Shown here: positions 1 through 32,000 of the stretch, piece by piece
Position numbering within the stretch: the first letter of the stretch is position 1
Layout of the letters: every line of letters begins with the position of its first letter
From: Cupriavidus necator
Lineage (GTDB): Bacteria > Pseudomonadota > Gammaproteobacteria > Burkholderiales > Burkholderiaceae
Reading direction: 5' to 3'
Length of the DNA: 32,000 bases
Assembly (NCBI RefSeq): GCF_016127575.1
Contig: NZ_CP066019.1
Span: 2,160,001-2,192,000, forward strand
Made by a program: the position numbers and the translations under genes
The notes under the pieces: generated by a model
Database searches by the model: none
The model's input: the letters and a program-made list of their open reading frames with translations, nothing else
What the model was told of the DNA's origin: nothing

Positions 1-171
1 GGCTACACGGTGGCCGATCTTGCCGTCGGCTACGTGGCATCGCACTGGCGCGCGGCGTTCAACGTCAAGAACGTGTTCGACAAGATGTACTACGCGGGCG
101 GCCTGAACAACAACGTGCTACCAGTGGGCAATCCGCGGGTGGCCATGCTCAACGTGACGATGAACTATTGA
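1..171 (+). CDS. TonB-dependent outer-membrane receptor, C-terminal end only (5' part outside window)
   Basis: Frame 1 is open from base 1 to TGA at 169-171. It reads ...AAFNVKNVFDKMYYAGGLNNNVLPVGNPRVAMLNVTMNY*, typical terminal beta-strands of a TonB-dependent receptor ending in an aromatic residue. Absent from the ORF track because no start lies in the window. Confidence 0.7.
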   Translation, partial: GYTVADLAVGYVASHWRAAFNVKNVFDKMYYAGGLNNNVLPVGNPRVAMLNVTMNY

Positions 172-1723
172 TGCGGCCCCCGCCTGGAGCCTCCTGACCA
201 GTAGTCAGGCGGCCATCAAGCTGATGTGGCTGGCCTTGCGCCCGCCCCATCGCCGCAATCACCGCCCCTAAAATCTGCATCCCCCGCTGAATCTGCTCCA
301 CCGTCAAACTCGCATAACCGAGCACCAGCCCGGCCGCTCGACGCTGTCCGTGCGGCCGGACCCCTGCAAACAACGGTGATACCGGGTAGACCCCCACATC
401 CTGGCTGCGCGCAGCGGCCACCAGCGCTGTCTCGTCGCGGGGCCGCAGCGACGGCAACCACAGCACCACATGCAGCCCCGCCGCCGTACCGCAGACTTCC
501 GCGTCCGCTGGCAGGAAACGTGCGACGCCATCCAGCAAGGCCGCTCGCCGGCGCTCGTTTTCCCGGCGCATGCGCCGCACATGGCGTTCGTAGGCACCGC
601 TTTCGATCAGCGCTGCCAGCACGCGCTGCTCCAGCACGGGCGCATGGCGGTCGGCCAGCCGCTTGGCCTGCCGGAACACCGGCACCAGCTCAGGCGGCAG
701 CACCAGGTAGCCGAGCCGCAGTTGTGGCGACAGCGCCTTGGAGAAAGTGCCGACGTAGATCACGCGGCCGTCGGTGTCGATCGAGCGCAGCGTGTCGATC
801 GGGCGCTGGCCGTAGCGGAACTCCCCGTCGTAGTCGTCCTCGATGATCCAGGCGTCGTGGCGCTGCGCCCATTGCAGCAGCTCCAGGCGCCGGCCGATCG
901 GCAGCACGCCCCCTAGTGGGAACTGGTGCGACGGTGTCACGTACACCAGGCGCACACGATCGTCCTGGGGAAGGCTGGCGGTATCCAGGCCATTCCCGTC
1001 CACCGGCGTGGCCTGGCACCTGGCGCCGGTGGCTTCGAAGCAGCGCCTCGCCATCAGGTAGCCGGGATCTTCGAAGGCAAAGGCGTCGCCGGCATCCAGC
1101 AGCAGCCGCGCGCACAGGTCGATGGCCTGCTGCGAGCCATGCACCACCAGAACCTGCTCGGCCTCGCAGGCCAGTCCCCGGGCACGCCGCAAATAGCCCT
1201 GGAGGGCGCGTCGCAGCGACGCCTCACCTTCTGGCGGGGCGTAAGACAGGCTGTTTTGCTGGCGCAGCAGTTCGGCCTGGTAGGCACGCCGCCAGGCCAG
1301 GGTTGGGAAGTCCCGCGAAGCCACCGCCCCATACAGGAAGTCGAAACGAACCGGTTCAGCCTGCAGCAGTGCCGGCATGCCGAGTCCCGCCACGCGGCGC
1401 CCGAATTCGGACAGGGTTGGGGCGGTCCTGGCGCGCCGGCCTGCGCTGATCCCGGCTGGTGCCGGTGCCGCCAGGGGGCTGGCGATTCGGGCCACGCGCC
1501 CCACCGCAGTGACGAGGAAGCCCTCGGCAGCAAGTTGTTCGTAGGCGGCGGTGACAGTGGTACGCGACACCCCCAACTCGGACGCCAGCGCCCGTGTGGA
1601 CGGCGCCCGGGCGCCCGGCGGCAGGGTGCCGTCCGCGATCTGGGCACGCAGAAGATCGTAGATGCGGCGCCCCGCGCCCGTGGCTCCGGCACGGGTACCG
1701 GCTGGCTGGCGTGACTGGCCCAT
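149..1723 (-). CDS. MocR/PdxR-type regulator (GntR-family HTH fused to a PLP-dependent aminotransferase-like domain)
   Basis: 524-aa ORF with ATG at 1723. N-terminal GntR HTH (RIYDLLRAQIADGTLPPGARAPSTRALASELGVSRTTVTAAYEQLAAEGFL). Class-I aminotransferase fold with a PLP-lysine motif (YVGTFSKALSPQLRLGYLV). Confidence 0.9.
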   Translation of the reverse strand: MGQSRQPAGTRAGATGAGRRIYDLLRAQIADGTLPPGARAPSTRALASELGVSRTTVTAAYEQLAAEGFLVTAVGRVARIASPLAAPAPAGISAGRRARTAPTLSEFGRRVAGLGMPALLQAEPVRFDFLYGAVASRDFPTLAWRRAYQAELLRQQNSLSYAPPEGEASLRRALQGYLRRARGLACEAEQVLVVHGSQQAIDLCARLLLDAGDAFAFEDPGYLMARRCFEATGARCQATPVDGNGLDTASLPQDDRVRLVYVTPSHQFPLGGVLPIGRRLELLQWAQRHDAWIIEDDYDGEFRYGQRPIDTLRSIDTDGRVIYVGTFSKALSPQLRLGYLVLPPELVPVFRQAKRLADRHAPVLEQRVLAALIESGAYERHVRRMRRENERRRAALLDGVARFLPADAEVCGTAAGLHVVLWLPSLRPRDETALVAAARSQDVGVYPVSPLFAGVRPHGQRRAAGLVLGYASLTVEQIQRGMQILGAVIAAMGRAQGQPHQLDGRLTTGQEAPGGGRINSSSSR

Positions 1724-1744
1724 AAAGAATCATGAAAACCGGAC

Positions 1745-1799
1745 CTTCCGATTGTGCCAGTTGTCGGCGACAGTATCGAGCATTCCATCGCTTCCGATT
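1745..1799. promoter_or_regulatory. Exact 9-bp direct repeat CTTCCGATT x2 in the 83-bp MocR/PaiB divergent spacer (candidate MocR operator)
   Basis: CTTCCGATT at 1745-1753 and 1791-1799, 46 bp start to start. Both lie between the divergent start codons at 1723 and 1807. MocR regulators are known to bind spaced direct repeats. Confidence 0.3.
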
Positions 1800-1806
1800 C
1801 CCCACC

Positions 1807-2430
1807 ATGTATATTCCTGCTCACTTTGCTGAAAACCGGCCAGAGGAACTGGGCCGCATCATCCGCGAGCACCCGCTGGGGATGCTGGTTACGCAAGGCA
1901 GCGCCGGACTGGATGCCGACCACATCCCGTTCGAGTTCGATCCCGGCGAGGGAACCCACGGCGTGCTCACAGCCCACGTGGCCCGCGCGAACCCGCTCTG
2001 GCAGCGTTGCCCCACCGGCTCGCCGGTCATGGTCGTGTTCCGGGGCGCCGAGGCCTATATCTCGCCCAACTGGTACCCGAGCAAGCATGAGGCGCACCGC
2101 CAGGTGCCGACCTGGAACTACGAGGTGGTGCACGCGCACGGCACGATCACCGTGCATGACGACGAGCGTTTTGTTCGCCGCCTGGTTGCGCGCCTGACAC
2201 GGCGGCACGAGGCAGCCGAACCCAGGCCCTGGAAGATGGGGGACTCCGCGCCGGAGTACATCGACAGCATGCTGCGCAACATCGTGGGCATCGAGATCGC
2301 CGTCACTTCGCTGGTGGGCAAGGTCAAGGTCAGCCAGAACAGGGAGTTGCGGGATCGCCTCGGTGCCGCCGACACCCTGGAGGCGCGGGGGTATGGCGAA
2401 CTTGCGCAGTCCATGCGCAAGGCTGGTTGA
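1807..2430 (+). CDS. PaiB-family FMN-binding protein (annotated family name: negative transcriptional regulator)
   Basis: The ORF runs 1732-2430, but the family-typical N-terminus MYIPAHFAE starts at ATG 1807. Further PaiB-like motifs: AYISPNWYPSKHE and VPTWNY. Confidence 0.85.
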   Translation: MYIPAHFAENRPEELGRIIREHPLGMLVTQGSAGLDADHIPFEFDPGEGTHGVLTAHVARANPLWQRCPTGSPVMVVFRGAEAYISPNWYPSKHEAHRQVPTWNYEVVHAHGTITVHDDERFVRRLVARLTRRHEAAEPRPWKMGDSAPEYIDSMLRNIVGIEIAVTSLVGKVKVSQNRELRDRLGAADTLEARGYGELAQSMRKAG

Positions 2431-2483
2431 ATTGCCCCCGGGCCCGCGCTCAGCTTTTCCTCACCATTGACGAATACCCCGCC

Positions 2484-3101
2484 ATGTCATTCATCCCCTT
2501 CCTGATCGCAGCCATCGTTCTCGCCATCACCCCCGGCCCGGCCATCGCCTATGTCGTTGCACGAACGGTGGCTGGCGGCCGATCCGCAGGCCTGGCTTCA
2601 TGCTTCGGCACCGCCCTCGGAGGCTTGCTCCATGTGCTCGCGGCAGCCTTGGGCCTGTCGCTGGTCATTGCCCAGTCGGCCGTGGCATTCAACCTGCTCA
2701 AGTATCTGGGTGCTGCTTATCTGGTGTACCTGGGGATTCGCATGCTGATGCGCAAGCAGGCGCCGGTCACGCTCGAAACCATGCCATCCAGAGGTGCGCG
2801 CCGCGCTCTGGTCGAGGGCATCATGGTCGAGGTCCTGAACGTCAAGACGGCGCTGTTCTTTCTGGCGTTCCTGCCGCAGTTTGTCTCGGCGAGCGAAGCT
2901 CTGGTGCCGCAGTTGGTGCTGTTGGGCTGCATTTGCGTCGCGCTCAATACGCTGGTCGACGTTGTTGTCGTGTTTGCCGCGCATCGTCTGCTCAAGTCCG
3001 GCGCCGCCCGCGAAGCTCGCGCCCGCTTGATGACCCGGATGTCGGGCGTGACGATGCTGGGCCTGGGCGCCATTCTGGCGCTCGCCCGGCGCGAAGCATA
3101 G
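2484..3101 (+). CDS. LysE/RhtB-family amino-acid efflux translocator
   Basis: Internal ATG at 2484 gives MSFIPFLIAAIVLAITPGPAIAYVVARTV..., the canonical LysE/RhtB N-terminus. About six hydrophobic segments. The upstream 19 codons of the ORF look non-coding. Confidence 0.85.
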   Translation: MSFIPFLIAAIVLAITPGPAIAYVVARTVAGGRSAGLASCFGTALGGLLHVLAAALGLSLVIAQSAVAFNLLKYLGAAYLVYLGIRMLMRKQAPVTLETMPSRGARRALVEGIMVEVLNVKTALFFLAFLPQFVSASEALVPQLVLLGCICVALNTLVDVVVVFAAHRLLKSGAAREARARLMTRMSGVTMLGLGAILALARREA

Positions 3102-3104
3102 ACA

Positions 3105-3142
3105 GGGGGGCGGTTCGGCGCAGGGCTCGAACCGCCCGCCCC
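3105..3142. terminator. GC-rich hairpin between convergent LysE and IOR genes (possible bidirectional terminator, no U-tract)
   Basis: GGGCGGTTCG (3108-3117) pairs perfectly with CGAACCGCCC (3128-3137) across a 10-nt loop. Flanking G/C runs extend the stem. The right arm abuts the IOR stop at 3143. Confidence 0.4.
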
Positions 3143-6100
3143 TCAAGCAGCAGCCCGCCGGGCCGCGCCGCGATACTGCGCCAGCAACGCGTCCCGCCGT
3201 ACTGCCGCCGCATCCATGCTGGCCTCCTTCACGTGGCCGTAGCCGCGGATATCCTCCGGCAACGCGGCAAGCGCCAGCGCGGTGTCGACGTTGTCCGCGC
3301 TCAGGGACGCCGCGAACTCGTCGACCAAGGCCAGATAGTCGTTGACCAGCGCCCGCTCGGCGCGGCGCTCGGCAGTCTTGCCAAACACATCGAACGCCGT
3401 GCCACGCAACCCCTTCAGGCGCGCCAGCAAGCGGAATGCCGTCATCGTGCGCGGACCGAAGCGGCGCTTGACCGGGTGGCCCTTGTCGGTCTTGGCCAGC
3501 AGCGGCGGCGCCAGCCAGAAATTGAGCTGGTAGTCGCGGCCGGGCTCCCCTTCAAACTGGGCGCGCAGCTTGTCCAGGAAGGCGGGATCGGCGTAGAGGC
3601 GCGCCACCTCGTATTCGTCTTTGTAGGCCATCAGCTTGGCCAGGTTGCGGGCCACGGCCTCGGTCAGCGGCAGCTTGCGGTCGATGCCCAGTTGCTGCTC
3701 CGCGGCGCGGATGCGCTCGACAGCCTCGCGGTAGCGGGCGGCATATGCAGAGTTCTGGTATTCGGCCAGCATCGTCTCGCGCTTGCGGATCAGGGTGTCG
3801 AGCGCCTGCGGGATTGCCACGACCTGTGCGGCCGGGGCCGCCGGAGCACCCGGCAAGTGCGCCTTGACCGCCGCCTCGCCATGGTGCGCGAGATACCGCC
3901 CCCATTCGAATGCCAGCCGGTTCTTGTCGATCGACACCCCATTGAGTTCGATCGCGCGCAGCAGGCTTTCACGCTGCAGCGGGATCCAGCCCTTCTGCCA
4001 GGCAAAGCCGAGCAACAGCGGGTTGGAGTAGATGGCGTCGGCCAGCAGGGTCACCGCCCATGCGCTGGCGTCGAAGAATGCGCAGGCATCGCCCACGCTG
4101 GCGCGCAGGTCCTGCTCGGCGCTGGCACCGGGGAACTTCCACTTCGGGTTCTTGATGAATTCCGCGGTGGGCGTGTTGGCGCTGTTGACCACGGCGGCGG
4201 TCAGGCCATGCCGGACCTTCGACAACACCTCGGGCGACGCCGAGACGATGGCGTCGCCCCCGATCACCAGGCGCGCCTCACCCGTCGCGATACGCGTCGC
4301 ATGCAGGTCGTCCGGGCCCGGTGCGATCTGCACGTGGCTGATCACAGCCCCGCCCTTCTGTGCCAGGCCAGCCATGTCGAGCACGGTCACGCCCTTGCGT
4401 TCAAGGTGCGATGCCATGCCCAGCAGGCCGCCGATGGTGACCACGCCAGTGCCGCCCACGCCGGTGACCAGCACGCCGTATGGCCGCTCCAGGGCCGGCA
4501 GCCGCGGCAGCGGCAGCGCCTCGAAGTCGGCGCCGGTGCCTTTGCCACCCGCTGCCGCGGGCTTGCGCACCTGCGCCCCCTCGGCAGTGACAAAGCTCGG
4601 GCAGAAGCCGTTGACGCAGGAGAAATCCTTGTTGCACGACGACTGGTTGATCTTGCGCTTGGTCCCGAGTTCGGTCTCCAGCGGCTCCACCGACAGGCAG
4701 TTGGACTTGGCCGAGCAATCGCCGCAGCCCTCGCAGACCGCGTCGTTGATAAAGGCGCGCTTGGCCGGGTCAGGATAGGTGCCGCGCTTGCGGCGGCGGC
4801 GCTTCTCGGTCGCGCAGGTCTGGTCGTAGATCAGGATGGTGACGCCCGCGGTATCGCGCAGCTCGACCTGGACGGCGTCGAGCTGGTCGCGATGGAACAC
4901 AGTCACGCCCGACGGCAGCATGGCGCCGTCGCCATACTTCTGCGGCTCGTCGGTGACGACGACCAGCTTCTTCGCGCCCTCGGCCAGCACCTGGTGCGCA
5001 ATCTGCGGCACCGTCAGCACGCCGTCGATGGGCTGCCCGCCGGTCATTGCCACGGCGTCATTGAACAGGATCTTGTAGGTGATATTGGCCTTGGCCGCGA
5101 TCGATGCGCGGATGGCCAGCAGCCCCGAGTGGAAATACGTGCCGTCGCCCAGGTTGGCAAACACGTGCTTGTCGCCGGTGAAATGCATCTGGCCGGTCCA
5201 GGCCACGCCTTCGCCGCCCATCTGGCTGAAGGTGTCGGTATTGCGGTCCATCCACAGGGTCATGTAGTGGCACCCGATGCCGGCCAGCGCACGCGAGCCC
5301 TCCGGCACGCGCGTGGACGTATTGTGCGGGCACCCCGAGCAGAACCAGGGCTTGCGCTCCACCGCGATGCGCGGCTGCGCGGCCTCGCGCTCCTTGGCCT
5401 CGATCAGCGCCACGCGCGCGGCAATGCGTGCGCGCACCGCTTCCGGCAGGTCAAAGCGTTCCAGCCGGCGGGCGATGGCCTTGGCGATCAGCGCCGGCGA
5501 CAATTCATAGTGCGCGGGCAGCAGCCAGTTGCCACGCGGCACCGACCACTCGCCGCCATCGTTGCCACGCTGGTCGAACTTGCCGAAGACCTTGGGCCGC
5601 ACATCCTCGCGCCAGTTGTACAGCTCTTCCTTGAGTGCGTATTCGAGGATCTGCCGCTTCTCTTCCACCACCAGGATCTCTTCCAGGCCGGTGGCGAACT
5701 CACGGGCGCCGTGCGCCTCCAGCGGCCACACGCAACCCACCTTGTAGACGCGGATGCCGATGCGGGCGCACGTGTCATCGTCCAGGCCCAGGTCTGCGAG
5801 CGCCTGGCGCACGTCCAGGTACGCCTTGCCGGCAGTCATGATGCCGAAGCGCGCGTTCGGCGAATCGAGCACGACGCGATTGAGGCGGTTGGCCCGCACA
5901 TAGGCCAGCGCCGCATACCACTTGTGGTCAAGCAGCCGCGCCTCCTGCTCCAGCGGGGAATCGGGCCAGCGGATATTGAGTCCGCCCTGCGGCATGACAA
6001 AGTCCTGCGGCAGCGCGATCTGCACGCGCTCGGGATCGATCTCGACCGAGGCGGTCGACTCCACCACGTCGGTGACGCACTTCATTGCCACCCACAGGCC

Positions 6101-6709
6101 GGAATACCGGCTCATGGCCCAGCCATGCAGGCCGTAGTCGAGGTACTCCTGCACATTGGCGGGGTACAGCACCGGGATGCCGGCGGCCTGCAGCACGTGC
6201 TCCGACTGGTGCGCCACGGTGGAGGACTTGGCGGCATGGTCGTCGCCGGCCAGCAGCAGCACGCCGCCATGGCGCGACGAGCCGGCCGAATTGGCATGCT
6301 TGAGCACGTCGATGGACCGGTCCACGCCCGGCCCCTTGCCATACCACATCGAGAACACGCCGTCGCGCGTGGCGCCGGGGAACAGGTTGACCTGCTGGCT
6401 GCCCCAGACGGCGGTCGCGGCAAGGTCTTCGTTGACGCCGGGCTGGAACACCACGTCGCTGGCCGCCAGGTGCTGCTTGGCCTTCCACAGGGCCTGGTCG
6501 ACGCCGCCCAGCGGCGAGCCGCGATAGCCCGAGATAAAGCCGGCGGTGTTGAGGCCGGCGGCGCGGTCGCGCGCCTTCTGTAGCATTGGCAGGCGGACCA
6601 GGGCCTGCACGCCGCTCATGTAGACGCGGCCCTGCTCCAGGGTGTACTTGTCGTCCAGGCTGGCGCTGGCCAGGGCTTCGAGCAAGGCGGGGTTCAGCGG
6701 GGCATTCAC
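3143..6709 (-). CDS. Indolepyruvate/2-oxoacid:ferredoxin oxidoreductase family protein, fused alpha-beta form (1188 aa)
   Basis: GTG start at 6709, with GGAG 9 nt upstream. TPP-binding motif NLGDGTYFHSG and 4Fe-4S cluster motif CEGCGDCSAKSNC. Length and order match the fused IorA/IorB type. Confidence 0.9.
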   Translation of the reverse strand: MNAPLNPALLEALASASLDDKYTLEQGRVYMSGVQALVRLPMLQKARDRAAGLNTAGFISGYRGSPLGGVDQALWKAKQHLAASDVVFQPGVNEDLAATAVWGSQQVNLFPGATRDGVFSMWYGKGPGVDRSIDVLKHANSAGSSRHGGVLLLAGDDHAAKSSTVAHQSEHVLQAAGIPVLYPANVQEYLDYGLHGWAMSRYSGLWVAMKCVTDVVESTASVEIDPERVQIALPQDFVMPQGGLNIRWPDSPLEQEARLLDHKWYAALAYVRANRLNRVVLDSPNARFGIMTAGKAYLDVRQALADLGLDDDTCARIGIRVYKVGCVWPLEAHGAREFATGLEEILVVEEKRQILEYALKEELYNWREDVRPKVFGKFDQRGNDGGEWSVPRGNWLLPAHYELSPALIAKAIARRLERFDLPEAVRARIAARVALIEAKEREAAQPRIAVERKPWFCSGCPHNTSTRVPEGSRALAGIGCHYMTLWMDRNTDTFSQMGGEGVAWTGQMHFTGDKHVFANLGDGTYFHSGLLAIRASIAAKANITYKILFNDAVAMTGGQPIDGVLTVPQIAHQVLAEGAKKLVVVTDEPQKYGDGAMLPSGVTVFHRDQLDAVQVELRDTAGVTILIYDQTCATEKRRRRKRGTYPDPAKRAFINDAVCEGCGDCSAKSNCLSVEPLETELGTKRKINQSSCNKDFSCVNGFCPSFVTAEGAQVRKPAAAGGKGTGADFEALPLPRLPALERPYGVLVTGVGGTGVVTIGGLLGMASHLERKGVTVLDMAGLAQKGGAVISHVQIAPGPDDLHATRIATGEARLVIGGDAIVSASPEVLSKVRHGLTAAVVNSANTPTAEFIKNPKWKFPGASAEQDLRASVGDACAFFDASAWAVTLLADAIYSNPLLLGFAWQKGWIPLQRESLLRAIELNGVSIDKNRLAFEWGRYLAHHGEAAVKAHLPGAPAAPAAQVVAIPQALDTLIRKRETMLAEYQNSAYAARYREAVERIRAAEQQLGIDRKLPLTEAVARNLAKLMAYKDEYEVARLYADPAFLDKLRAQFEGEPGRDYQLNFWLAPPLLAKTDKGHPVKRRFGPRTMTAFRLLARLKGLRGTAFDVFGKTAERRAERALVNDYLALVDEFAASLSADNVDTALALAALPEDIRGYGHVKEASMDAAAVRRDALLAQYRGAARRAAA

Positions 6710-6797
6710 GATCTCAGTCTCCGTGCTTGTTCTCTTGTATCCGGAGCAGTTTAGAAATCCGTGCCGTCATCGTAAAATCATGAATTCAAACACCTGA

Positions 6798-6814
6798 TAT
6801 CTGAAAAACGGATA
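6798..6814. promoter_or_regulatory. LysR-type box TATC-N9-GATA (contains ATC-N9-GAT) in the IOR/LysR divergent spacer
   Basis: TATCTGAAAAACGGATA at 6798-6814. It lies 15 nt upstream of the LysR ATG (6829) and about 90-105 nt upstream of the IOR GTG (6709). It fits the T-N11-A architecture of LTTR recognition sites. Confidence 0.35.
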
Positions 6815-6828
6815 ACCCGGAGATTCCC

Positions 6829-7764
6829 ATGTTCAAGGCGCGCGAAGGCTCGGAAAGACTGGCCAAGGAAGTCACGCTGAGGCAGTTCCGCTACTTCGTC
6901 GCGGCCGCGGAGACCGGGCAATTCTCGATGGCCGCGACCGCCGAGCATGTCTCGCAGTCGGCCATCACCAATGCCGTGCTGGCGCTTGAGCAGCGCCTGG
7001 CGGTACGCCTGTTCGAGCGCCGGCCCCATGGGGTGACGTTGACGGCAGAAGGCCACCTCTTCTTCCAGCACGCCCGCCAGATCCTGGATTCGGTCGAGGA
7101 TGCGCTGCGCGAGCCGCGCTTCCAGGTGCACGGGTTGCAGGGCAGCGTGCGCCTTGCCGCCTCCTATACGGTGCTGGGCTACTTCCTGCCGGGGCTGCTG
7201 GCGCGCTTTCGCACCAACTATCCGGACATCGAACTGGATCTGCTCGACATGGACCGGCCCGATATCGAGCGGGCCGTGCTGGCGGGGGAGATCGAGCTGG
7301 GCATCGCGCTGCTGTCGAACCTGGAGCGGCCCCAGCGCTTCCAGCGCCATACGCTGATGCGATCCCGGCGCCAGTTGTGGACTTCGTCCAGCCATCCGCT
7401 GCTGGCCGTCGAGCGCCCTTCGCTGCGCGATATTGCGGCCTATCCGTATATCCTCATCACCGTGGACGAGGCCGAGGAATCCACGCTGCGTTACTGGCGC
7501 AGCCACCGGCTCGCACCCAAGGTCGCATTCCGGACCGGCTCGATGGAGGCCCTGCGCGGGCTGGTGGCGCATGGCTTCGGCGTCACCGTGCTGTCCGACA
7601 TGGTGTATCGCCCGTGGTCACTGGAGGGAAAGCAGATCGAGGCCCGCCCGATTGCCAATGCGGTGCCGGACATGGAGGTTGGCATGCTGTGGCAGCCCGG
7701 GCGCAAGCTGGGCAAGCCGGCGGATGCGCTGAGGGAGTTCCTGATTCACGCGTGCGGGAGCTGA
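6829..7764 (+). CDS. LysR-family transcriptional regulator
   Basis: 311 aa; GGAGA lies 5 nt before the ATG. N-terminal HTH (LRQFRYFVAAAETGQFSMAATAEHVSQSAITNAVLALEQRL) followed by a LysR substrate-binding domain. Confidence 0.9.
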   Translation: MFKAREGSERLAKEVTLRQFRYFVAAAETGQFSMAATAEHVSQSAITNAVLALEQRLAVRLFERRPHGVTLTAEGHLFFQHARQILDSVEDALREPRFQVHGLQGSVRLAASYTVLGYFLPGLLARFRTNYPDIELDLLDMDRPDIERAVLAGEIELGIALLSNLERPQRFQRHTLMRSRRQLWTSSSHPLLAVERPSLRDIAAYPYILITVDEAEESTLRYWRSHRLAPKVAFRTGSMEALRGLVAHGFGVTVLSDMVYRPWSLEGKQIEARPIANAVPDMEVGMLWQPGRKLGKPADALREFLIHACGS

Positions 7765-7801
7765 GGCGGGACATTCGATTGCCCGCGCCCTTACAACAAC
7801 G

Positions 7802-8821
7802 CTATCTGAAGGACCGGTAGCCTGTCGTCGAGTAGTCCGTGTAGAAGTCCGCCAGGCAATGCAGATTGAGCGCCCGGATCTCTTCAGTCATGAAGTCAAC
7901 AAAAACGCGGATGCGCGAGGGCAGGTGCTGGCGGCTGAGGTAACAGATGTAATGCCCGCGGTCGTCAGGCGCATACCGTCCCATGGCGATGACCAGTTCG
8001 CCGCGGGCGATGCGGTCGCAGGCCTGGTAGCCCGCCATCTGCGCGATGCCCAGCCCGTCGAGCACCGCCGCCAGCACCAGCTCAGGGTCATTGAACGTCA
8101 GCCTTGCGGCAGGCACAACCTTGCGCACATGCCCCTCGACCTTGAATTCCCATTCAAGGATGCGCGCGCCGGCGATGCGGGTGTTGATGCATTCGTGCCG
8201 GGCGATATCCTCCAGCGTCGACGGTAGTCCATGCCGCGCCGCGTAGGCAGGAGACGCGCACACAGCCATCTGCATCGGGATCAGCTGCTTCGCAACGATG
8301 CTTGAATCCTCGATGCGGCCATTGCGGAACGCGACGTCGATGTTCCCGGCCGCGAAGTCCGTTGGCCGGTCATCGAGCACCAGGTCCAGGGAAATGTCCG
8401 GATAAGCCGCCGAGAACTTCGACAGCAGCGGCGCCACCACCTTGCGGCCGAAGCCGGCCGTCGCGCTAATGCGAAGCAGGCCGCTTGGCGGTCCAAGGCG
8501 CAGTTCCAGCATGTCGTTCATGGCCTCGACGATATGCGCCACGCCCTGGTGGCAGTTCTCGAAGAAGCGCTCGCCCTCGCGGGTCAGTTGGGTGGTGCGC
8601 GTGGTGCGCAGGAACAGCCGGGTGCTCAGCTGCGTTTCCAGCTTCAGGACGTTGCGGCTGACCGCTGAGCGGCCGATGCCCAGCCGCTCGCCCGCCTTGG
8701 AGAAGCTGCCCTCGGTGGCGACCGCCATGAAGGCGATGATGCCGGCGTAGCTTGCCGCGAAACTGGCGGACAGCCCGTCCGCGCGATCCGGCGGGCCGGG
8801 GCGAAAGCCCCGCTGCGGCAT
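7802..8821 (-). CDS. LysR-family transcriptional regulator
   Basis: C-terminal 339 aa of the 702-aa ORF. ATG 8821 gives MPQRGF...YAGIIAFMAVATEGSFSKAGERLGIGRSAVSRNVLKLE (LysR HTH). An alternative ATG lies at 8896. The remaining upstream ORF is antisense to the GlxA gene and non-coding. Confidence 0.85.
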   Translation of the reverse strand: MPQRGFRPGPPDRADGLSASFAASYAGIIAFMAVATEGSFSKAGERLGIGRSAVSRNVLKLETQLSTRLFLRTTRTTQLTREGERFFENCHQGVAHIVEAMNDMLELRLGPPSGLLRISATAGFGRKVVAPLLSKFSAAYPDISLDLVLDDRPTDFAAGNIDVAFRNGRIEDSSIVAKQLIPMQMAVCASPAYAARHGLPSTLEDIARHECINTRIAGARILEWEFKVEGHVRKVVPAARLTFNDPELVLAAVLDGLGIAQMAGYQACDRIARGELVIAMGRYAPDDRGHYICYLSRQHLPSRIRVFVDFMTEEIRALNLHCLADFYTDYSTTGYRSFR

Positions 8822-9193
8822 ACCGGTTACGTCTCTATCCGCCCCCCCGCGGTTGACAGGGGACGTCAGGCGAACGTCTGGAACGACGATGTCCATGTCA
8901 TTGCCTTTCGGAGCGGCGCAACGAATGAGGATCCACGCTGTGCGGTGCACAACCATGGCATGATCGTAATGACCCGCCATGCCCGGGTAAATGACAGATG
9001 CCCCTGGATTTCTGCCATCCGGCCCGGCGCGAGCGGCGACAATGCAGATATGAAGCAGCGGAAGGCGCCGGTCCACAGGGCCTTCCGCTGCGATCCGTGG
9101 CGAAGGCGTCGCACTGCGCGTGCTTGCCGGCCACATGCCTTGCGCGGGATCGCGCCGGCGGCATAACATCCATCGACTTTCAAGATCCCTGCC

Positions 9194-10210
9194 ATGGTTC
9201 CCTCTCCGCCTGCGCCCTCTTCCCGGACACTTGACGACCAGCCACGCAATCTTCTGTTCGTGGCCTTCCCGGACATGAGCCTGCTTGATCTCACCGGACC
9301 GCAAACCGTGTTCTGGGCTGCCTCCCGGTTTGCACGCGAACGCGGCTTCGCCGGCTACCGGAGCTATCTGGCAAGCGAGCACGGCGGCCTGGTTGCCTCG
9401 GCCGAAGGCACCGCCGTGCAGGCCATGGCGCTCTCGGAAATCGATCTGCAGCACATCGATACGATCATCCTCCCGGGTGCCCCCGAGATGGTCAGGGTGC
9501 TCGACAGCGCCACCTCGCTGGTCGCCTGGCTGCAGCAGGCCGCCGGACAGGTACGCCGCGTTGCCTCGGTCTGCAGCGGGGCCTTCCTGCTTGCGCAAGC
9601 GGGCTTGCTTGACGGCAGGCGCGCTGCCACTCACTGGGCGATGCATGCGCAGTTCCGCGCGCGCTTTGCCGCGGTCGAACTGGACCGGGACGCCATTTTC
9701 GTCCGCCAGGACCGCATCTGGACCTCGGCCGGCGTGACCACCGGCATCGACATGGCGCTTGCGCTGGTCGAGGACGACTATGGCCACGATATCTCGCTGA
9801 GCGCGGCCAGGGAGCTGGCGGTCTTCATCAAGCGGCCGGGCACGCAGCCACAGATCAGCGAGATCCTGCTGGCGCAGAGCCGGCACGTGCCGCTGTTCGA
9901 GGCGCTCCATCTATGGATCATCGAAAACCTGTCGCGGGAAGGGCTGTCAGTGGAACAGCTCGCCGAACAGGTCGGAATGAGCCCCCGCAACTTTGCCCGG
10001 GTCTACAAGCAAAAGACCGGGCGCACCCCGGCCAAGGGGGTTGAGCATTTCCGGCTGGAAGCCGCACGCCGGCTGCTCCAGGACCTGCATCTGCCGGTGG
10101 AGCAGATCGCAAGGCAGTGCGGCTTCGGCAGCGAGGAACGGATGCGCCTTACGTTCCAGCGCAACCTGGGCTTCTCGCCCAGCGAGTATCGGTCGAAGGT
10201 GACCGGCTGA
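9194..10210 (+). CDS. GlxA-type regulator (DJ-1/PfpI-like domain fused to AraC-family HTH)
   Basis: 338 aa. N-terminal DJ-1/PfpI fold with a nucleophile-elbow Cys (VASVCSGAFLLAQAGLLDGRRAATHW). C-terminal AraC HTH (VEQLAEQVGMSPRNFARVYKQKTG...GFGSEERMRLTFQRNLGFSPSEYR). Confidence 0.9.
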   Translation: MVPSPPAPSSRTLDDQPRNLLFVAFPDMSLLDLTGPQTVFWAASRFARERGFAGYRSYLASEHGGLVASAEGTAVQAMALSEIDLQHIDTIILPGAPEMVRVLDSATSLVAWLQQAAGQVRRVASVCSGAFLLAQAGLLDGRRAATHWAMHAQFRARFAAVELDRDAIFVRQDRIWTSAGVTTGIDMALALVEDDYGHDISLSAARELAVFIKRPGTQPQISEILLAQSRHVPLFEALHLWIIENLSREGLSVEQLAEQVGMSPRNFARVYKQKTGRTPAKGVEHFRLEAARRLLQDLHLPVEQIARQCGFGSEERMRLTFQRNLGFSPSEYRSKVTG

Positions 10211-10351
10211 GAAAACGCCACAACCCGGCCGCACCATTGGTGCCGAACGGGAAACACCATGCGTCCGCCGCCGGCGCTACCGTCACTGCACCCCTTCGCC
10301 TAGCATGGGACATGGGTTGGATGCCCATCCCTTCCACCAGAATCGAGGTGC

Positions 10352-11113
10352 ATGATGAAGATCGTTGTGATTGGAGGTACTGGCCTGATCGGCAGCAAGG
10401 TCGTCGCCCGGCTTGCCGGGCAAGGCCATGAAGTCGTTGCCGCGTCTCCGCAGACCGGCGTGAATGCGCTGACAGGCGAAGGCCTGAGCCAGGCACTTGC
10501 CGGGGCGCAGGTTGTCGTGGACGTGGCCAACTCGCCATCGTTCGCGGATGATGCCGTCCTGCATTTCTTCGAGACGTCCGGCCGCAACCTTGCGGCGGCG
10601 GAGAAGGCAGCCGGTGTCGCGCACCATGTGGCGCTGTCAGTGGTCGGCACGGACAAGCTCTCACAAAGTGGCTACTTCCGCGGCAAGATTGCGCAGGAAG
10701 CGCTGATCCGGAACGCCGGCATCCCTTACACCATTGTCCGCTCCACGCAGTTCCTCGAATTCCTTGGCGGCATCGTCCAGTCGGGCGCCGATGGCGATTC
10801 CGTGCGCCTGTCATCCGCATCGATCCAGCCGATTGCCTCGGATGACGTGGCCGAAGCTGTGGCCGACCACGCCCTTGCCGATCCCGTCAACGGCATCGTC
10901 GATATCGCCGGGCCGGAACGCTTCCACCTGAGCGACCTCGTGCAACGCTATCTCGATGCCACCAAGGATCCGCGCAAGGTTGTCGTCGATGGCAAGGCCC
11001 GCTATTTCGGCGCCGAACTGCAAGACGATACGCTGGTACCGGAAGGCCCGGCACGCCTGGGCAAGACCGCTTTCGAAGCGTGGCTGCGACAGAGCCAGAA
11101 GCCGAAGGCCTGA
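10352..11113 (+). CDS. NmrA-like / atypical SDR NAD(P)H-binding protein
   Basis: 253 aa. Rossmann motif MKIVVIGGTGLIGSKVV; GAGG lies upstream of the double ATG at 10352/10355. Confidence 0.85.
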   Translation: MMKIVVIGGTGLIGSKVVARLAGQGHEVVAASPQTGVNALTGEGLSQALAGAQVVVDVANSPSFADDAVLHFFETSGRNLAAAEKAAGVAHHVALSVVGTDKLSQSGYFRGKIAQEALIRNAGIPYTIVRSTQFLEFLGGIVQSGADGDSVRLSSASIQPIASDDVAEAVADHALADPVNGIVDIAGPERFHLSDLVQRYLDATKDPRKVVVDGKARYFGAELQDDTLVPEGPARLGKTAFEAWLRQSQKPKA

Positions 11114-11130
11114 CAACGCGGGCGGGCCAT

Positions 11131-11637
11131 ATGGACAACAAGGGGCTGCAAGCCCCCCCGCTGAGCCTGCTCGACAAGTATCGCGGGCAGGGCTTCCACG
11201 CCCTCTACACCACGACCGTCACCGTCTCGGGCGGGGAAACCGGACACGGCCGCGCCTCGGGCGTGGCGCGTTCCGACGACGGCAATCTTGTCATCGACCT
11301 GCGGCTGCCGGCGGCGCTGGGCGGCCCCGGCCACGGCCACGGCACCAATCCCGAGCAGTTGTTCGCCGCGGGATATGCCGCCTGCTTTCATGGGGCGCTG
11401 AACCTGCTGGCCCAGCGATCCAATGTCAGCGTCGACAACCTCGCAGTGGAAGTGGAGATAGCGTTCGGCCGCGATCCCGTTGACGGCGGCTTCGCGCTGG
11501 CCGCGGACATCCGGGTCAGGATGCCTGGCGTGCAACGACAGGTGGCGGAAGAACTGGTGCGCAATACCGAGCGCTTCTGCCCCTATGTGAAGATGGCCAG
11601 GCAGGGCATTGTCAGCGTCGTGGCAGTGGTTGACTGA
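11131..11637 (+). CDS. ohr: Ohr/OsmC-family organic hydroperoxide resistance protein
   Basis: ATG 11131 lies 17 nt after the NmrA-like stop. Both Ohr cysteines sit in the family context (TNPEQLFAAGYAACF and RFCPYVKM), with an Arg in GGETGHGR. It carries roughly 20 extra N-terminal residues compared with typical Ohr. Confidence 0.85.
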   Translation: MDNKGLQAPPLSLLDKYRGQGFHALYTTTVTVSGGETGHGRASGVARSDDGNLVIDLRLPAALGGPGHGHGTNPEQLFAAGYAACFHGALNLLAQRSNVSVDNLAVEVEIAFGRDPVDGGFALAADIRVRMPGVQRQVAEELVRNTERFCPYVKMARQGIVSVVAVVD

Positions 11638-11658
11638 GCTGCGCGCAACGACGGGCCC

Positions 11659-11695
11659 GCGGATGCGATCCCTGAACCTTCGGGATCGCATCCGC
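11659..11695. terminator. Perfect 14-bp-stem hairpin between convergent ohr and cupin genes (bidirectional terminator candidate)
   Basis: GCGGATGCGATCCC (11659-11672), 9-nt loop, GGGATCGCATCCGC (11682-11695). It lies 22 nt after the ohr stop and 15 nt before the cupin stop. No clear U-tract on either side. Confidence 0.55.
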
Positions 11696-11709
11696 AGCCG
11701 GCCAATGTG

Positions 11710-12120
11710 CTACTTCGTTGGCGTCAGGATCGGAGCGCCCTTGTTCTTCAGCAACAGCACCATGAACTTCGCGGGCCTGGTGTTGCTGGCGTTGCGCCCG
11801 ACAATATGAATATCGTCAGGGCCTTCGTGGAAGGTCTGCCCGGCAGTCAGCGTGACTTCCTTGCCGCCCCGGACTCCCATCACGATACTGCCCTCAAGGA
11901 CATAGACGAATCCGTGCGCGTCATGGCGATGCACCGGGTCGGCGCCGCCGGGCGGGTATTCCACCACGATCATCTGCACCTCCTTGCCGGGATATTCCGG
12001 AAGCGCCTCTGTCGACAGCAGCGTCACCTTGGGCTCCGGCGGCGCAGCCATGGCCGGTTGCGCCACCAGCAGGACGGAAAGCAGCAGCGGGGCCAGGCCC
12101 AGCGTTCTGATGATTTTCAC
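11710..12120 (-). CDS. Secreted cupin-domain protein
   Basis: GTG at 12120 has GGAG 7 nt upstream and lies 4 nt after the upstream stop. The in-frame ATG at 12153 would overlap the CMD gene by 29 nt. Signal peptide (V)KIIRTLGLAPLLLSVLLVAQPAMA; cupin motif PVHRHDAHGFVYVLEG. Confidence 0.8.
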   Translation of the reverse strand: MKIIRTLGLAPLLLSVLLVAQPAMAAPPEPKVTLLSTEALPEYPGKEVQMIVVEYPPGGADPVHRHDAHGFVYVLEGSIVMGVRGGKEVTLTAGQTFHEGPDDIHIVGRNASNTRPAKFMVLLLKNKGAPILTPTK

Positions 12121-12124
12121 GATG

Positions 12125-12604
12125 TCACTCCAGCTTTGCCTTATCGAGGCCATAGGCCTTGTCGGCCGAGCCCGGCACGGTCCGGAAGGCCACGTTCAGC
12201 CGGTTCCAGCCATTGATGGCCATGACCAGAAAGGTCAGGTCCGAGAGTTCCTTTTCCGACAGATGCGCGCGCACGCGCTCGTACAGGTCATCCGGCACAC
12301 CGTGCGGCGGGATGTTGGTCAGCACCTCGGTCCACGCCAGCGCGGCCCGCTCGCGCGGCTGGAACAGCGTCGATTCGCGCCAGATCGCGACATGGTGAAG
12401 GCGGAGCTCTCGCTCGCCATGGATGCGCGACTGCTTGACGTGCATGTCCAGGCAGAAGGCACAGCCATTGAGTTGCGAAGCGCGAATCTCGACCAGGTCA
12501 CGGATGGATGGCTCGATCGCATTGTCCTGCAGCAGGGTGCCGAATTCCAGGTACTTCTTGAAGAGTTCGGGGGACTGCTTCATGGCATTCACGCGTTGGG
12601 TCAT
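12125..12604 (-). CDS. Carboxymuconolactone decarboxylase (AhpD-like) family peroxidase-related protein
   Basis: ATG 12604, with GGAG 6 nt upstream. Gives MTQRVNAMKQSPELFKKY... with the AhpD-type CxxC motif (NGCAFCLDMH). The upstream part of the 247-aa ORF is non-coding. Confidence 0.85.
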   Translation of the reverse strand: MTQRVNAMKQSPELFKKYLEFGTLLQDNAIEPSIRDLVEIRASQLNGCAFCLDMHVKQSRIHGERELRLHHVAIWRESTLFQPRERAALAWTEVLTNIPPHGVPDDLYERVRAHLSEKELSDLTFLVMAINGWNRLNVAFRTVPGSADKAYGLDKAKLE

Positions 12605-12636
12605 GTCGGCTCCTGAGGGATGGAAAATGTGAAGGG

Positions 12637-12670
12637 ATGCCGTGGCACTCACCACTGCGTGCCGCGGCAT
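12637..12670. promoter_or_regulatory. 12-bp-arm inverted repeat upstream of the CMD-cupin operon
   Basis: ATGCCGTGGCAC (12637-12648), 10-nt spacer, GTGCCGCGGCAT (12659-12670). 11 of 12 positions are complementary (one T:G). It lies 33-66 nt upstream of ATG 12604. Confidence 0.35.
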
Positions 12671-13036
12671 GGAGCAAATCGTAGGCCGCGGCGGCGCACG
12701 GCGGTAGGCGCGCCAAGGTACCCACACTGTTGAGGCTTCGACACCAATCAGGGCTTTGGCGTAGCGCGGCTCGGGGGAAGCCGGATCCTGTCGTGTCGTG
12801 CCGATCCAGCGCAGAAAACCAAAAGAAATGGTGCAATGCAACATAAATACCCCTATGCTTGGAGGCATGCCAGCCGGCTACGCCTTCGAAAAGCGACCCG
12901 GACGCCGCTCGCCTCCCAAGAACTTGCCAGGTGTCCGTTATTCATCGGATGCCGAAGGAAAACCCGCGTGCCCTCCTCCCCTCTTCCGCAGCCGATCCTC
13001 GACGCTTCTGCAAACTCCTCCCGCCTCTTTCGTGAC

Positions 13037-13459
13037 ATGTGCGAACTGCTCCAGGCAGCAATACATGTCGTCAGCATTCGCACCACGCGCATGGCCATCG
13101 CCGGTCCGGCGCCTGGCGAACAGGACCAGCGCGAATTCAGCCTGATGAGCGTTGAGAAAGGAGAGGCCGCGTCTGAATCGTTGCTTGCCATGGGTTCGGG
13201 ATGGATCAACCTGACCATGACCCTCGCAAAGGACACCAGCGATCATCTTTGGGCGACCTCCGCGGCCGCGGCGACGCTGGCGTCCAGTCGATCCGCCGCG
13301 CAATGGTTCGAACGCCAGGCCGACCTTCTGCAATTGGCCGCCGGGTTCCCCGGCAACCCGCTGCAGCTGGCAGACCTGGCGACAAACCTGATGCAGCAGA
13401 TCCTCGCGCCGATCCACGGCCGCGCGATGGCAAATGCGAAGCGCCTGCGTGCATCATGA
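13037..13459 (+). CDS. Hypothetical protein (orphan; start uncertain)
   Basis: C-terminal part of ORF 12836-13459 has coding-like third-position GC. Candidate ATGs at 13037, 13091 and 13145, none with a good SD. No domain recognised. The C-terminal ...LAPIHGRAMANAKRL reminds me, from unverified memory, of phasin-like proteins. Confidence 0.3.
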   Translation: MCELLQAAIHVVSIRTTRMAIAGPAPGEQDQREFSLMSVEKGEAASESLLAMGSGWINLTMTLAKDTSDHLWATSAAAATLASSRSAAQWFERQADLLQLAAGFPGNPLQLADLATNLMQQILAPIHGRAMANAKRLRAS

Positions 13460-13499
13460 AGGCTGCCGGGCCCGGGCGCATGCATCGCTAGGGGCGGTA

Positions 13500-14873
13500 T
13501 TAGTCAGCAATGGTCTCCAGCGCTCTGCCACGGGTCTCGATGCCGAACCGGAACACGATGCCGGCCGCAGCAAGGAAACACAGCGCGCCAAGGCAGAACA
13601 CTCCAGCCTGGCCGGCAACGGGCAGAACCAGCCCCACCAACGCCGGACCCAGCAGCGATCCGATCCGCCCGACCGTCGACGCCATCCCGCAACCTGAAGC
13701 GCGCGCCCGCGTGGGATACAGTTCCGGCGTATAGGTATAGAGCACTGCCCACATGCCGAACATGAAGAACTGCATCATGCCGCCGGAAAGGAAGAGCGCC
13801 ATGGGGTCGGGACTGGACCCGGCGACCCTGCCGTAGATAAACACCATGCACGCCCCGCCCACCAGAGTCGCCACGCATGCTGGCTTGCGCCCCCAGCGCT
13901 CCACCGCCCATGCGGCCCAGAGAAAGCCGGGAATGCCGCCGATTGAGATATACACCGTGTACAGCACGGATTTGGTTACCCCGAGGCCCGATTGCTGCAG
14001 CAACGCGCCAATCCAGGTATTGAGGCCGTAGAACCCCAGCAGGGCGAAGAACCACAGGCCCCATACGGTCAAGGTCCGACTACGGTACTCGCGGGACCAG
14101 AGCACGCGCAGGCCCGATGTGGCCGGCTCCGCCGCCGCTGCCGCCGGCGTGACTTCCGGCAACGCATCGAGCTTCATCCGCCGCATGACCGATTGCTCGA
14201 TACGGTCGACAATGTCGGCCGCTTCGGCATGGCGTCCCTGCGACTCCAGCCAGCGCGGGGACTCGGGCACAAAGCGGCGGACTACGATCAGGAATAGCGC
14301 CGGGACCGCGCCGAGCAGGAACATCGTGCGCCAGGTGTAGGCGCTCAGCACGTAGTACGACATCAGCCCAGCGCAAATGAAGGCGATCGGCCAGTTTCCG
14401 TCCATCAGCGCCAGGTACTTGCCGCGCTGGCGCGCGGGAATGAATTCCGACATCAGCGTCTGCGCCAATGGCAGCTCCATGCCCATGCCGAGCCCGAGCA
14501 ACAGCCGATACGCACCCAGCTCCATGGGACCGTTCGCGGTGGAGCACAGATAGCTGCCCACGCCCCAGATGATCATGCTGACCTGGAAGACCGGCTTGCG
14601 GCCGAACTTGTCCGCCAGCACCCCGGAGCTGATCGCGCCAGTGGCCATGCCGACGAAGCTGGCGCTGCCGAGCATGCCGGCCTGCGCTGCGGTCAACCCG
14701 AATTCCGTCCGAATCGATCCCAGCAGATACGTCATCATGGCCAGGTCGAGGTTATCGAAAAAGAAGGCCAGCGCAATGATGGCAAACAGAAGGCGGTGAT
14801 ACCCGCATACGGGTAGCCGTTCCAGCCGGTCGCCGGTGCGCACGCGCATCAGCTCGAGAGAGGTAAGCTTCAT
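13500..14873 (-). CDS. MFS transporter (sugar-porter / metabolite:H+ symporter-like)
   Basis: ATG 14873, with GGAG 5 nt upstream. Gives a 457-aa protein with about 12 hydrophobic segments. MFS motifs ADKFGRKPVF and VPESPRWL. Confidence 0.9.
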   Translation of the reverse strand: MKLTSLELMRVRTGDRLERLPVCGYHRLLFAIIALAFFFDNLDLAMMTYLLGSIRTEFGLTAAQAGMLGSASFVGMATGAISSGVLADKFGRKPVFQVSMIIWGVGSYLCSTANGPMELGAYRLLLGLGMGMELPLAQTLMSEFIPARQRGKYLALMDGNWPIAFICAGLMSYYVLSAYTWRTMFLLGAVPALFLIVVRRFVPESPRWLESQGRHAEAADIVDRIEQSVMRRMKLDALPEVTPAAAAAEPATSGLRVLWSREYRSRTLTVWGLWFFALLGFYGLNTWIGALLQQSGLGVTKSVLYTVYISIGGIPGFLWAAWAVERWGRKPACVATLVGGACMVFIYGRVAGSSPDPMALFLSGGMMQFFMFGMWAVLYTYTPELYPTRARASGCGMASTVGRIGSLLGPALVGLVLPVAGQAGVFCLGALCFLAAAGIVFRFGIETRGRALETIAD

Positions 14874-14918
14874 CTTGTCTCCAGTAGTTCCAGTACCAGC
14901 GCTCTTGGGCACTGGCGG

Positions 14919-14950
14919 CAGGCGATAACGCATCGATGCGATATCGCCTG
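14919..14950. promoter_or_regulatory. 32-bp near-perfect palindrome upstream of the MFS transporter gene
   Basis: CAGGCGATAACGCATC|GATGCGATATCGCCTG; 15 of 16 arm positions are complementary (A:A mismatch at 14928/14941). It lies 46-77 nt upstream of ATG 14873. Confidence 0.45.
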
Positions 14951-15310
14951 CTACTGTCGCGTGGAGACGCAGCCGCGACGCGCGCGGGAACGCCAAGGTC
15001 TGTCTCGCAGGTGCCAAGCCAATTGCCGCGGGTCGCGTGGGCCCCAAAAAAAAAGGTTCATCGCCGATTTCCGGGGAAGGCCACTGGTCCGACGGCCGAG
15101 TTCGGCCAGCTTGAGTCGCTCAAGGAAATTTCACGACTGCCCGCTCCCGGACCGATAAGAGACAGTCGTCAATGATGCTGTGACCGTCGGCTCGTAGACC
15201 GTTGCGGCGGTCGCGAACAGAAGCCCTGTGTCGCAGAAGAGGCTTGGTCGTGGCTGCCTGTCCGTAGGCAGACACGTTCGACACCAGGGCGGCCGGGCAA
15301 GCGGCTCAGA

Positions 15311-16090
15311 TCACGCAGTCGGAACAGTTCCTCCGTCGATGACGTACTCAGTGCCGGTGATGGCGCTGGCGCGGCCAGAGACGAGGAAACCAATGAGTTC
15401 TGCCACTTCCCGGGGTGAGCATGGCCGGCCAAGAGGAATGCCGCCGAGCGAATCCATGATGACCTTGCGGGCGCCTTCCGCGTCGATGCCGCCTTGGCGG
15501 GCGATCTCGGCAACGAGACCTGCGGCGGCATCCGTCTCGACCCAGCCCGGTGAGACACGCACGACGCGAACGCCCTTCGGACTGACCTCCTTGGACAAGG
15601 CTTTGCTGTAGTTTGACAGGGCAGCCTTGGCGGCGGCATAGGCAATCGTCGCCTCCGGCAACGGTAATTGCCGCTGGATCGACGTGACGTGGATAATGAC
15701 GCCCGAACGCTGCTCGACCATCGAGGGCAACAGCGCGCGATCGATGCGCACTGCCGGGAATAGGTTCAGGTTCAATGCCTTGTTCCATTCATCGTCATCT
15801 AGCACGCTGAAGCCACCGGCCGGTGCAGATGAGCCGCCCACGACGTGCACGACTATATCGACGCCACCGAACCGCTTGAGCACGGCGTCGACAATGGCTT
15901 TACAGCCCTTGGCCGTCGTGATGTCCGCCCCGATGAACCGTTCTTCGGCAAGTTCATCGGGACGGGAACGCGCCGTCGTCAGAACGTTCGCACCTGCCTC
16001 GCAAAGGCGTGCGACGACGGCTTTGCCGACGCCTTTCGTTCCGCCCGTAACGAGCGCCCGAAGCCCCAGAAGTTCGGGTGCGGAGCTCAT
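15311..16090 (-). CDS. SDR-family oxidoreductase
   Basis: 259 aa. Motifs [10 protein letters not shown] (TGxxxGxG) and catalytic YAAAKAA (YxxxK). Its ATG overlaps the stop of the upstream NTF2-like gene (ATGA at 16087-16090). Confidence 0.9.
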
Positions 16091-16416
16091 TGGCGAATCT
16101 CCAGCGACGCAATCCTGCCGCCGGCCAGGACGAACGTGTAGGTCAGCTCGACCGGGCTGCCAGGGAATGTGCCCGTGAGTCGTGCGTGCATCGTCACAGT
16201 GGCGCCGTTCTGGGAGACGTCCAACGGCTCAATGCTGTACTGGTACCTGGTTTTGCTGTCCTTCTTCCAGGCCTGGATTGCTTCCAGCCCCTTGATCGTG
16301 CGGCCTTCGTCCCGCACAACGGCATCGGCGGTAAAGCAGTTCGAGAGAGGGGCGGTGTCCGTGACGGTTTCCGCGAGCAGATAGGCATCCAGTGGCGGAG
16401 GCAGCATCATGTTCAT
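16087..16416 (-). CDS. NTF2/SnoaL-like small protein
   Basis: 109 aa; GAGG 9 nt upstream of ATG 16416. The size and the pattern [23 protein letters not shown]...[10 protein letters not shown] fit SnoaL-like polyketide-cyclase-fold proteins. Translationally coupled to the SDR gene. Confidence 0.7.
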
Positions 16417-16506
16417 CGGGGTTTACCTCAACGTGAAGGTTTGCATGCCCCAATCATGGCGCTACAGTTACCGTATCGCAAGAACGCACAAAAAAGTAAG
16501 TAACCC

Positions 16507-16845
16507 TTGGCTAACCGAAAAAACTACACCCCCGCGACTGCCGCAATCGATGTCGAAGCCGCATTCAAGCTGCTGGAAGGCCGCTGGAAGCTGGTGATTT
16601 TGTTTCACCTTTTCGGTGGTCAGGTACAGCGCTTTTCGGACCTCGAGAGACTGATCCCCGGCATCACACAGAAGATGCTTGCCCAGCAGCTACGCCGCCT
16701 CGAAGCGGACGGCATCGTGACACGTACGGTCTATCATCAGGTGCCGCCGAAGGTGGACTACCGCCTGACTGATTGGGGCCAGGCGTTGTGCCCGGCACTG
16801 GATGCGATCCTGACATGGGCGGAGCACCGTGAAGACTTTCCGTAG
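16507..16845 (+). CDS. HxlR-family transcriptional regulator
   Basis: 112 aa. Signature LLEGRWKLVILFHLFGGQVQRFSDLERLIPGITQKMLAQQLRRLEADGIVTRTVY. The only in-frame start is TTG at 16507. Divergent from the NTF2-SDR pair. Confidence 0.85.
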   Translation: MANRKNYTPATAAIDVEAAFKLLEGRWKLVILFHLFGGQVQRFSDLERLIPGITQKMLAQQLRRLEADGIVTRTVYHQVPPKVDYRLTDWGQALCPALDAILTWAEHREDFP

Positions 16846-17156
16846 GCTGCGACGAGCTTGCGTGCGTGACGCTAGCTGTCATCCAGAACTCCAATTCGCA
16901 AAGTCGTCGACGTGGTCTCATCCGCGATGGTCTCATGTCGCGCTGGAACCTGACGGTCGTCCATCTCATTTGAGAGGCAGCACTGGGGCGAACTGAGACG
17001 GCCGACCGCGCTGTGAAATCGTGTCTCCGATTTGTTCGACACTTGCAGTGCAGCATGCAATGAAGGCATCAAATCAGAATATGCGGATATCCTAATGTTC
17101 ACCTCTCCGCTCACAGGAAGGCGTAACAGTTCGCTCGGGCATCGTATAGCGCGTGA

Positions 17157-17297
17157 TGCCGGCACCCGCTGAACACAAGCGTCGTTGAGGGCATCAACAA
17201 CACCATCAAAGTCATCAAGCGCCGAGCCTACGGCTACCGTGTCGAGGACTACTTCTTCCTGAAGATCAAGGCGGCGTTCCCCGGAATTCCTCGTTGA
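17157..17297 (+). pseudogene. ISL3-family transposase, C-terminal fragment only (IS scar)
   Basis: Reads CRHPLNTSVVEGINNTIKVIKRRAYGYRVEDYFFLKIKAAFPGIPR* with TGA at 17295-17297, a typical ISL3 transposase C-terminus. An in-frame stop lies just upstream (17154-17156) and no remainder of the gene is present. Absent from the ORF track. Confidence 0.75.
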
Positions 17298-17300
17298 ACC

Positions 17301-17329
17301 AAAAAGAAGAGGTGCCGGAGCACCTCTTC
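17301..17329 (-). terminator. Rho-independent terminator of the RidA/PurA-like/flavoprotein operon
   Basis: On the minus strand: GAAGAGGTGC-TCCG-GCACCTCTTC (perfect 10-bp stem, 4-nt loop) followed by TTTTT. It starts 20 nt after the stop at 17350. Confidence 0.75.
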
Positions 17330-17349
17330 ATGTCGCGCGATGGCCTGAC

Positions 17350-17976
17350 TCACCTGGAAGCAAACCTGTGGGGATCGAATGCCTCCGGCGGCAAGCCGGA
17401 CAGCGTGGCACCGGACTGGAAGGGATAGCGCAGGTACGGCGCTTTCGGCTGACCCGGTGGCGAGTACTGTCCATCGGCAAGAATGCGTTTCTTCGCGCTC
17501 ATCTCACGAATCTCGCAGCGATAGGCAACGATCTGGCTGGCTGCGCCGTCCTCGATCGGCGAGTAGTCTTTCTCGGGCCGGAACTTGTCCAGCGCCTGGT
17601 ACTGGTGCGCACGCACCTCGTCGGCACTGTCACGCAGCGTGACTTCGCATCGCGCGATGGCGCTGTAGTACTCGAGGCTTGTATTCTGTCCCTTCGGTGC
17701 CTTCAGCAAGGCCACGGGCCGGTCGACCTCGATCGTGACCAGGGGATTCGACCGAATCGCCGAGGCCAGCTTTCCGAATCTGGAACTGTGGATCAGGAAG
17801 GCGTCGCCGGTGAAGGTAAAGCTCTGCGCGGTAATGTAGGGATAGGGTGTGTCATGCACCGCGACCCGGCAGATCAGCTCGTTCCGGAGGAAGGCCTCGA
17901 TGGCCGGCCAGTCGGTCCAGGCCAGGTCGGTCCGGCGCATTTCGTTGTGAAGGTAGGCGGGTGTCGTGGTCGTCAT
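17350..17976 (-). CDS. Pyridoxamine 5'-phosphate oxidase-like (NimA/Pyridox_ox_2-type) split-barrel flavoprotein
   Basis: ATG 17976 overlaps the upstream stop (ATGA at 17973-17976). The 208-aa protein starts MTTTTPAYLHNEMRRTDLAWTDWPAIEAFLRNELICRVAVHDTPYPYITAQSFTF, the pattern of the PNPOx-like family. The upstream part of the 241-aa ORF is non-coding. Confidence 0.75.
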   Translation of the reverse strand: MTTTTPAYLHNEMRRTDLAWTDWPAIEAFLRNELICRVAVHDTPYPYITAQSFTFTGDAFLIHSSRFGKLASAIRSNPLVTIEVDRPVALLKAPKGQNTSLEYYSAIARCEVTLRDSADEVRAHQYQALDKFRPEKDYSPIEDGAASQIVAYRCEIREMSAKKRILADGQYSPPGQPKAPYLRYPFQSGATLSGLPPEAFDPHRFASR

Positions 17977-19349
17977 GGTCTCGTCTGCTGATGGTTCTGA
18001 AAATGCCGCATCTGCGCGCGTCCGGGCCCCAAACCAATTCCGCGCAAGGGCCGGCCAATGGCATCCGCCAGCCATTCAAGCAGGGCTTCCAGTTGCGGAG
18101 GCAGGGGGGAAGTGGCATCCCTCGGGATGGTGTCTTCGGCAAAGGCAGGAAACCGCACCACGCGCTGGCCACCGGTGTCAGTGGCGCCGGCAACGACCGG
18201 GATGCAGCGCTCGCGCGTGCGGTCAAAGGCCGCCAGGCTGTCGCACTTGTTCAGATACACCTCGTCAACCCCGCATTGCCGTACAGCAAGCCGGAGCTGC
18301 GCCACGTCAAGCAGCCCTACCCGCCGTGGCCGGCCGGTTCCGGTGCCGTACTCATTCGACAGCATCCGGATCGCCACGCCGATGGAGAATTCGTCCGCTT
18401 CGGCGAGCAAAGCCAGCGGATCCAGCCTGGCCGCCTCGTCGGCCCCGCCGCGGCCCTCCCGCGCCGCATCGGCGCAATAGGCCTCGGATCGCCCTGCGCC
18501 AAGTTCGGTTGGCAACGGCCCGCTGCCGACCCGGGATACGATCGCCTTGGCGACGCCGATGGTCTTGCGGTGATACTTGCATGGGAGGTCGCCACCCACA
18601 TACGCGTAAGAAGGCATCGTATGGCTGGACGTGACCCAAGGCTGAACGCCCTGCACCACATCGAGCATGACGGACTGCGCGCCCTCGAAGAGCACATTGG
18701 CACCCGCTTCGACCCGCCGCAAGAGCGCAACCGGATCGTCCGTCACGAACGGCTCAACCACCTTCCACGCCTGGCGCATCGCGTTCACCACGGCCACAAG
18801 ACCCTCGCCGTCGCCGTCGCGCTGCACGGCCAGCCGCATCATCTGCTCGAACACCCGGCTCCCGTCAACCACCAGGTCGCGGAGCTGAAACGAAGATCGC
18901 TCCCCTCCCCGCACGCGGGTCGCGAGATCCGCATAACACGGGCCGATGCCGTTGCCGGTGGTGCCAATCTGGGCGCCATCGTGGCGATCGGCCAGGACAT
19001 GGAGAGGCTGGACGACCGGACACCTGTCACTGATCGTCAACCGCCCGCCCAGATCGATCCCCTGCGCCGCGAGCATCTCGATTTCGGCTGCCAGTTGCTG
19101 CAACCCGATCACGCAGCCTGAGCCGATGTAGAGCGCAACGCCGGGATGCAGCACCCCGGAGGGGACCTGCCGTAGCCGCAAGGTTCCGTCAGGCGTGGCG
19201 ATGGTATGCCCGGCGTTCGCGCCGCCATTGAAGCGCGCAATCACCTCGTACTCGCCGGCGAGGTGATCGACGACCCGCGCCTTCCCCTCATCGCCATATT
19301 GCAGTCCGACCAGGACGTCGGCGTACCCCGCCTTTTTCGCGGTGCCCAT
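17973..19349 (-). CDS. Divergent adenylosuccinate synthetase (PurA)-fold GTP-dependent ligase, paralogue-like
   Basis: 458 aa. PurA motifs present: QYGDEGKAR (P-loop), GGANAGHT, GTTGNGIGP, FEGAQS, VTSS, SRVGSGPLPTEL, GTGTGRPRR, NKCD, GLGPGR. It deviates from canonical PurA at several substrate-site positions. It also carries an insertion of about 36 aa (see findings). Confidence 0.85.
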   Translation of the reverse strand: MGTAKKAGYADVLVGLQYGDEGKARVVDHLAGEYEVIARFNGGANAGHTIATPDGTLRLRQVPSGVLHPGVALYIGSGCVIGLQQLAAEIEMLAAQGIDLGGRLTISDRCPVVQPLHVLADRHDGAQIGTTGNGIGPCYADLATRVRGGERSSFQLRDLVVDGSRVFEQMMRLAVQRDGDGEGLVAVVNAMRQAWKVVEPFVTDDPVALLRRVEAGANVLFEGAQSVMLDVVQGVQPWVTSSHTMPSYAYVGGDLPCKYHRKTIGVAKAIVSRVGSGPLPTELGAGRSEAYCADAAREGRGGADEAARLDPLALLAEADEFSIGVAIRMLSNEYGTGTGRPRRVGLLDVAQLRLAVRQCGVDEVYLNKCDSLAAFDRTRERCIPVVAGATDTGGQRVVRFPAFAEDTIPRDATSPLPPQLEALLEWLADAIGRPLRGIGLGPGRAQMRHFQNHQQTRP

Positions 19350-19352
19350 CGC

Positions 19353-19817
19353 CTACGCGTCCAGCGCAAATGTCGCCTCGATCTCCACCGGGGCACCGAA
19401 GGGAAGGCTCGCCACGCCGAGCGCCAGGCGGGCATGGCGCCCTCTCTCTTCAAAGATCCGGTTCAGCAATTCCGACGCTGCATTGATCACCAGCGGCGCA
19501 TCATGGAAACCCGGCTCCGCCGCAACATAGCCTCCAACGCGGACGATGCCCCGGATTCGTTCGAAATCCCCATCGGTCGCTGCCGCCACCCAACCCAGCA
19601 GGTTGGCCAGGCACAACCGCGCGGCCTGCTGTGCCGCTTCGACGGTGACTGCGCCCGGGACCTTGCCGACGAAGACCGGCTTGCCGTCCTGAAGCGGCAA
19701 CTGCCCCGATACCGTCAGCAAACCATGGTGCAGGGTGTAAGGGACATAGTGCGCCTTGGGAAATTCCGTGGCAGGCAAGACAATGCCGGCAGCCTGGATA
19801 CGATCCATCACTGACAT
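19353..19817 (-). CDS. RidA/YjgF-family (reactive intermediate/imine deaminase) protein
   Basis: ATG 19817, with GAGGAG 5 nt upstream. The 154-aa protein contains YVPYTLHHGLLTVSGQLP and HARLALGVASLPFGAPVEIEATFAL. Its stop lies 3 nt before the PurA-like ATG. Confidence 0.85.
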   Translation of the reverse strand: MSVMDRIQAAGIVLPATEFPKAHYVPYTLHHGLLTVSGQLPLQDGKPVFVGKVPGAVTVEAAQQAARLCLANLLGWVAAATDGDFERIRGIVRVGGYVAAEPGFHDAPLVINAASELLNRIFEERGRHARLALGVASLPFGAPVEIEATFALDA

Positions 19818-19834
19818 ACTGACTCCTCGACTTG

Positions 19835-19879
19835 AAAAAGTGTCGGCGAAGTGAGCACGGTGCGGGCCTCCGCCGACAC
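19835..19879 (-). terminator. Terminator-like hairpin plus T5 directly upstream of the RidA ribosome-binding site (araC terminator or leader attenuator)
   Basis: On the minus strand: GTGTCGGCG (19879-19871), 22-nt loop, CGCCGACAC (19848-19840), TTTTT (19839-19835). Then 6 nt, then GAGGAG (19828-19823). Confidence 0.5.
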
Positions 19880-19919
19880 CACGACTGTGCCGCACAGTTA
19901 AGCCTTAGATTCGCGTGGC

Positions 19920-19948
19920 GACGCCAGTTGATGTCGCGCAGACGCCAA
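19920..19948. repeat. Direct repeat GACGCCA(G/A) x2 spaced exactly 21 bp in the RidA-operon leader (candidate AraC half-sites)
   Basis: GACGCCAG at 19920-19927 and GACGCCAA at 19941-19948. The same 7-mer recurs at 20819-20825, and in reverse orientation at 20749-20755, in the araC/hydrolase divergent spacer. Confidence 0.3.
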
Positions 19949-19963
19949 CCTGCCGGCTGGCGC

Positions 19964-20749
19964 CTAGTCGCCAGCCATGTCCCTGAAGTATTCGGTCGGC
20001 GTCATGCCCAGCGCACGCCTGAACATGGCACTGAAGGCACTTGGACTCTCATAGCCAAGTTGCAGCGCGATGTCCGTGACATGGCAGCCCTCGGCAAGCA
20101 GGCGTACCGCGGCCATCAGCCGGGCCTGCTGCTTCCAGCGGCTGTAGGTCATGCCCGTTTCTTCGGGAAACAGGCGGATGATGGTGCGCTCGCTGGCGCC
20201 GACCGAACGGCTCCACGCCGCCACGGAAGTCTCATCGGCAGGGTCCTCGAGGATCTTTGCGCAGATCTTGCTCAGCCGAGGGTCCTTGGGCATCGGCAGA
20301 TGCAGCGGCACCACGGAAAGCGGGCGCAGTTCCTGCAGCAGAAGCTGCACCACCAGGCCGTCGCGGCCGCTTTCGTCATAGTCCAGCGGCATGCGCACGG
20401 CGGCCGATATCAGTTCGCGCAGCAGCGGCGGCACAGCGACGACACAACAGTTGCGCAACTCATCAGGAATGGCATCAGCGCGAATATAGACCGTGCGCAT
20501 TTCCACATCGCCGCAGGCCTGCATGGCGTGCTCGACGTTGCACGGAACCCAGACCGCGCGTTGAGGCGGCACCACCCAGGAGCCGAAATCGGTGGTCACC
20601 AGGATAGCGCCCACATAGGCGTAGATCAGCTGGCCACGCGGGTGGGAATGCGCGGAGATATAGAAGCCGTCCTTCAGCTTGCGCGCCATCCCGCCCACTC
20701 GCCGGTCTATCGCCTGGTAGTCATCCCGGTTTTCGCTCTTTCCAAACAT
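19964..20749 (-). CDS. AraC-family transcriptional regulator with N-terminal cupin sensor domain
   Basis: ATG 20749 gives a 261-aa protein. Cupin-like HSHPRGQLIYAYVGAILVTT; C-terminal AraC HTH (VAAWSRSVGASERTIIRLFPEETGMTYSRWKQQARL...LGYESPSAFSAMFRRALGMTPTEYF). Confidence 0.9.
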   Translation of the reverse strand: MFGKSENRDDYQAIDRRVGGMARKLKDGFYISAHSHPRGQLIYAYVGAILVTTDFGSWVVPPQRAVWVPCNVEHAMQACGDVEMRTVYIRADAIPDELRNCCVVAVPPLLRELISAAVRMPLDYDESGRDGLVVQLLLQELRPLSVVPLHLPMPKDPRLSKICAKILEDPADETSVAAWSRSVGASERTIIRLFPEETGMTYSRWKQQARLMAAVRLLAEGCHVTDIALQLGYESPSAFSAMFRRALGMTPTEYFRDMAGD

Positions 20750-20886
20750 GGCGTCTTTGCGATAGTCGTTGTCATCCAGGGGCGCGCGCAGCCACACGCC
20801 GATACGTATCTTTGGCCGGACGCCAAATGCGTCGCAACGATCAAATGGAATCGAGGCATCGGTCCCACAGTCTGGAGCCAAAAGTA

Positions 20887-21744
20887 ATGTCAGTGTATCG
20901 AAACTTCAATCAGGAAGAACTGGACAAGCAGTACAACGTCAGGGCGGGAATTCCCGGGTTCCAGGACATCTTCAAGGGATGGGAGAACACCAGCGCCGCA
21001 TTCCGTCGCGCCCATCCCGTAAAGGAGAACCTTGCGTATGGCCTGGACGCCAAGCAGGCGCTGGACTTCTTTCCCGCAGCCACCAGGAGCCGTCCGTTGC
21101 TCGTCTTCATTCATGGCGGCTACTGGCAATCGCTGGACAAGTCGGACTTCAGCCACGTTGCCGCCCCGTACCTGAAGCACGACATCAACGTCGCCGTGGT
21201 GAACTACCGGCTCGCCCCGGAGGTCGGGATGGCCGAGATCGTCCGCGATAATCGCGACGCCGTGGCATGGCTCTACGGCAATGCGGCCGAACTGGGGTTC
21301 GATGCGAACCGCATCTATGTATCCGGCCACTCAGCCGGCGGACATCTCACCGCCACGCTGGCAGGAACCGATTGGGAGTCGTTCGGCCTCCCCGCTGACG
21401 TGCTCAAGGGCGGATGCGCGATCAGCGGCCTGTATGACCTGGAACCTATCCGCCTGTGCTATCTCAACAAGGTGGTCGGCCTGACCGAGGCGGATGTCGC
21501 CAGCTACAGCCCGATTCATCATGTTCCACGAGTGAAATTGCCCATGATCCTGACCGCTGGCGGGGATGAGTCGCCGGAGTACCACCGGCTGCAGCGCGAA
21601 TACCAGGCGCTGCTGGGCGAATGCGGCTTTGACGTGCAGGTGGTGGTGCAGGAGCGCGGCCATCATTTCGACGCGGTCGACCTGCTGGGCGATGCCGATG
21701 GCGCCCTGGCCGCGTCGGTGTTGCGCATGATCGAGCGCGCCTGA
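20887..21744 (+). CDS. Alpha/beta hydrolase (esterase / arylformamidase-like)
   Basis: ATG 20887, with GGAG 9 nt upstream. The 285-aa protein has the oxyanion motif FIHGGYW and the nucleophile elbow GHSAGGH, plus a C-terminal His (ERGHHFD). Confidence 0.85.
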   Translation: MSVYRNFNQEELDKQYNVRAGIPGFQDIFKGWENTSAAFRRAHPVKENLAYGLDAKQALDFFPAATRSRPLLVFIHGGYWQSLDKSDFSHVAAPYLKHDINVAVVNYRLAPEVGMAEIVRDNRDAVAWLYGNAAELGFDANRIYVSGHSAGGHLTATLAGTDWESFGLPADVLKGGCAISGLYDLEPIRLCYLNKVVGLTEADVASYSPIHHVPRVKLPMILTAGGDESPEYHRLQREYQALLGECGFDVQVVVQERGHHFDAVDLLGDADGALAASVLRMIERA

Positions 21745-21896
21745 GGCCTGAGGGCCGGATCGCGGGCAGGGCGGCATTCAGCATAGGCCGCCATGTCCGC
21801 GGTCCCGGTGCAATCACCGGATCGGGGCGCTTGCCTGCACGGTTGTGAAAGCGCGAACTCGTGATCAGAAGATTCCATGGCGTGGCAAACCACGCG

Positions 21897-22496
21897 CTAC
21901 CCCACCCTCTTCCGGTCGCTGACTACCACCAGCGCCTGTGCCAGGGTCTTGCCAATCGAGCGCGAGCGATGCGGGATCGATGCGTTGAAATACAGCGAGT
22001 CGCCAGCCCGCATCCGTACCGTGCGGTCATCGAACAGCACCTCCATCTCGCCCGATACGACGAAGATCAGCTCTTCGCCGGCATGGCTGGCCATTGGCTG
22101 GTCTTGTGCCAGCGTGAACGGCGGCACCATGACGAAGGGCTGCATCGCCTTGTCCACGCGCTCCGTGGCAATGGCTTCGTAGGTATAGCCCTGGCGCTCG
22201 GCGGACGGGCTGAACGGAACCCGGTCCGCGGCCTTGACCAGCAGGATCTCATTGCCGCGCTGCGGCTTGGCGATCAGCTGGTCGACGGTCACGTCGAGGG
22301 CCTCGGCCAGCTTGAGCACCGTACCGATGGTCGGCGACGACAGGCCGCGCTCCAGCTTGGACAGGTAGCTCTTGGTCAGCGATGCCCGTTGCGCCAGTTC
22401 CTCAAGCGTCAGCCCGTTGAGCTTGCGCAGTGCCGCCAGCCGTTCGGCGATGGTCGAAAGAGCGGCCGGAGCGCCCGATTCTTGCTTCCTGATCAT
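21897..22496 (-). CDS. XRE-family HTH regulator with C-terminal cupin domain
   Basis: 199 aa. HTH_3 (IAERLAALRKLNGLTLEELAQRASLTKSYLSKLERG) and cupin_2 (HAGEELIFVVSGEMEVLFDDRTVRMRAGDSLYF). Confidence 0.9.
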   Translation of the reverse strand: MIRKQESGAPAALSTIAERLAALRKLNGLTLEELAQRASLTKSYLSKLERGLSSPTIGTVLKLAEALDVTVDQLIAKPQRGNEILLVKAADRVPFSPSAERQGYTYEAIATERVDKAMQPFVMVPPFTLAQDQPMASHAGEELIFVVSGEMEVLFDDRTVRMRAGDSLYFNASIPHRSRSIGKTLAQALVVVSDRKRVG

Positions 22497-22587
22497 CCGC
22501 AGTCACTGGTTAGAAGCGCCCGGACAGGCGCATGGGTCGGCTCGGATTGTAAGGTCGGCACGACACATCGGCAACTCGGTTTGCCTA

Positions 22588-22607
22588 AATGACACTTCGG
22601 TGTCATT
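22588..22607. promoter_or_regulatory. Perfect 8-4-8 palindrome AATGACAC-TTCG-GTGTCATT in the XRE / Bug divergent spacer (operator candidate)
   Basis: Seen at 22588-22607. It overlaps a GACAC(A/T)TCGG direct repeat (22562-22571 and 22591-22600) and a third GACAC at 22611. It lies 39-58 nt upstream of the Bug ATG at 22646. Confidence 0.4.
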
Positions 22608-22645
22608 ATAGACACACTTGTTTCCCCACCCGCCCCCGAAGGAGC

Positions 22646-23635
22646 ATGCAAGTGAGTCCCAAGCGCCCCCATCTCGCAGGTGCAGCAGCCCTGTTTGTCA
22701 CCCTCTTCCTCAGTGGTTTGCCTGCTGCCCACGCGGCCGGCTATCCGGATCGTCCCATTACGCTGGTGGTGCCATTCGGCGCCGGCGGCATCACTGACCT
22801 GGTGGCACGCGCCACCGGCAAGGCCCTGTCTGAACAGCTTGGCCAGTCGATCGTCGTGGAAAACCGCCCCGGCGCGGGCGGCAACATCGCGGCAGATTTC
22901 GTACGTCGTGCCCGGCCCGATGGCTACACACTGATGTTTGCCACCGTGGGCGTCCTTGCGGTCAATCCGCATACGGACGTCAAGGTCAGCTTTGATAGCG
23001 CGAAGGACTTCACCTATATCTCGCTCGTCGGTTCCACGCCCCATCTGGTGGTGGTCGGCGCCGACGTCCCGGCCAGGACGCTGCCCGAACTGATCAAGCT
23101 CGCGCAACGCCAGCCCGGCGCCGTCAGCGTAGGCACCGCAGGCGTCGGCAGCTCGCCGTACCAGGGCATGCGCGTGCTGCAGGACGCGGCCCGGGCCGAA
23201 TTCCTGCACGTACCGTTCAAGAGCGGCGCTGAATCGGTGACCAACGTTGTCTCGGGGCAGGTCAACATGACATTCGAGGCCACGCCGCAGGTGATGCCAT
23301 TCGTCGCCTCCGGCAAGCTGCGGGCGTTGGCCGTTGCCAATCCGCGGCGGCTGGCCACCGCGCCGGACGTGCCGGCGACACCGGAACTGGGCCTGCCGAC
23401 CATCGTGTCCGGTTCGGTGGCAGGCCTGATTGCGCCTGCCGGCCTTGATGCCGCCATCGTGAAGAAGCTCAACACAGCCATTGCCGGCGTGGTATCGAAC
23501 CCCAAGTTCAAGGCCACGCTGATGGCACAGGGCACTGAACCGATGTCATCGTCGCCCGAACAATTCCGCAAGCTGATCAAAGAAGAAGACCAGCGCTGGT
23601 CGGCCTTGCTCAAGGCTGACAACAAGACCAGGTAA
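22646..23635 (+). CDS. Bug/TctC-family tripartite tricarboxylate transporter periplasmic binding protein
   Basis: Signal peptide ...AALFVTLFLSGLPAAHA, then the Bug signature YPDRPITLVVPFGAGGITDLVAR. The ATG at 22646 is only 1 nt from GAAGGAG. The in-frame GTG at 22652 has a better 7-nt spacing and may be the true start. Confidence 0.9.
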   Translation: MQVSPKRPHLAGAAALFVTLFLSGLPAAHAAGYPDRPITLVVPFGAGGITDLVARATGKALSEQLGQSIVVENRPGAGGNIAADFVRRARPDGYTLMFATVGVLAVNPHTDVKVSFDSAKDFTYISLVGSTPHLVVVGADVPARTLPELIKLAQRQPGAVSVGTAGVGSSPYQGMRVLQDAARAEFLHVPFKSGAESVTNVVSGQVNMTFEATPQVMPFVASGKLRALAVANPRRLATAPDVPATPELGLPTIVSGSVAGLIAPAGLDAAIVKKLNTAIAGVVSNPKFKATLMAQGTEPMSSSPEQFRKLIKEEDQRWSALLKADNKTR

Positions 23636-23682
23636 CGCGGACTGAAAGCTCCCCTTCTCCAGCACAACGAAAGGAAAATCCC

Positions 23683-24459
23683 ATGGCCAGCACCATGCAA
23701 CTGAGCAAGAGCGAAATCGTCGCCGCCTCGCTCCAGAAAATCCAGATGGAACTGCGCACGCAGAAAATGCCGCTGCGCGAGGCAGTAGCCGAAACCTGCC
23801 GGATCCTGTTCGCCTTCGGGCACGACTCCGGCCTCTCAGGCCAGATCACCGCGCGCGCAGAACAGCCTGGCACCTACTGGACCCAGCGCCTGGGTCTGGG
23901 CTTCGACGAAATCACGTCCGACAACCTGCTGCTCGTCAACGAAGACCTGGAAGTCCTGGAAGGCAGCGGCATGCCGAACCCGGCCAACCGCTTCCATTCC
24001 TGGCTCTACCGTGCGCGTCCGGACCTGAACTGCATTGTCCATTCGCACGCGCCGCACGCCTCGGCGCTGGCGATGCTGGAGGTGCCGCTGGTCATTTCGC
24101 ATATGGACACGTGCGTGCTCTACGACCAGTGCGCGTTCCTTGAGAAATGGCCTGGCATTCCTGTCGGCAATGAAGAGGGAGAAATCATCTCGGGAGCCCT
24201 TGGTGACAAGAAGGCCATCCTGTTGTCCCACCACGGCCTGCTGGTGGCCGGTGCCACGGTGGAAGAAGCCTGCGTACTGGGTGTGATGTTCGAGCGTGCC
24301 GCCCGGCTGCAACTGCTGGCCATGGCGGCGGGCCCGATCCAGCCGATCCCGCACGATCTGGGCTGCGAAGCGCAGCGCTGGGTCAGCACCCAAAAGCGGT
24401 TCGAAGCTACCTTTGCCTACTACTCGCGGCGTGCGCGTCGCGGGCTGGGCGCCGAATAG
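23683..24459 (+). CDS. Class II aldolase/adducin-family protein (aldolase or decarboxylase)
   Basis: 258 aa; AGGA 8 nt upstream. Zinc-ligand pattern HSHAPH plus a later SHHGLLVAG, typical of the class II aldolase fold. Confidence 0.85.
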   Translation: MASTMQLSKSEIVAASLQKIQMELRTQKMPLREAVAETCRILFAFGHDSGLSGQITARAEQPGTYWTQRLGLGFDEITSDNLLLVNEDLEVLEGSGMPNPANRFHSWLYRARPDLNCIVHSHAPHASALAMLEVPLVISHMDTCVLYDQCAFLEKWPGIPVGNEEGEIISGALGDKKAILLSHHGLLVAGATVEEACVLGVMFERAARLQLLAMAAGPIQPIPHDLGCEAQRWVSTQKRFEATFAYYSRRARRGLGAE

Positions 24460-24732
24460 CAACAGGGCGCCGACGGGCCGGCGCAAGCACGGCCAGGACA
24501 TGGCGAAGTCTGCAGTCTGCTGAGAACCTGAACCACGCCTGGCCCTGCGCCATTGCCGCTTGCTTGATATGAGAAGCGCAAGCTCCGACAGTATTGGTCG
24601 AATGGGATAATCGCGTCATGGCAGGCAGGGCGGGAATCGCAGATCTGCCGCCGATGGCGCAGGTGAGTGACGGCGCCATAGCCGGCGCCCGCCGCCGGCG
24701 CTCATATCCCTACCCAAGAACGGAGACATGCC

Positions 24733-25707
24733 TTGACCATTAAAAACCGATTCACCCTGGGCCTGTTGGCAACGGCAGCCCTCATCGCGGCGGCCCCGGC
24801 TTGCGCACAAGAACAGTGGCCAGCAAAGACGATCCGCTTTGTCGTGCCCTTTGCCGCCGGCGGCGCCAATGACCTGATGGCGCGCGCCGCGGCCGAGGGC
24901 GCAACCAAGGCGCTGGGCCAGACCGTGCTGATCGAGAACCGGCCCGGCGCGGGCGGCACCGTGGGCGCCGACATCGTGGCCAAGAGCGCGCCGGATGGCT
25001 ATACCTTCCTGATCAGCGCAGCCGGCGTCATCTCCAACAGCATGATCAAGAAGTCAATGCCGTTCAAGGATGACGCGCTGGTTCCCGTGGCCATGATCGG
25101 CCTTGCGCCTTCGGTCATCGTGGTGCCGAAGAACGCGCCCTACAAGGATCTGCGCGACTTCGTCGAGGCCTCAAAGAAGGGGAACGGTTTCAACTTCGCG
25201 ACCGCGGGGACCGGCAGCACCCCGCACTTCGTGGCGGAGATCCTGAATGTGAAGTACGGCGCAAAGCTGCAGCCGGTGCCCTACAAGAGCGGGTCGGAAA
25301 GCACTACGGCAGTGCTGGGCGGCCAGGTGGAAGGAACCTCCGAGGCCAGCATCATCGCCCTTCCGCATATCCTGCACGATGGCAAGTTCAAGGCGCTCGC
25401 CACCACCTGGACGCAGCGCATCTCGGCCTACCCGCAGCTTTCCACCGCGGTGGAGCAAGGCTTCCCGGACCTGCAGATCGCGCATTGGGCCGGCGTCCAT
25501 GCCCCCAAGGGGACGCCCGACGCCATCCTGGACAAGGTGGCCGCCGCGGTGGACAAGGCCATGAAGGACCCGGCCGCCGCCGCCAAGCTGAAGGCCGTGG
25601 GCATCGAACCGGTCGGCGGCACGCGTGCGGACTTCGTGAAGTTTGTCGAGGCGGAGCGCAAGCGGCTGGGCGAGATTGTCAAGGCCGCCAGGATGCAGGA
25701 GAAGTAA
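24733..25707 (+). CDS. Bug/TctC-family periplasmic binding protein
   Basis: TTG start at 24733, with GGAG 7 nt upstream. Signal peptide (M)TIKNRFTLGLLATAALIAAAPACA, then WPAKTIRFVVPFAAGGANDLMAR. Confidence 0.9.
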   Translation: MTIKNRFTLGLLATAALIAAAPACAQEQWPAKTIRFVVPFAAGGANDLMARAAAEGATKALGQTVLIENRPGAGGTVGADIVAKSAPDGYTFLISAAGVISNSMIKKSMPFKDDALVPVAMIGLAPSVIVVPKNAPYKDLRDFVEASKKGNGFNFATAGTGSTPHFVAEILNVKYGAKLQPVPYKSGSESTTAVLGGQVEGTSEASIIALPHILHDGKFKALATTWTQRISAYPQLSTAVEQGFPDLQIAHWAGVHAPKGTPDAILDKVAAAVDKAMKDPAAAAKLKAVGIEPVGGTRADFVKFVEAERKRLGEIVKAARMQEK

Positions 25708-25736
25708 TCGCTGTGCCCGCCATGCCGCCCCATCGG

Positions 25737-26711
25737 TCAGGACGCCGGGGCGGCACGGCTTTCATTGGCCGTTGCCGCAGGCAGGTTGCGGCGCCCCCAG
25801 TTCTCTGCCTGCCGCTCCAGGTGCAGGCGGATAAAGTCCATCAGCGTTCGCGTTGCCAGCGTGGGATAGCGGTTTGGCGCGGTCAGCATGTAGACACTGT
25901 CGCCCACGCCTTCGGCTTCGCACTCGGCCAGCACCTCGCGCATCTGTCCGGACTGCAGTTGCCGCCAGACCGCATAGCGCGGCAGCAGCGCCACGCCCAG
26001 CCCGCCCATCACCGACTCGAACAGGAACGGATAGTCGCCTGACTGGATCCGGGGCGACACGCGCAGCGTCATCGGCGTGCCCGCCAGCCATACCTTCAGC
26101 GTAAAGCGGCGCCCCAGCGATGCCGGGGCAATCATGTCGCAGCGCTCCAGGTCGGCCACGGTCCGGATCGGCCCGTGGCTGTCCAGGAACGAGGCCGACG
26201 CGCACAGGCACCAGCCGACATCGCAGATGCGCCTCGCCACGTGGTCATCGGGCGGCTGCGAGGTGATCTTCAGCGCCACGTCGACCTCGGCCGGGATCAG
26301 GTCGCCAATGTTGTCGTTGATGACGACGCGCAGCGAAATCTGCGGGTAGTTGCGCGCGAATTCCAGCAGCAATGGGGTCAGGTAGAGATGACCCAGTCCC
26401 GTGGGCAGGCGAATACGCACGTCGCCGCGCACCACCTGGCCAAGGCTGTCGATCGAGGTATTGGCCGACTGCAGTTCGTCCAGCATGCGCAAGCCATGCG
26501 CGTACAGCAACTGGCCCGCCTCGGTCAGTTCGACATGGCGCGTGGTGCGGCGCATCAACTGGGCGCCCAGGTGCTGCTCCAGTAATTTCAGGCGGCGCGA
26601 TACGTTGGAGCGGGTCATGCCGCTGCGCTCCGCGGCGGCGGTCAGCGTGCGCGACTCGACCATGGTCACGAACAGCCGCACCAGGTTGAGATCGAAATTA
26701 TTGTCAATCAT
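25737..26711 (-). CDS. LysR-family transcriptional regulator
   Basis: 324 aa. HTH LNLVRLFVTMVESRTLTAAAERSGMTRSNVSRRLKLLEQHL. Divergent from the CoA-transferase operon. Confidence 0.9.
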   Translation of the reverse strand: MIDNNFDLNLVRLFVTMVESRTLTAAAERSGMTRSNVSRRLKLLEQHLGAQLMRRTTRHVELTEAGQLLYAHGLRMLDELQSANTSIDSLGQVVRGDVRIRLPTGLGHLYLTPLLLEFARNYPQISLRVVINDNIGDLIPAEVDVALKITSQPPDDHVARRICDVGWCLCASASFLDSHGPIRTVADLERCDMIAPASLGRRFTLKVWLAGTPMTLRVSPRIQSGDYPFLFESVMGGLGVALLPRYAVWRQLQSGQMREVLAECEAEGVGDSVYMLTAPNRYPTLATRTLMDFIRLHLERQAENWGRRNLPAATANESRAAPAS

Positions 26712-26801
26712 GAGTCAACACCGTAGGCACAAATCGAGGGATTGTCCTGGCAGGAAGCCAACCCTAGCATAAACCTCCTGCTTACCCACCTTTCGAACGC
26801 C

Positions 26802-28031
26802 ATGTCCGCACTGCCCGCTTCCGACCTGTCCGACACCGACCTGCCTTTCGCCGGCCTGCGCGTGCTCGACATCAGCCAGGGCATTGCCGGCCCGTATTGC
26901 GCGCACATCCTGTGGCAGCAAGGCGCTGGAATCGTCAAGGTCGAGCCGCCCGCGGGCGACTGGGGCCGCAAGGTCGGGGTCGTGCGCGGCGATACCAGCG
27001 CGCTGGCGATCGCCTATAACGCCGGCAAGCGCAGCGCCTGCATCGACGCCACCACTGACGCCGGCAAGGAGGTGCTGCTCGGCCTTGCGCTGCAGGCGGA
27101 CATCGTCGTGCAGAACTTCCGCCCTCAAGTGGCGGAACGGCTGGGCGTGGGCTATGCGGCGCTGGCCGCGCAGCGGCCAGCGCTGATCTATGTGTCGATC
27201 AGCGGCTATGGCCCGGATGGTCCCTATGCCGACTATCCGGCTTCGGACTCGGTGATGCAGGCCGACTCCGGGCTGATGTTCGCCAACCGTGGCGCCGACG
27301 GTGGCGCGCGCCGCATCGGCATGCTGCTCGCCGACGCCGCCACCGGCCTCTATGCCGCCCAGGCCTGCGCCGCGGCGCTGTGCCGGCGTTTTCGCAGCGG
27401 GCTCGGCGGCCATGTCGAGCTGAACCTGTTCGATGCCTGCTGTGCGCTGCAGGCCAACAACCTGCTCGAGCATGCCATCGGTGGTCCGACGGCCGCCGGC
27501 CCGGTGAGCGCGCCCAATGGCGTCTATGCCAGCAGCGACGGCAGCGTGACGCTGCTGGCGCTGAACAACGCGCAGTTCGCCAAGCTATGCCATGCGCTGG
27601 ACCGCACCGGCTGGCTGGAAGACCCGCGCTTTGCCGACAATGCCGCGCGCATGGCCCACGCCGCGCTGCTGAACCAGCAGGTGGCCGAGCAGATCGCCAC
27701 GCGCACGACCGCGCAATGGCAAGACATCCTCAGCCGGCACGACGTGCTGCATGCCCCGGTGCGCAGCTATGACGACGTGCTGGCGCACCCGCAGGCGGCA
27801 TACCGGCAGACCTTCCAGACGATCGCGCAGCCGGGGCTCGGACCGCTGCCCTTCGCCGGCATCCCGGCGCGCGACATGCGCCGGGATGCCGGCCCGGCGC
27901 CGGCCAACGGCGAACATACCGTGCAGGTCCTGCGCGAGGCCGGCTTCGGCCAGCAGGCCATCGACGCATGGCTGCAGCAGGGTGTGGTGCGACAGGCGAC
28001 GGCCCCCGCGGCCAAGGCAGGTGTGCAATGA
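26802..28031 (+). CDS. Family III CoA-transferase (CaiB/BaiF/Frc-like)
   Basis: ATG 26802 gives MSALPASDLSDTDLPFAGLRVLDISQGIAGPYCAHILWQQGAGIVKVEPP, the canonical N-terminus. Also the active-site region SDSVMQADSGLM. The upstream TTG at 26742 was rejected because its SD spacing is 1 nt. Confidence 0.85.
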   Translation: MSALPASDLSDTDLPFAGLRVLDISQGIAGPYCAHILWQQGAGIVKVEPPAGDWGRKVGVVRGDTSALAIAYNAGKRSACIDATTDAGKEVLLGLALQADIVVQNFRPQVAERLGVGYAALAAQRPALIYVSISGYGPDGPYADYPASDSVMQADSGLMFANRGADGGARRIGMLLADAATGLYAAQACAAALCRRFRSGLGGHVELNLFDACCALQANNLLEHAIGGPTAAGPVSAPNGVYASSDGSVTLLALNNAQFAKLCHALDRTGWLEDPRFADNAARMAHAALLNQQVAEQIATRTTAQWQDILSRHDVLHAPVRSYDDVLAHPQAAYRQTFQTIAQPGLGPLPFAGIPARDMRRDAGPAPANGEHTVQVLREAGFGQQAIDAWLQQGVVRQATAPAAKAGVQ

Positions 28032-29038
28032 AGGCGCTTGTCTGCAAGCAGTTCGGCGGCGTGCAGGACGTGGCGCTGCAGGCCATCCCGGAACCGGTGC
28101 TGGCCGACCCGCATGCGGTCACGATTGCCGTCGAGTACGCCAGCGTCAGCCACGCCACCGGCCTGATGATCGCCGGCCAGTACCAGCGCCGGCCCCCGTT
28201 GCCCTTCGTGCCCGGTACCGAAGCGGTCGGCCGCGTGGTGGCCTGCGGTGACGCGTGCACGCGGCTGCGTCCCGGCGACCGGGTGGTGGCGATCGCGGAC
28301 TGGGGCTGCTTTGCCGAACAGGTCACCGTGCCCGAGTACACCGTCTACCGCGTCCCGGATGCGCTGCCGTCAAAGGCCGCGCTGCCGATCCCGATTTCCT
28401 ATGGCACGGCGTATTGCGGGCTGGTGTGGCGCTGCGCGCTGCGCCCGAATGACACGGTGCTGGTGCTTGGCGCCGGGGCCGGTGTCGGCCTGGCTGCCGT
28501 GGAAATTGCGCGCCAGCTCGGCGCCACCGTCATCGCCTGCGCCAGCACCGAGGCCAAGCGTGCCGACGCGCTGCGGCGCGGCGCCACGCACGCGCTGGCC
28601 CCGGCGGACCTGGCGGCATCGGTCAAGGCGCTGACGCACGGCCGTGGCGCGGACGTAGTGGTGGACCCGGTCGGCGGCGACCTGTTCAACCAGGCCCTGC
28701 GTGCGGCGGCGGCGAACGCGCGCATCCTCAGCATCGGCTTTGCCAGCGGCACCATCCCGCAGGCCCCGGTCAACCTGCTGCTGGTCAAGAACCTCACGCT
28801 GCACGGGTTCTTCTTTGGCCGCTACATCGGCTGGACGCCCGCCAACGAGCGGGCCGAGCATGCAACGGCGCTGCAGGAGGTCATGGCGACGCTGTTCGAT
28901 TGGGCCGCGCGGGGCAAGCTGGAGCCGACCGTATCCGCGGTCTATCCGATCACCGGCCTGGACGACGCCCTGGCCGCGCTGGAATCCCGCCAGGTGGTGG
29001 GCAAGGTAGCCATAAAAATCAAGGAGACAGAGACGTGA
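28028..29038 (+). CDS. Quinone oxidoreductase / zinc-type alcohol dehydrogenase-like (MDR superfamily)
   Basis: ATG 28028 overlaps the CoA-transferase stop (ATGA). The 336-aa protein starts MKALVCKQFGG.... Rossmann motif LGAGAGVGLAAVEIA. Confidence 0.85.
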   Translation: MKALVCKQFGGVQDVALQAIPEPVLADPHAVTIAVEYASVSHATGLMIAGQYQRRPPLPFVPGTEAVGRVVACGDACTRLRPGDRVVAIADWGCFAEQVTVPEYTVYRVPDALPSKAALPIPISYGTAYCGLVWRCALRPNDTVLVLGAGAGVGLAAVEIARQLGATVIACASTEAKRADALRRGATHALAPADLAASVKALTHGRGADVVVDPVGGDLFNQALRAAAANARILSIGFASGTIPQAPVNLLLVKNLTLHGFFFGRYIGWTPANERAEHATALQEVMATLFDWAARGKLEPTVSAVYPITGLDDALAALESRQVVGKVAIKIKETET

Positions 29039-30039
29039 ACAACCGATACCAGAAACGACTTCCGGCTTGGCCGCGGCTGCGCGCGGCACTGATGCTGGCG
29101 GCAGCCGCGGCCGCGCTGCCGGCTGCCGCCGTCGCGCAGGACTTCCCGCAGCATCCCGTGCGCATGGTGCTGCCCTACCCCGCCGGCGGGCCCACCGACC
29201 TGCTCGCGCGCGTGGTCGCGGTCAAGATGGGCGAGAGCCTGGGCCAGAGCGTGGTGGTCGACAACAAACCCGGCGCCAGCGGCATGATCGGCGCCGAAGC
29301 CGTGGCGCGCGCTCCCGCCGACGGCTACACCATCCTGGCCAATGCCTCGCTGCATGTGATCAACCCCAGCATTCAGCCGAAGATGCGCTATGACTCCTTC
29401 AAGGACTTCGTGCCGATCACGCAGCTGGCCGACGTGCCGCTGGTGCTGGTGGTCAACAACGCCTCGCCGGTGAAGACAGTGCAGGACCTGATCGCCTACG
29501 CAAATAGCCAGGGCGGTGCGCTCAACTTCGGCTCGGCGGGCAATGCCTCGGCCCAGCACCTGGCCGGCGAATCGTTCAAGCTGGCGGCAAAGGTGCCGAT
29601 GCAGCATGTGCCGTACAAGGGCAGCGCGCCGGCGCTGACGGACCTGATGGGCGGCCAGATCCAGCTGATGTTTGATTCCATGCCGTCGGCGATGCCCTTC
29701 ATCAAGTCCGGCAAGCTGCGTGCCGTTGCCGTGACCACCGCGCGGCGCGCGAGCGCGCTGCCAAACGTGCCCACCGTCGCCGAGTCCGGCCTGCCCGGCT
29801 TCGACATCAGCACCTGGTATGGGCTGTGGGCGCCGCGCGGCACGCCGGCCCCGGTCGTGGAAAAGCTGGCCGCGCATGCGGCCGGCGCGCTGAAGCGGCC
29901 CGATGTGCGCCAGCAATATGCCGACATGGGCGCCGAGCCGGTCGGCTCCTCACCTGGCGACTTTGCCCGCTACAACGCTTCCGAAGGCAAAAAATGGGCG
30001 GAAATCGTGCGGCGCTCGGGGGCCAAGGCAGACCAGTAG
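29035..30039 (+). CDS. Bug/TctC-family periplasmic binding protein
   Basis: GTG 29035 overlaps the upstream stop (GTGA); AAGGAG lies 8 nt upstream. Signal peptide ...LRAALMLAAAAAALPAAAVA, then FPQHPVRMVLPYPAGGPTDLLAR. Confidence 0.9.
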   Translation: MNNRYQKRLPAWPRLRAALMLAAAAAALPAAAVAQDFPQHPVRMVLPYPAGGPTDLLARVVAVKMGESLGQSVVVDNKPGASGMIGAEAVARAPADGYTILANASLHVINPSIQPKMRYDSFKDFVPITQLADVPLVLVVNNASPVKTVQDLIAYANSQGGALNFGSAGNASAQHLAGESFKLAAKVPMQHVPYKGSAPALTDLMGGQIQLMFDSMPSAMPFIKSGKLRAVAVTTARRASALPNVPTVAESGLPGFDISTWYGLWAPRGTPAPVVEKLAAHAAGALKRPDVRQQYADMGAEPVGSSPGDFARYNASEGKKWAEIVRRSGAKADQ

Positions 30040-30060
30040 CGCACGGCGGTTGCCGCAGGA

Positions 30061-30085
30061 CTGGCCGATGCCGGGTGTCGGCCAG
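30061..30085. terminator. Hairpin between convergent Bug and vapC genes
   Basis: CTGGCCGA (30061-30068), 9-nt loop, TCGGCCAG (30078-30085). No U-tract. Confidence 0.3.
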
Positions 30086-30119
30086 ACGCGCAGTTGGCCA
30101 ATCTTTCAGATTGCTGCGA

Positions 30120-30530
30120 TCAATTTCCGGTCGGAACCGTCCAGTCCTCCACCACCAGGCCAGGGACGCGCCGGAATGCCTGGTCATTGGTCACCAGCAC
30201 CGCGCCAGTCTCCAGCGCGTGCGCGGCGATCAGCAGGTTCAGTGCCCCCACCGGCTGTCCTTGGGATTCCAGCGCAGCGCGGGTTTCACCATAGCCGGCC
30301 ATCACTGAAGGGGTCCAGGGCAATACCTCGACCCTGCGCAGCAACTCGTCGACCGCGCGCGCGAGGCGCGCTGCGCCGGGACGCTTGGCCAGCCCGTACA
30401 TCAGTTCCGCACCGGTGATGGCTGACAGGCACAGCGCCACCATCGGCGCTGCCGTCACGCGTGCCACGACTGCCGGATGTGCCCGCAACAGAAGGCTCAC
30501 GATATTGGTGTCGAGCATGTAGCGCGTCAT
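30120..30530 (-). CDS. vapC: VapC toxin (PIN-domain ribonuclease)
   Basis: ATG 30530 overlaps the vapB stop (ATGA at 30527-30530). The 136-aa protein starts [12 protein letters not shown] and has PIN acidic positions (DTN, GAEL, VTND). Confidence 0.9.
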
Positions 30531-30778
30531 TCGAGACCCGCCAGCGGATCCCTGGCTTGCTCGCCCTGCGCGCGGTCGGCCATAAAGTCTTCCGGCACGG
30601 CGCTGTCCTTGATGGCAGCCAAAAAGCCGTCCCAACTCTCCGGCCGGCGCGACAGGATCACGTCACCGGTGGACGGGTCACGGCGAATATATACCTCGCG
30701 CTCGGCGAAGCGGAATTCCTGCGGCAGCCGTACCGCCTGGCTGCGGCCGGTGGTGAAGATCTTGGCAGTGGTGCTCAC
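30527..30778 (-). CDS. vapB: VapB antitoxin (AbrB/SpoVT-type)
   Basis: GTG 30778, with AGGA 6 nt upstream. The 83-aa protein (V)[32 protein letters not shown] matches the AbrB-type VapB N-terminus. An alternative ATG at 30817 would add 13 aa. The rest of the 431-aa ORF is antisense to the ABC binding-protein gene. Confidence 0.85.
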
Positions 30779-30790
30779 GATATTTCCTTT

Positions 30791-30841
30791 GATAGATACC
30801 AAAAGATATACCGTCATGCGATGGATATCAAGATAGCTACC
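30791..30841 (-). promoter_or_regulatory. vapBC promoter/operator region with GATA(N)TACC repeats
   Basis: GATAGATACC (30791-30800), GATATACC (30805-30812) and GATAGCTACC (30832-30841). On the minus strand: TTGATA (30831-30826), 17-nt spacer, TATCTT (30808-30803), a sigma70-like -35/-10 about 25 nt upstream of the GTG. The local patch is AT-rich. Confidence 0.4.
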
Positions 30842-31058
30842 ACTAGCTGTATCTGTGGGATGTCTAACGAGATGGGACGAAAAATGCGCTAAGCAACACC
30901 TACGTCCCAGCAATGCTTCGTCCCTTGTTTTGCTCTGCGGCGCACCGCAACCGTGCACCCATGCGCCCGGATTGAGCACGGGCTCCCCCTCATTTCCCCA
31001 GCGCCCATTCAAAGCTACGGGTTTTCGCTCGTTGAACGTTGGCATGTCTGTTGCATAG

Positions 31059-31077
31059 TATTCAAGTGACTTGAATA
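31059..31077. promoter_or_regulatory. Perfect 19-bp palindrome TATTCAAGT-G-ACTTGAATA upstream of the ABC binding-protein gene
   Basis: Seen at 31059-31077, 119 nt upstream of GTG 31196. It is followed by an 8-bp direct repeat AGCTTTCC (31088-31095 and 31099-31106, 11-bp period). Confidence 0.4.
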
Positions 31078-31195
31078 TGGTGCAGGCAGCTTTCCAAGAG
31101 CTTTCCCGGGCGTCCACACGCGCCTTGCATCGGTTCGGGTCGGTGACGCCGCGCAGCGGTCCGTCCAATTGTCCATGCAACCCAGGGGGAAGAGA

Positions 31196-32000
31196 GTGCG
31201 CAAGAAACACACTGCAGTAGCCGCCGCCATCGCAGCCGCAGCGACCGGAATGGTCCTGACGGCAGCACCGGCGCAGGCCAAGGATGTCGTCAAGATTGCC
31301 TTTGTCGGTCCGCTGACCGGTGGCGTGTCGTCGATCGGCCTGGGCGGACGCAATTCCGCGGACCTGGCCGTGCGCTTGCGCAATGCGGACCCGAAGGCCA
31401 GGTACACCTATGAACTGGTGGTGCAGGACGACGAGTGCCGGCCGAACGTCGGCGTGCAGGTGGCGACCAAGATCGCGGCGGACAAGTCCATCGTTGCCGG
31501 CGTGACGCACTTCTGCTCTGCCGTGGCCATGGGCACAGTGGGCGTCTACAGCCGCTTCGGCATGCCCGCCGTGGTGTGGGGCGCCGTGCTGCCCGAGGTC
31601 ACCTATGGCAACAAGTTCAAGGAGATCCATCGCGTCAACGGCACGATGATCAACCAGAGCGAAGTGGCGGCCAAATTCATGACCGGGCTGGGCTACAAGA
31701 AGTGGGCGATCATCCATGACACCACCGACTACGGCAAGGGCCACAACAAGTATTTCAGCGAGTTCCTGAAGAAGGACGGCGGCACCATCGTCGGCACGTT
31801 CGGCGTGACAGCCGATCAGCAAGATTTCACCACGGAGCTGACCAAGATCCGCGAACTGAAGCCCGACGTGGTGTATTTTGGCGGCCTCACGCCGCTGGGC
31901 GTGCGCATCCGCACGCAGATGGACAAGCTCGGCATCAAGGCTCAGTTCGAGGGCACGTCGGGCATCAAGTCCGATGCCTATATCGAAGGCGTGGGCAAAT
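31196..32000 (+). CDS. ABC transporter periplasmic binding protein, LivK / branched-chain amino-acid type (3' end outside window)
   Basis: The frame stays open to the window end, so it is absent from the ORF track. GTG 31196 has GGGGGA 5 nt upstream; an alternative ATG lies at 31175. Signal peptide (V)[27 protein letters not shown]. The mature protein starts [31 protein letters not shown]..., a typical Leu/Ile/Val-binding family start. Confidence 0.85.

What the first reader, a model, noticed from the sequence alone, without database searches (positions are those of the whole stretch)
17301..21744. AraC-linked RidA / PurA-like ligase / NimA-like flavoprotein operon with divergent arylformamidase-like hydrolase: candidate uncharacterised small-molecule pathway
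The minus strand carries, in order:
- an AraC/cupin regulator (19964-20749)
- a 146-nt leader
- RidA (19353-19817)
- a 3-nt gap
- a divergent adenylosuccinate-synthetase-fold protein (17973-19349)
- a PNPOx/NimA-like flavoprotein joined by an ATGA overlap (17350-17976)
- a strong intrinsic terminator (17301-17329)
Divergent from the regulator is an alpha/beta hydrolase with HGGYW and GHSAGG motifs (20887-21744). No other purine-biosynthesis gene lies nearby, so this does not look like a housekeeping purA locus. The PurA fold activates a ring carbonyl with GTP and displaces the phosphate with an amine. Here it is tightly coupled to an imine deaminase, a flavoenzyme and an amidase-like hydrolase, under a ligand-sensing AraC. 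I cannot map this combination onto any characterised pathway. It suggests catabolism, salvage or detoxification of an N-heterocycle or nucleotide analogue. An ISL3 scar lies directly beyond the terminator, which is consistent with accessory origin.
Basis: partly seen in the sequence, partly recalled or inferred. Interest (0 to 1): 0.8.

Follow-up and report, generated by a model that had tools for sequence, protein, structure and literature searches.

The report
AraC regulon carrying a spare adenylosuccinate synthetase
A conserved six-gene, single-regulator gene set in soil Burkholderiales (importer, deacylating hydrolase, haem/flavin split-barrel protein, imine deaminase) carries a second, intact copy of the AMP-making enzyme adenylosuccinate synthetase, probably to protect AMP synthesis while the cell breaks down a compound that poisons that enzyme.

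Summary
All five genes, the junctions, the motifs and the terminator are real (Cupriavidus necator). The unit is larger than reported. It is a six-gene AraC regulon of three transcription units, each preceded by the same 28-bp operator. The sixth gene, an uptake-type MFS transporter (13500-14873), was displaced 2.3 kb by a strain-specific insertion ending in the ISL3 remnant. The six genes are syntenic in 26 loci from 8-9 genera.

The PurA-like protein keeps every tested GTP, IMP and catalytic residue and most aspartate-site residues of adenylosuccinate synthetase (AdSS). Its 36-residue insertion and the R131 change are shared with apparently housekeeping enzymes of Patescibacteria and Bdellovibrionota. 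It is a second copy: Trinickia carries a canonical hisZ-purA on the same contig.

The same module exists without any AdSS, and in Azospirillum with a canonical-type AdSS. AdSS is therefore an add-on recruited twice, not an obligatory ligase step.

The "PNPOx" resembles Anf3/NimA and, more distantly, haem N-hydroxylamine dehydratases. The "RidA" is a Rid1 imine deaminase. A sister paralogue sits in an L-Dap/N-oxygenase biosynthetic cluster.

Best reading (about 0.35): import and breakdown of an N-acyl-N-hydroxy, hadacidin-like antimetabolite, with a protective spare AdSS. The substrate is unproven.

The parts
13500..14873 (-). MFS transporter, the sixth gene of the regulon. It is most similar to the aromatic-acid/H+ symporter (uptake) family.
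   Evidence: It is 92-95% identical to the MFS gene lying directly downstream of the split-barrel gene in other Cupriavidus, and 64-76% identical in other genera. It scores 285 bits on TIGR00895, below the 418.55 cut-off. It is colinear with L011, L013 and L014.
14989..15016 (-). Operator box 3 (TGGCACCTGCGAGACAGACCTTGGCGTT), 116-143 nt upstream of the MFS ATG.
   Evidence: Found. The box sits at the same position in all 10 Cupriavidus loci, and also in Trinickia, Paraburkholderia and Herminiimonas.
15018..17300 (.). Strain-lineage-specific 2.28-kb insertion that splits the regulon. It is not part of the system. It holds an SDR (15311-16090, -), a SnoaL_2 protein (16087-16416, -), an HxlR regulator (16507-16845, +) and an ISL3 transposase C-terminal remnant (17181-17294, +).
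   Evidence: blastn colinearity with L011, L013, L014 and L015 breaks exactly at 15017 and 17301.
17306..17329 (-). Intrinsic terminator after the split-barrel gene. It is native to the module.
   Evidence: Scan result. Homology with other Cupriavidus loci runs through it to 17301.
17350..17976 (-). PF12900 split-barrel protein (Anf3/NimA-like). It is a probable haem and/or flavin enzyme acting on an N-O or amine nitrogen and yielding an imine.
   Evidence: Pfam hit. The AF2 model has pLDDT 87. Foldseek finds Anf3, MSMEG_4975, NimA, NohD and PipS/KtzT. It is the most conserved enzyme of the set, at 69-92% identity.
17973..19349 (-). Second adenylosuccinate synthetase, of the long-insert subtype (four-helix insertion at about residues 285-330).
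   Evidence: Family hits. The AF2 model has pLDDT 87 and pTM 0.89, with the insertion at pLDDT 89-97. TM-score is 0.79-0.87 to solved AdSS structures. dN/dS is 0.13-0.18.
19353..19817 (-). Rid1-subfamily imine/enamine deaminase, with the conserved arginine at R130.
   Evidence: Pfam PF14588. PDB relatives are 3d01 (E 4.5e-38) and PA0814 (E 6e-27). The Rid1 activity of PA0814 is reported in PMC5619798. R130 was located.
19920..19947 (-). Operator box 1 (TGGCGTCTGCGCGACATCAACTGGCGTC). It is a direct repeat of TGGCGTC spaced 21 bp, upstream of the Rid-AdSS-split-barrel operon.
   Evidence: Its first half is the most conserved block of the AraC-Rid intergenic alignment across 7 genera. It is an exact match. 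Position-specific recurrence is shown.
19964..20749 (-). AraC/XylS-family regulator with an N-terminal cupin ligand-binding domain.
   Evidence: HTH_18, HTH_AraC and AraC_binding hits. Orthologues are 261 aa long in L001 and L006.
20749..20776 (+). Operator box 2 (TGGCGTCTTTGCGATAGTCGTTGTCATC). It faces the hydrolase gene, abuts the AraC start codon, and ends 110 nt before the hydrolase ATG.
   Evidence: It lies at the same position in all Cupriavidus loci and in Herminiimonas.
20887..21744 (+). Alpha/beta hydrolase of the HGGYW/GHSAG (kynurenine-formamidase-like) branch of the hormone-sensitive-lipase family. It is a candidate deacylase or deformylase.
   Evidence: Pfam and NCBIfam hits. PDB relatives are 9n8r (E 4e-47), 2pbl, and Drosophila kynurenine formamidase 4e11 (E 1.4e-18).

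Best explanation
The locus is a self-contained, horizontally mobile, six-gene AraC regulon for import and breakdown of a small N-acylated, probably N-oxygenated amino-acid-like compound. It carries a spare adenylosuccinate synthetase (AdSS) as a protective add-on.

Proposed sequence of events:
1. The cupin-AraC protein senses the compound. It activates three promoters through one 28-bp operator.
2. The AAHS-like MFS symporter imports the compound.
3. The formamidase-like alpha/beta hydrolase removes an acyl (formyl) group.
4. The split-barrel haem/flavin protein converts the freed hydroxylamine or amine into an imine.
5. The Rid1 protein hydrolyses the imine to an oxo-acid plus ammonia.
6. The co-translated AdSS is a genuine IMP + aspartate + GTP enzyme. 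It keeps AMP synthesis running because the compound or an intermediate inhibits the housekeeping PurA.

Hadacidin (N-formyl-N-hydroxyglycine) is the model substrate that fits every step. It would give formate, then N-hydroxyglycine, then iminoacetate, then glyoxylate plus NH3.

What is shown and what is inferred:
- Shown: the gene set, the shared operator, synteny, the intact AdSS residue inventory, second-copy status, and the dispensability and double recruitment of AdSS.
- Inferred: the direction of transport, each chemical step, the identity of the substrate, and inhibitor insensitivity.
For: One regulon:
- The operator lies before the Rid operon, the hydrolase gene and the MFS gene in the window.
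- It lies at the same three places in all 10 Cupriavidus loci, against 1 background hit in 944 kb.
- The first half-site recurs before the Rid operon in Trinickia, Paraburkholderia, Herminiimonas, most Pandoraea, Caballeronia and P. typographi loci. It also lies before the MFS-Rid-split-barrel operon of the AdSS-less variant.

Six and only six genes are conserved, in 26 loci from 8-9 genera. One copy is on a mobilizable Caballeronia plasmid.

The PurA-like protein is a true AdSS:
- D13, K16, N38, H41, T128, T129, R143, Q224, T239, V273, R303, R305 and D333 are conserved across the clade, with single-sequence exceptions. T301 is T or S and K331 is K or R.
- The fold matches solved AdSS structures at TM 0.79-0.87.
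- The same subtype lies among housekeeping genes in candidate-phyla-radiation (CPR) bacteria and Bdellovibrionota.

It is a second copy. Canonical hisZ-purA lies on the same Trinickia contig.

AdSS is an add-on:
- The five-gene module occurs without AdSS in L097 and L098.
- A Rid-split-barrel pair occurs with TctC plus gamma-glutamyltranspeptidase in L091.
- Azospirillum has a canonical-type AdSS, 56% identical to E. coli PurA, inside the module.

The sister clade of the paralogue is embedded in a conserved cluster of L-Dap genes plus an AurF-like N-oxygenase. It occurs in about 22 Pandoraea species and three actinomycete genera. This context suits self-resistance to an AdSS-directed N-oxygenated amino acid.

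Enzyme clues:
- The split-barrel model resembles NimA, Anf3 and, more distantly, the haem N-hydroxylamine dehydratase NohD. NohD makes an imine that releases NH3 (PMC12576811).
- Rid1 proteins are imine deaminases (PMC5619798).
- The hydrolase carries the HGGYW/GHSAG motifs and matches kynurenine formamidase.
- The MFS is closest to uptake symporters.

From general knowledge: hadacidin and alanosine, the classical aspartate-site AdSS antimetabolites, are both N-hydroxylated amino acids.
Against: - No inducer, substrate or kinetic datum exists, and no paper on this module was found.
- An uptake transporter alongside a resistance gene is only coherent if the compound is used as a nutrient.
- The split-barrel protein is closer to Anf3, NimA and BH0577 than to NohD. 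Sequence identity is 12-20% and TM to NohD is about 0.57. Equivalence of H63, T99 and K162/163 to the NohD His/Thr/Lys could not be checked.
- The hydrolase is below every NCBIfam cut-off.
- Nothing in the sequence proves inhibitor insensitivity. T300V and R304P also occur in canonical Burkholderia PurA.
- Tight translational coupling Rid-AdSS-split-barrel would equally suit a pathway role.
- A canonical purA was shown in Trinickia, not in C. necator itself.
Confidence: 0.35

Rival explanations
1. Nucleotide-carrier pathway. The AdSS is a true pathway enzyme. It couples a hydroxylamine-type intermediate (hydroxylamine, N-hydroxyglycine or similar) to C6 of IMP in place of aspartate. The split-barrel enzyme then dehydrates or reduces the N6-hydroxy adduct. 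Rid1 hydrolyses the resulting imine, releasing AMP plus an oxo-acid. The nitrogen is thereby assimilated through the adenylate pool.
For: - Gene order and coupling are conserved: Rid, a 3-nt gap, AdSS, an ATGA overlap, then the split-barrel gene.
- E. coli AdSS is reported to make N6-hydroxy-AMP from IMP and hydroxylamine and to run the reaction in reverse. ADE12 overexpression lowers 6-hydroxylaminopurine mutagenesis about 7-fold in yeast (PMC12026682).
- The basic residue at position 130/131 is lost in nearly all G1 proteins (G1 is the AraC-cluster clade) and in the Pandoraea G2 proteins (G2 is the biosynthetic-cluster clade). The motif there is GTTGNG, whereas many apparently housekeeping relatives have GTTKNG.
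- The four-helix insertion directly precedes the aspartate loop.
- The split-barrel protein is related to N-O-processing enzymes.
Against: - The module works without a dedicated AdSS in L097, L098 and L091, although a housekeeping PurA could substitute there.
- The aspartate carboxylate-binding arginines R303 and R305 are fully retained. That is unexpected for an enzyme specialised on a non-aspartate amine.
- There is no precedent for enzymatic processing of N6-hydroxy-N6-alkyl-AMP.
Confidence: 0.2
2. Flux or regulatory isozyme. The extra AdSS simply raises or de-regulates AMP synthesis, or purine-nucleotide-cycle flux, when the module is induced. For example, it could be insensitive to AMP, GDP or ppGpp feedback, or could help deaminate aspartate made by the pathway. 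No inhibitor is involved.
For: - The AdSS residue inventory is intact.
- The gene is inducible and co-transcribed, judging from the shared operator.
- A canonical-type AdSS can fill the same slot in Azospirillum.
Against: - This does not explain why a sister paralogue is fixed inside an N-oxygenase/L-Dap biosynthetic cluster.
- It does not explain why this particular catabolic module, rather than others, recruited AdSS twice.
- No purB or AMP-deaminase gene accompanies it.
Confidence: 0.15
3. The protein is a neofunctionalised PurA-fold ligase that phosphorylates a ring carbonyl of an N-heterocycle or nucleotide analogue other than IMP and aminates it. This would be an obligatory step of a catabolic, salvage or detoxification pathway.
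For: - The protein is below the NCBIfam purA equivalog cut-offs, at 282 and 252 bits against 402 and 396.
- Its context is accessory.
- The MFS is similar to aromatic-acid symporters.
- PurZ is a precedent for substrate switching in this fold.
Against: - All IMP phosphate, ribose and base contacts are conserved.
- Apparently housekeeping relatives in CPR bacteria and Bdellovibrionota share the insertion and also lie below the cut-offs.
- The PurZ model scores 98 bits against a cut-off of 300.
- AdSS is dispensable for the module, and a canonical type can take its place.
Confidence: 0.1
4. Housekeeping purA, or a chance juxtaposition of unrelated genes.
For: Public records annotate the protein simply as adenylosuccinate synthetase.
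Against: - A canonical purA coexists on the same contig in Trinickia.
- Several Pandoraea species carry two paralogues of this clade.
- One copy is plasmid-borne.
- The taxonomic distribution is patchy.
- Synteny holds in 26 loci and the operator is shared.
Confidence: 0.02

Closest known systems
Adenylosuccinate synthetase PurA (EC 6.3.4.4), e.g. E. coli 1ADE/1CG0 and Burkholderia thailandensis 3UE9
   Same: - The fold is the same, at TM 0.79-0.87.
- It has the GDEGK P-loop with the catalytic Asp and the catalytic His.
- All IMP contacts are retained: N38, T128, T129, R143, Q224, T239 and V273.
- The aspartate-loop residues T301, R303 and R305 are retained.
- The NKxD guanine-specificity motif is retained.
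   Different: - It is only 29-32% identical to canonical enzymes.
- It has a confidently modelled four-helix insertion of about 36 residues just before the aspartate loop.
- It has a 5-residue deletion in the 120s loop.
- R131 is replaced by N, with no basic residue at position 130.
- It is below the NCBIfam equivalog cut-offs.
- It is AraC-regulated, accessory and a second copy.
Target-duplication (self-resistance) genes next to pathways that make or handle an inhibitor of that target
   Same: - A second, divergent copy of an essential enzyme is co-localised and co-regulated with small-molecule pathway genes.
- A sister paralogue lies inside a biosynthetic cluster.
- The function was recruited independently twice.
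   Different: - Here the context of the window's copy is catabolic or uptake-type rather than biosynthetic.
- No inhibitor is known, and insensitivity is untested.
- The literature search found no AdSS example of this kind.
Haem-dependent N-hydroxylamine dehydratase NohD and piperazate synthases PipS/KtzT (PF04299), and NimA/Anf3/MSMEG_4975 (PF12900-type split barrels)
   Same: - The split-barrel fold carries a C-terminal extension.
- The family has an invariant His (H63), Thr (T99) and Lys pair (K162/K163), at sequence positions similar to NohD H57, T98 and K167.
- The partner Rid protein fits an imine product.
   Different: - The Pfam family is PF12900, not PF04299.
- Identity is only 12-20%.
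- The best structural matches are Anf3 and TA1372 (TM about 0.7), not NohD (about 0.57).
- The cofactor and residue equivalence were not established.
Rid1 subfamily imine deaminases (P. aeruginosa PA0814, A. baylyi ACIAD3089)
   Same: - The hit to PA0814 (9bk9) has E 6e-27.
- The RidA-type arginine is conserved (R130).
- The Rid1 proteins PA0814 and ACIAD3089 deaminate 2-aminoacrylate and amino-acid-derived imines (PMC5619798).
   Different: - Its physiological substrate is unknown.
- Here it is fused into an operon with AdSS and a split-barrel protein.
Alpha/beta-fold kynurenine formamidase (Drosophila KFase 4E11) and the HaHSL-type esterases
   Same: It has the HGGYW oxyanion motif, the GHSAG nucleophile elbow and a similar overall length.
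   Different: - The match to KFase is only E 1.4e-18.
- The HaHSL_fam score is 176 bits against a cut-off of 320.
- No tryptophan or kynurenine genes are nearby.
- The substrate is unknown.

Membership tests
Adenylosuccinate synthetase (PurA) | Full-length match to Pfam PF00709 | tested here: met
   316 bits, residues 12-447 against profile positions 1-415 of 416.
Adenylosuccinate synthetase (PurA) | Score above the NCBIfam equivalog cut-offs (NF002223, TIGR00184) | tested here: not met
   281.7 bits against 402, and 251.5 against 395.55. Apparently housekeeping relatives in CPR bacteria and Bdellovibrionota also fall short, at 340-364 bits. The models therefore do not cover this subtype.
Adenylosuccinate synthetase (PurA) | Catalytic and GTP-binding residues: the GDEGK P-loop with D13 and K16, H41, and K331/D333 of the (N/T)KxD motif | tested here: met
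   D13, K16, H41 and D333 are invariant in the 10-sequence alignment and conserved in all 87 clade members. K331 is K, with R in a few.
Adenylosuccinate synthetase (PurA) | IMP contacts N38, T128, T129, R143, Q224, T239 and V273 | tested here: met
   All are conserved in the window protein. Single-sequence exceptions occur elsewhere in the clade.
Adenylosuccinate synthetase (PurA) | Aspartate-site residues T301, R303, R305 and R131 | tested here: inconclusive
   T301 (T or S), R303 and R305 are conserved. R131 is N and no basic residue sits at position 130. T300G is largely specific to clades G1 and G2.
Adenylosuccinate synthetase (PurA) | AdSS fold | tested here: met
   The AF2 model has pLDDT 87. 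Foldseek gives TM 0.79-0.87 to solved AdSS structures and lower values to PurZ/DgsS.
Adenylosuccinate synthetase (PurA) | IMP + L-Asp + GTP activity, and complementation of a purA auxotroph | not testable with these tools
   This needs enzyme assays and genetics.
Housekeeping purA locus | Sole AdSS gene of the genome, in the hflK-hflC-hisZ-purA context | tested here: not met
   Trinickia acidisoli has a canonical purA in that context (L090) on the same 4.07-Mb contig as the module (L001). This was not checked directly for C. necator.
PurZ / DgsS (2-aminoadenine pathway) | Score above the NF038379 cut-off | tested here: not met
   98.3 bits against 300. TM is 0.58-0.62.
RidA (archetypal subfamily) | Score above the TIGR00004 cut-off | tested here: not met
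   21.7 bits against 106.25.
Rid1 subfamily | Close similarity to PA0814/ACIAD3089 and presence of the catalytic arginine | tested here: met
   9bk9 at E 6e-27, 3d01 at E 4.5e-38, and 9bkb (ACIAD3089) at E 2.4e-08. R130 lies in the HAR-LALGVASLP segment.
Pyridoxamine-5'-phosphate oxidase (PdxH) | Membership of the PdxH-type family (PF01243 or a curated NCBIfam model) | tested here: not met
   Only PF12900 is hit, and there is no NCBIfam hit.
NimA/Anf3-type split barrel (PF12900) | Pfam match and structural similarity | tested here: met
   PF12900 at 89.8 bits. Anf3 at TM 0.71 and NimA at 0.60-0.63. The profile hits 2hti, 2fg9 and 6rk0.
NohD / piperazate synthase (PF04299, haem) | Family match, axial His, and the Thr/Lys dyad | tested here: inconclusive
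   There is no sequence-level match. Structural similarity is TM 0.54-0.64. Invariant H63, T99 and K162/163 exist, but their spatial equivalence could not be checked.
Alpha/beta-fold kynurenine (aryl)formamidase | HGGYW and GHSAG motifs, similarity to solved KFase, and formamidase activity | tested here: inconclusive
   The motifs are present. 4e11 matches at E 1.4e-18. Activity cannot be tested here.
AraC/XylS regulators | C-terminal double HTH plus an N-terminal cupin ligand domain | tested here: met
   HTH_18 at 83 bits, HTH_AraC at 52 bits and AraC_binding at 31.6 bits. A direct-repeat operator with 21-bp spacing is also present.
Aromatic acid/H+ symporter MFS family (TIGR00895) | Score above the subfamily cut-off | tested here: not met
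   285 bits against 418.55. It is still the best-scoring family and ranks well above the efflux families.
Target-duplication resistance | An extra target copy co-localised with pathway genes, and an insensitive enzyme | tested here: inconclusive
   The extra copy and the co-localisation are shown. Insensitivity cannot be tested here.

The most novel reading that the evidence does not exclude
The AdSS paralogue is a nitrogen-loading enzyme. It condenses a hydroxylamine-type intermediate (hydroxylamine or an N-hydroxy amino acid freed by the hydrolase) with IMP. The split-barrel haem/flavin protein and Rid1 then convert the N6-hydroxy adduct to AMP plus an oxo-acid. This would be a previously unknown route that detoxifies and assimilates N-O nitrogen through the adenylate pool. 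The sister paralogue in the Pandoraea/actinomycete cluster would use the same chemistry biosynthetically.
Probability: 0.1. Interest if true: 0.85.

Novelty: new variant of a known kind. Interest (0 to 1): 0.62.

Why it matters
AdSS is an essential enzyme and a herbicide, antiparasitic and anticancer target. Dedicated accessory copies of it in bacteria have, as far as the searches here show, not been described.

- **A lead for discovery.** Three things point to an ecological exchange built around an AdSS-directed, N-oxygenated amino-acid antimetabolite. The first is a conserved inducible regulon that recruited AdSS twice. The second is a sister paralogue fixed inside an L-Dap/N-oxygenase cluster in about 22 Pandoraea species (cystic-fibrosis opportunists). 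The third is the same cluster in three actinomycete genera. This gives a resistance-gene-guided route to a new natural product and to its degradation and immunity pathway.
- **An unstudied enzyme subtype.** The locus exposes a long-insert AdSS subtype with no solved structure. Curated models do not cover it, and it appears to be the housekeeping enzyme in Patescibacteria and Bdellovibrionota.
- **A testable role for two poorly understood partners.** It gives Rid1 proteins and PF12900 split-barrel proteins a concrete physiological pairing.

If the spare-enzyme reading is wrong, the alternative is arguably more interesting. In that case AdSS would be a pathway enzyme for N-O nitrogen.

Tried and rejected
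- **Literature.** Searches for a described PurA paralogue, an alanosine- or hadacidin-linked AdSS gene, self-resistance AdSS, guessed H16_B locus tags, or a C. necator purA locus tag found nothing relevant. The published alanosine cluster description mentions no PurA homologue.
- **Canonical purA in C. necator.** I queried with a B. thailandensis PurA fragment rebuilt from the PDB alignment. The top 120 hits did not reach Cupriavidus. They did give the Trinickia canonical purA, which settled second-copy status for one module-bearing genome.
- **T300G/V and R304P as signs of an altered aspartate site.** R304P and T300V also occur in canonical Burkholderia PurA. They are therefore not diagnostic.
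- **The insertion and R131N as markers of neofunctionalisation.** Rejected, because apparently housekeeping relatives in CPR bacteria and Bdellovibrionota share them.
- **Additional conserved neighbours that might name the substrate.** None exist beyond the six genes. The glyoxylate-assimilation genes next to the Azospirillum copy, and the malic enzyme plus second RidA on the Caballeronia plasmid, are single observations.
- **More distant split-barrel homologues.** At 51-58% identity they lie in unrelated actinobacterial-type contexts and gave no clue.
- **Sigma-70 promoter scan.** It found nothing in the region.
- **Efflux-pump reading of the MFS.** Rejected as less likely on family scores.
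- **Unused tool.** The protein-representative search was not run, because it returns no names or genomic context.

Full report
**Origin and observation**

The PurA-like protein is 100% identical to the protein annotated as adenylosuccinate synthetase of Cupriavidus necator H16 (CAJ96776). Its longest source contig is 2.91 Mb, the size of chromosome 2.

- AraC: HTH_18 plus AraC_binding.
- A YjgF/Rid protein: PF14588 and PF01042.
- A full-length PF00709 protein of 458 aa.
- A PF12900 split-barrel protein.
- A BD-FAE/Abhydrolase_3 hydrolase with HGGYW and GHSAGG motifs.

The TAG-gcg-ATG junction and the ATGA overlap are read directly from the sequence. The terminator and the ISL3 C-terminal remnant are also real.

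I scanned one genome per species for relatives of the PurA-like protein. I followed this with tblastn of the window's proteins and clustering of all ORFs in the flanks.

Exactly six genes recur together, in the same order, in 26 loci:
- The order is hydrolase, divergent from AraC-Rid-AdSS-split-barrel-MFS.
- The loci come from Cupriavidus, Paraburkholderia, Trinickia, Caballeronia, Pandoraea, Herminiimonas, Pseudomonas typographi and an alphaproteobacterial MAG.
- One copy is on a 666-kb mobilizable Caballeronia plasmid.
- Nothing else in the flanks is conserved.

In the window, the orthologous MFS gene is at 13500-14873 on the minus strand. It is 92-95% identical to the gene that directly follows the split-barrel gene in other Cupriavidus.

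blastn colinearity with four Cupriavidus loci runs 21766-17301 and resumes at 15017-13500. The segment 15018-17300 is therefore a later insertion that split the regulon. It holds an SDR, a SnoaL_2 protein, an HxlR regulator and the ISL3 remnant. The terminator at 17306-17329 lies inside the conserved part.

**One operator, three promoters**

Across seven genera, the most conserved block of the AraC-Rid spacer is TTGGCGTCTGCGCGACA, followed 21 bp later by a second TGGCGTC.

The 28-bp box occurs three times in the window:
- 19920-19947(-), before the Rid operon.
- 20749-20776(+), facing the hydrolase and abutting the AraC start codon.
- 14989-15016(-), before the MFS gene.

A position-weighted scan finds boxes at exactly these three places in all ten Cupriavidus loci. 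It finds one hit in 944 kb of unrelated loci. A relaxed half-site pattern recovers the Rid-proximal box in most loci of the other genera, and the MFS-proximal box in Trinickia, Paraburkholderia and Herminiimonas.

The hydrolase, the three-gene operon and the transporter form one regulon. That the box at the AraC ATG implies autoregulation is my inference.

All six genes are under purifying selection, with dN/dS 0.04-0.18. The AdSS gene has the highest dN, 2.5-4 times that of AraC, MFS or the split-barrel gene.

**What the PurA-like protein is**

I aligned it to E. coli PurA, fetched. It keeps the following residues:
- The P-loop with D13 and K16, and the catalytic H41.
- All IMP contacts: N38, T128, T129, R143, Q224, T239 and V273.
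- The aspartate-loop residues T301, R303 and R305.
- The guanine-specificity K331 and D333.

The AlphaFold model (pLDDT 87, pTM 0.89) superposes on solved AdSS structures at TM 0.79-0.87. It fits PurZ/DgsS clearly less well.

It differs from canonical enzymes in these ways:
- Identity is 29-32%.
- An insertion of about 36 residues is modelled with high confidence as four short helices directly before the aspartate loop.
- The 120s loop is shorter.
- R131 is replaced by N.
- It scores 282 bits against the 402-bit equivalog cut-off.

These features do not mark a new function. The insertion and R131 replaced by N, Q or K occur throughout a clade that includes Peregrinibacteria and other Patescibacteria, Bdellovibrionota, and Desulfuromonadaceae MAGs. 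In those genomes the gene lies among housekeeping genes such as clpB, a lipid A acyltransferase gene and CNNM. It is also below the curated cut-offs there.

T300V and R304P occur in canonical B. thailandensis PurA too.

What is specific to the Burkholderiales and actinomycete subclade is a Gly at position 300. Nearly all G1 proteins and the Pandoraea G2 proteins have also lost any basic residue at 130/131. Their motif is GTTGNG, whereas many of the other members have GTTKNG. The meaning of this is open.

**It is a second copy**

The Trinickia acidisoli contig that carries the module (L001) also carries a canonical purA. That gene is 89% identical to B. thailandensis PurA and sits in the usual hflX-hflK-hflC-hisZ-purA context.

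Several Pandoraea species hold two paralogues of the long-insert clade.

I could not retrieve the canonical purA of C. necator itself. That point rests on analogy and on general knowledge that these prototrophs have a chromosome-1 purA.

**AdSS is an add-on to a five-gene core**

Homologues of the split-barrel protein led to three informative variants:
- Metagenomic contigs L097 and L098 carry MFS-Rid-split-barrel plus AraC and the hydrolase. Identity to the window's proteins is 51-71%, and the same operator half-site sits before the MFS gene. No AdSS of either type lies within 8 kb.
- Pseudorhodoferax (L091) has the Rid-split-barrel pair, overlapping by 4 nt. It lies behind a TctC receptor and a gamma-glutamyltranspeptidase, under a LysR regulator.
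- Azospirillum (L092) has MFS, Rid, split-barrel, hydrolase and AraC. An AdSS gene sits inside the module after the split-barrel gene. That AdSS is of the canonical type: 56% identical to E. coli PurA, with R131 present and no insertion. It is now frameshifted, as are the Rid and MFS genes there, and lies beside an IS66 element.

Two unrelated AdSS lineages were therefore recruited into the same module, at different positions. The module also functions without one. This argues against AdSS being an obligatory, neofunctionalised pathway ligase. It argues for ordinary AdSS activity being advantageous when the module is in use.

**The partners**

- **Rid protein.** It belongs to the Rid1 subfamily. 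It matches PA0814 at E 6e-27 and 3d01 at E 4.5e-38. It has the conserved arginine R130. PA0814 and ACIAD3089 deaminate 2-aminoacrylate and amino-acid imines (PMC5619798).
- **Split-barrel protein.** The model has pLDDT 87. It is structurally closest to the FAD+haem proteins Anf3 and MSMEG_4975, to TA1372 and to NimA. Further matches are the haem enzymes PaiB, the N-hydroxylamine dehydratase NohD and the piperazate synthases. NohD dehydrates N5-hydroxyornithine to an imine that releases ammonia. It uses an axial His and a Thr/Lys dyad (PMC12576811). The family here has invariant H63, T99 and K162/K163. I could not test whether they are spatially equivalent, and sequence profiles place the protein with BH0577, NimA and Anf3.
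- **Hydrolase.** It is nearest to 9n8r and 2pbl, and then to Drosophila kynurenine formamidase. It shares the HGGYW/GHSAG motifs but is below all curated cut-offs.
- **MFS transporter.** It scores best against aromatic-acid/H+ symporters and other uptake families, not efflux pumps.

**A sister paralogue in a biosynthetic cluster**

In a neighbour-joining tree, the AraC-module proteins (clade G1) are sister to a second clade, G2.

In G2 the gene is fixed between SbnB-like and AurF-like genes. The full operon is SbnA-like, SbnB-like, AdSS, AurF-like N-oxygenase, OTCase-like, PALP, DAO, an AMP-binding gene in some, and a flavin reductase. It occurs in about 22 Pandoraea species and in Kitasatospora, Actinoplanes and Micromonospora.

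SbnA and SbnB make L-2,3-diaminopropionate, the precursor of alanosine (bioRxiv 10.1101/763607). That published cluster has no PurA homologue.

G2 proteins keep the same AdSS residues.

**Interpretation**

I combined four points:
- The core logic: importer, amide or ester hydrolase, N-processing split-barrel protein, then imine deaminase.
- The optional, twice-recruited, catalytically intact AdSS.
- The sister paralogue in an N-oxygenase/L-Dap cluster.
- General knowledge that the natural aspartate-site AdSS antimetabolites, hadacidin and alanosine, are N-hydroxylated amino acids.

The best-supported reading is an inducible uptake-and-breakdown module for such a compound, with a spare AdSS that keeps AMP synthesis going. 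Hadacidin fits each step:
1. Deformylation gives N-hydroxyglycine.
2. Dehydration gives iminoacetate.
3. Rid-catalysed hydrolysis gives glyoxylate and ammonia.

I rate this reading at about 0.35, and hadacidin itself lower.

The main rival (about 0.2) keeps the same chemistry but makes AdSS a pathway enzyme. It would load a hydroxylamine-type amine onto IMP. E. coli AdSS is reported to accept hydroxylamine, and ADE12 protects yeast against 6-hydroxylaminopurine (PMC12026682). The tight Rid-AdSS-split-barrel coupling suits this reading.

Housekeeping purA and chance juxtaposition are excluded.

**Novelty**

No description of this regulon, of bacterial accessory AdSS paralogues, or of the long-insert AdSS subtype turned up in the searches. 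No solved structure carries the insertion.

Each component belongs to a known family. What is new is the combination, its regulation, and the inferred role of the AdSS copy. I therefore file it as a new variant of a known kind, with moderate-to-high interest, mainly as a lead to an AdSS-directed natural product and its degradation and immunity system.

Noticed in passing
L005 4666-14548; also L007, L030, L032, L035 and about 22 Pandoraea loci (L037-L063): A conserved biosynthetic-type operon: methyltransferase, SbnA-like, SbnB-like, long-insert AdSS paralogue, AurF-like N-oxygenase, OTCase-like, PALP, DAO, (AMP-binding), flavin reductase. It is shared between Pandoraea and the actinomycetes Kitasatospora, Actinoplanes and Micromonospora, with a LuxR-type gene next to it in P. 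pulmonicola. The product is unknown. It may be an L-Dap-derived N-oxygenated antimetabolite.
   Followed up: partly
L057, L066, L075, L085 and other MAG loci L043-L089: A long-insert AdSS subtype, with an insertion of about 36-44 aa before the aspartate loop and R131 replaced by N, Q or K. It appears to be the AdSS of Peregrinibacteria and other Patescibacteria, Bdellovibrionota and some Desulfuromonadaceae/Chromatiaceae MAGs. It scores below the NCBIfam purA equivalog cut-offs (340-364 bits against 402), and no solved structure contains the insertion.
   Followed up: partly
window 15018-17300: A 2.28-kb insertion is absent from four related Cupriavidus loci. It holds an SDR, a SnoaL_2 protein and a divergent HxlR regulator, and ends in the last 38 codons of an ISL3 transposase. 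It separates the MFS gene from the rest of its regulon in this strain.
   Followed up: yes
window 11638-13499: A second segment next to the MFS gene has no counterpart in L014, where homology jumps from window 13500 to 11637. It contains a carboxymuconolactone-decarboxylase-family ORF (12125-12868, -) and an ORF with no Pfam hit (12836-13459, +).
   Followed up: no
L092 5900-11900 (Azospirillum sp. INR13): A rearranged copy of the module in which MFS, Rid and a canonical-type purA all carry frameshifts. It is flanked by IS66 genes on one side and by a glyoxylate-assimilation set on the other (gcl, hyi, glxR, glycerate kinase and pyk by Pfam). It could be a decaying module or a poor assembly.
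   Followed up: partly
L009 (Caballeronia zhejiangensis plasmid p3) 1255-1953, 12546-15349, 18827-19230: The plasmid-borne module is followed by an NADP-malic enzyme and a second RidA-family gene. Two genes annotated as nucleoside 2-deoxyribosyltransferase and an integrase lie nearby.
   Followed up: no
L002 5665-6305 and 9392-10207 (Pandoraea sp. XY-2): In this complete genome the hydrolase is called as two short fragments, and no gene is called for the split-barrel protein, although tblastn finds it. This may be local pseudogenisation of the module.
   Followed up: no
window 21897-25707: Beyond the hydrolase lie an XRE-HTH/cupin regulator (21897-22496, -), two TctC/Bug-family receptors (22589-23635 and 24733-25707) and a class II aldolase (23683-24459). 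They are not conserved with the module in other genomes.
   Followed up: partly

What the first reader, a model, noticed from the sequence alone, without database searches (positions are those of the whole stretch)
17973..19349. PurA paralogue keeps the GTP and catalytic motifs but has altered substrate-site residues and a ~36-aa insertion
I aligned it by eye to E. coli PurA, recalled from memory, so residue-level statements need re-checking.
Retained motifs:
- GDEGK P-loop with the catalytic Asp (aa 19-23)
- NAGH with the catalytic His (aa 45-48)
- GTTG.GIGP (aa 129-137)
- FEGAQ (aa 221-225)
- VTSS (aa 239-242)
- SRVGSGPLPTEL (aa 272-283)
- a fully canonical NKCD guanine-specificity box (aa 367-370, nt 18240-18251)
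- GPGR near the C-terminus
Differences sit where PurA contacts IMP and aspartate:
- GKGK becomes GKAR
- YQGG becomes FNGG
- GRGIGP becomes GNGIGP
- GATTGRRRR becomes GTGTGRPRR
- the 12-residue link between PTEL and NEFG is replaced by 48 residues (aa 284-331, nt 18357-18500) rich in Ala/Arg/Glu
This pattern, with chemistry conserved and acceptor/amine site changed, is what a neofunctionalised paralogue would show. The phage PurZ enzyme is a known precedent for repurposing this fold.
Basis: partly seen in the sequence, partly recalled or inferred. Interest (0 to 1): 0.7.

Follow-up and report, generated by a model that had tools for sequence, protein, structure and literature searches.

The report
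Second, divergent adenylosuccinate synthetase in a conserved cassette
This is a real second copy of the enzyme that makes the AMP precursor adenylosuccinate; it comes from a distinct deep lineage and sits in a conserved, regulated gene cassette, so it is probably a conditional back-up or drug-insensitive version, although an enzyme with a new substrate is not excluded.

Summary
It is the PurA-family gene on Cupriavidus necator H16 chromosome 2. It has the full PurA fold but scores below all NCBIfam PurA cut-offs.

All catalytic, IMP, GTP and first-shell aspartate residues are conserved. Most of the listed "differences" are normal PurA variation (R304P, Q34N, K18R) or lineage signatures (Y11, A17, N131, S225). 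CPR and Bdellovibrionota homologues in housekeeping contexts share those signatures. The 48-residue helical insert is homologous to one in PurA sequences that pass the curated cut-off. Only T300G stands out: it occurs in 0 of 90 canonical representatives.

What is new is the context:
- The gene is translationally coupled in a Rid / PurA-like / Nim-like flavoprotein operon, with an AraC regulator, a hydrolase and an MFS transporter. This cassette is conserved in 29 loci.
- The sister clade sits inside an uncharacterised SbnA/SbnB-AurF gene cluster in Pandoraea and actinomycetes.

Best reading (about 0.4): a horizontally acquired, conditionally expressed adenylosuccinate synthetase that bypasses an antimetabolite. 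Main rival (about 0.3): altered amine specificity.

The parts
17973..19349 (-). PurA-like GTP-dependent ligase (458 aa), the finding itself. It is 100% identical to the C. necator H16 chromosome 2 protein.
18357..18500 (-). 48-residue helical insert (aa 284-331) immediately before the aspartate loop EYGTGTGRPRR. It is predicted as four confident helices.
   Evidence: Homologous to the insert in canonical-scoring archaeal PurAs.
19353..19817 (-). Rid/YjgF-family protein (154 aa), first gene of the operon. Its stop lies 3 nt before the PurA-like start. It retains the Arg equivalent to RidA R105.
   Evidence: Co-located with the PurA-like gene in all 29 type A loci.
17350..17976 (-). Pyridox_ox_2 / Nim-like split-barrel flavoprotein (208 aa). 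Its ATG overlaps the PurA-like stop codon (ATGA). It is the most conserved protein of the cassette (67-91% identity).
17306..17329 (-). Terminator-like hairpin (10-bp stem followed by a T run) 21 nt after the flavoprotein stop. It probably marks the end of the three-gene operon.
   Evidence: It lies inside the block conserved with other Cupriavidus.
19964..20749 (-). AraC-family regulator with a cupin ligand-binding domain (261 aa in public gene calls), directly upstream in the same orientation.
20887..21744 (+). Divergently transcribed alpha/beta hydrolase (hormone-sensitive lipase family, HGGYW motif). Kynurenine formamidase is among its nearest solved relatives.
13500..15047 (-). MFS transporter of the cassette, nearest to aromatic-acid/H+ symporters. 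The exact start is uncertain, because homologues are about 457 aa. In H16 a 2.3-kb insertion separates it from the operon.

Best explanation
The gene encodes a catalytically competent, GTP-dependent adenylosuccinate-synthetase-type ligase. It belongs to a deep, separate PurA lineage marked by a long helical linker and the residues Y11/A17/F33-N34/N131/S225/S271. Burkholderiales acquired it horizontally, in addition to their canonical purA.

It most likely still carries out the standard reaction. It phosphorylates O6 of IMP with GTP, using the Asp13 and His41 equivalents. The alpha-amine of L-aspartate, or a very close analogue, then displaces the phosphate.

In C. necator it is the middle gene of a translationally coupled three-gene operon: Rid, the PurA-like gene, then a Nim-like flavoprotein. 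The operon lies next to an AraC-type regulator, a hydrolase and an MFS transporter. My reading is that it is a conditionally expressed bypass copy. It would keep AMP synthesis going when an aspartate-like or IMP-site antimetabolite (alanosine or hadacidin type) blocks the housekeeping enzyme. The neighbouring genes would take up or process that compound. The T300G change in the aspartate pocket is the likely discriminating feature.

The sister clade sits inside an L-2,3-diaminopropionate/N-oxygenase gene cluster. There it would serve as the producer's self-resistance copy.

What is shown:
- family, fold and residue conservation
- clade structure
- synteny
- paralogy in a relative

What is inferred:
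- retained substrates
- conditional expression
- the resistance role
For: **Enzyme competence**
- Full PF00709 match and PurA fold.
- All catalytic, IMP, GTP and first-shell aspartate residues are invariant or nearly so across the 88 clade proteins.

**Lineage residues are compatible with ordinary PurA function**
- The lineage signature residues and the insert are shared with CPR, Bdellovibrionota and Oligoflexia homologues.
- In 10 CPR loci the homologue sits next to malic enzyme.
- Peribacteria have small genomes with essentially complete nucleotide synthesis pathways (PMC4736985). This suggests the lineage performs the normal PurA step there.

**It is an extra copy**
- The canonical purA and the paralogue are on one Trinickia contig.

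**The cassette is conserved**
- It is present in 29 loci from Cupriavidus, Paraburkholderia, Herminiimonas, Pandoraea, Caballeronia, Trinickia, Pseudomonas typographi and an alphaproteobacterial MAG.
- The genes overlap or abut and are followed by a terminator-like hairpin.

**Sister clade in a gene cluster**
- The sister clade (59/60 bootstraps) is embedded in an SbnA-SbnB-PurA-like-AurF-carbamoyltransferase-ThrC-like-ThiO-like-flavin reductase cluster in 26 loci.
- L-Dap is the precursor of alanosine (10.1101/763607). From my own knowledge, the target of alanosine's active metabolite is adenylosuccinate synthetase.

**Works without partners**
- Stand-alone copies carrying G300 exist in Catellatospora and Acrocarpospora. 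The enzyme therefore works without pathway partners.

**Unusual pocket residue and faster evolution**
- G300 occurs in 0 of 90 canonical representatives.
- The paralogue evolves about twice as fast as canonical PurA between the same genera (74-77% identity against 88-90%). That fits occasional use.
- The flavoprotein is related to Nim resistance proteins.
Against: - No activity, expression or fitness data were found.
- The MFS transporter is closest to uptake-type aromatic-acid symporters, not drug exporters. The cassette looks as much catabolic as defensive.
- Tight translational coupling to Rid and to a very highly conserved flavoprotein suggests a stoichiometric pathway rather than mere co-regulation.
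- In E. coli, T300A raises Km(Asp) about 30-fold (Gorrell et al. 2002, recalled from memory; the paper could not be retrieved). G300 could therefore mean a different amine substrate rather than inhibitor exclusion.
- The product of the sister gene cluster is unknown, and the published alanosine cluster contains no PurA homologue.
- I could not show that CPR genomes lack a canonical PurA.
- I did not directly retrieve C. necator's own canonical purA.
Confidence: 0.4

Rival explanations
1. Neofunctionalised ligase. The enzyme still activates IMP (or a close purine nucleotide) with GTP, but couples it to an amine other than L-aspartate. Candidates are an L-Dap-derived, N-oxygenated or bulkier alpha-amino acid. 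In the cassette, the Nim-like flavoprotein would oxidise the new N6-C bond and Rid would hydrolyse the resulting imine. Together they would form a nucleotide-carried deamination or detoxification route for a compound that the hydrolase releases and the MFS transporter imports. In the sister gene cluster the same chemistry would be biosynthetic or protective.
For: - T300G, and N242H, are specific to the cassette/BGC clade. Glycine at position 300 occurs in no canonical representative.
- R131, which is R or K in 80 of 90 canonical representatives, is N here.
- The protein fails the PurA equivalog cut-offs.
- Genes overlap with Rid and the flavoprotein here, and with SbnB and AurF in Pandoraea.
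- Rid keeps the imine-deaminase arginine.
- The transporter is uptake-type and the hydrolase is formamidase-related.
- The AraC-plus-transporter architecture is typical of substrate-induced catabolism.
- Deeper members of the same superclade have lost His41 or Gln224, so the lineage does explore new chemistry.
Against: - First-shell aspartate ligands (T301/S, R303, R305, V273) are all kept.
- N131 and the other signature residues are shared with homologues in housekeeping contexts.
- Stand-alone G300 copies exist without any partner genes.
- It is hard to name one substrate that fits both a biosynthetic cluster and a catabolic-looking cassette.
Confidence: 0.3
2. Plain redundant isozyme. A horizontally acquired second adenylosuccinate synthetase with ordinary properties, whose neighbours are incidental and which adds only dosage or slightly different regulation.
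For: - The active site is conserved.
- Databases simply name it adenylosuccinate synthetase.
- Its GC3 is slightly lower than that of surrounding genes, consistent with foreign origin.
- Its evolution is relaxed relative to canonical PurA.
Against: - The same six-gene arrangement, with overlapping or abutting genes, is kept across at least eight genera in three proteobacterial classes, while the PurA-like protein has diverged to 49-57% identity. Incidental neighbours would not persist that long.
- The sister clade is fixed inside a different conserved cluster.
- G300 is fixed in the clade and absent elsewhere.
Confidence: 0.17
3. A PurZ-like enzyme for modified-nucleotide (2-aminoadenine-type) synthesis, or an anti-phage function.
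For: The fold is shared with PurZ.
Against: - NF038379 (PurZ) scores 98 bits against a cut-off of 300.
- Structural similarity to PurZ/DgsS is far lower than to PurA.
- The guanine-specific NKxD box is retained.
- No phage genes lie nearby and there are no PADLOC hits.
Confidence: 0.02

Closest known systems
Canonical adenylosuccinate synthetase PurA (EC 6.3.4.4; PF00709; NCBIfam NF002223/TIGR00184; e.g. E. coli 1ADE, B. thailandensis 3UE9)
   Same: - Same fold (TM 0.75-0.88).
- Same P-loop Asp/Lys, the same Asn38/His41, Gln224, IMP-phosphate threonines and Arg143.
- Same Val273, Thr301/Arg303/Arg305 aspartate loop and (N/T)KxD guanine box.
   Different: - About 28-31% identity to solved structures.
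- Below all curated equivalog cut-offs.
- Separate clade with 60/60 support.
- Y11, A17, N131, S225, S271 and especially G300.
- 48-residue linker against the usual 12.
- Not in the hflKC-hisZ-purA neighbourhood, but in an AraC-controlled cassette.
- Evolves about twice as fast.
Long-linker PurA-like proteins of CPR (Peregrinibacteria/Peribacteria, Gracilibacteria), Bdellovibrionota and Oligoflexia (loci L055-L088)
   Same: - 43-48% identity.
- Same insert and the same Y11/A17/F33-N34/N131/S225/S271/G414 signature.
- All catalytic residues present.
   Different: - They have V or T at position 300 in most cases, K at 130 and variable residue 242.
- No Rid, flavoprotein, AraC or SbnA/B neighbours.
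- Housekeeping-type context: malic enzyme lies downstream in 10 loci.
PurA-like gene of the SbnA-SbnB-AurF-carbamoyltransferase cluster in Pandoraea, Kitasatospora, Actinoplanes and Micromonospora (e.g. P0072, P0047)
   Same: - Sister clade (59/60 bootstraps).
- About 50% identity.
- Identical active-site signature, including G300 and H242.
- Same 48-residue insert.
   Different: - Embedded in a biosynthetic-looking cluster instead of the Rid/flavoprotein cassette.
- Several Pandoraea species carry both types.
Phage PurZ / PurZ0 (succino-2-amino-deoxyadenylate synthase)
   Same: PurA-superfamily fold and the same phosphoryl-transfer-then-aspartate-addition chemistry.
   Different: - PurZ is about 340-365 aa, uses dGMP and usually ATP/dATP, and is phage-encoded.
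- Here the PurZ model scores 98 against 300, the match covers only the N-terminal half, TM is lower, and the GTP box is kept.
Pathway-dedicated PurA homologues in nucleoside-antibiotic clusters (ForA of formycin, ToyG of toyocamycin; from my own knowledge and 10.1101/728154 listed)
   Same: A PurA paralogue placed in a specialised-metabolite gene cluster, acting beside the housekeeping enzyme.
   Different: - Those clusters also encode PurB/PurC/PurH-like or deazapurine enzymes and build nucleoside analogues.
- Neither the cassette nor the SbnA/B cluster encodes such partners.
- I did not compare sequences directly.

Membership tests
Adenylosuccinate synthetase (PurA, EC 6.3.4.4) | Full-length PF00709 domain and the PurA three-dimensional fold | tested here: met
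   PF00709 at 316 bits, residues 12-447. AF2 pLDDT 90.6. Foldseek TM 0.75-0.88 to PurA structures.
Adenylosuccinate synthetase (PurA, EC 6.3.4.4) | Catalytic residues: P-loop GDEGK with Asp13 and Lys16, Asn38, His41 and Gln224 | tested here: met
   All are present in the window protein and in every one of the 88 clade proteins for which the position is covered.
Adenylosuccinate synthetase (PurA, EC 6.3.4.4) | IMP-binding residues Thr128, Thr129, Arg143 (from the partner subunit), Thr239 and Val273 | tested here: met
   Conserved. The roles of these residues are taken from the E. coli literature, recalled from memory.
Adenylosuccinate synthetase (PurA, EC 6.3.4.4) | Aspartate-site residues Arg131, Thr300, Thr301, Arg303 and Arg305 | tested here: inconclusive
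   T301, R303 and R305 are kept. R131 is N (2/90 canonical) and T300 is G (0/90 canonical).
Adenylosuccinate synthetase (PurA, EC 6.3.4.4) | Guanine-specificity elements: (N/T)KxD and the C-terminal (S/G)xGP | tested here: met
   NKCD 367-370 and GLGP 439-442.
Adenylosuccinate synthetase (PurA, EC 6.3.4.4) | Score above the curated equivalog cut-off (NCBIfam NF002223, TIGR00184) | tested here: not met
   281.7 bits against 402, and 251.5 against 395.55. The match is split at the insert.
Adenylosuccinate synthetase (PurA, EC 6.3.4.4) | Makes adenylosuccinate from IMP, L-aspartate and GTP | not testable with these tools
   Needs an enzyme assay or purA complementation.
PurZ (succino-amino-deoxyadenylate synthase) | Score above the NF038379 cut-off, a short ~350-aa architecture and a phage context | tested here: not met
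   98.3 bits against 300. The protein is 458 aa. The context is chromosomal with no phage genes. The structural match is poorer.
Target-duplication (self-)resistance enzymes | A second, divergent copy in addition to the housekeeping target | tested here: met
   Shown for Trinickia acidisoli. For C. necator itself it is inferred, not retrieved.
Target-duplication (self-)resistance enzymes | Location inside, or linked to, a biosynthetic gene cluster for the inhibitor | tested here: inconclusive
   The sister clade sits in a conserved SbnA/SbnB-AurF cluster in 26 loci. The window copy does not, and the cluster product is unknown.
Target-duplication (self-)resistance enzymes | Reduced inhibitor sensitivity, and a protective phenotype | not testable with these tools
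   Needs Ki measurements and genetics.

The most novel reading that the evidence does not exclude
The G300 clade is not an ordinary adenylosuccinate synthetase. It couples IMP to a non-aspartate amine, such as an L-Dap-derived, N-oxygenated or otherwise unusual amino acid. With the co-translated Nim-like flavoprotein and Rid it would form a new nucleotide-carried oxidative deamination or detoxification route that does not depend on PurB. The sister cluster in Pandoraea and actinomycetes would make the matching, still undiscovered antimetabolite.
Probability: 0.2. Interest if true: 0.8.

Novelty: new variant of a known kind. Interest (0 to 1): 0.5.

Why it matters
Adenylosuccinate synthetase is the target of hadacidin, hydantocidin and the alanosine metabolite. 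A PurA variant fixed in two settings suggests two things:
- an unrecognised class of AMP-synthesis antimetabolites produced by Pandoraea and actinomycetes
- a ready-made resistance or processing cassette in soil Burkholderiales

The two settings are an uncharacterised L-Dap/N-oxygenase gene cluster and an AraC-controlled cassette spread across Burkholderiales.

The finding also shows that public annotation as "adenylosuccinate synthetase" merges at least three ecologically different uses of one deep PurA lineage. For C. necator H16, a widely engineered chassis, it flags a second IMP-to-AMP enzyme that metabolic models currently treat as generic.

Tried and rejected
**Literature**
- Searches for a described Cupriavidus PurA paralogue, a PurA gene in the alanosine cluster, PurA self-resistance, or the SbnA/SbnB-AurF-PurA cluster found nothing relevant.
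- Supplements of two C. necator omics/model papers hold no gene-level data for this locus.
- The E. coli Thr300/Val273 mutagenesis paper could not be retrieved. Its numbers are therefore quoted from memory.

**Rejected or weakened ideas**
- Anti-phage defence: no PADLOC hit for any operon protein.
- PurZ-like function: rejected on score, structure and the NKxD box.
- The carbamoyltransferase in the sister cluster as a second aspartate-using resistance copy: rejected, because it is ornithine/N-acetylornithine-type, not ATCase-type.
- A linked adenylosuccinate lyase: a partial PurB query found none within 10 kb in any of the 88 loci.
- The MFS transporter as a drug exporter: its nearest families are uptake symporters.
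- The insertion as a marker of neofunctionalisation: rejected.

**Limits**
- The tree is only neighbour-joining with 60 bootstraps. Deep branching within the superclade is unresolved.
Full report
**1. The observation**

The ORF at 17973-19349 on the minus strand encodes 458 aa.
- It matches Pfam PF00709 end to end (E 3.7e-94).
- Its closest solved relatives are PurA enzymes at E 1e-55 to 1e-36. PurZ and PurZ0 match only weakly and only over the N-terminal part.
- An AlphaFold model built on 63 homologues is confident (pLDDT 90.6, pTM 0.90). It superposes on PurA structures with TM 0.75-0.88, but on PurZ/DgsS with clearly lower scores.
- The protein is 100% identical to a Cupriavidus necator protein. 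The locus is on C. necator H16 chromosome 2 (AM260480.1, about 2.2525-2.2539 Mb).
- The segment between the PTEL strand and the aspartate loop is 48 residues, against 12 in E. coli. It is predicted as four confident helices.

**2. How unusual are the residue differences?**

I took E. coli PurA from MG1655. I aligned it with 148 full-length sequences that span the paralogue clade and the canonical family.

In E. coli numbering, these residues are all conserved in the window protein: D13, K16, N38, H41, T128, T129, R143, Q224, T239, V273, T301, R303, R305, K331 and D333.

| Residue | Count out of 90 |
|---|---|
| P304 | 76 (E. coli's Arg is the minority state) |
| F33 | 41 |
| N34 | 19 |
| G414 | 21 |
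| R18 | 7 |
| Y11 | 3 |
| A17 | 5 |
| N131 | 2 (R or K in 80) |
| S225 | 2 |
| S271 | 7 |
| G300 | 0 |

So P304, F33, N34, G414 and R18 are ordinary variation. The truly uncommon residues are Y11, A17, N131, S225, S271 and above all G300.

NCBIfam agrees that the protein is atypical. It scores 281.7 bits against a 402-bit cut-off for NF002223 and 251.5 against 395.55 for TIGR00184. The PurZ model gives only 98 bits against 300.

**3. The lineage**

An exhaustive HMMER search of 1.84 billion cluster representatives found 14,384 family members. They form a continuum of long-linker sequences above the canonical ones.

A neighbour-joining tree with 60 bootstraps gives:
- 60/60 support for a superclade of 59 long-linker, non-canonical representatives
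- 59/60 for a 17-member clade containing the window protein
- 51/60 for the Burkholderiales subclade around the window protein

Some deep superclade members have lost His41 or carry Q224N. This lineage therefore includes real departures from PurA chemistry, but the window's clade is not among them.

The insert does not mark neofunctionalisation.
- Eight long-linker sequences fall on the canonical side of the tree and pass the NF002223 cut-off at 431-596 bits. Two are from Woesearchaeota and Nanoarchaeota.
- Their insert is visibly homologous to the window's, with the shared pattern G..RSE.YC ... LL.S.D.F..G.ALRML..EYG.

**4. Context**

This is where the finding becomes interesting.

In the window:
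- The PurA-like start lies 3 nt after the stop of a Rid/YjgF gene.
- Its stop overlaps the ATG of a Pyridox_ox_2 flavoprotein gene (ATGA).
- A strong terminator-like hairpin follows.
- Upstream is an AraC/cupin regulator. Divergent from that is an alpha/beta hydrolase, and downstream is an MFS transporter.

A scan of one genome per species returned at least 529 relatives. I classified 80 of those loci, 7 earlier loci and the window itself, 88 proteins in all, by tblastn of the neighbouring proteins.

| Type | Context | Loci | Taxa |
|---|---|---|---|
| A | hydrolase / AraC - Rid - PurA-like - flavoprotein - MFS | 29 | Cupriavidus, Paraburkholderia, Herminiimonas, Pandoraea, Caballeronia, Trinickia, Pseudomonas typographi, one alphaproteobacterial MAG |
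| B | SbnA - SbnB - PurA-like - AurF-like - (N-acetyl)ornithine-carbamoyltransferase-like - ThrC-like - ThiO-like - flavin reductase | 26 | Pandoraea, Kitasatospora, Actinoplanes, Micromonospora |
| C | neither | 33 | mostly CPR (Peregrinibacteria, Peribacteria, Gracilibacteria, Microgenomates), Bdellovibrionota, Oligoflexia; also Catellatospora and Acrocarpospora |

- In type B, SbnA and SbnB pass their equivalog cut-offs.
- Several Pandoraea species carry both type A and type B.
- In ten CPR loci of type C the downstream gene is malic enzyme.
- Peribacteria are reported to have small genomes with essentially complete nucleotide synthesis (PMC4736985).

**5. What distinguishes the types?**

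A residue census over the 88 proteins shows that all three types share the whole signature: Y11, A17, F33, N34, A37, N131, S225, S271, P304, G414 and the 45-50-residue linker. All catalytic and substrate ligands are shared too.

Among the key positions, only three are specific to types A and B:
- T300G. Type C has V in 18, T in 7 and G in 5, and those G counts include the stand-alone actinomycete copies.
- N242H.
- G rather than K at position 130.

From memory of Gorrell et al. (J Biol Chem 2002; not retrievable): Thr300 packs against bound aspartate, T300A raises Km(Asp) about 30-fold, and T300V is nearly neutral. If that transfers here, the type C enzymes look like ordinary aspartate users. 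The A/B clade would then have a deliberately loosened or enlarged aspartate pocket.

**6. The neighbours**

- Rid keeps the arginine equivalent to RidA R105, which is needed for imine hydrolysis.
- The flavoprotein has no named NCBIfam family. Its only PDB relatives are an uncharacterised protein (2HTI) and, with a profile search, a 5-nitroimidazole resistance (Nim) protein (E 1e-5).
- The flavoprotein is the most conserved protein of the cassette, at 67-91% identity where the PurA-like protein is 49-80%.
- The hydrolase belongs to the hormone-sensitive-lipase family. It has an HGGYW motif, and kynurenine formamidase is its third-best solved relative.
- The MFS transporter is nearest to aromatic-acid/H+ symporters, which are uptake systems, and scores below that family's cut-off.
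- No operon protein matches a known anti-phage system.

**7. Paralogy and rate**

In Trinickia acidisoli both copies lie on the same 4.07-Mb contig:
- The canonical 448-aa purA is at 2.16 Mb in the classical hflK-hflC-DUF2065-hisZ-purA neighbourhood, the same neighbourhood as in E. coli.
- The paralogue cassette is at 1.12 Mb.

Between Trinickia and Paraburkholderia the canonical enzymes are 88-90% identical, but the paralogues only 74-77%.

Cassette genes have GC3 of 0.70-0.78, against 0.79-0.89 for most neighbours. That is compatible with foreign origin.

**8. Interpretation**

So are the IMP site and the first-shell aspartate site, and the insert is an old, shared module.

Best-supported picture: a functional adenylosuccinate-synthetase-type enzyme from an alternative PurA lineage. 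That lineage probably serves as the ordinary PurA in some genome-reduced bacteria. It has been recruited twice: into a Dap-based biosynthetic cluster and into an AraC-controlled cassette.

I favour a bypass or target-replacement role against an aspartate-like inhibitor of AMP synthesis (confidence about 0.4). Three points support it:
- The same enzyme type appears in a producer-like cluster, in a regulated cassette and as stand-alone copies.
- The cluster starts from L-Dap, which is also the precursor of alanosine.
- The only clade-specific active-site change sits in the aspartate pocket.

The main rival is altered amine specificity, with the flavoprotein and Rid cleaving the new N6 adduct oxidatively (about 0.3). 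The tight coupling, the uptake-type transporter and the expected cost of T300G for aspartate binding support it. Simple redundancy (about 0.17) is hard to reconcile with the conserved synteny. A PurZ-like or defence role is effectively excluded.

**9. Novelty and interest**

The protein family is known, and databases already call this gene adenylosuccinate synthetase. I found no description of any of the following in the searchable literature:
- the clade
- its G300 signature
- the Rid/Nim-like/AraC cassette
- the SbnA/B-AurF cluster association

I therefore rate it a new variant of a known kind, of moderate interest (0.5). It is a concrete, testable lead to an unrecognised AMP-synthesis antimetabolite and its resistance or processing system. 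It is not a demonstrated new enzyme.

Noticed in passing
window 15048-17300: C. necator H16 carries a 2.3-kb insertion between the flavoprotein gene and the MFS gene. It contains an SDR oxidoreductase (15311-16090), a SnoaL-like protein (16087-16416) and about 0.9 kb with no convincing gene. In three other Cupriavidus genomes the MFS gene follows the flavoprotein gene within about 35 bp.
   Followed up: partly
L007 5867-14658; L003 283-10628; 24 further loci: An uncharacterised conserved gene cluster: SbnA-SbnB-PurA-like-AurF-like-carbamoyltransferase-ThrC-like-ThiO-like-flavin reductase. It is shared between Pandoraea (about 21 species) and actinomycetes (Kitasatospora, Actinoplanes, Micromonospora). 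The Pandoraea version has an adjacent LuxR-type regulator. In Kitasatospora (L003) the cluster also carries an adenylating enzyme. I found no literature on it.
   Followed up: partly
P0158, P0161, P0164, P0169, P0191: Deeper members of the long-linker PurA-like superclade lack the catalytic His41 (G, A or R instead), and several have Q224N. These are better candidates for truly neofunctionalised or non-catalytic PurA-like proteins than the window gene.
   Followed up: no
window 17350-17976 and homologues: The Pyridox_ox_2/Nim-like flavoprotein is far more conserved across genera (67-91% identity, with long invariant blocks such as ALLKAPKGQNTSLEYYS and AKKRILADGQYSPPG) than the PurA-like protein or Rid. 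It may be the functional core of the cassette. It has no characterised close relative.
   Followed up: partly
L060, L062, L064, L065, L069, L073, L075, L078, L079, L085: In Peregrinibacteria, Peribacteria, Gracilibacteria and other Patescibacteria loci, the long-linker PurA-like gene is followed by a malic enzyme gene. Other conserved neighbours have no Pfam match.
   Followed up: partly
window 7802-9910 (-) and 9194-10210 (+): The 702-aa ORF has LysR domains only in its C-terminal half (aa 393-677). It overlaps an AraC/DJ-1-type regulator ORF on the other strand. The long ORF is probably over-extended in this high-GC sequence, and the real LysR gene is about 310 aa.
   Followed up: no
(source names): NCBI names differ by evidence type. 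Canonical copies are called "adenylosuccinate synthase", which is also the description of the NCBIfam PurA equivalog models. Most paralogues are called "adenylosuccinate synthetase". The wording is a quick, though imperfect, flag for non-equivalog PurA-family genes in RefSeq.
   Followed up: no
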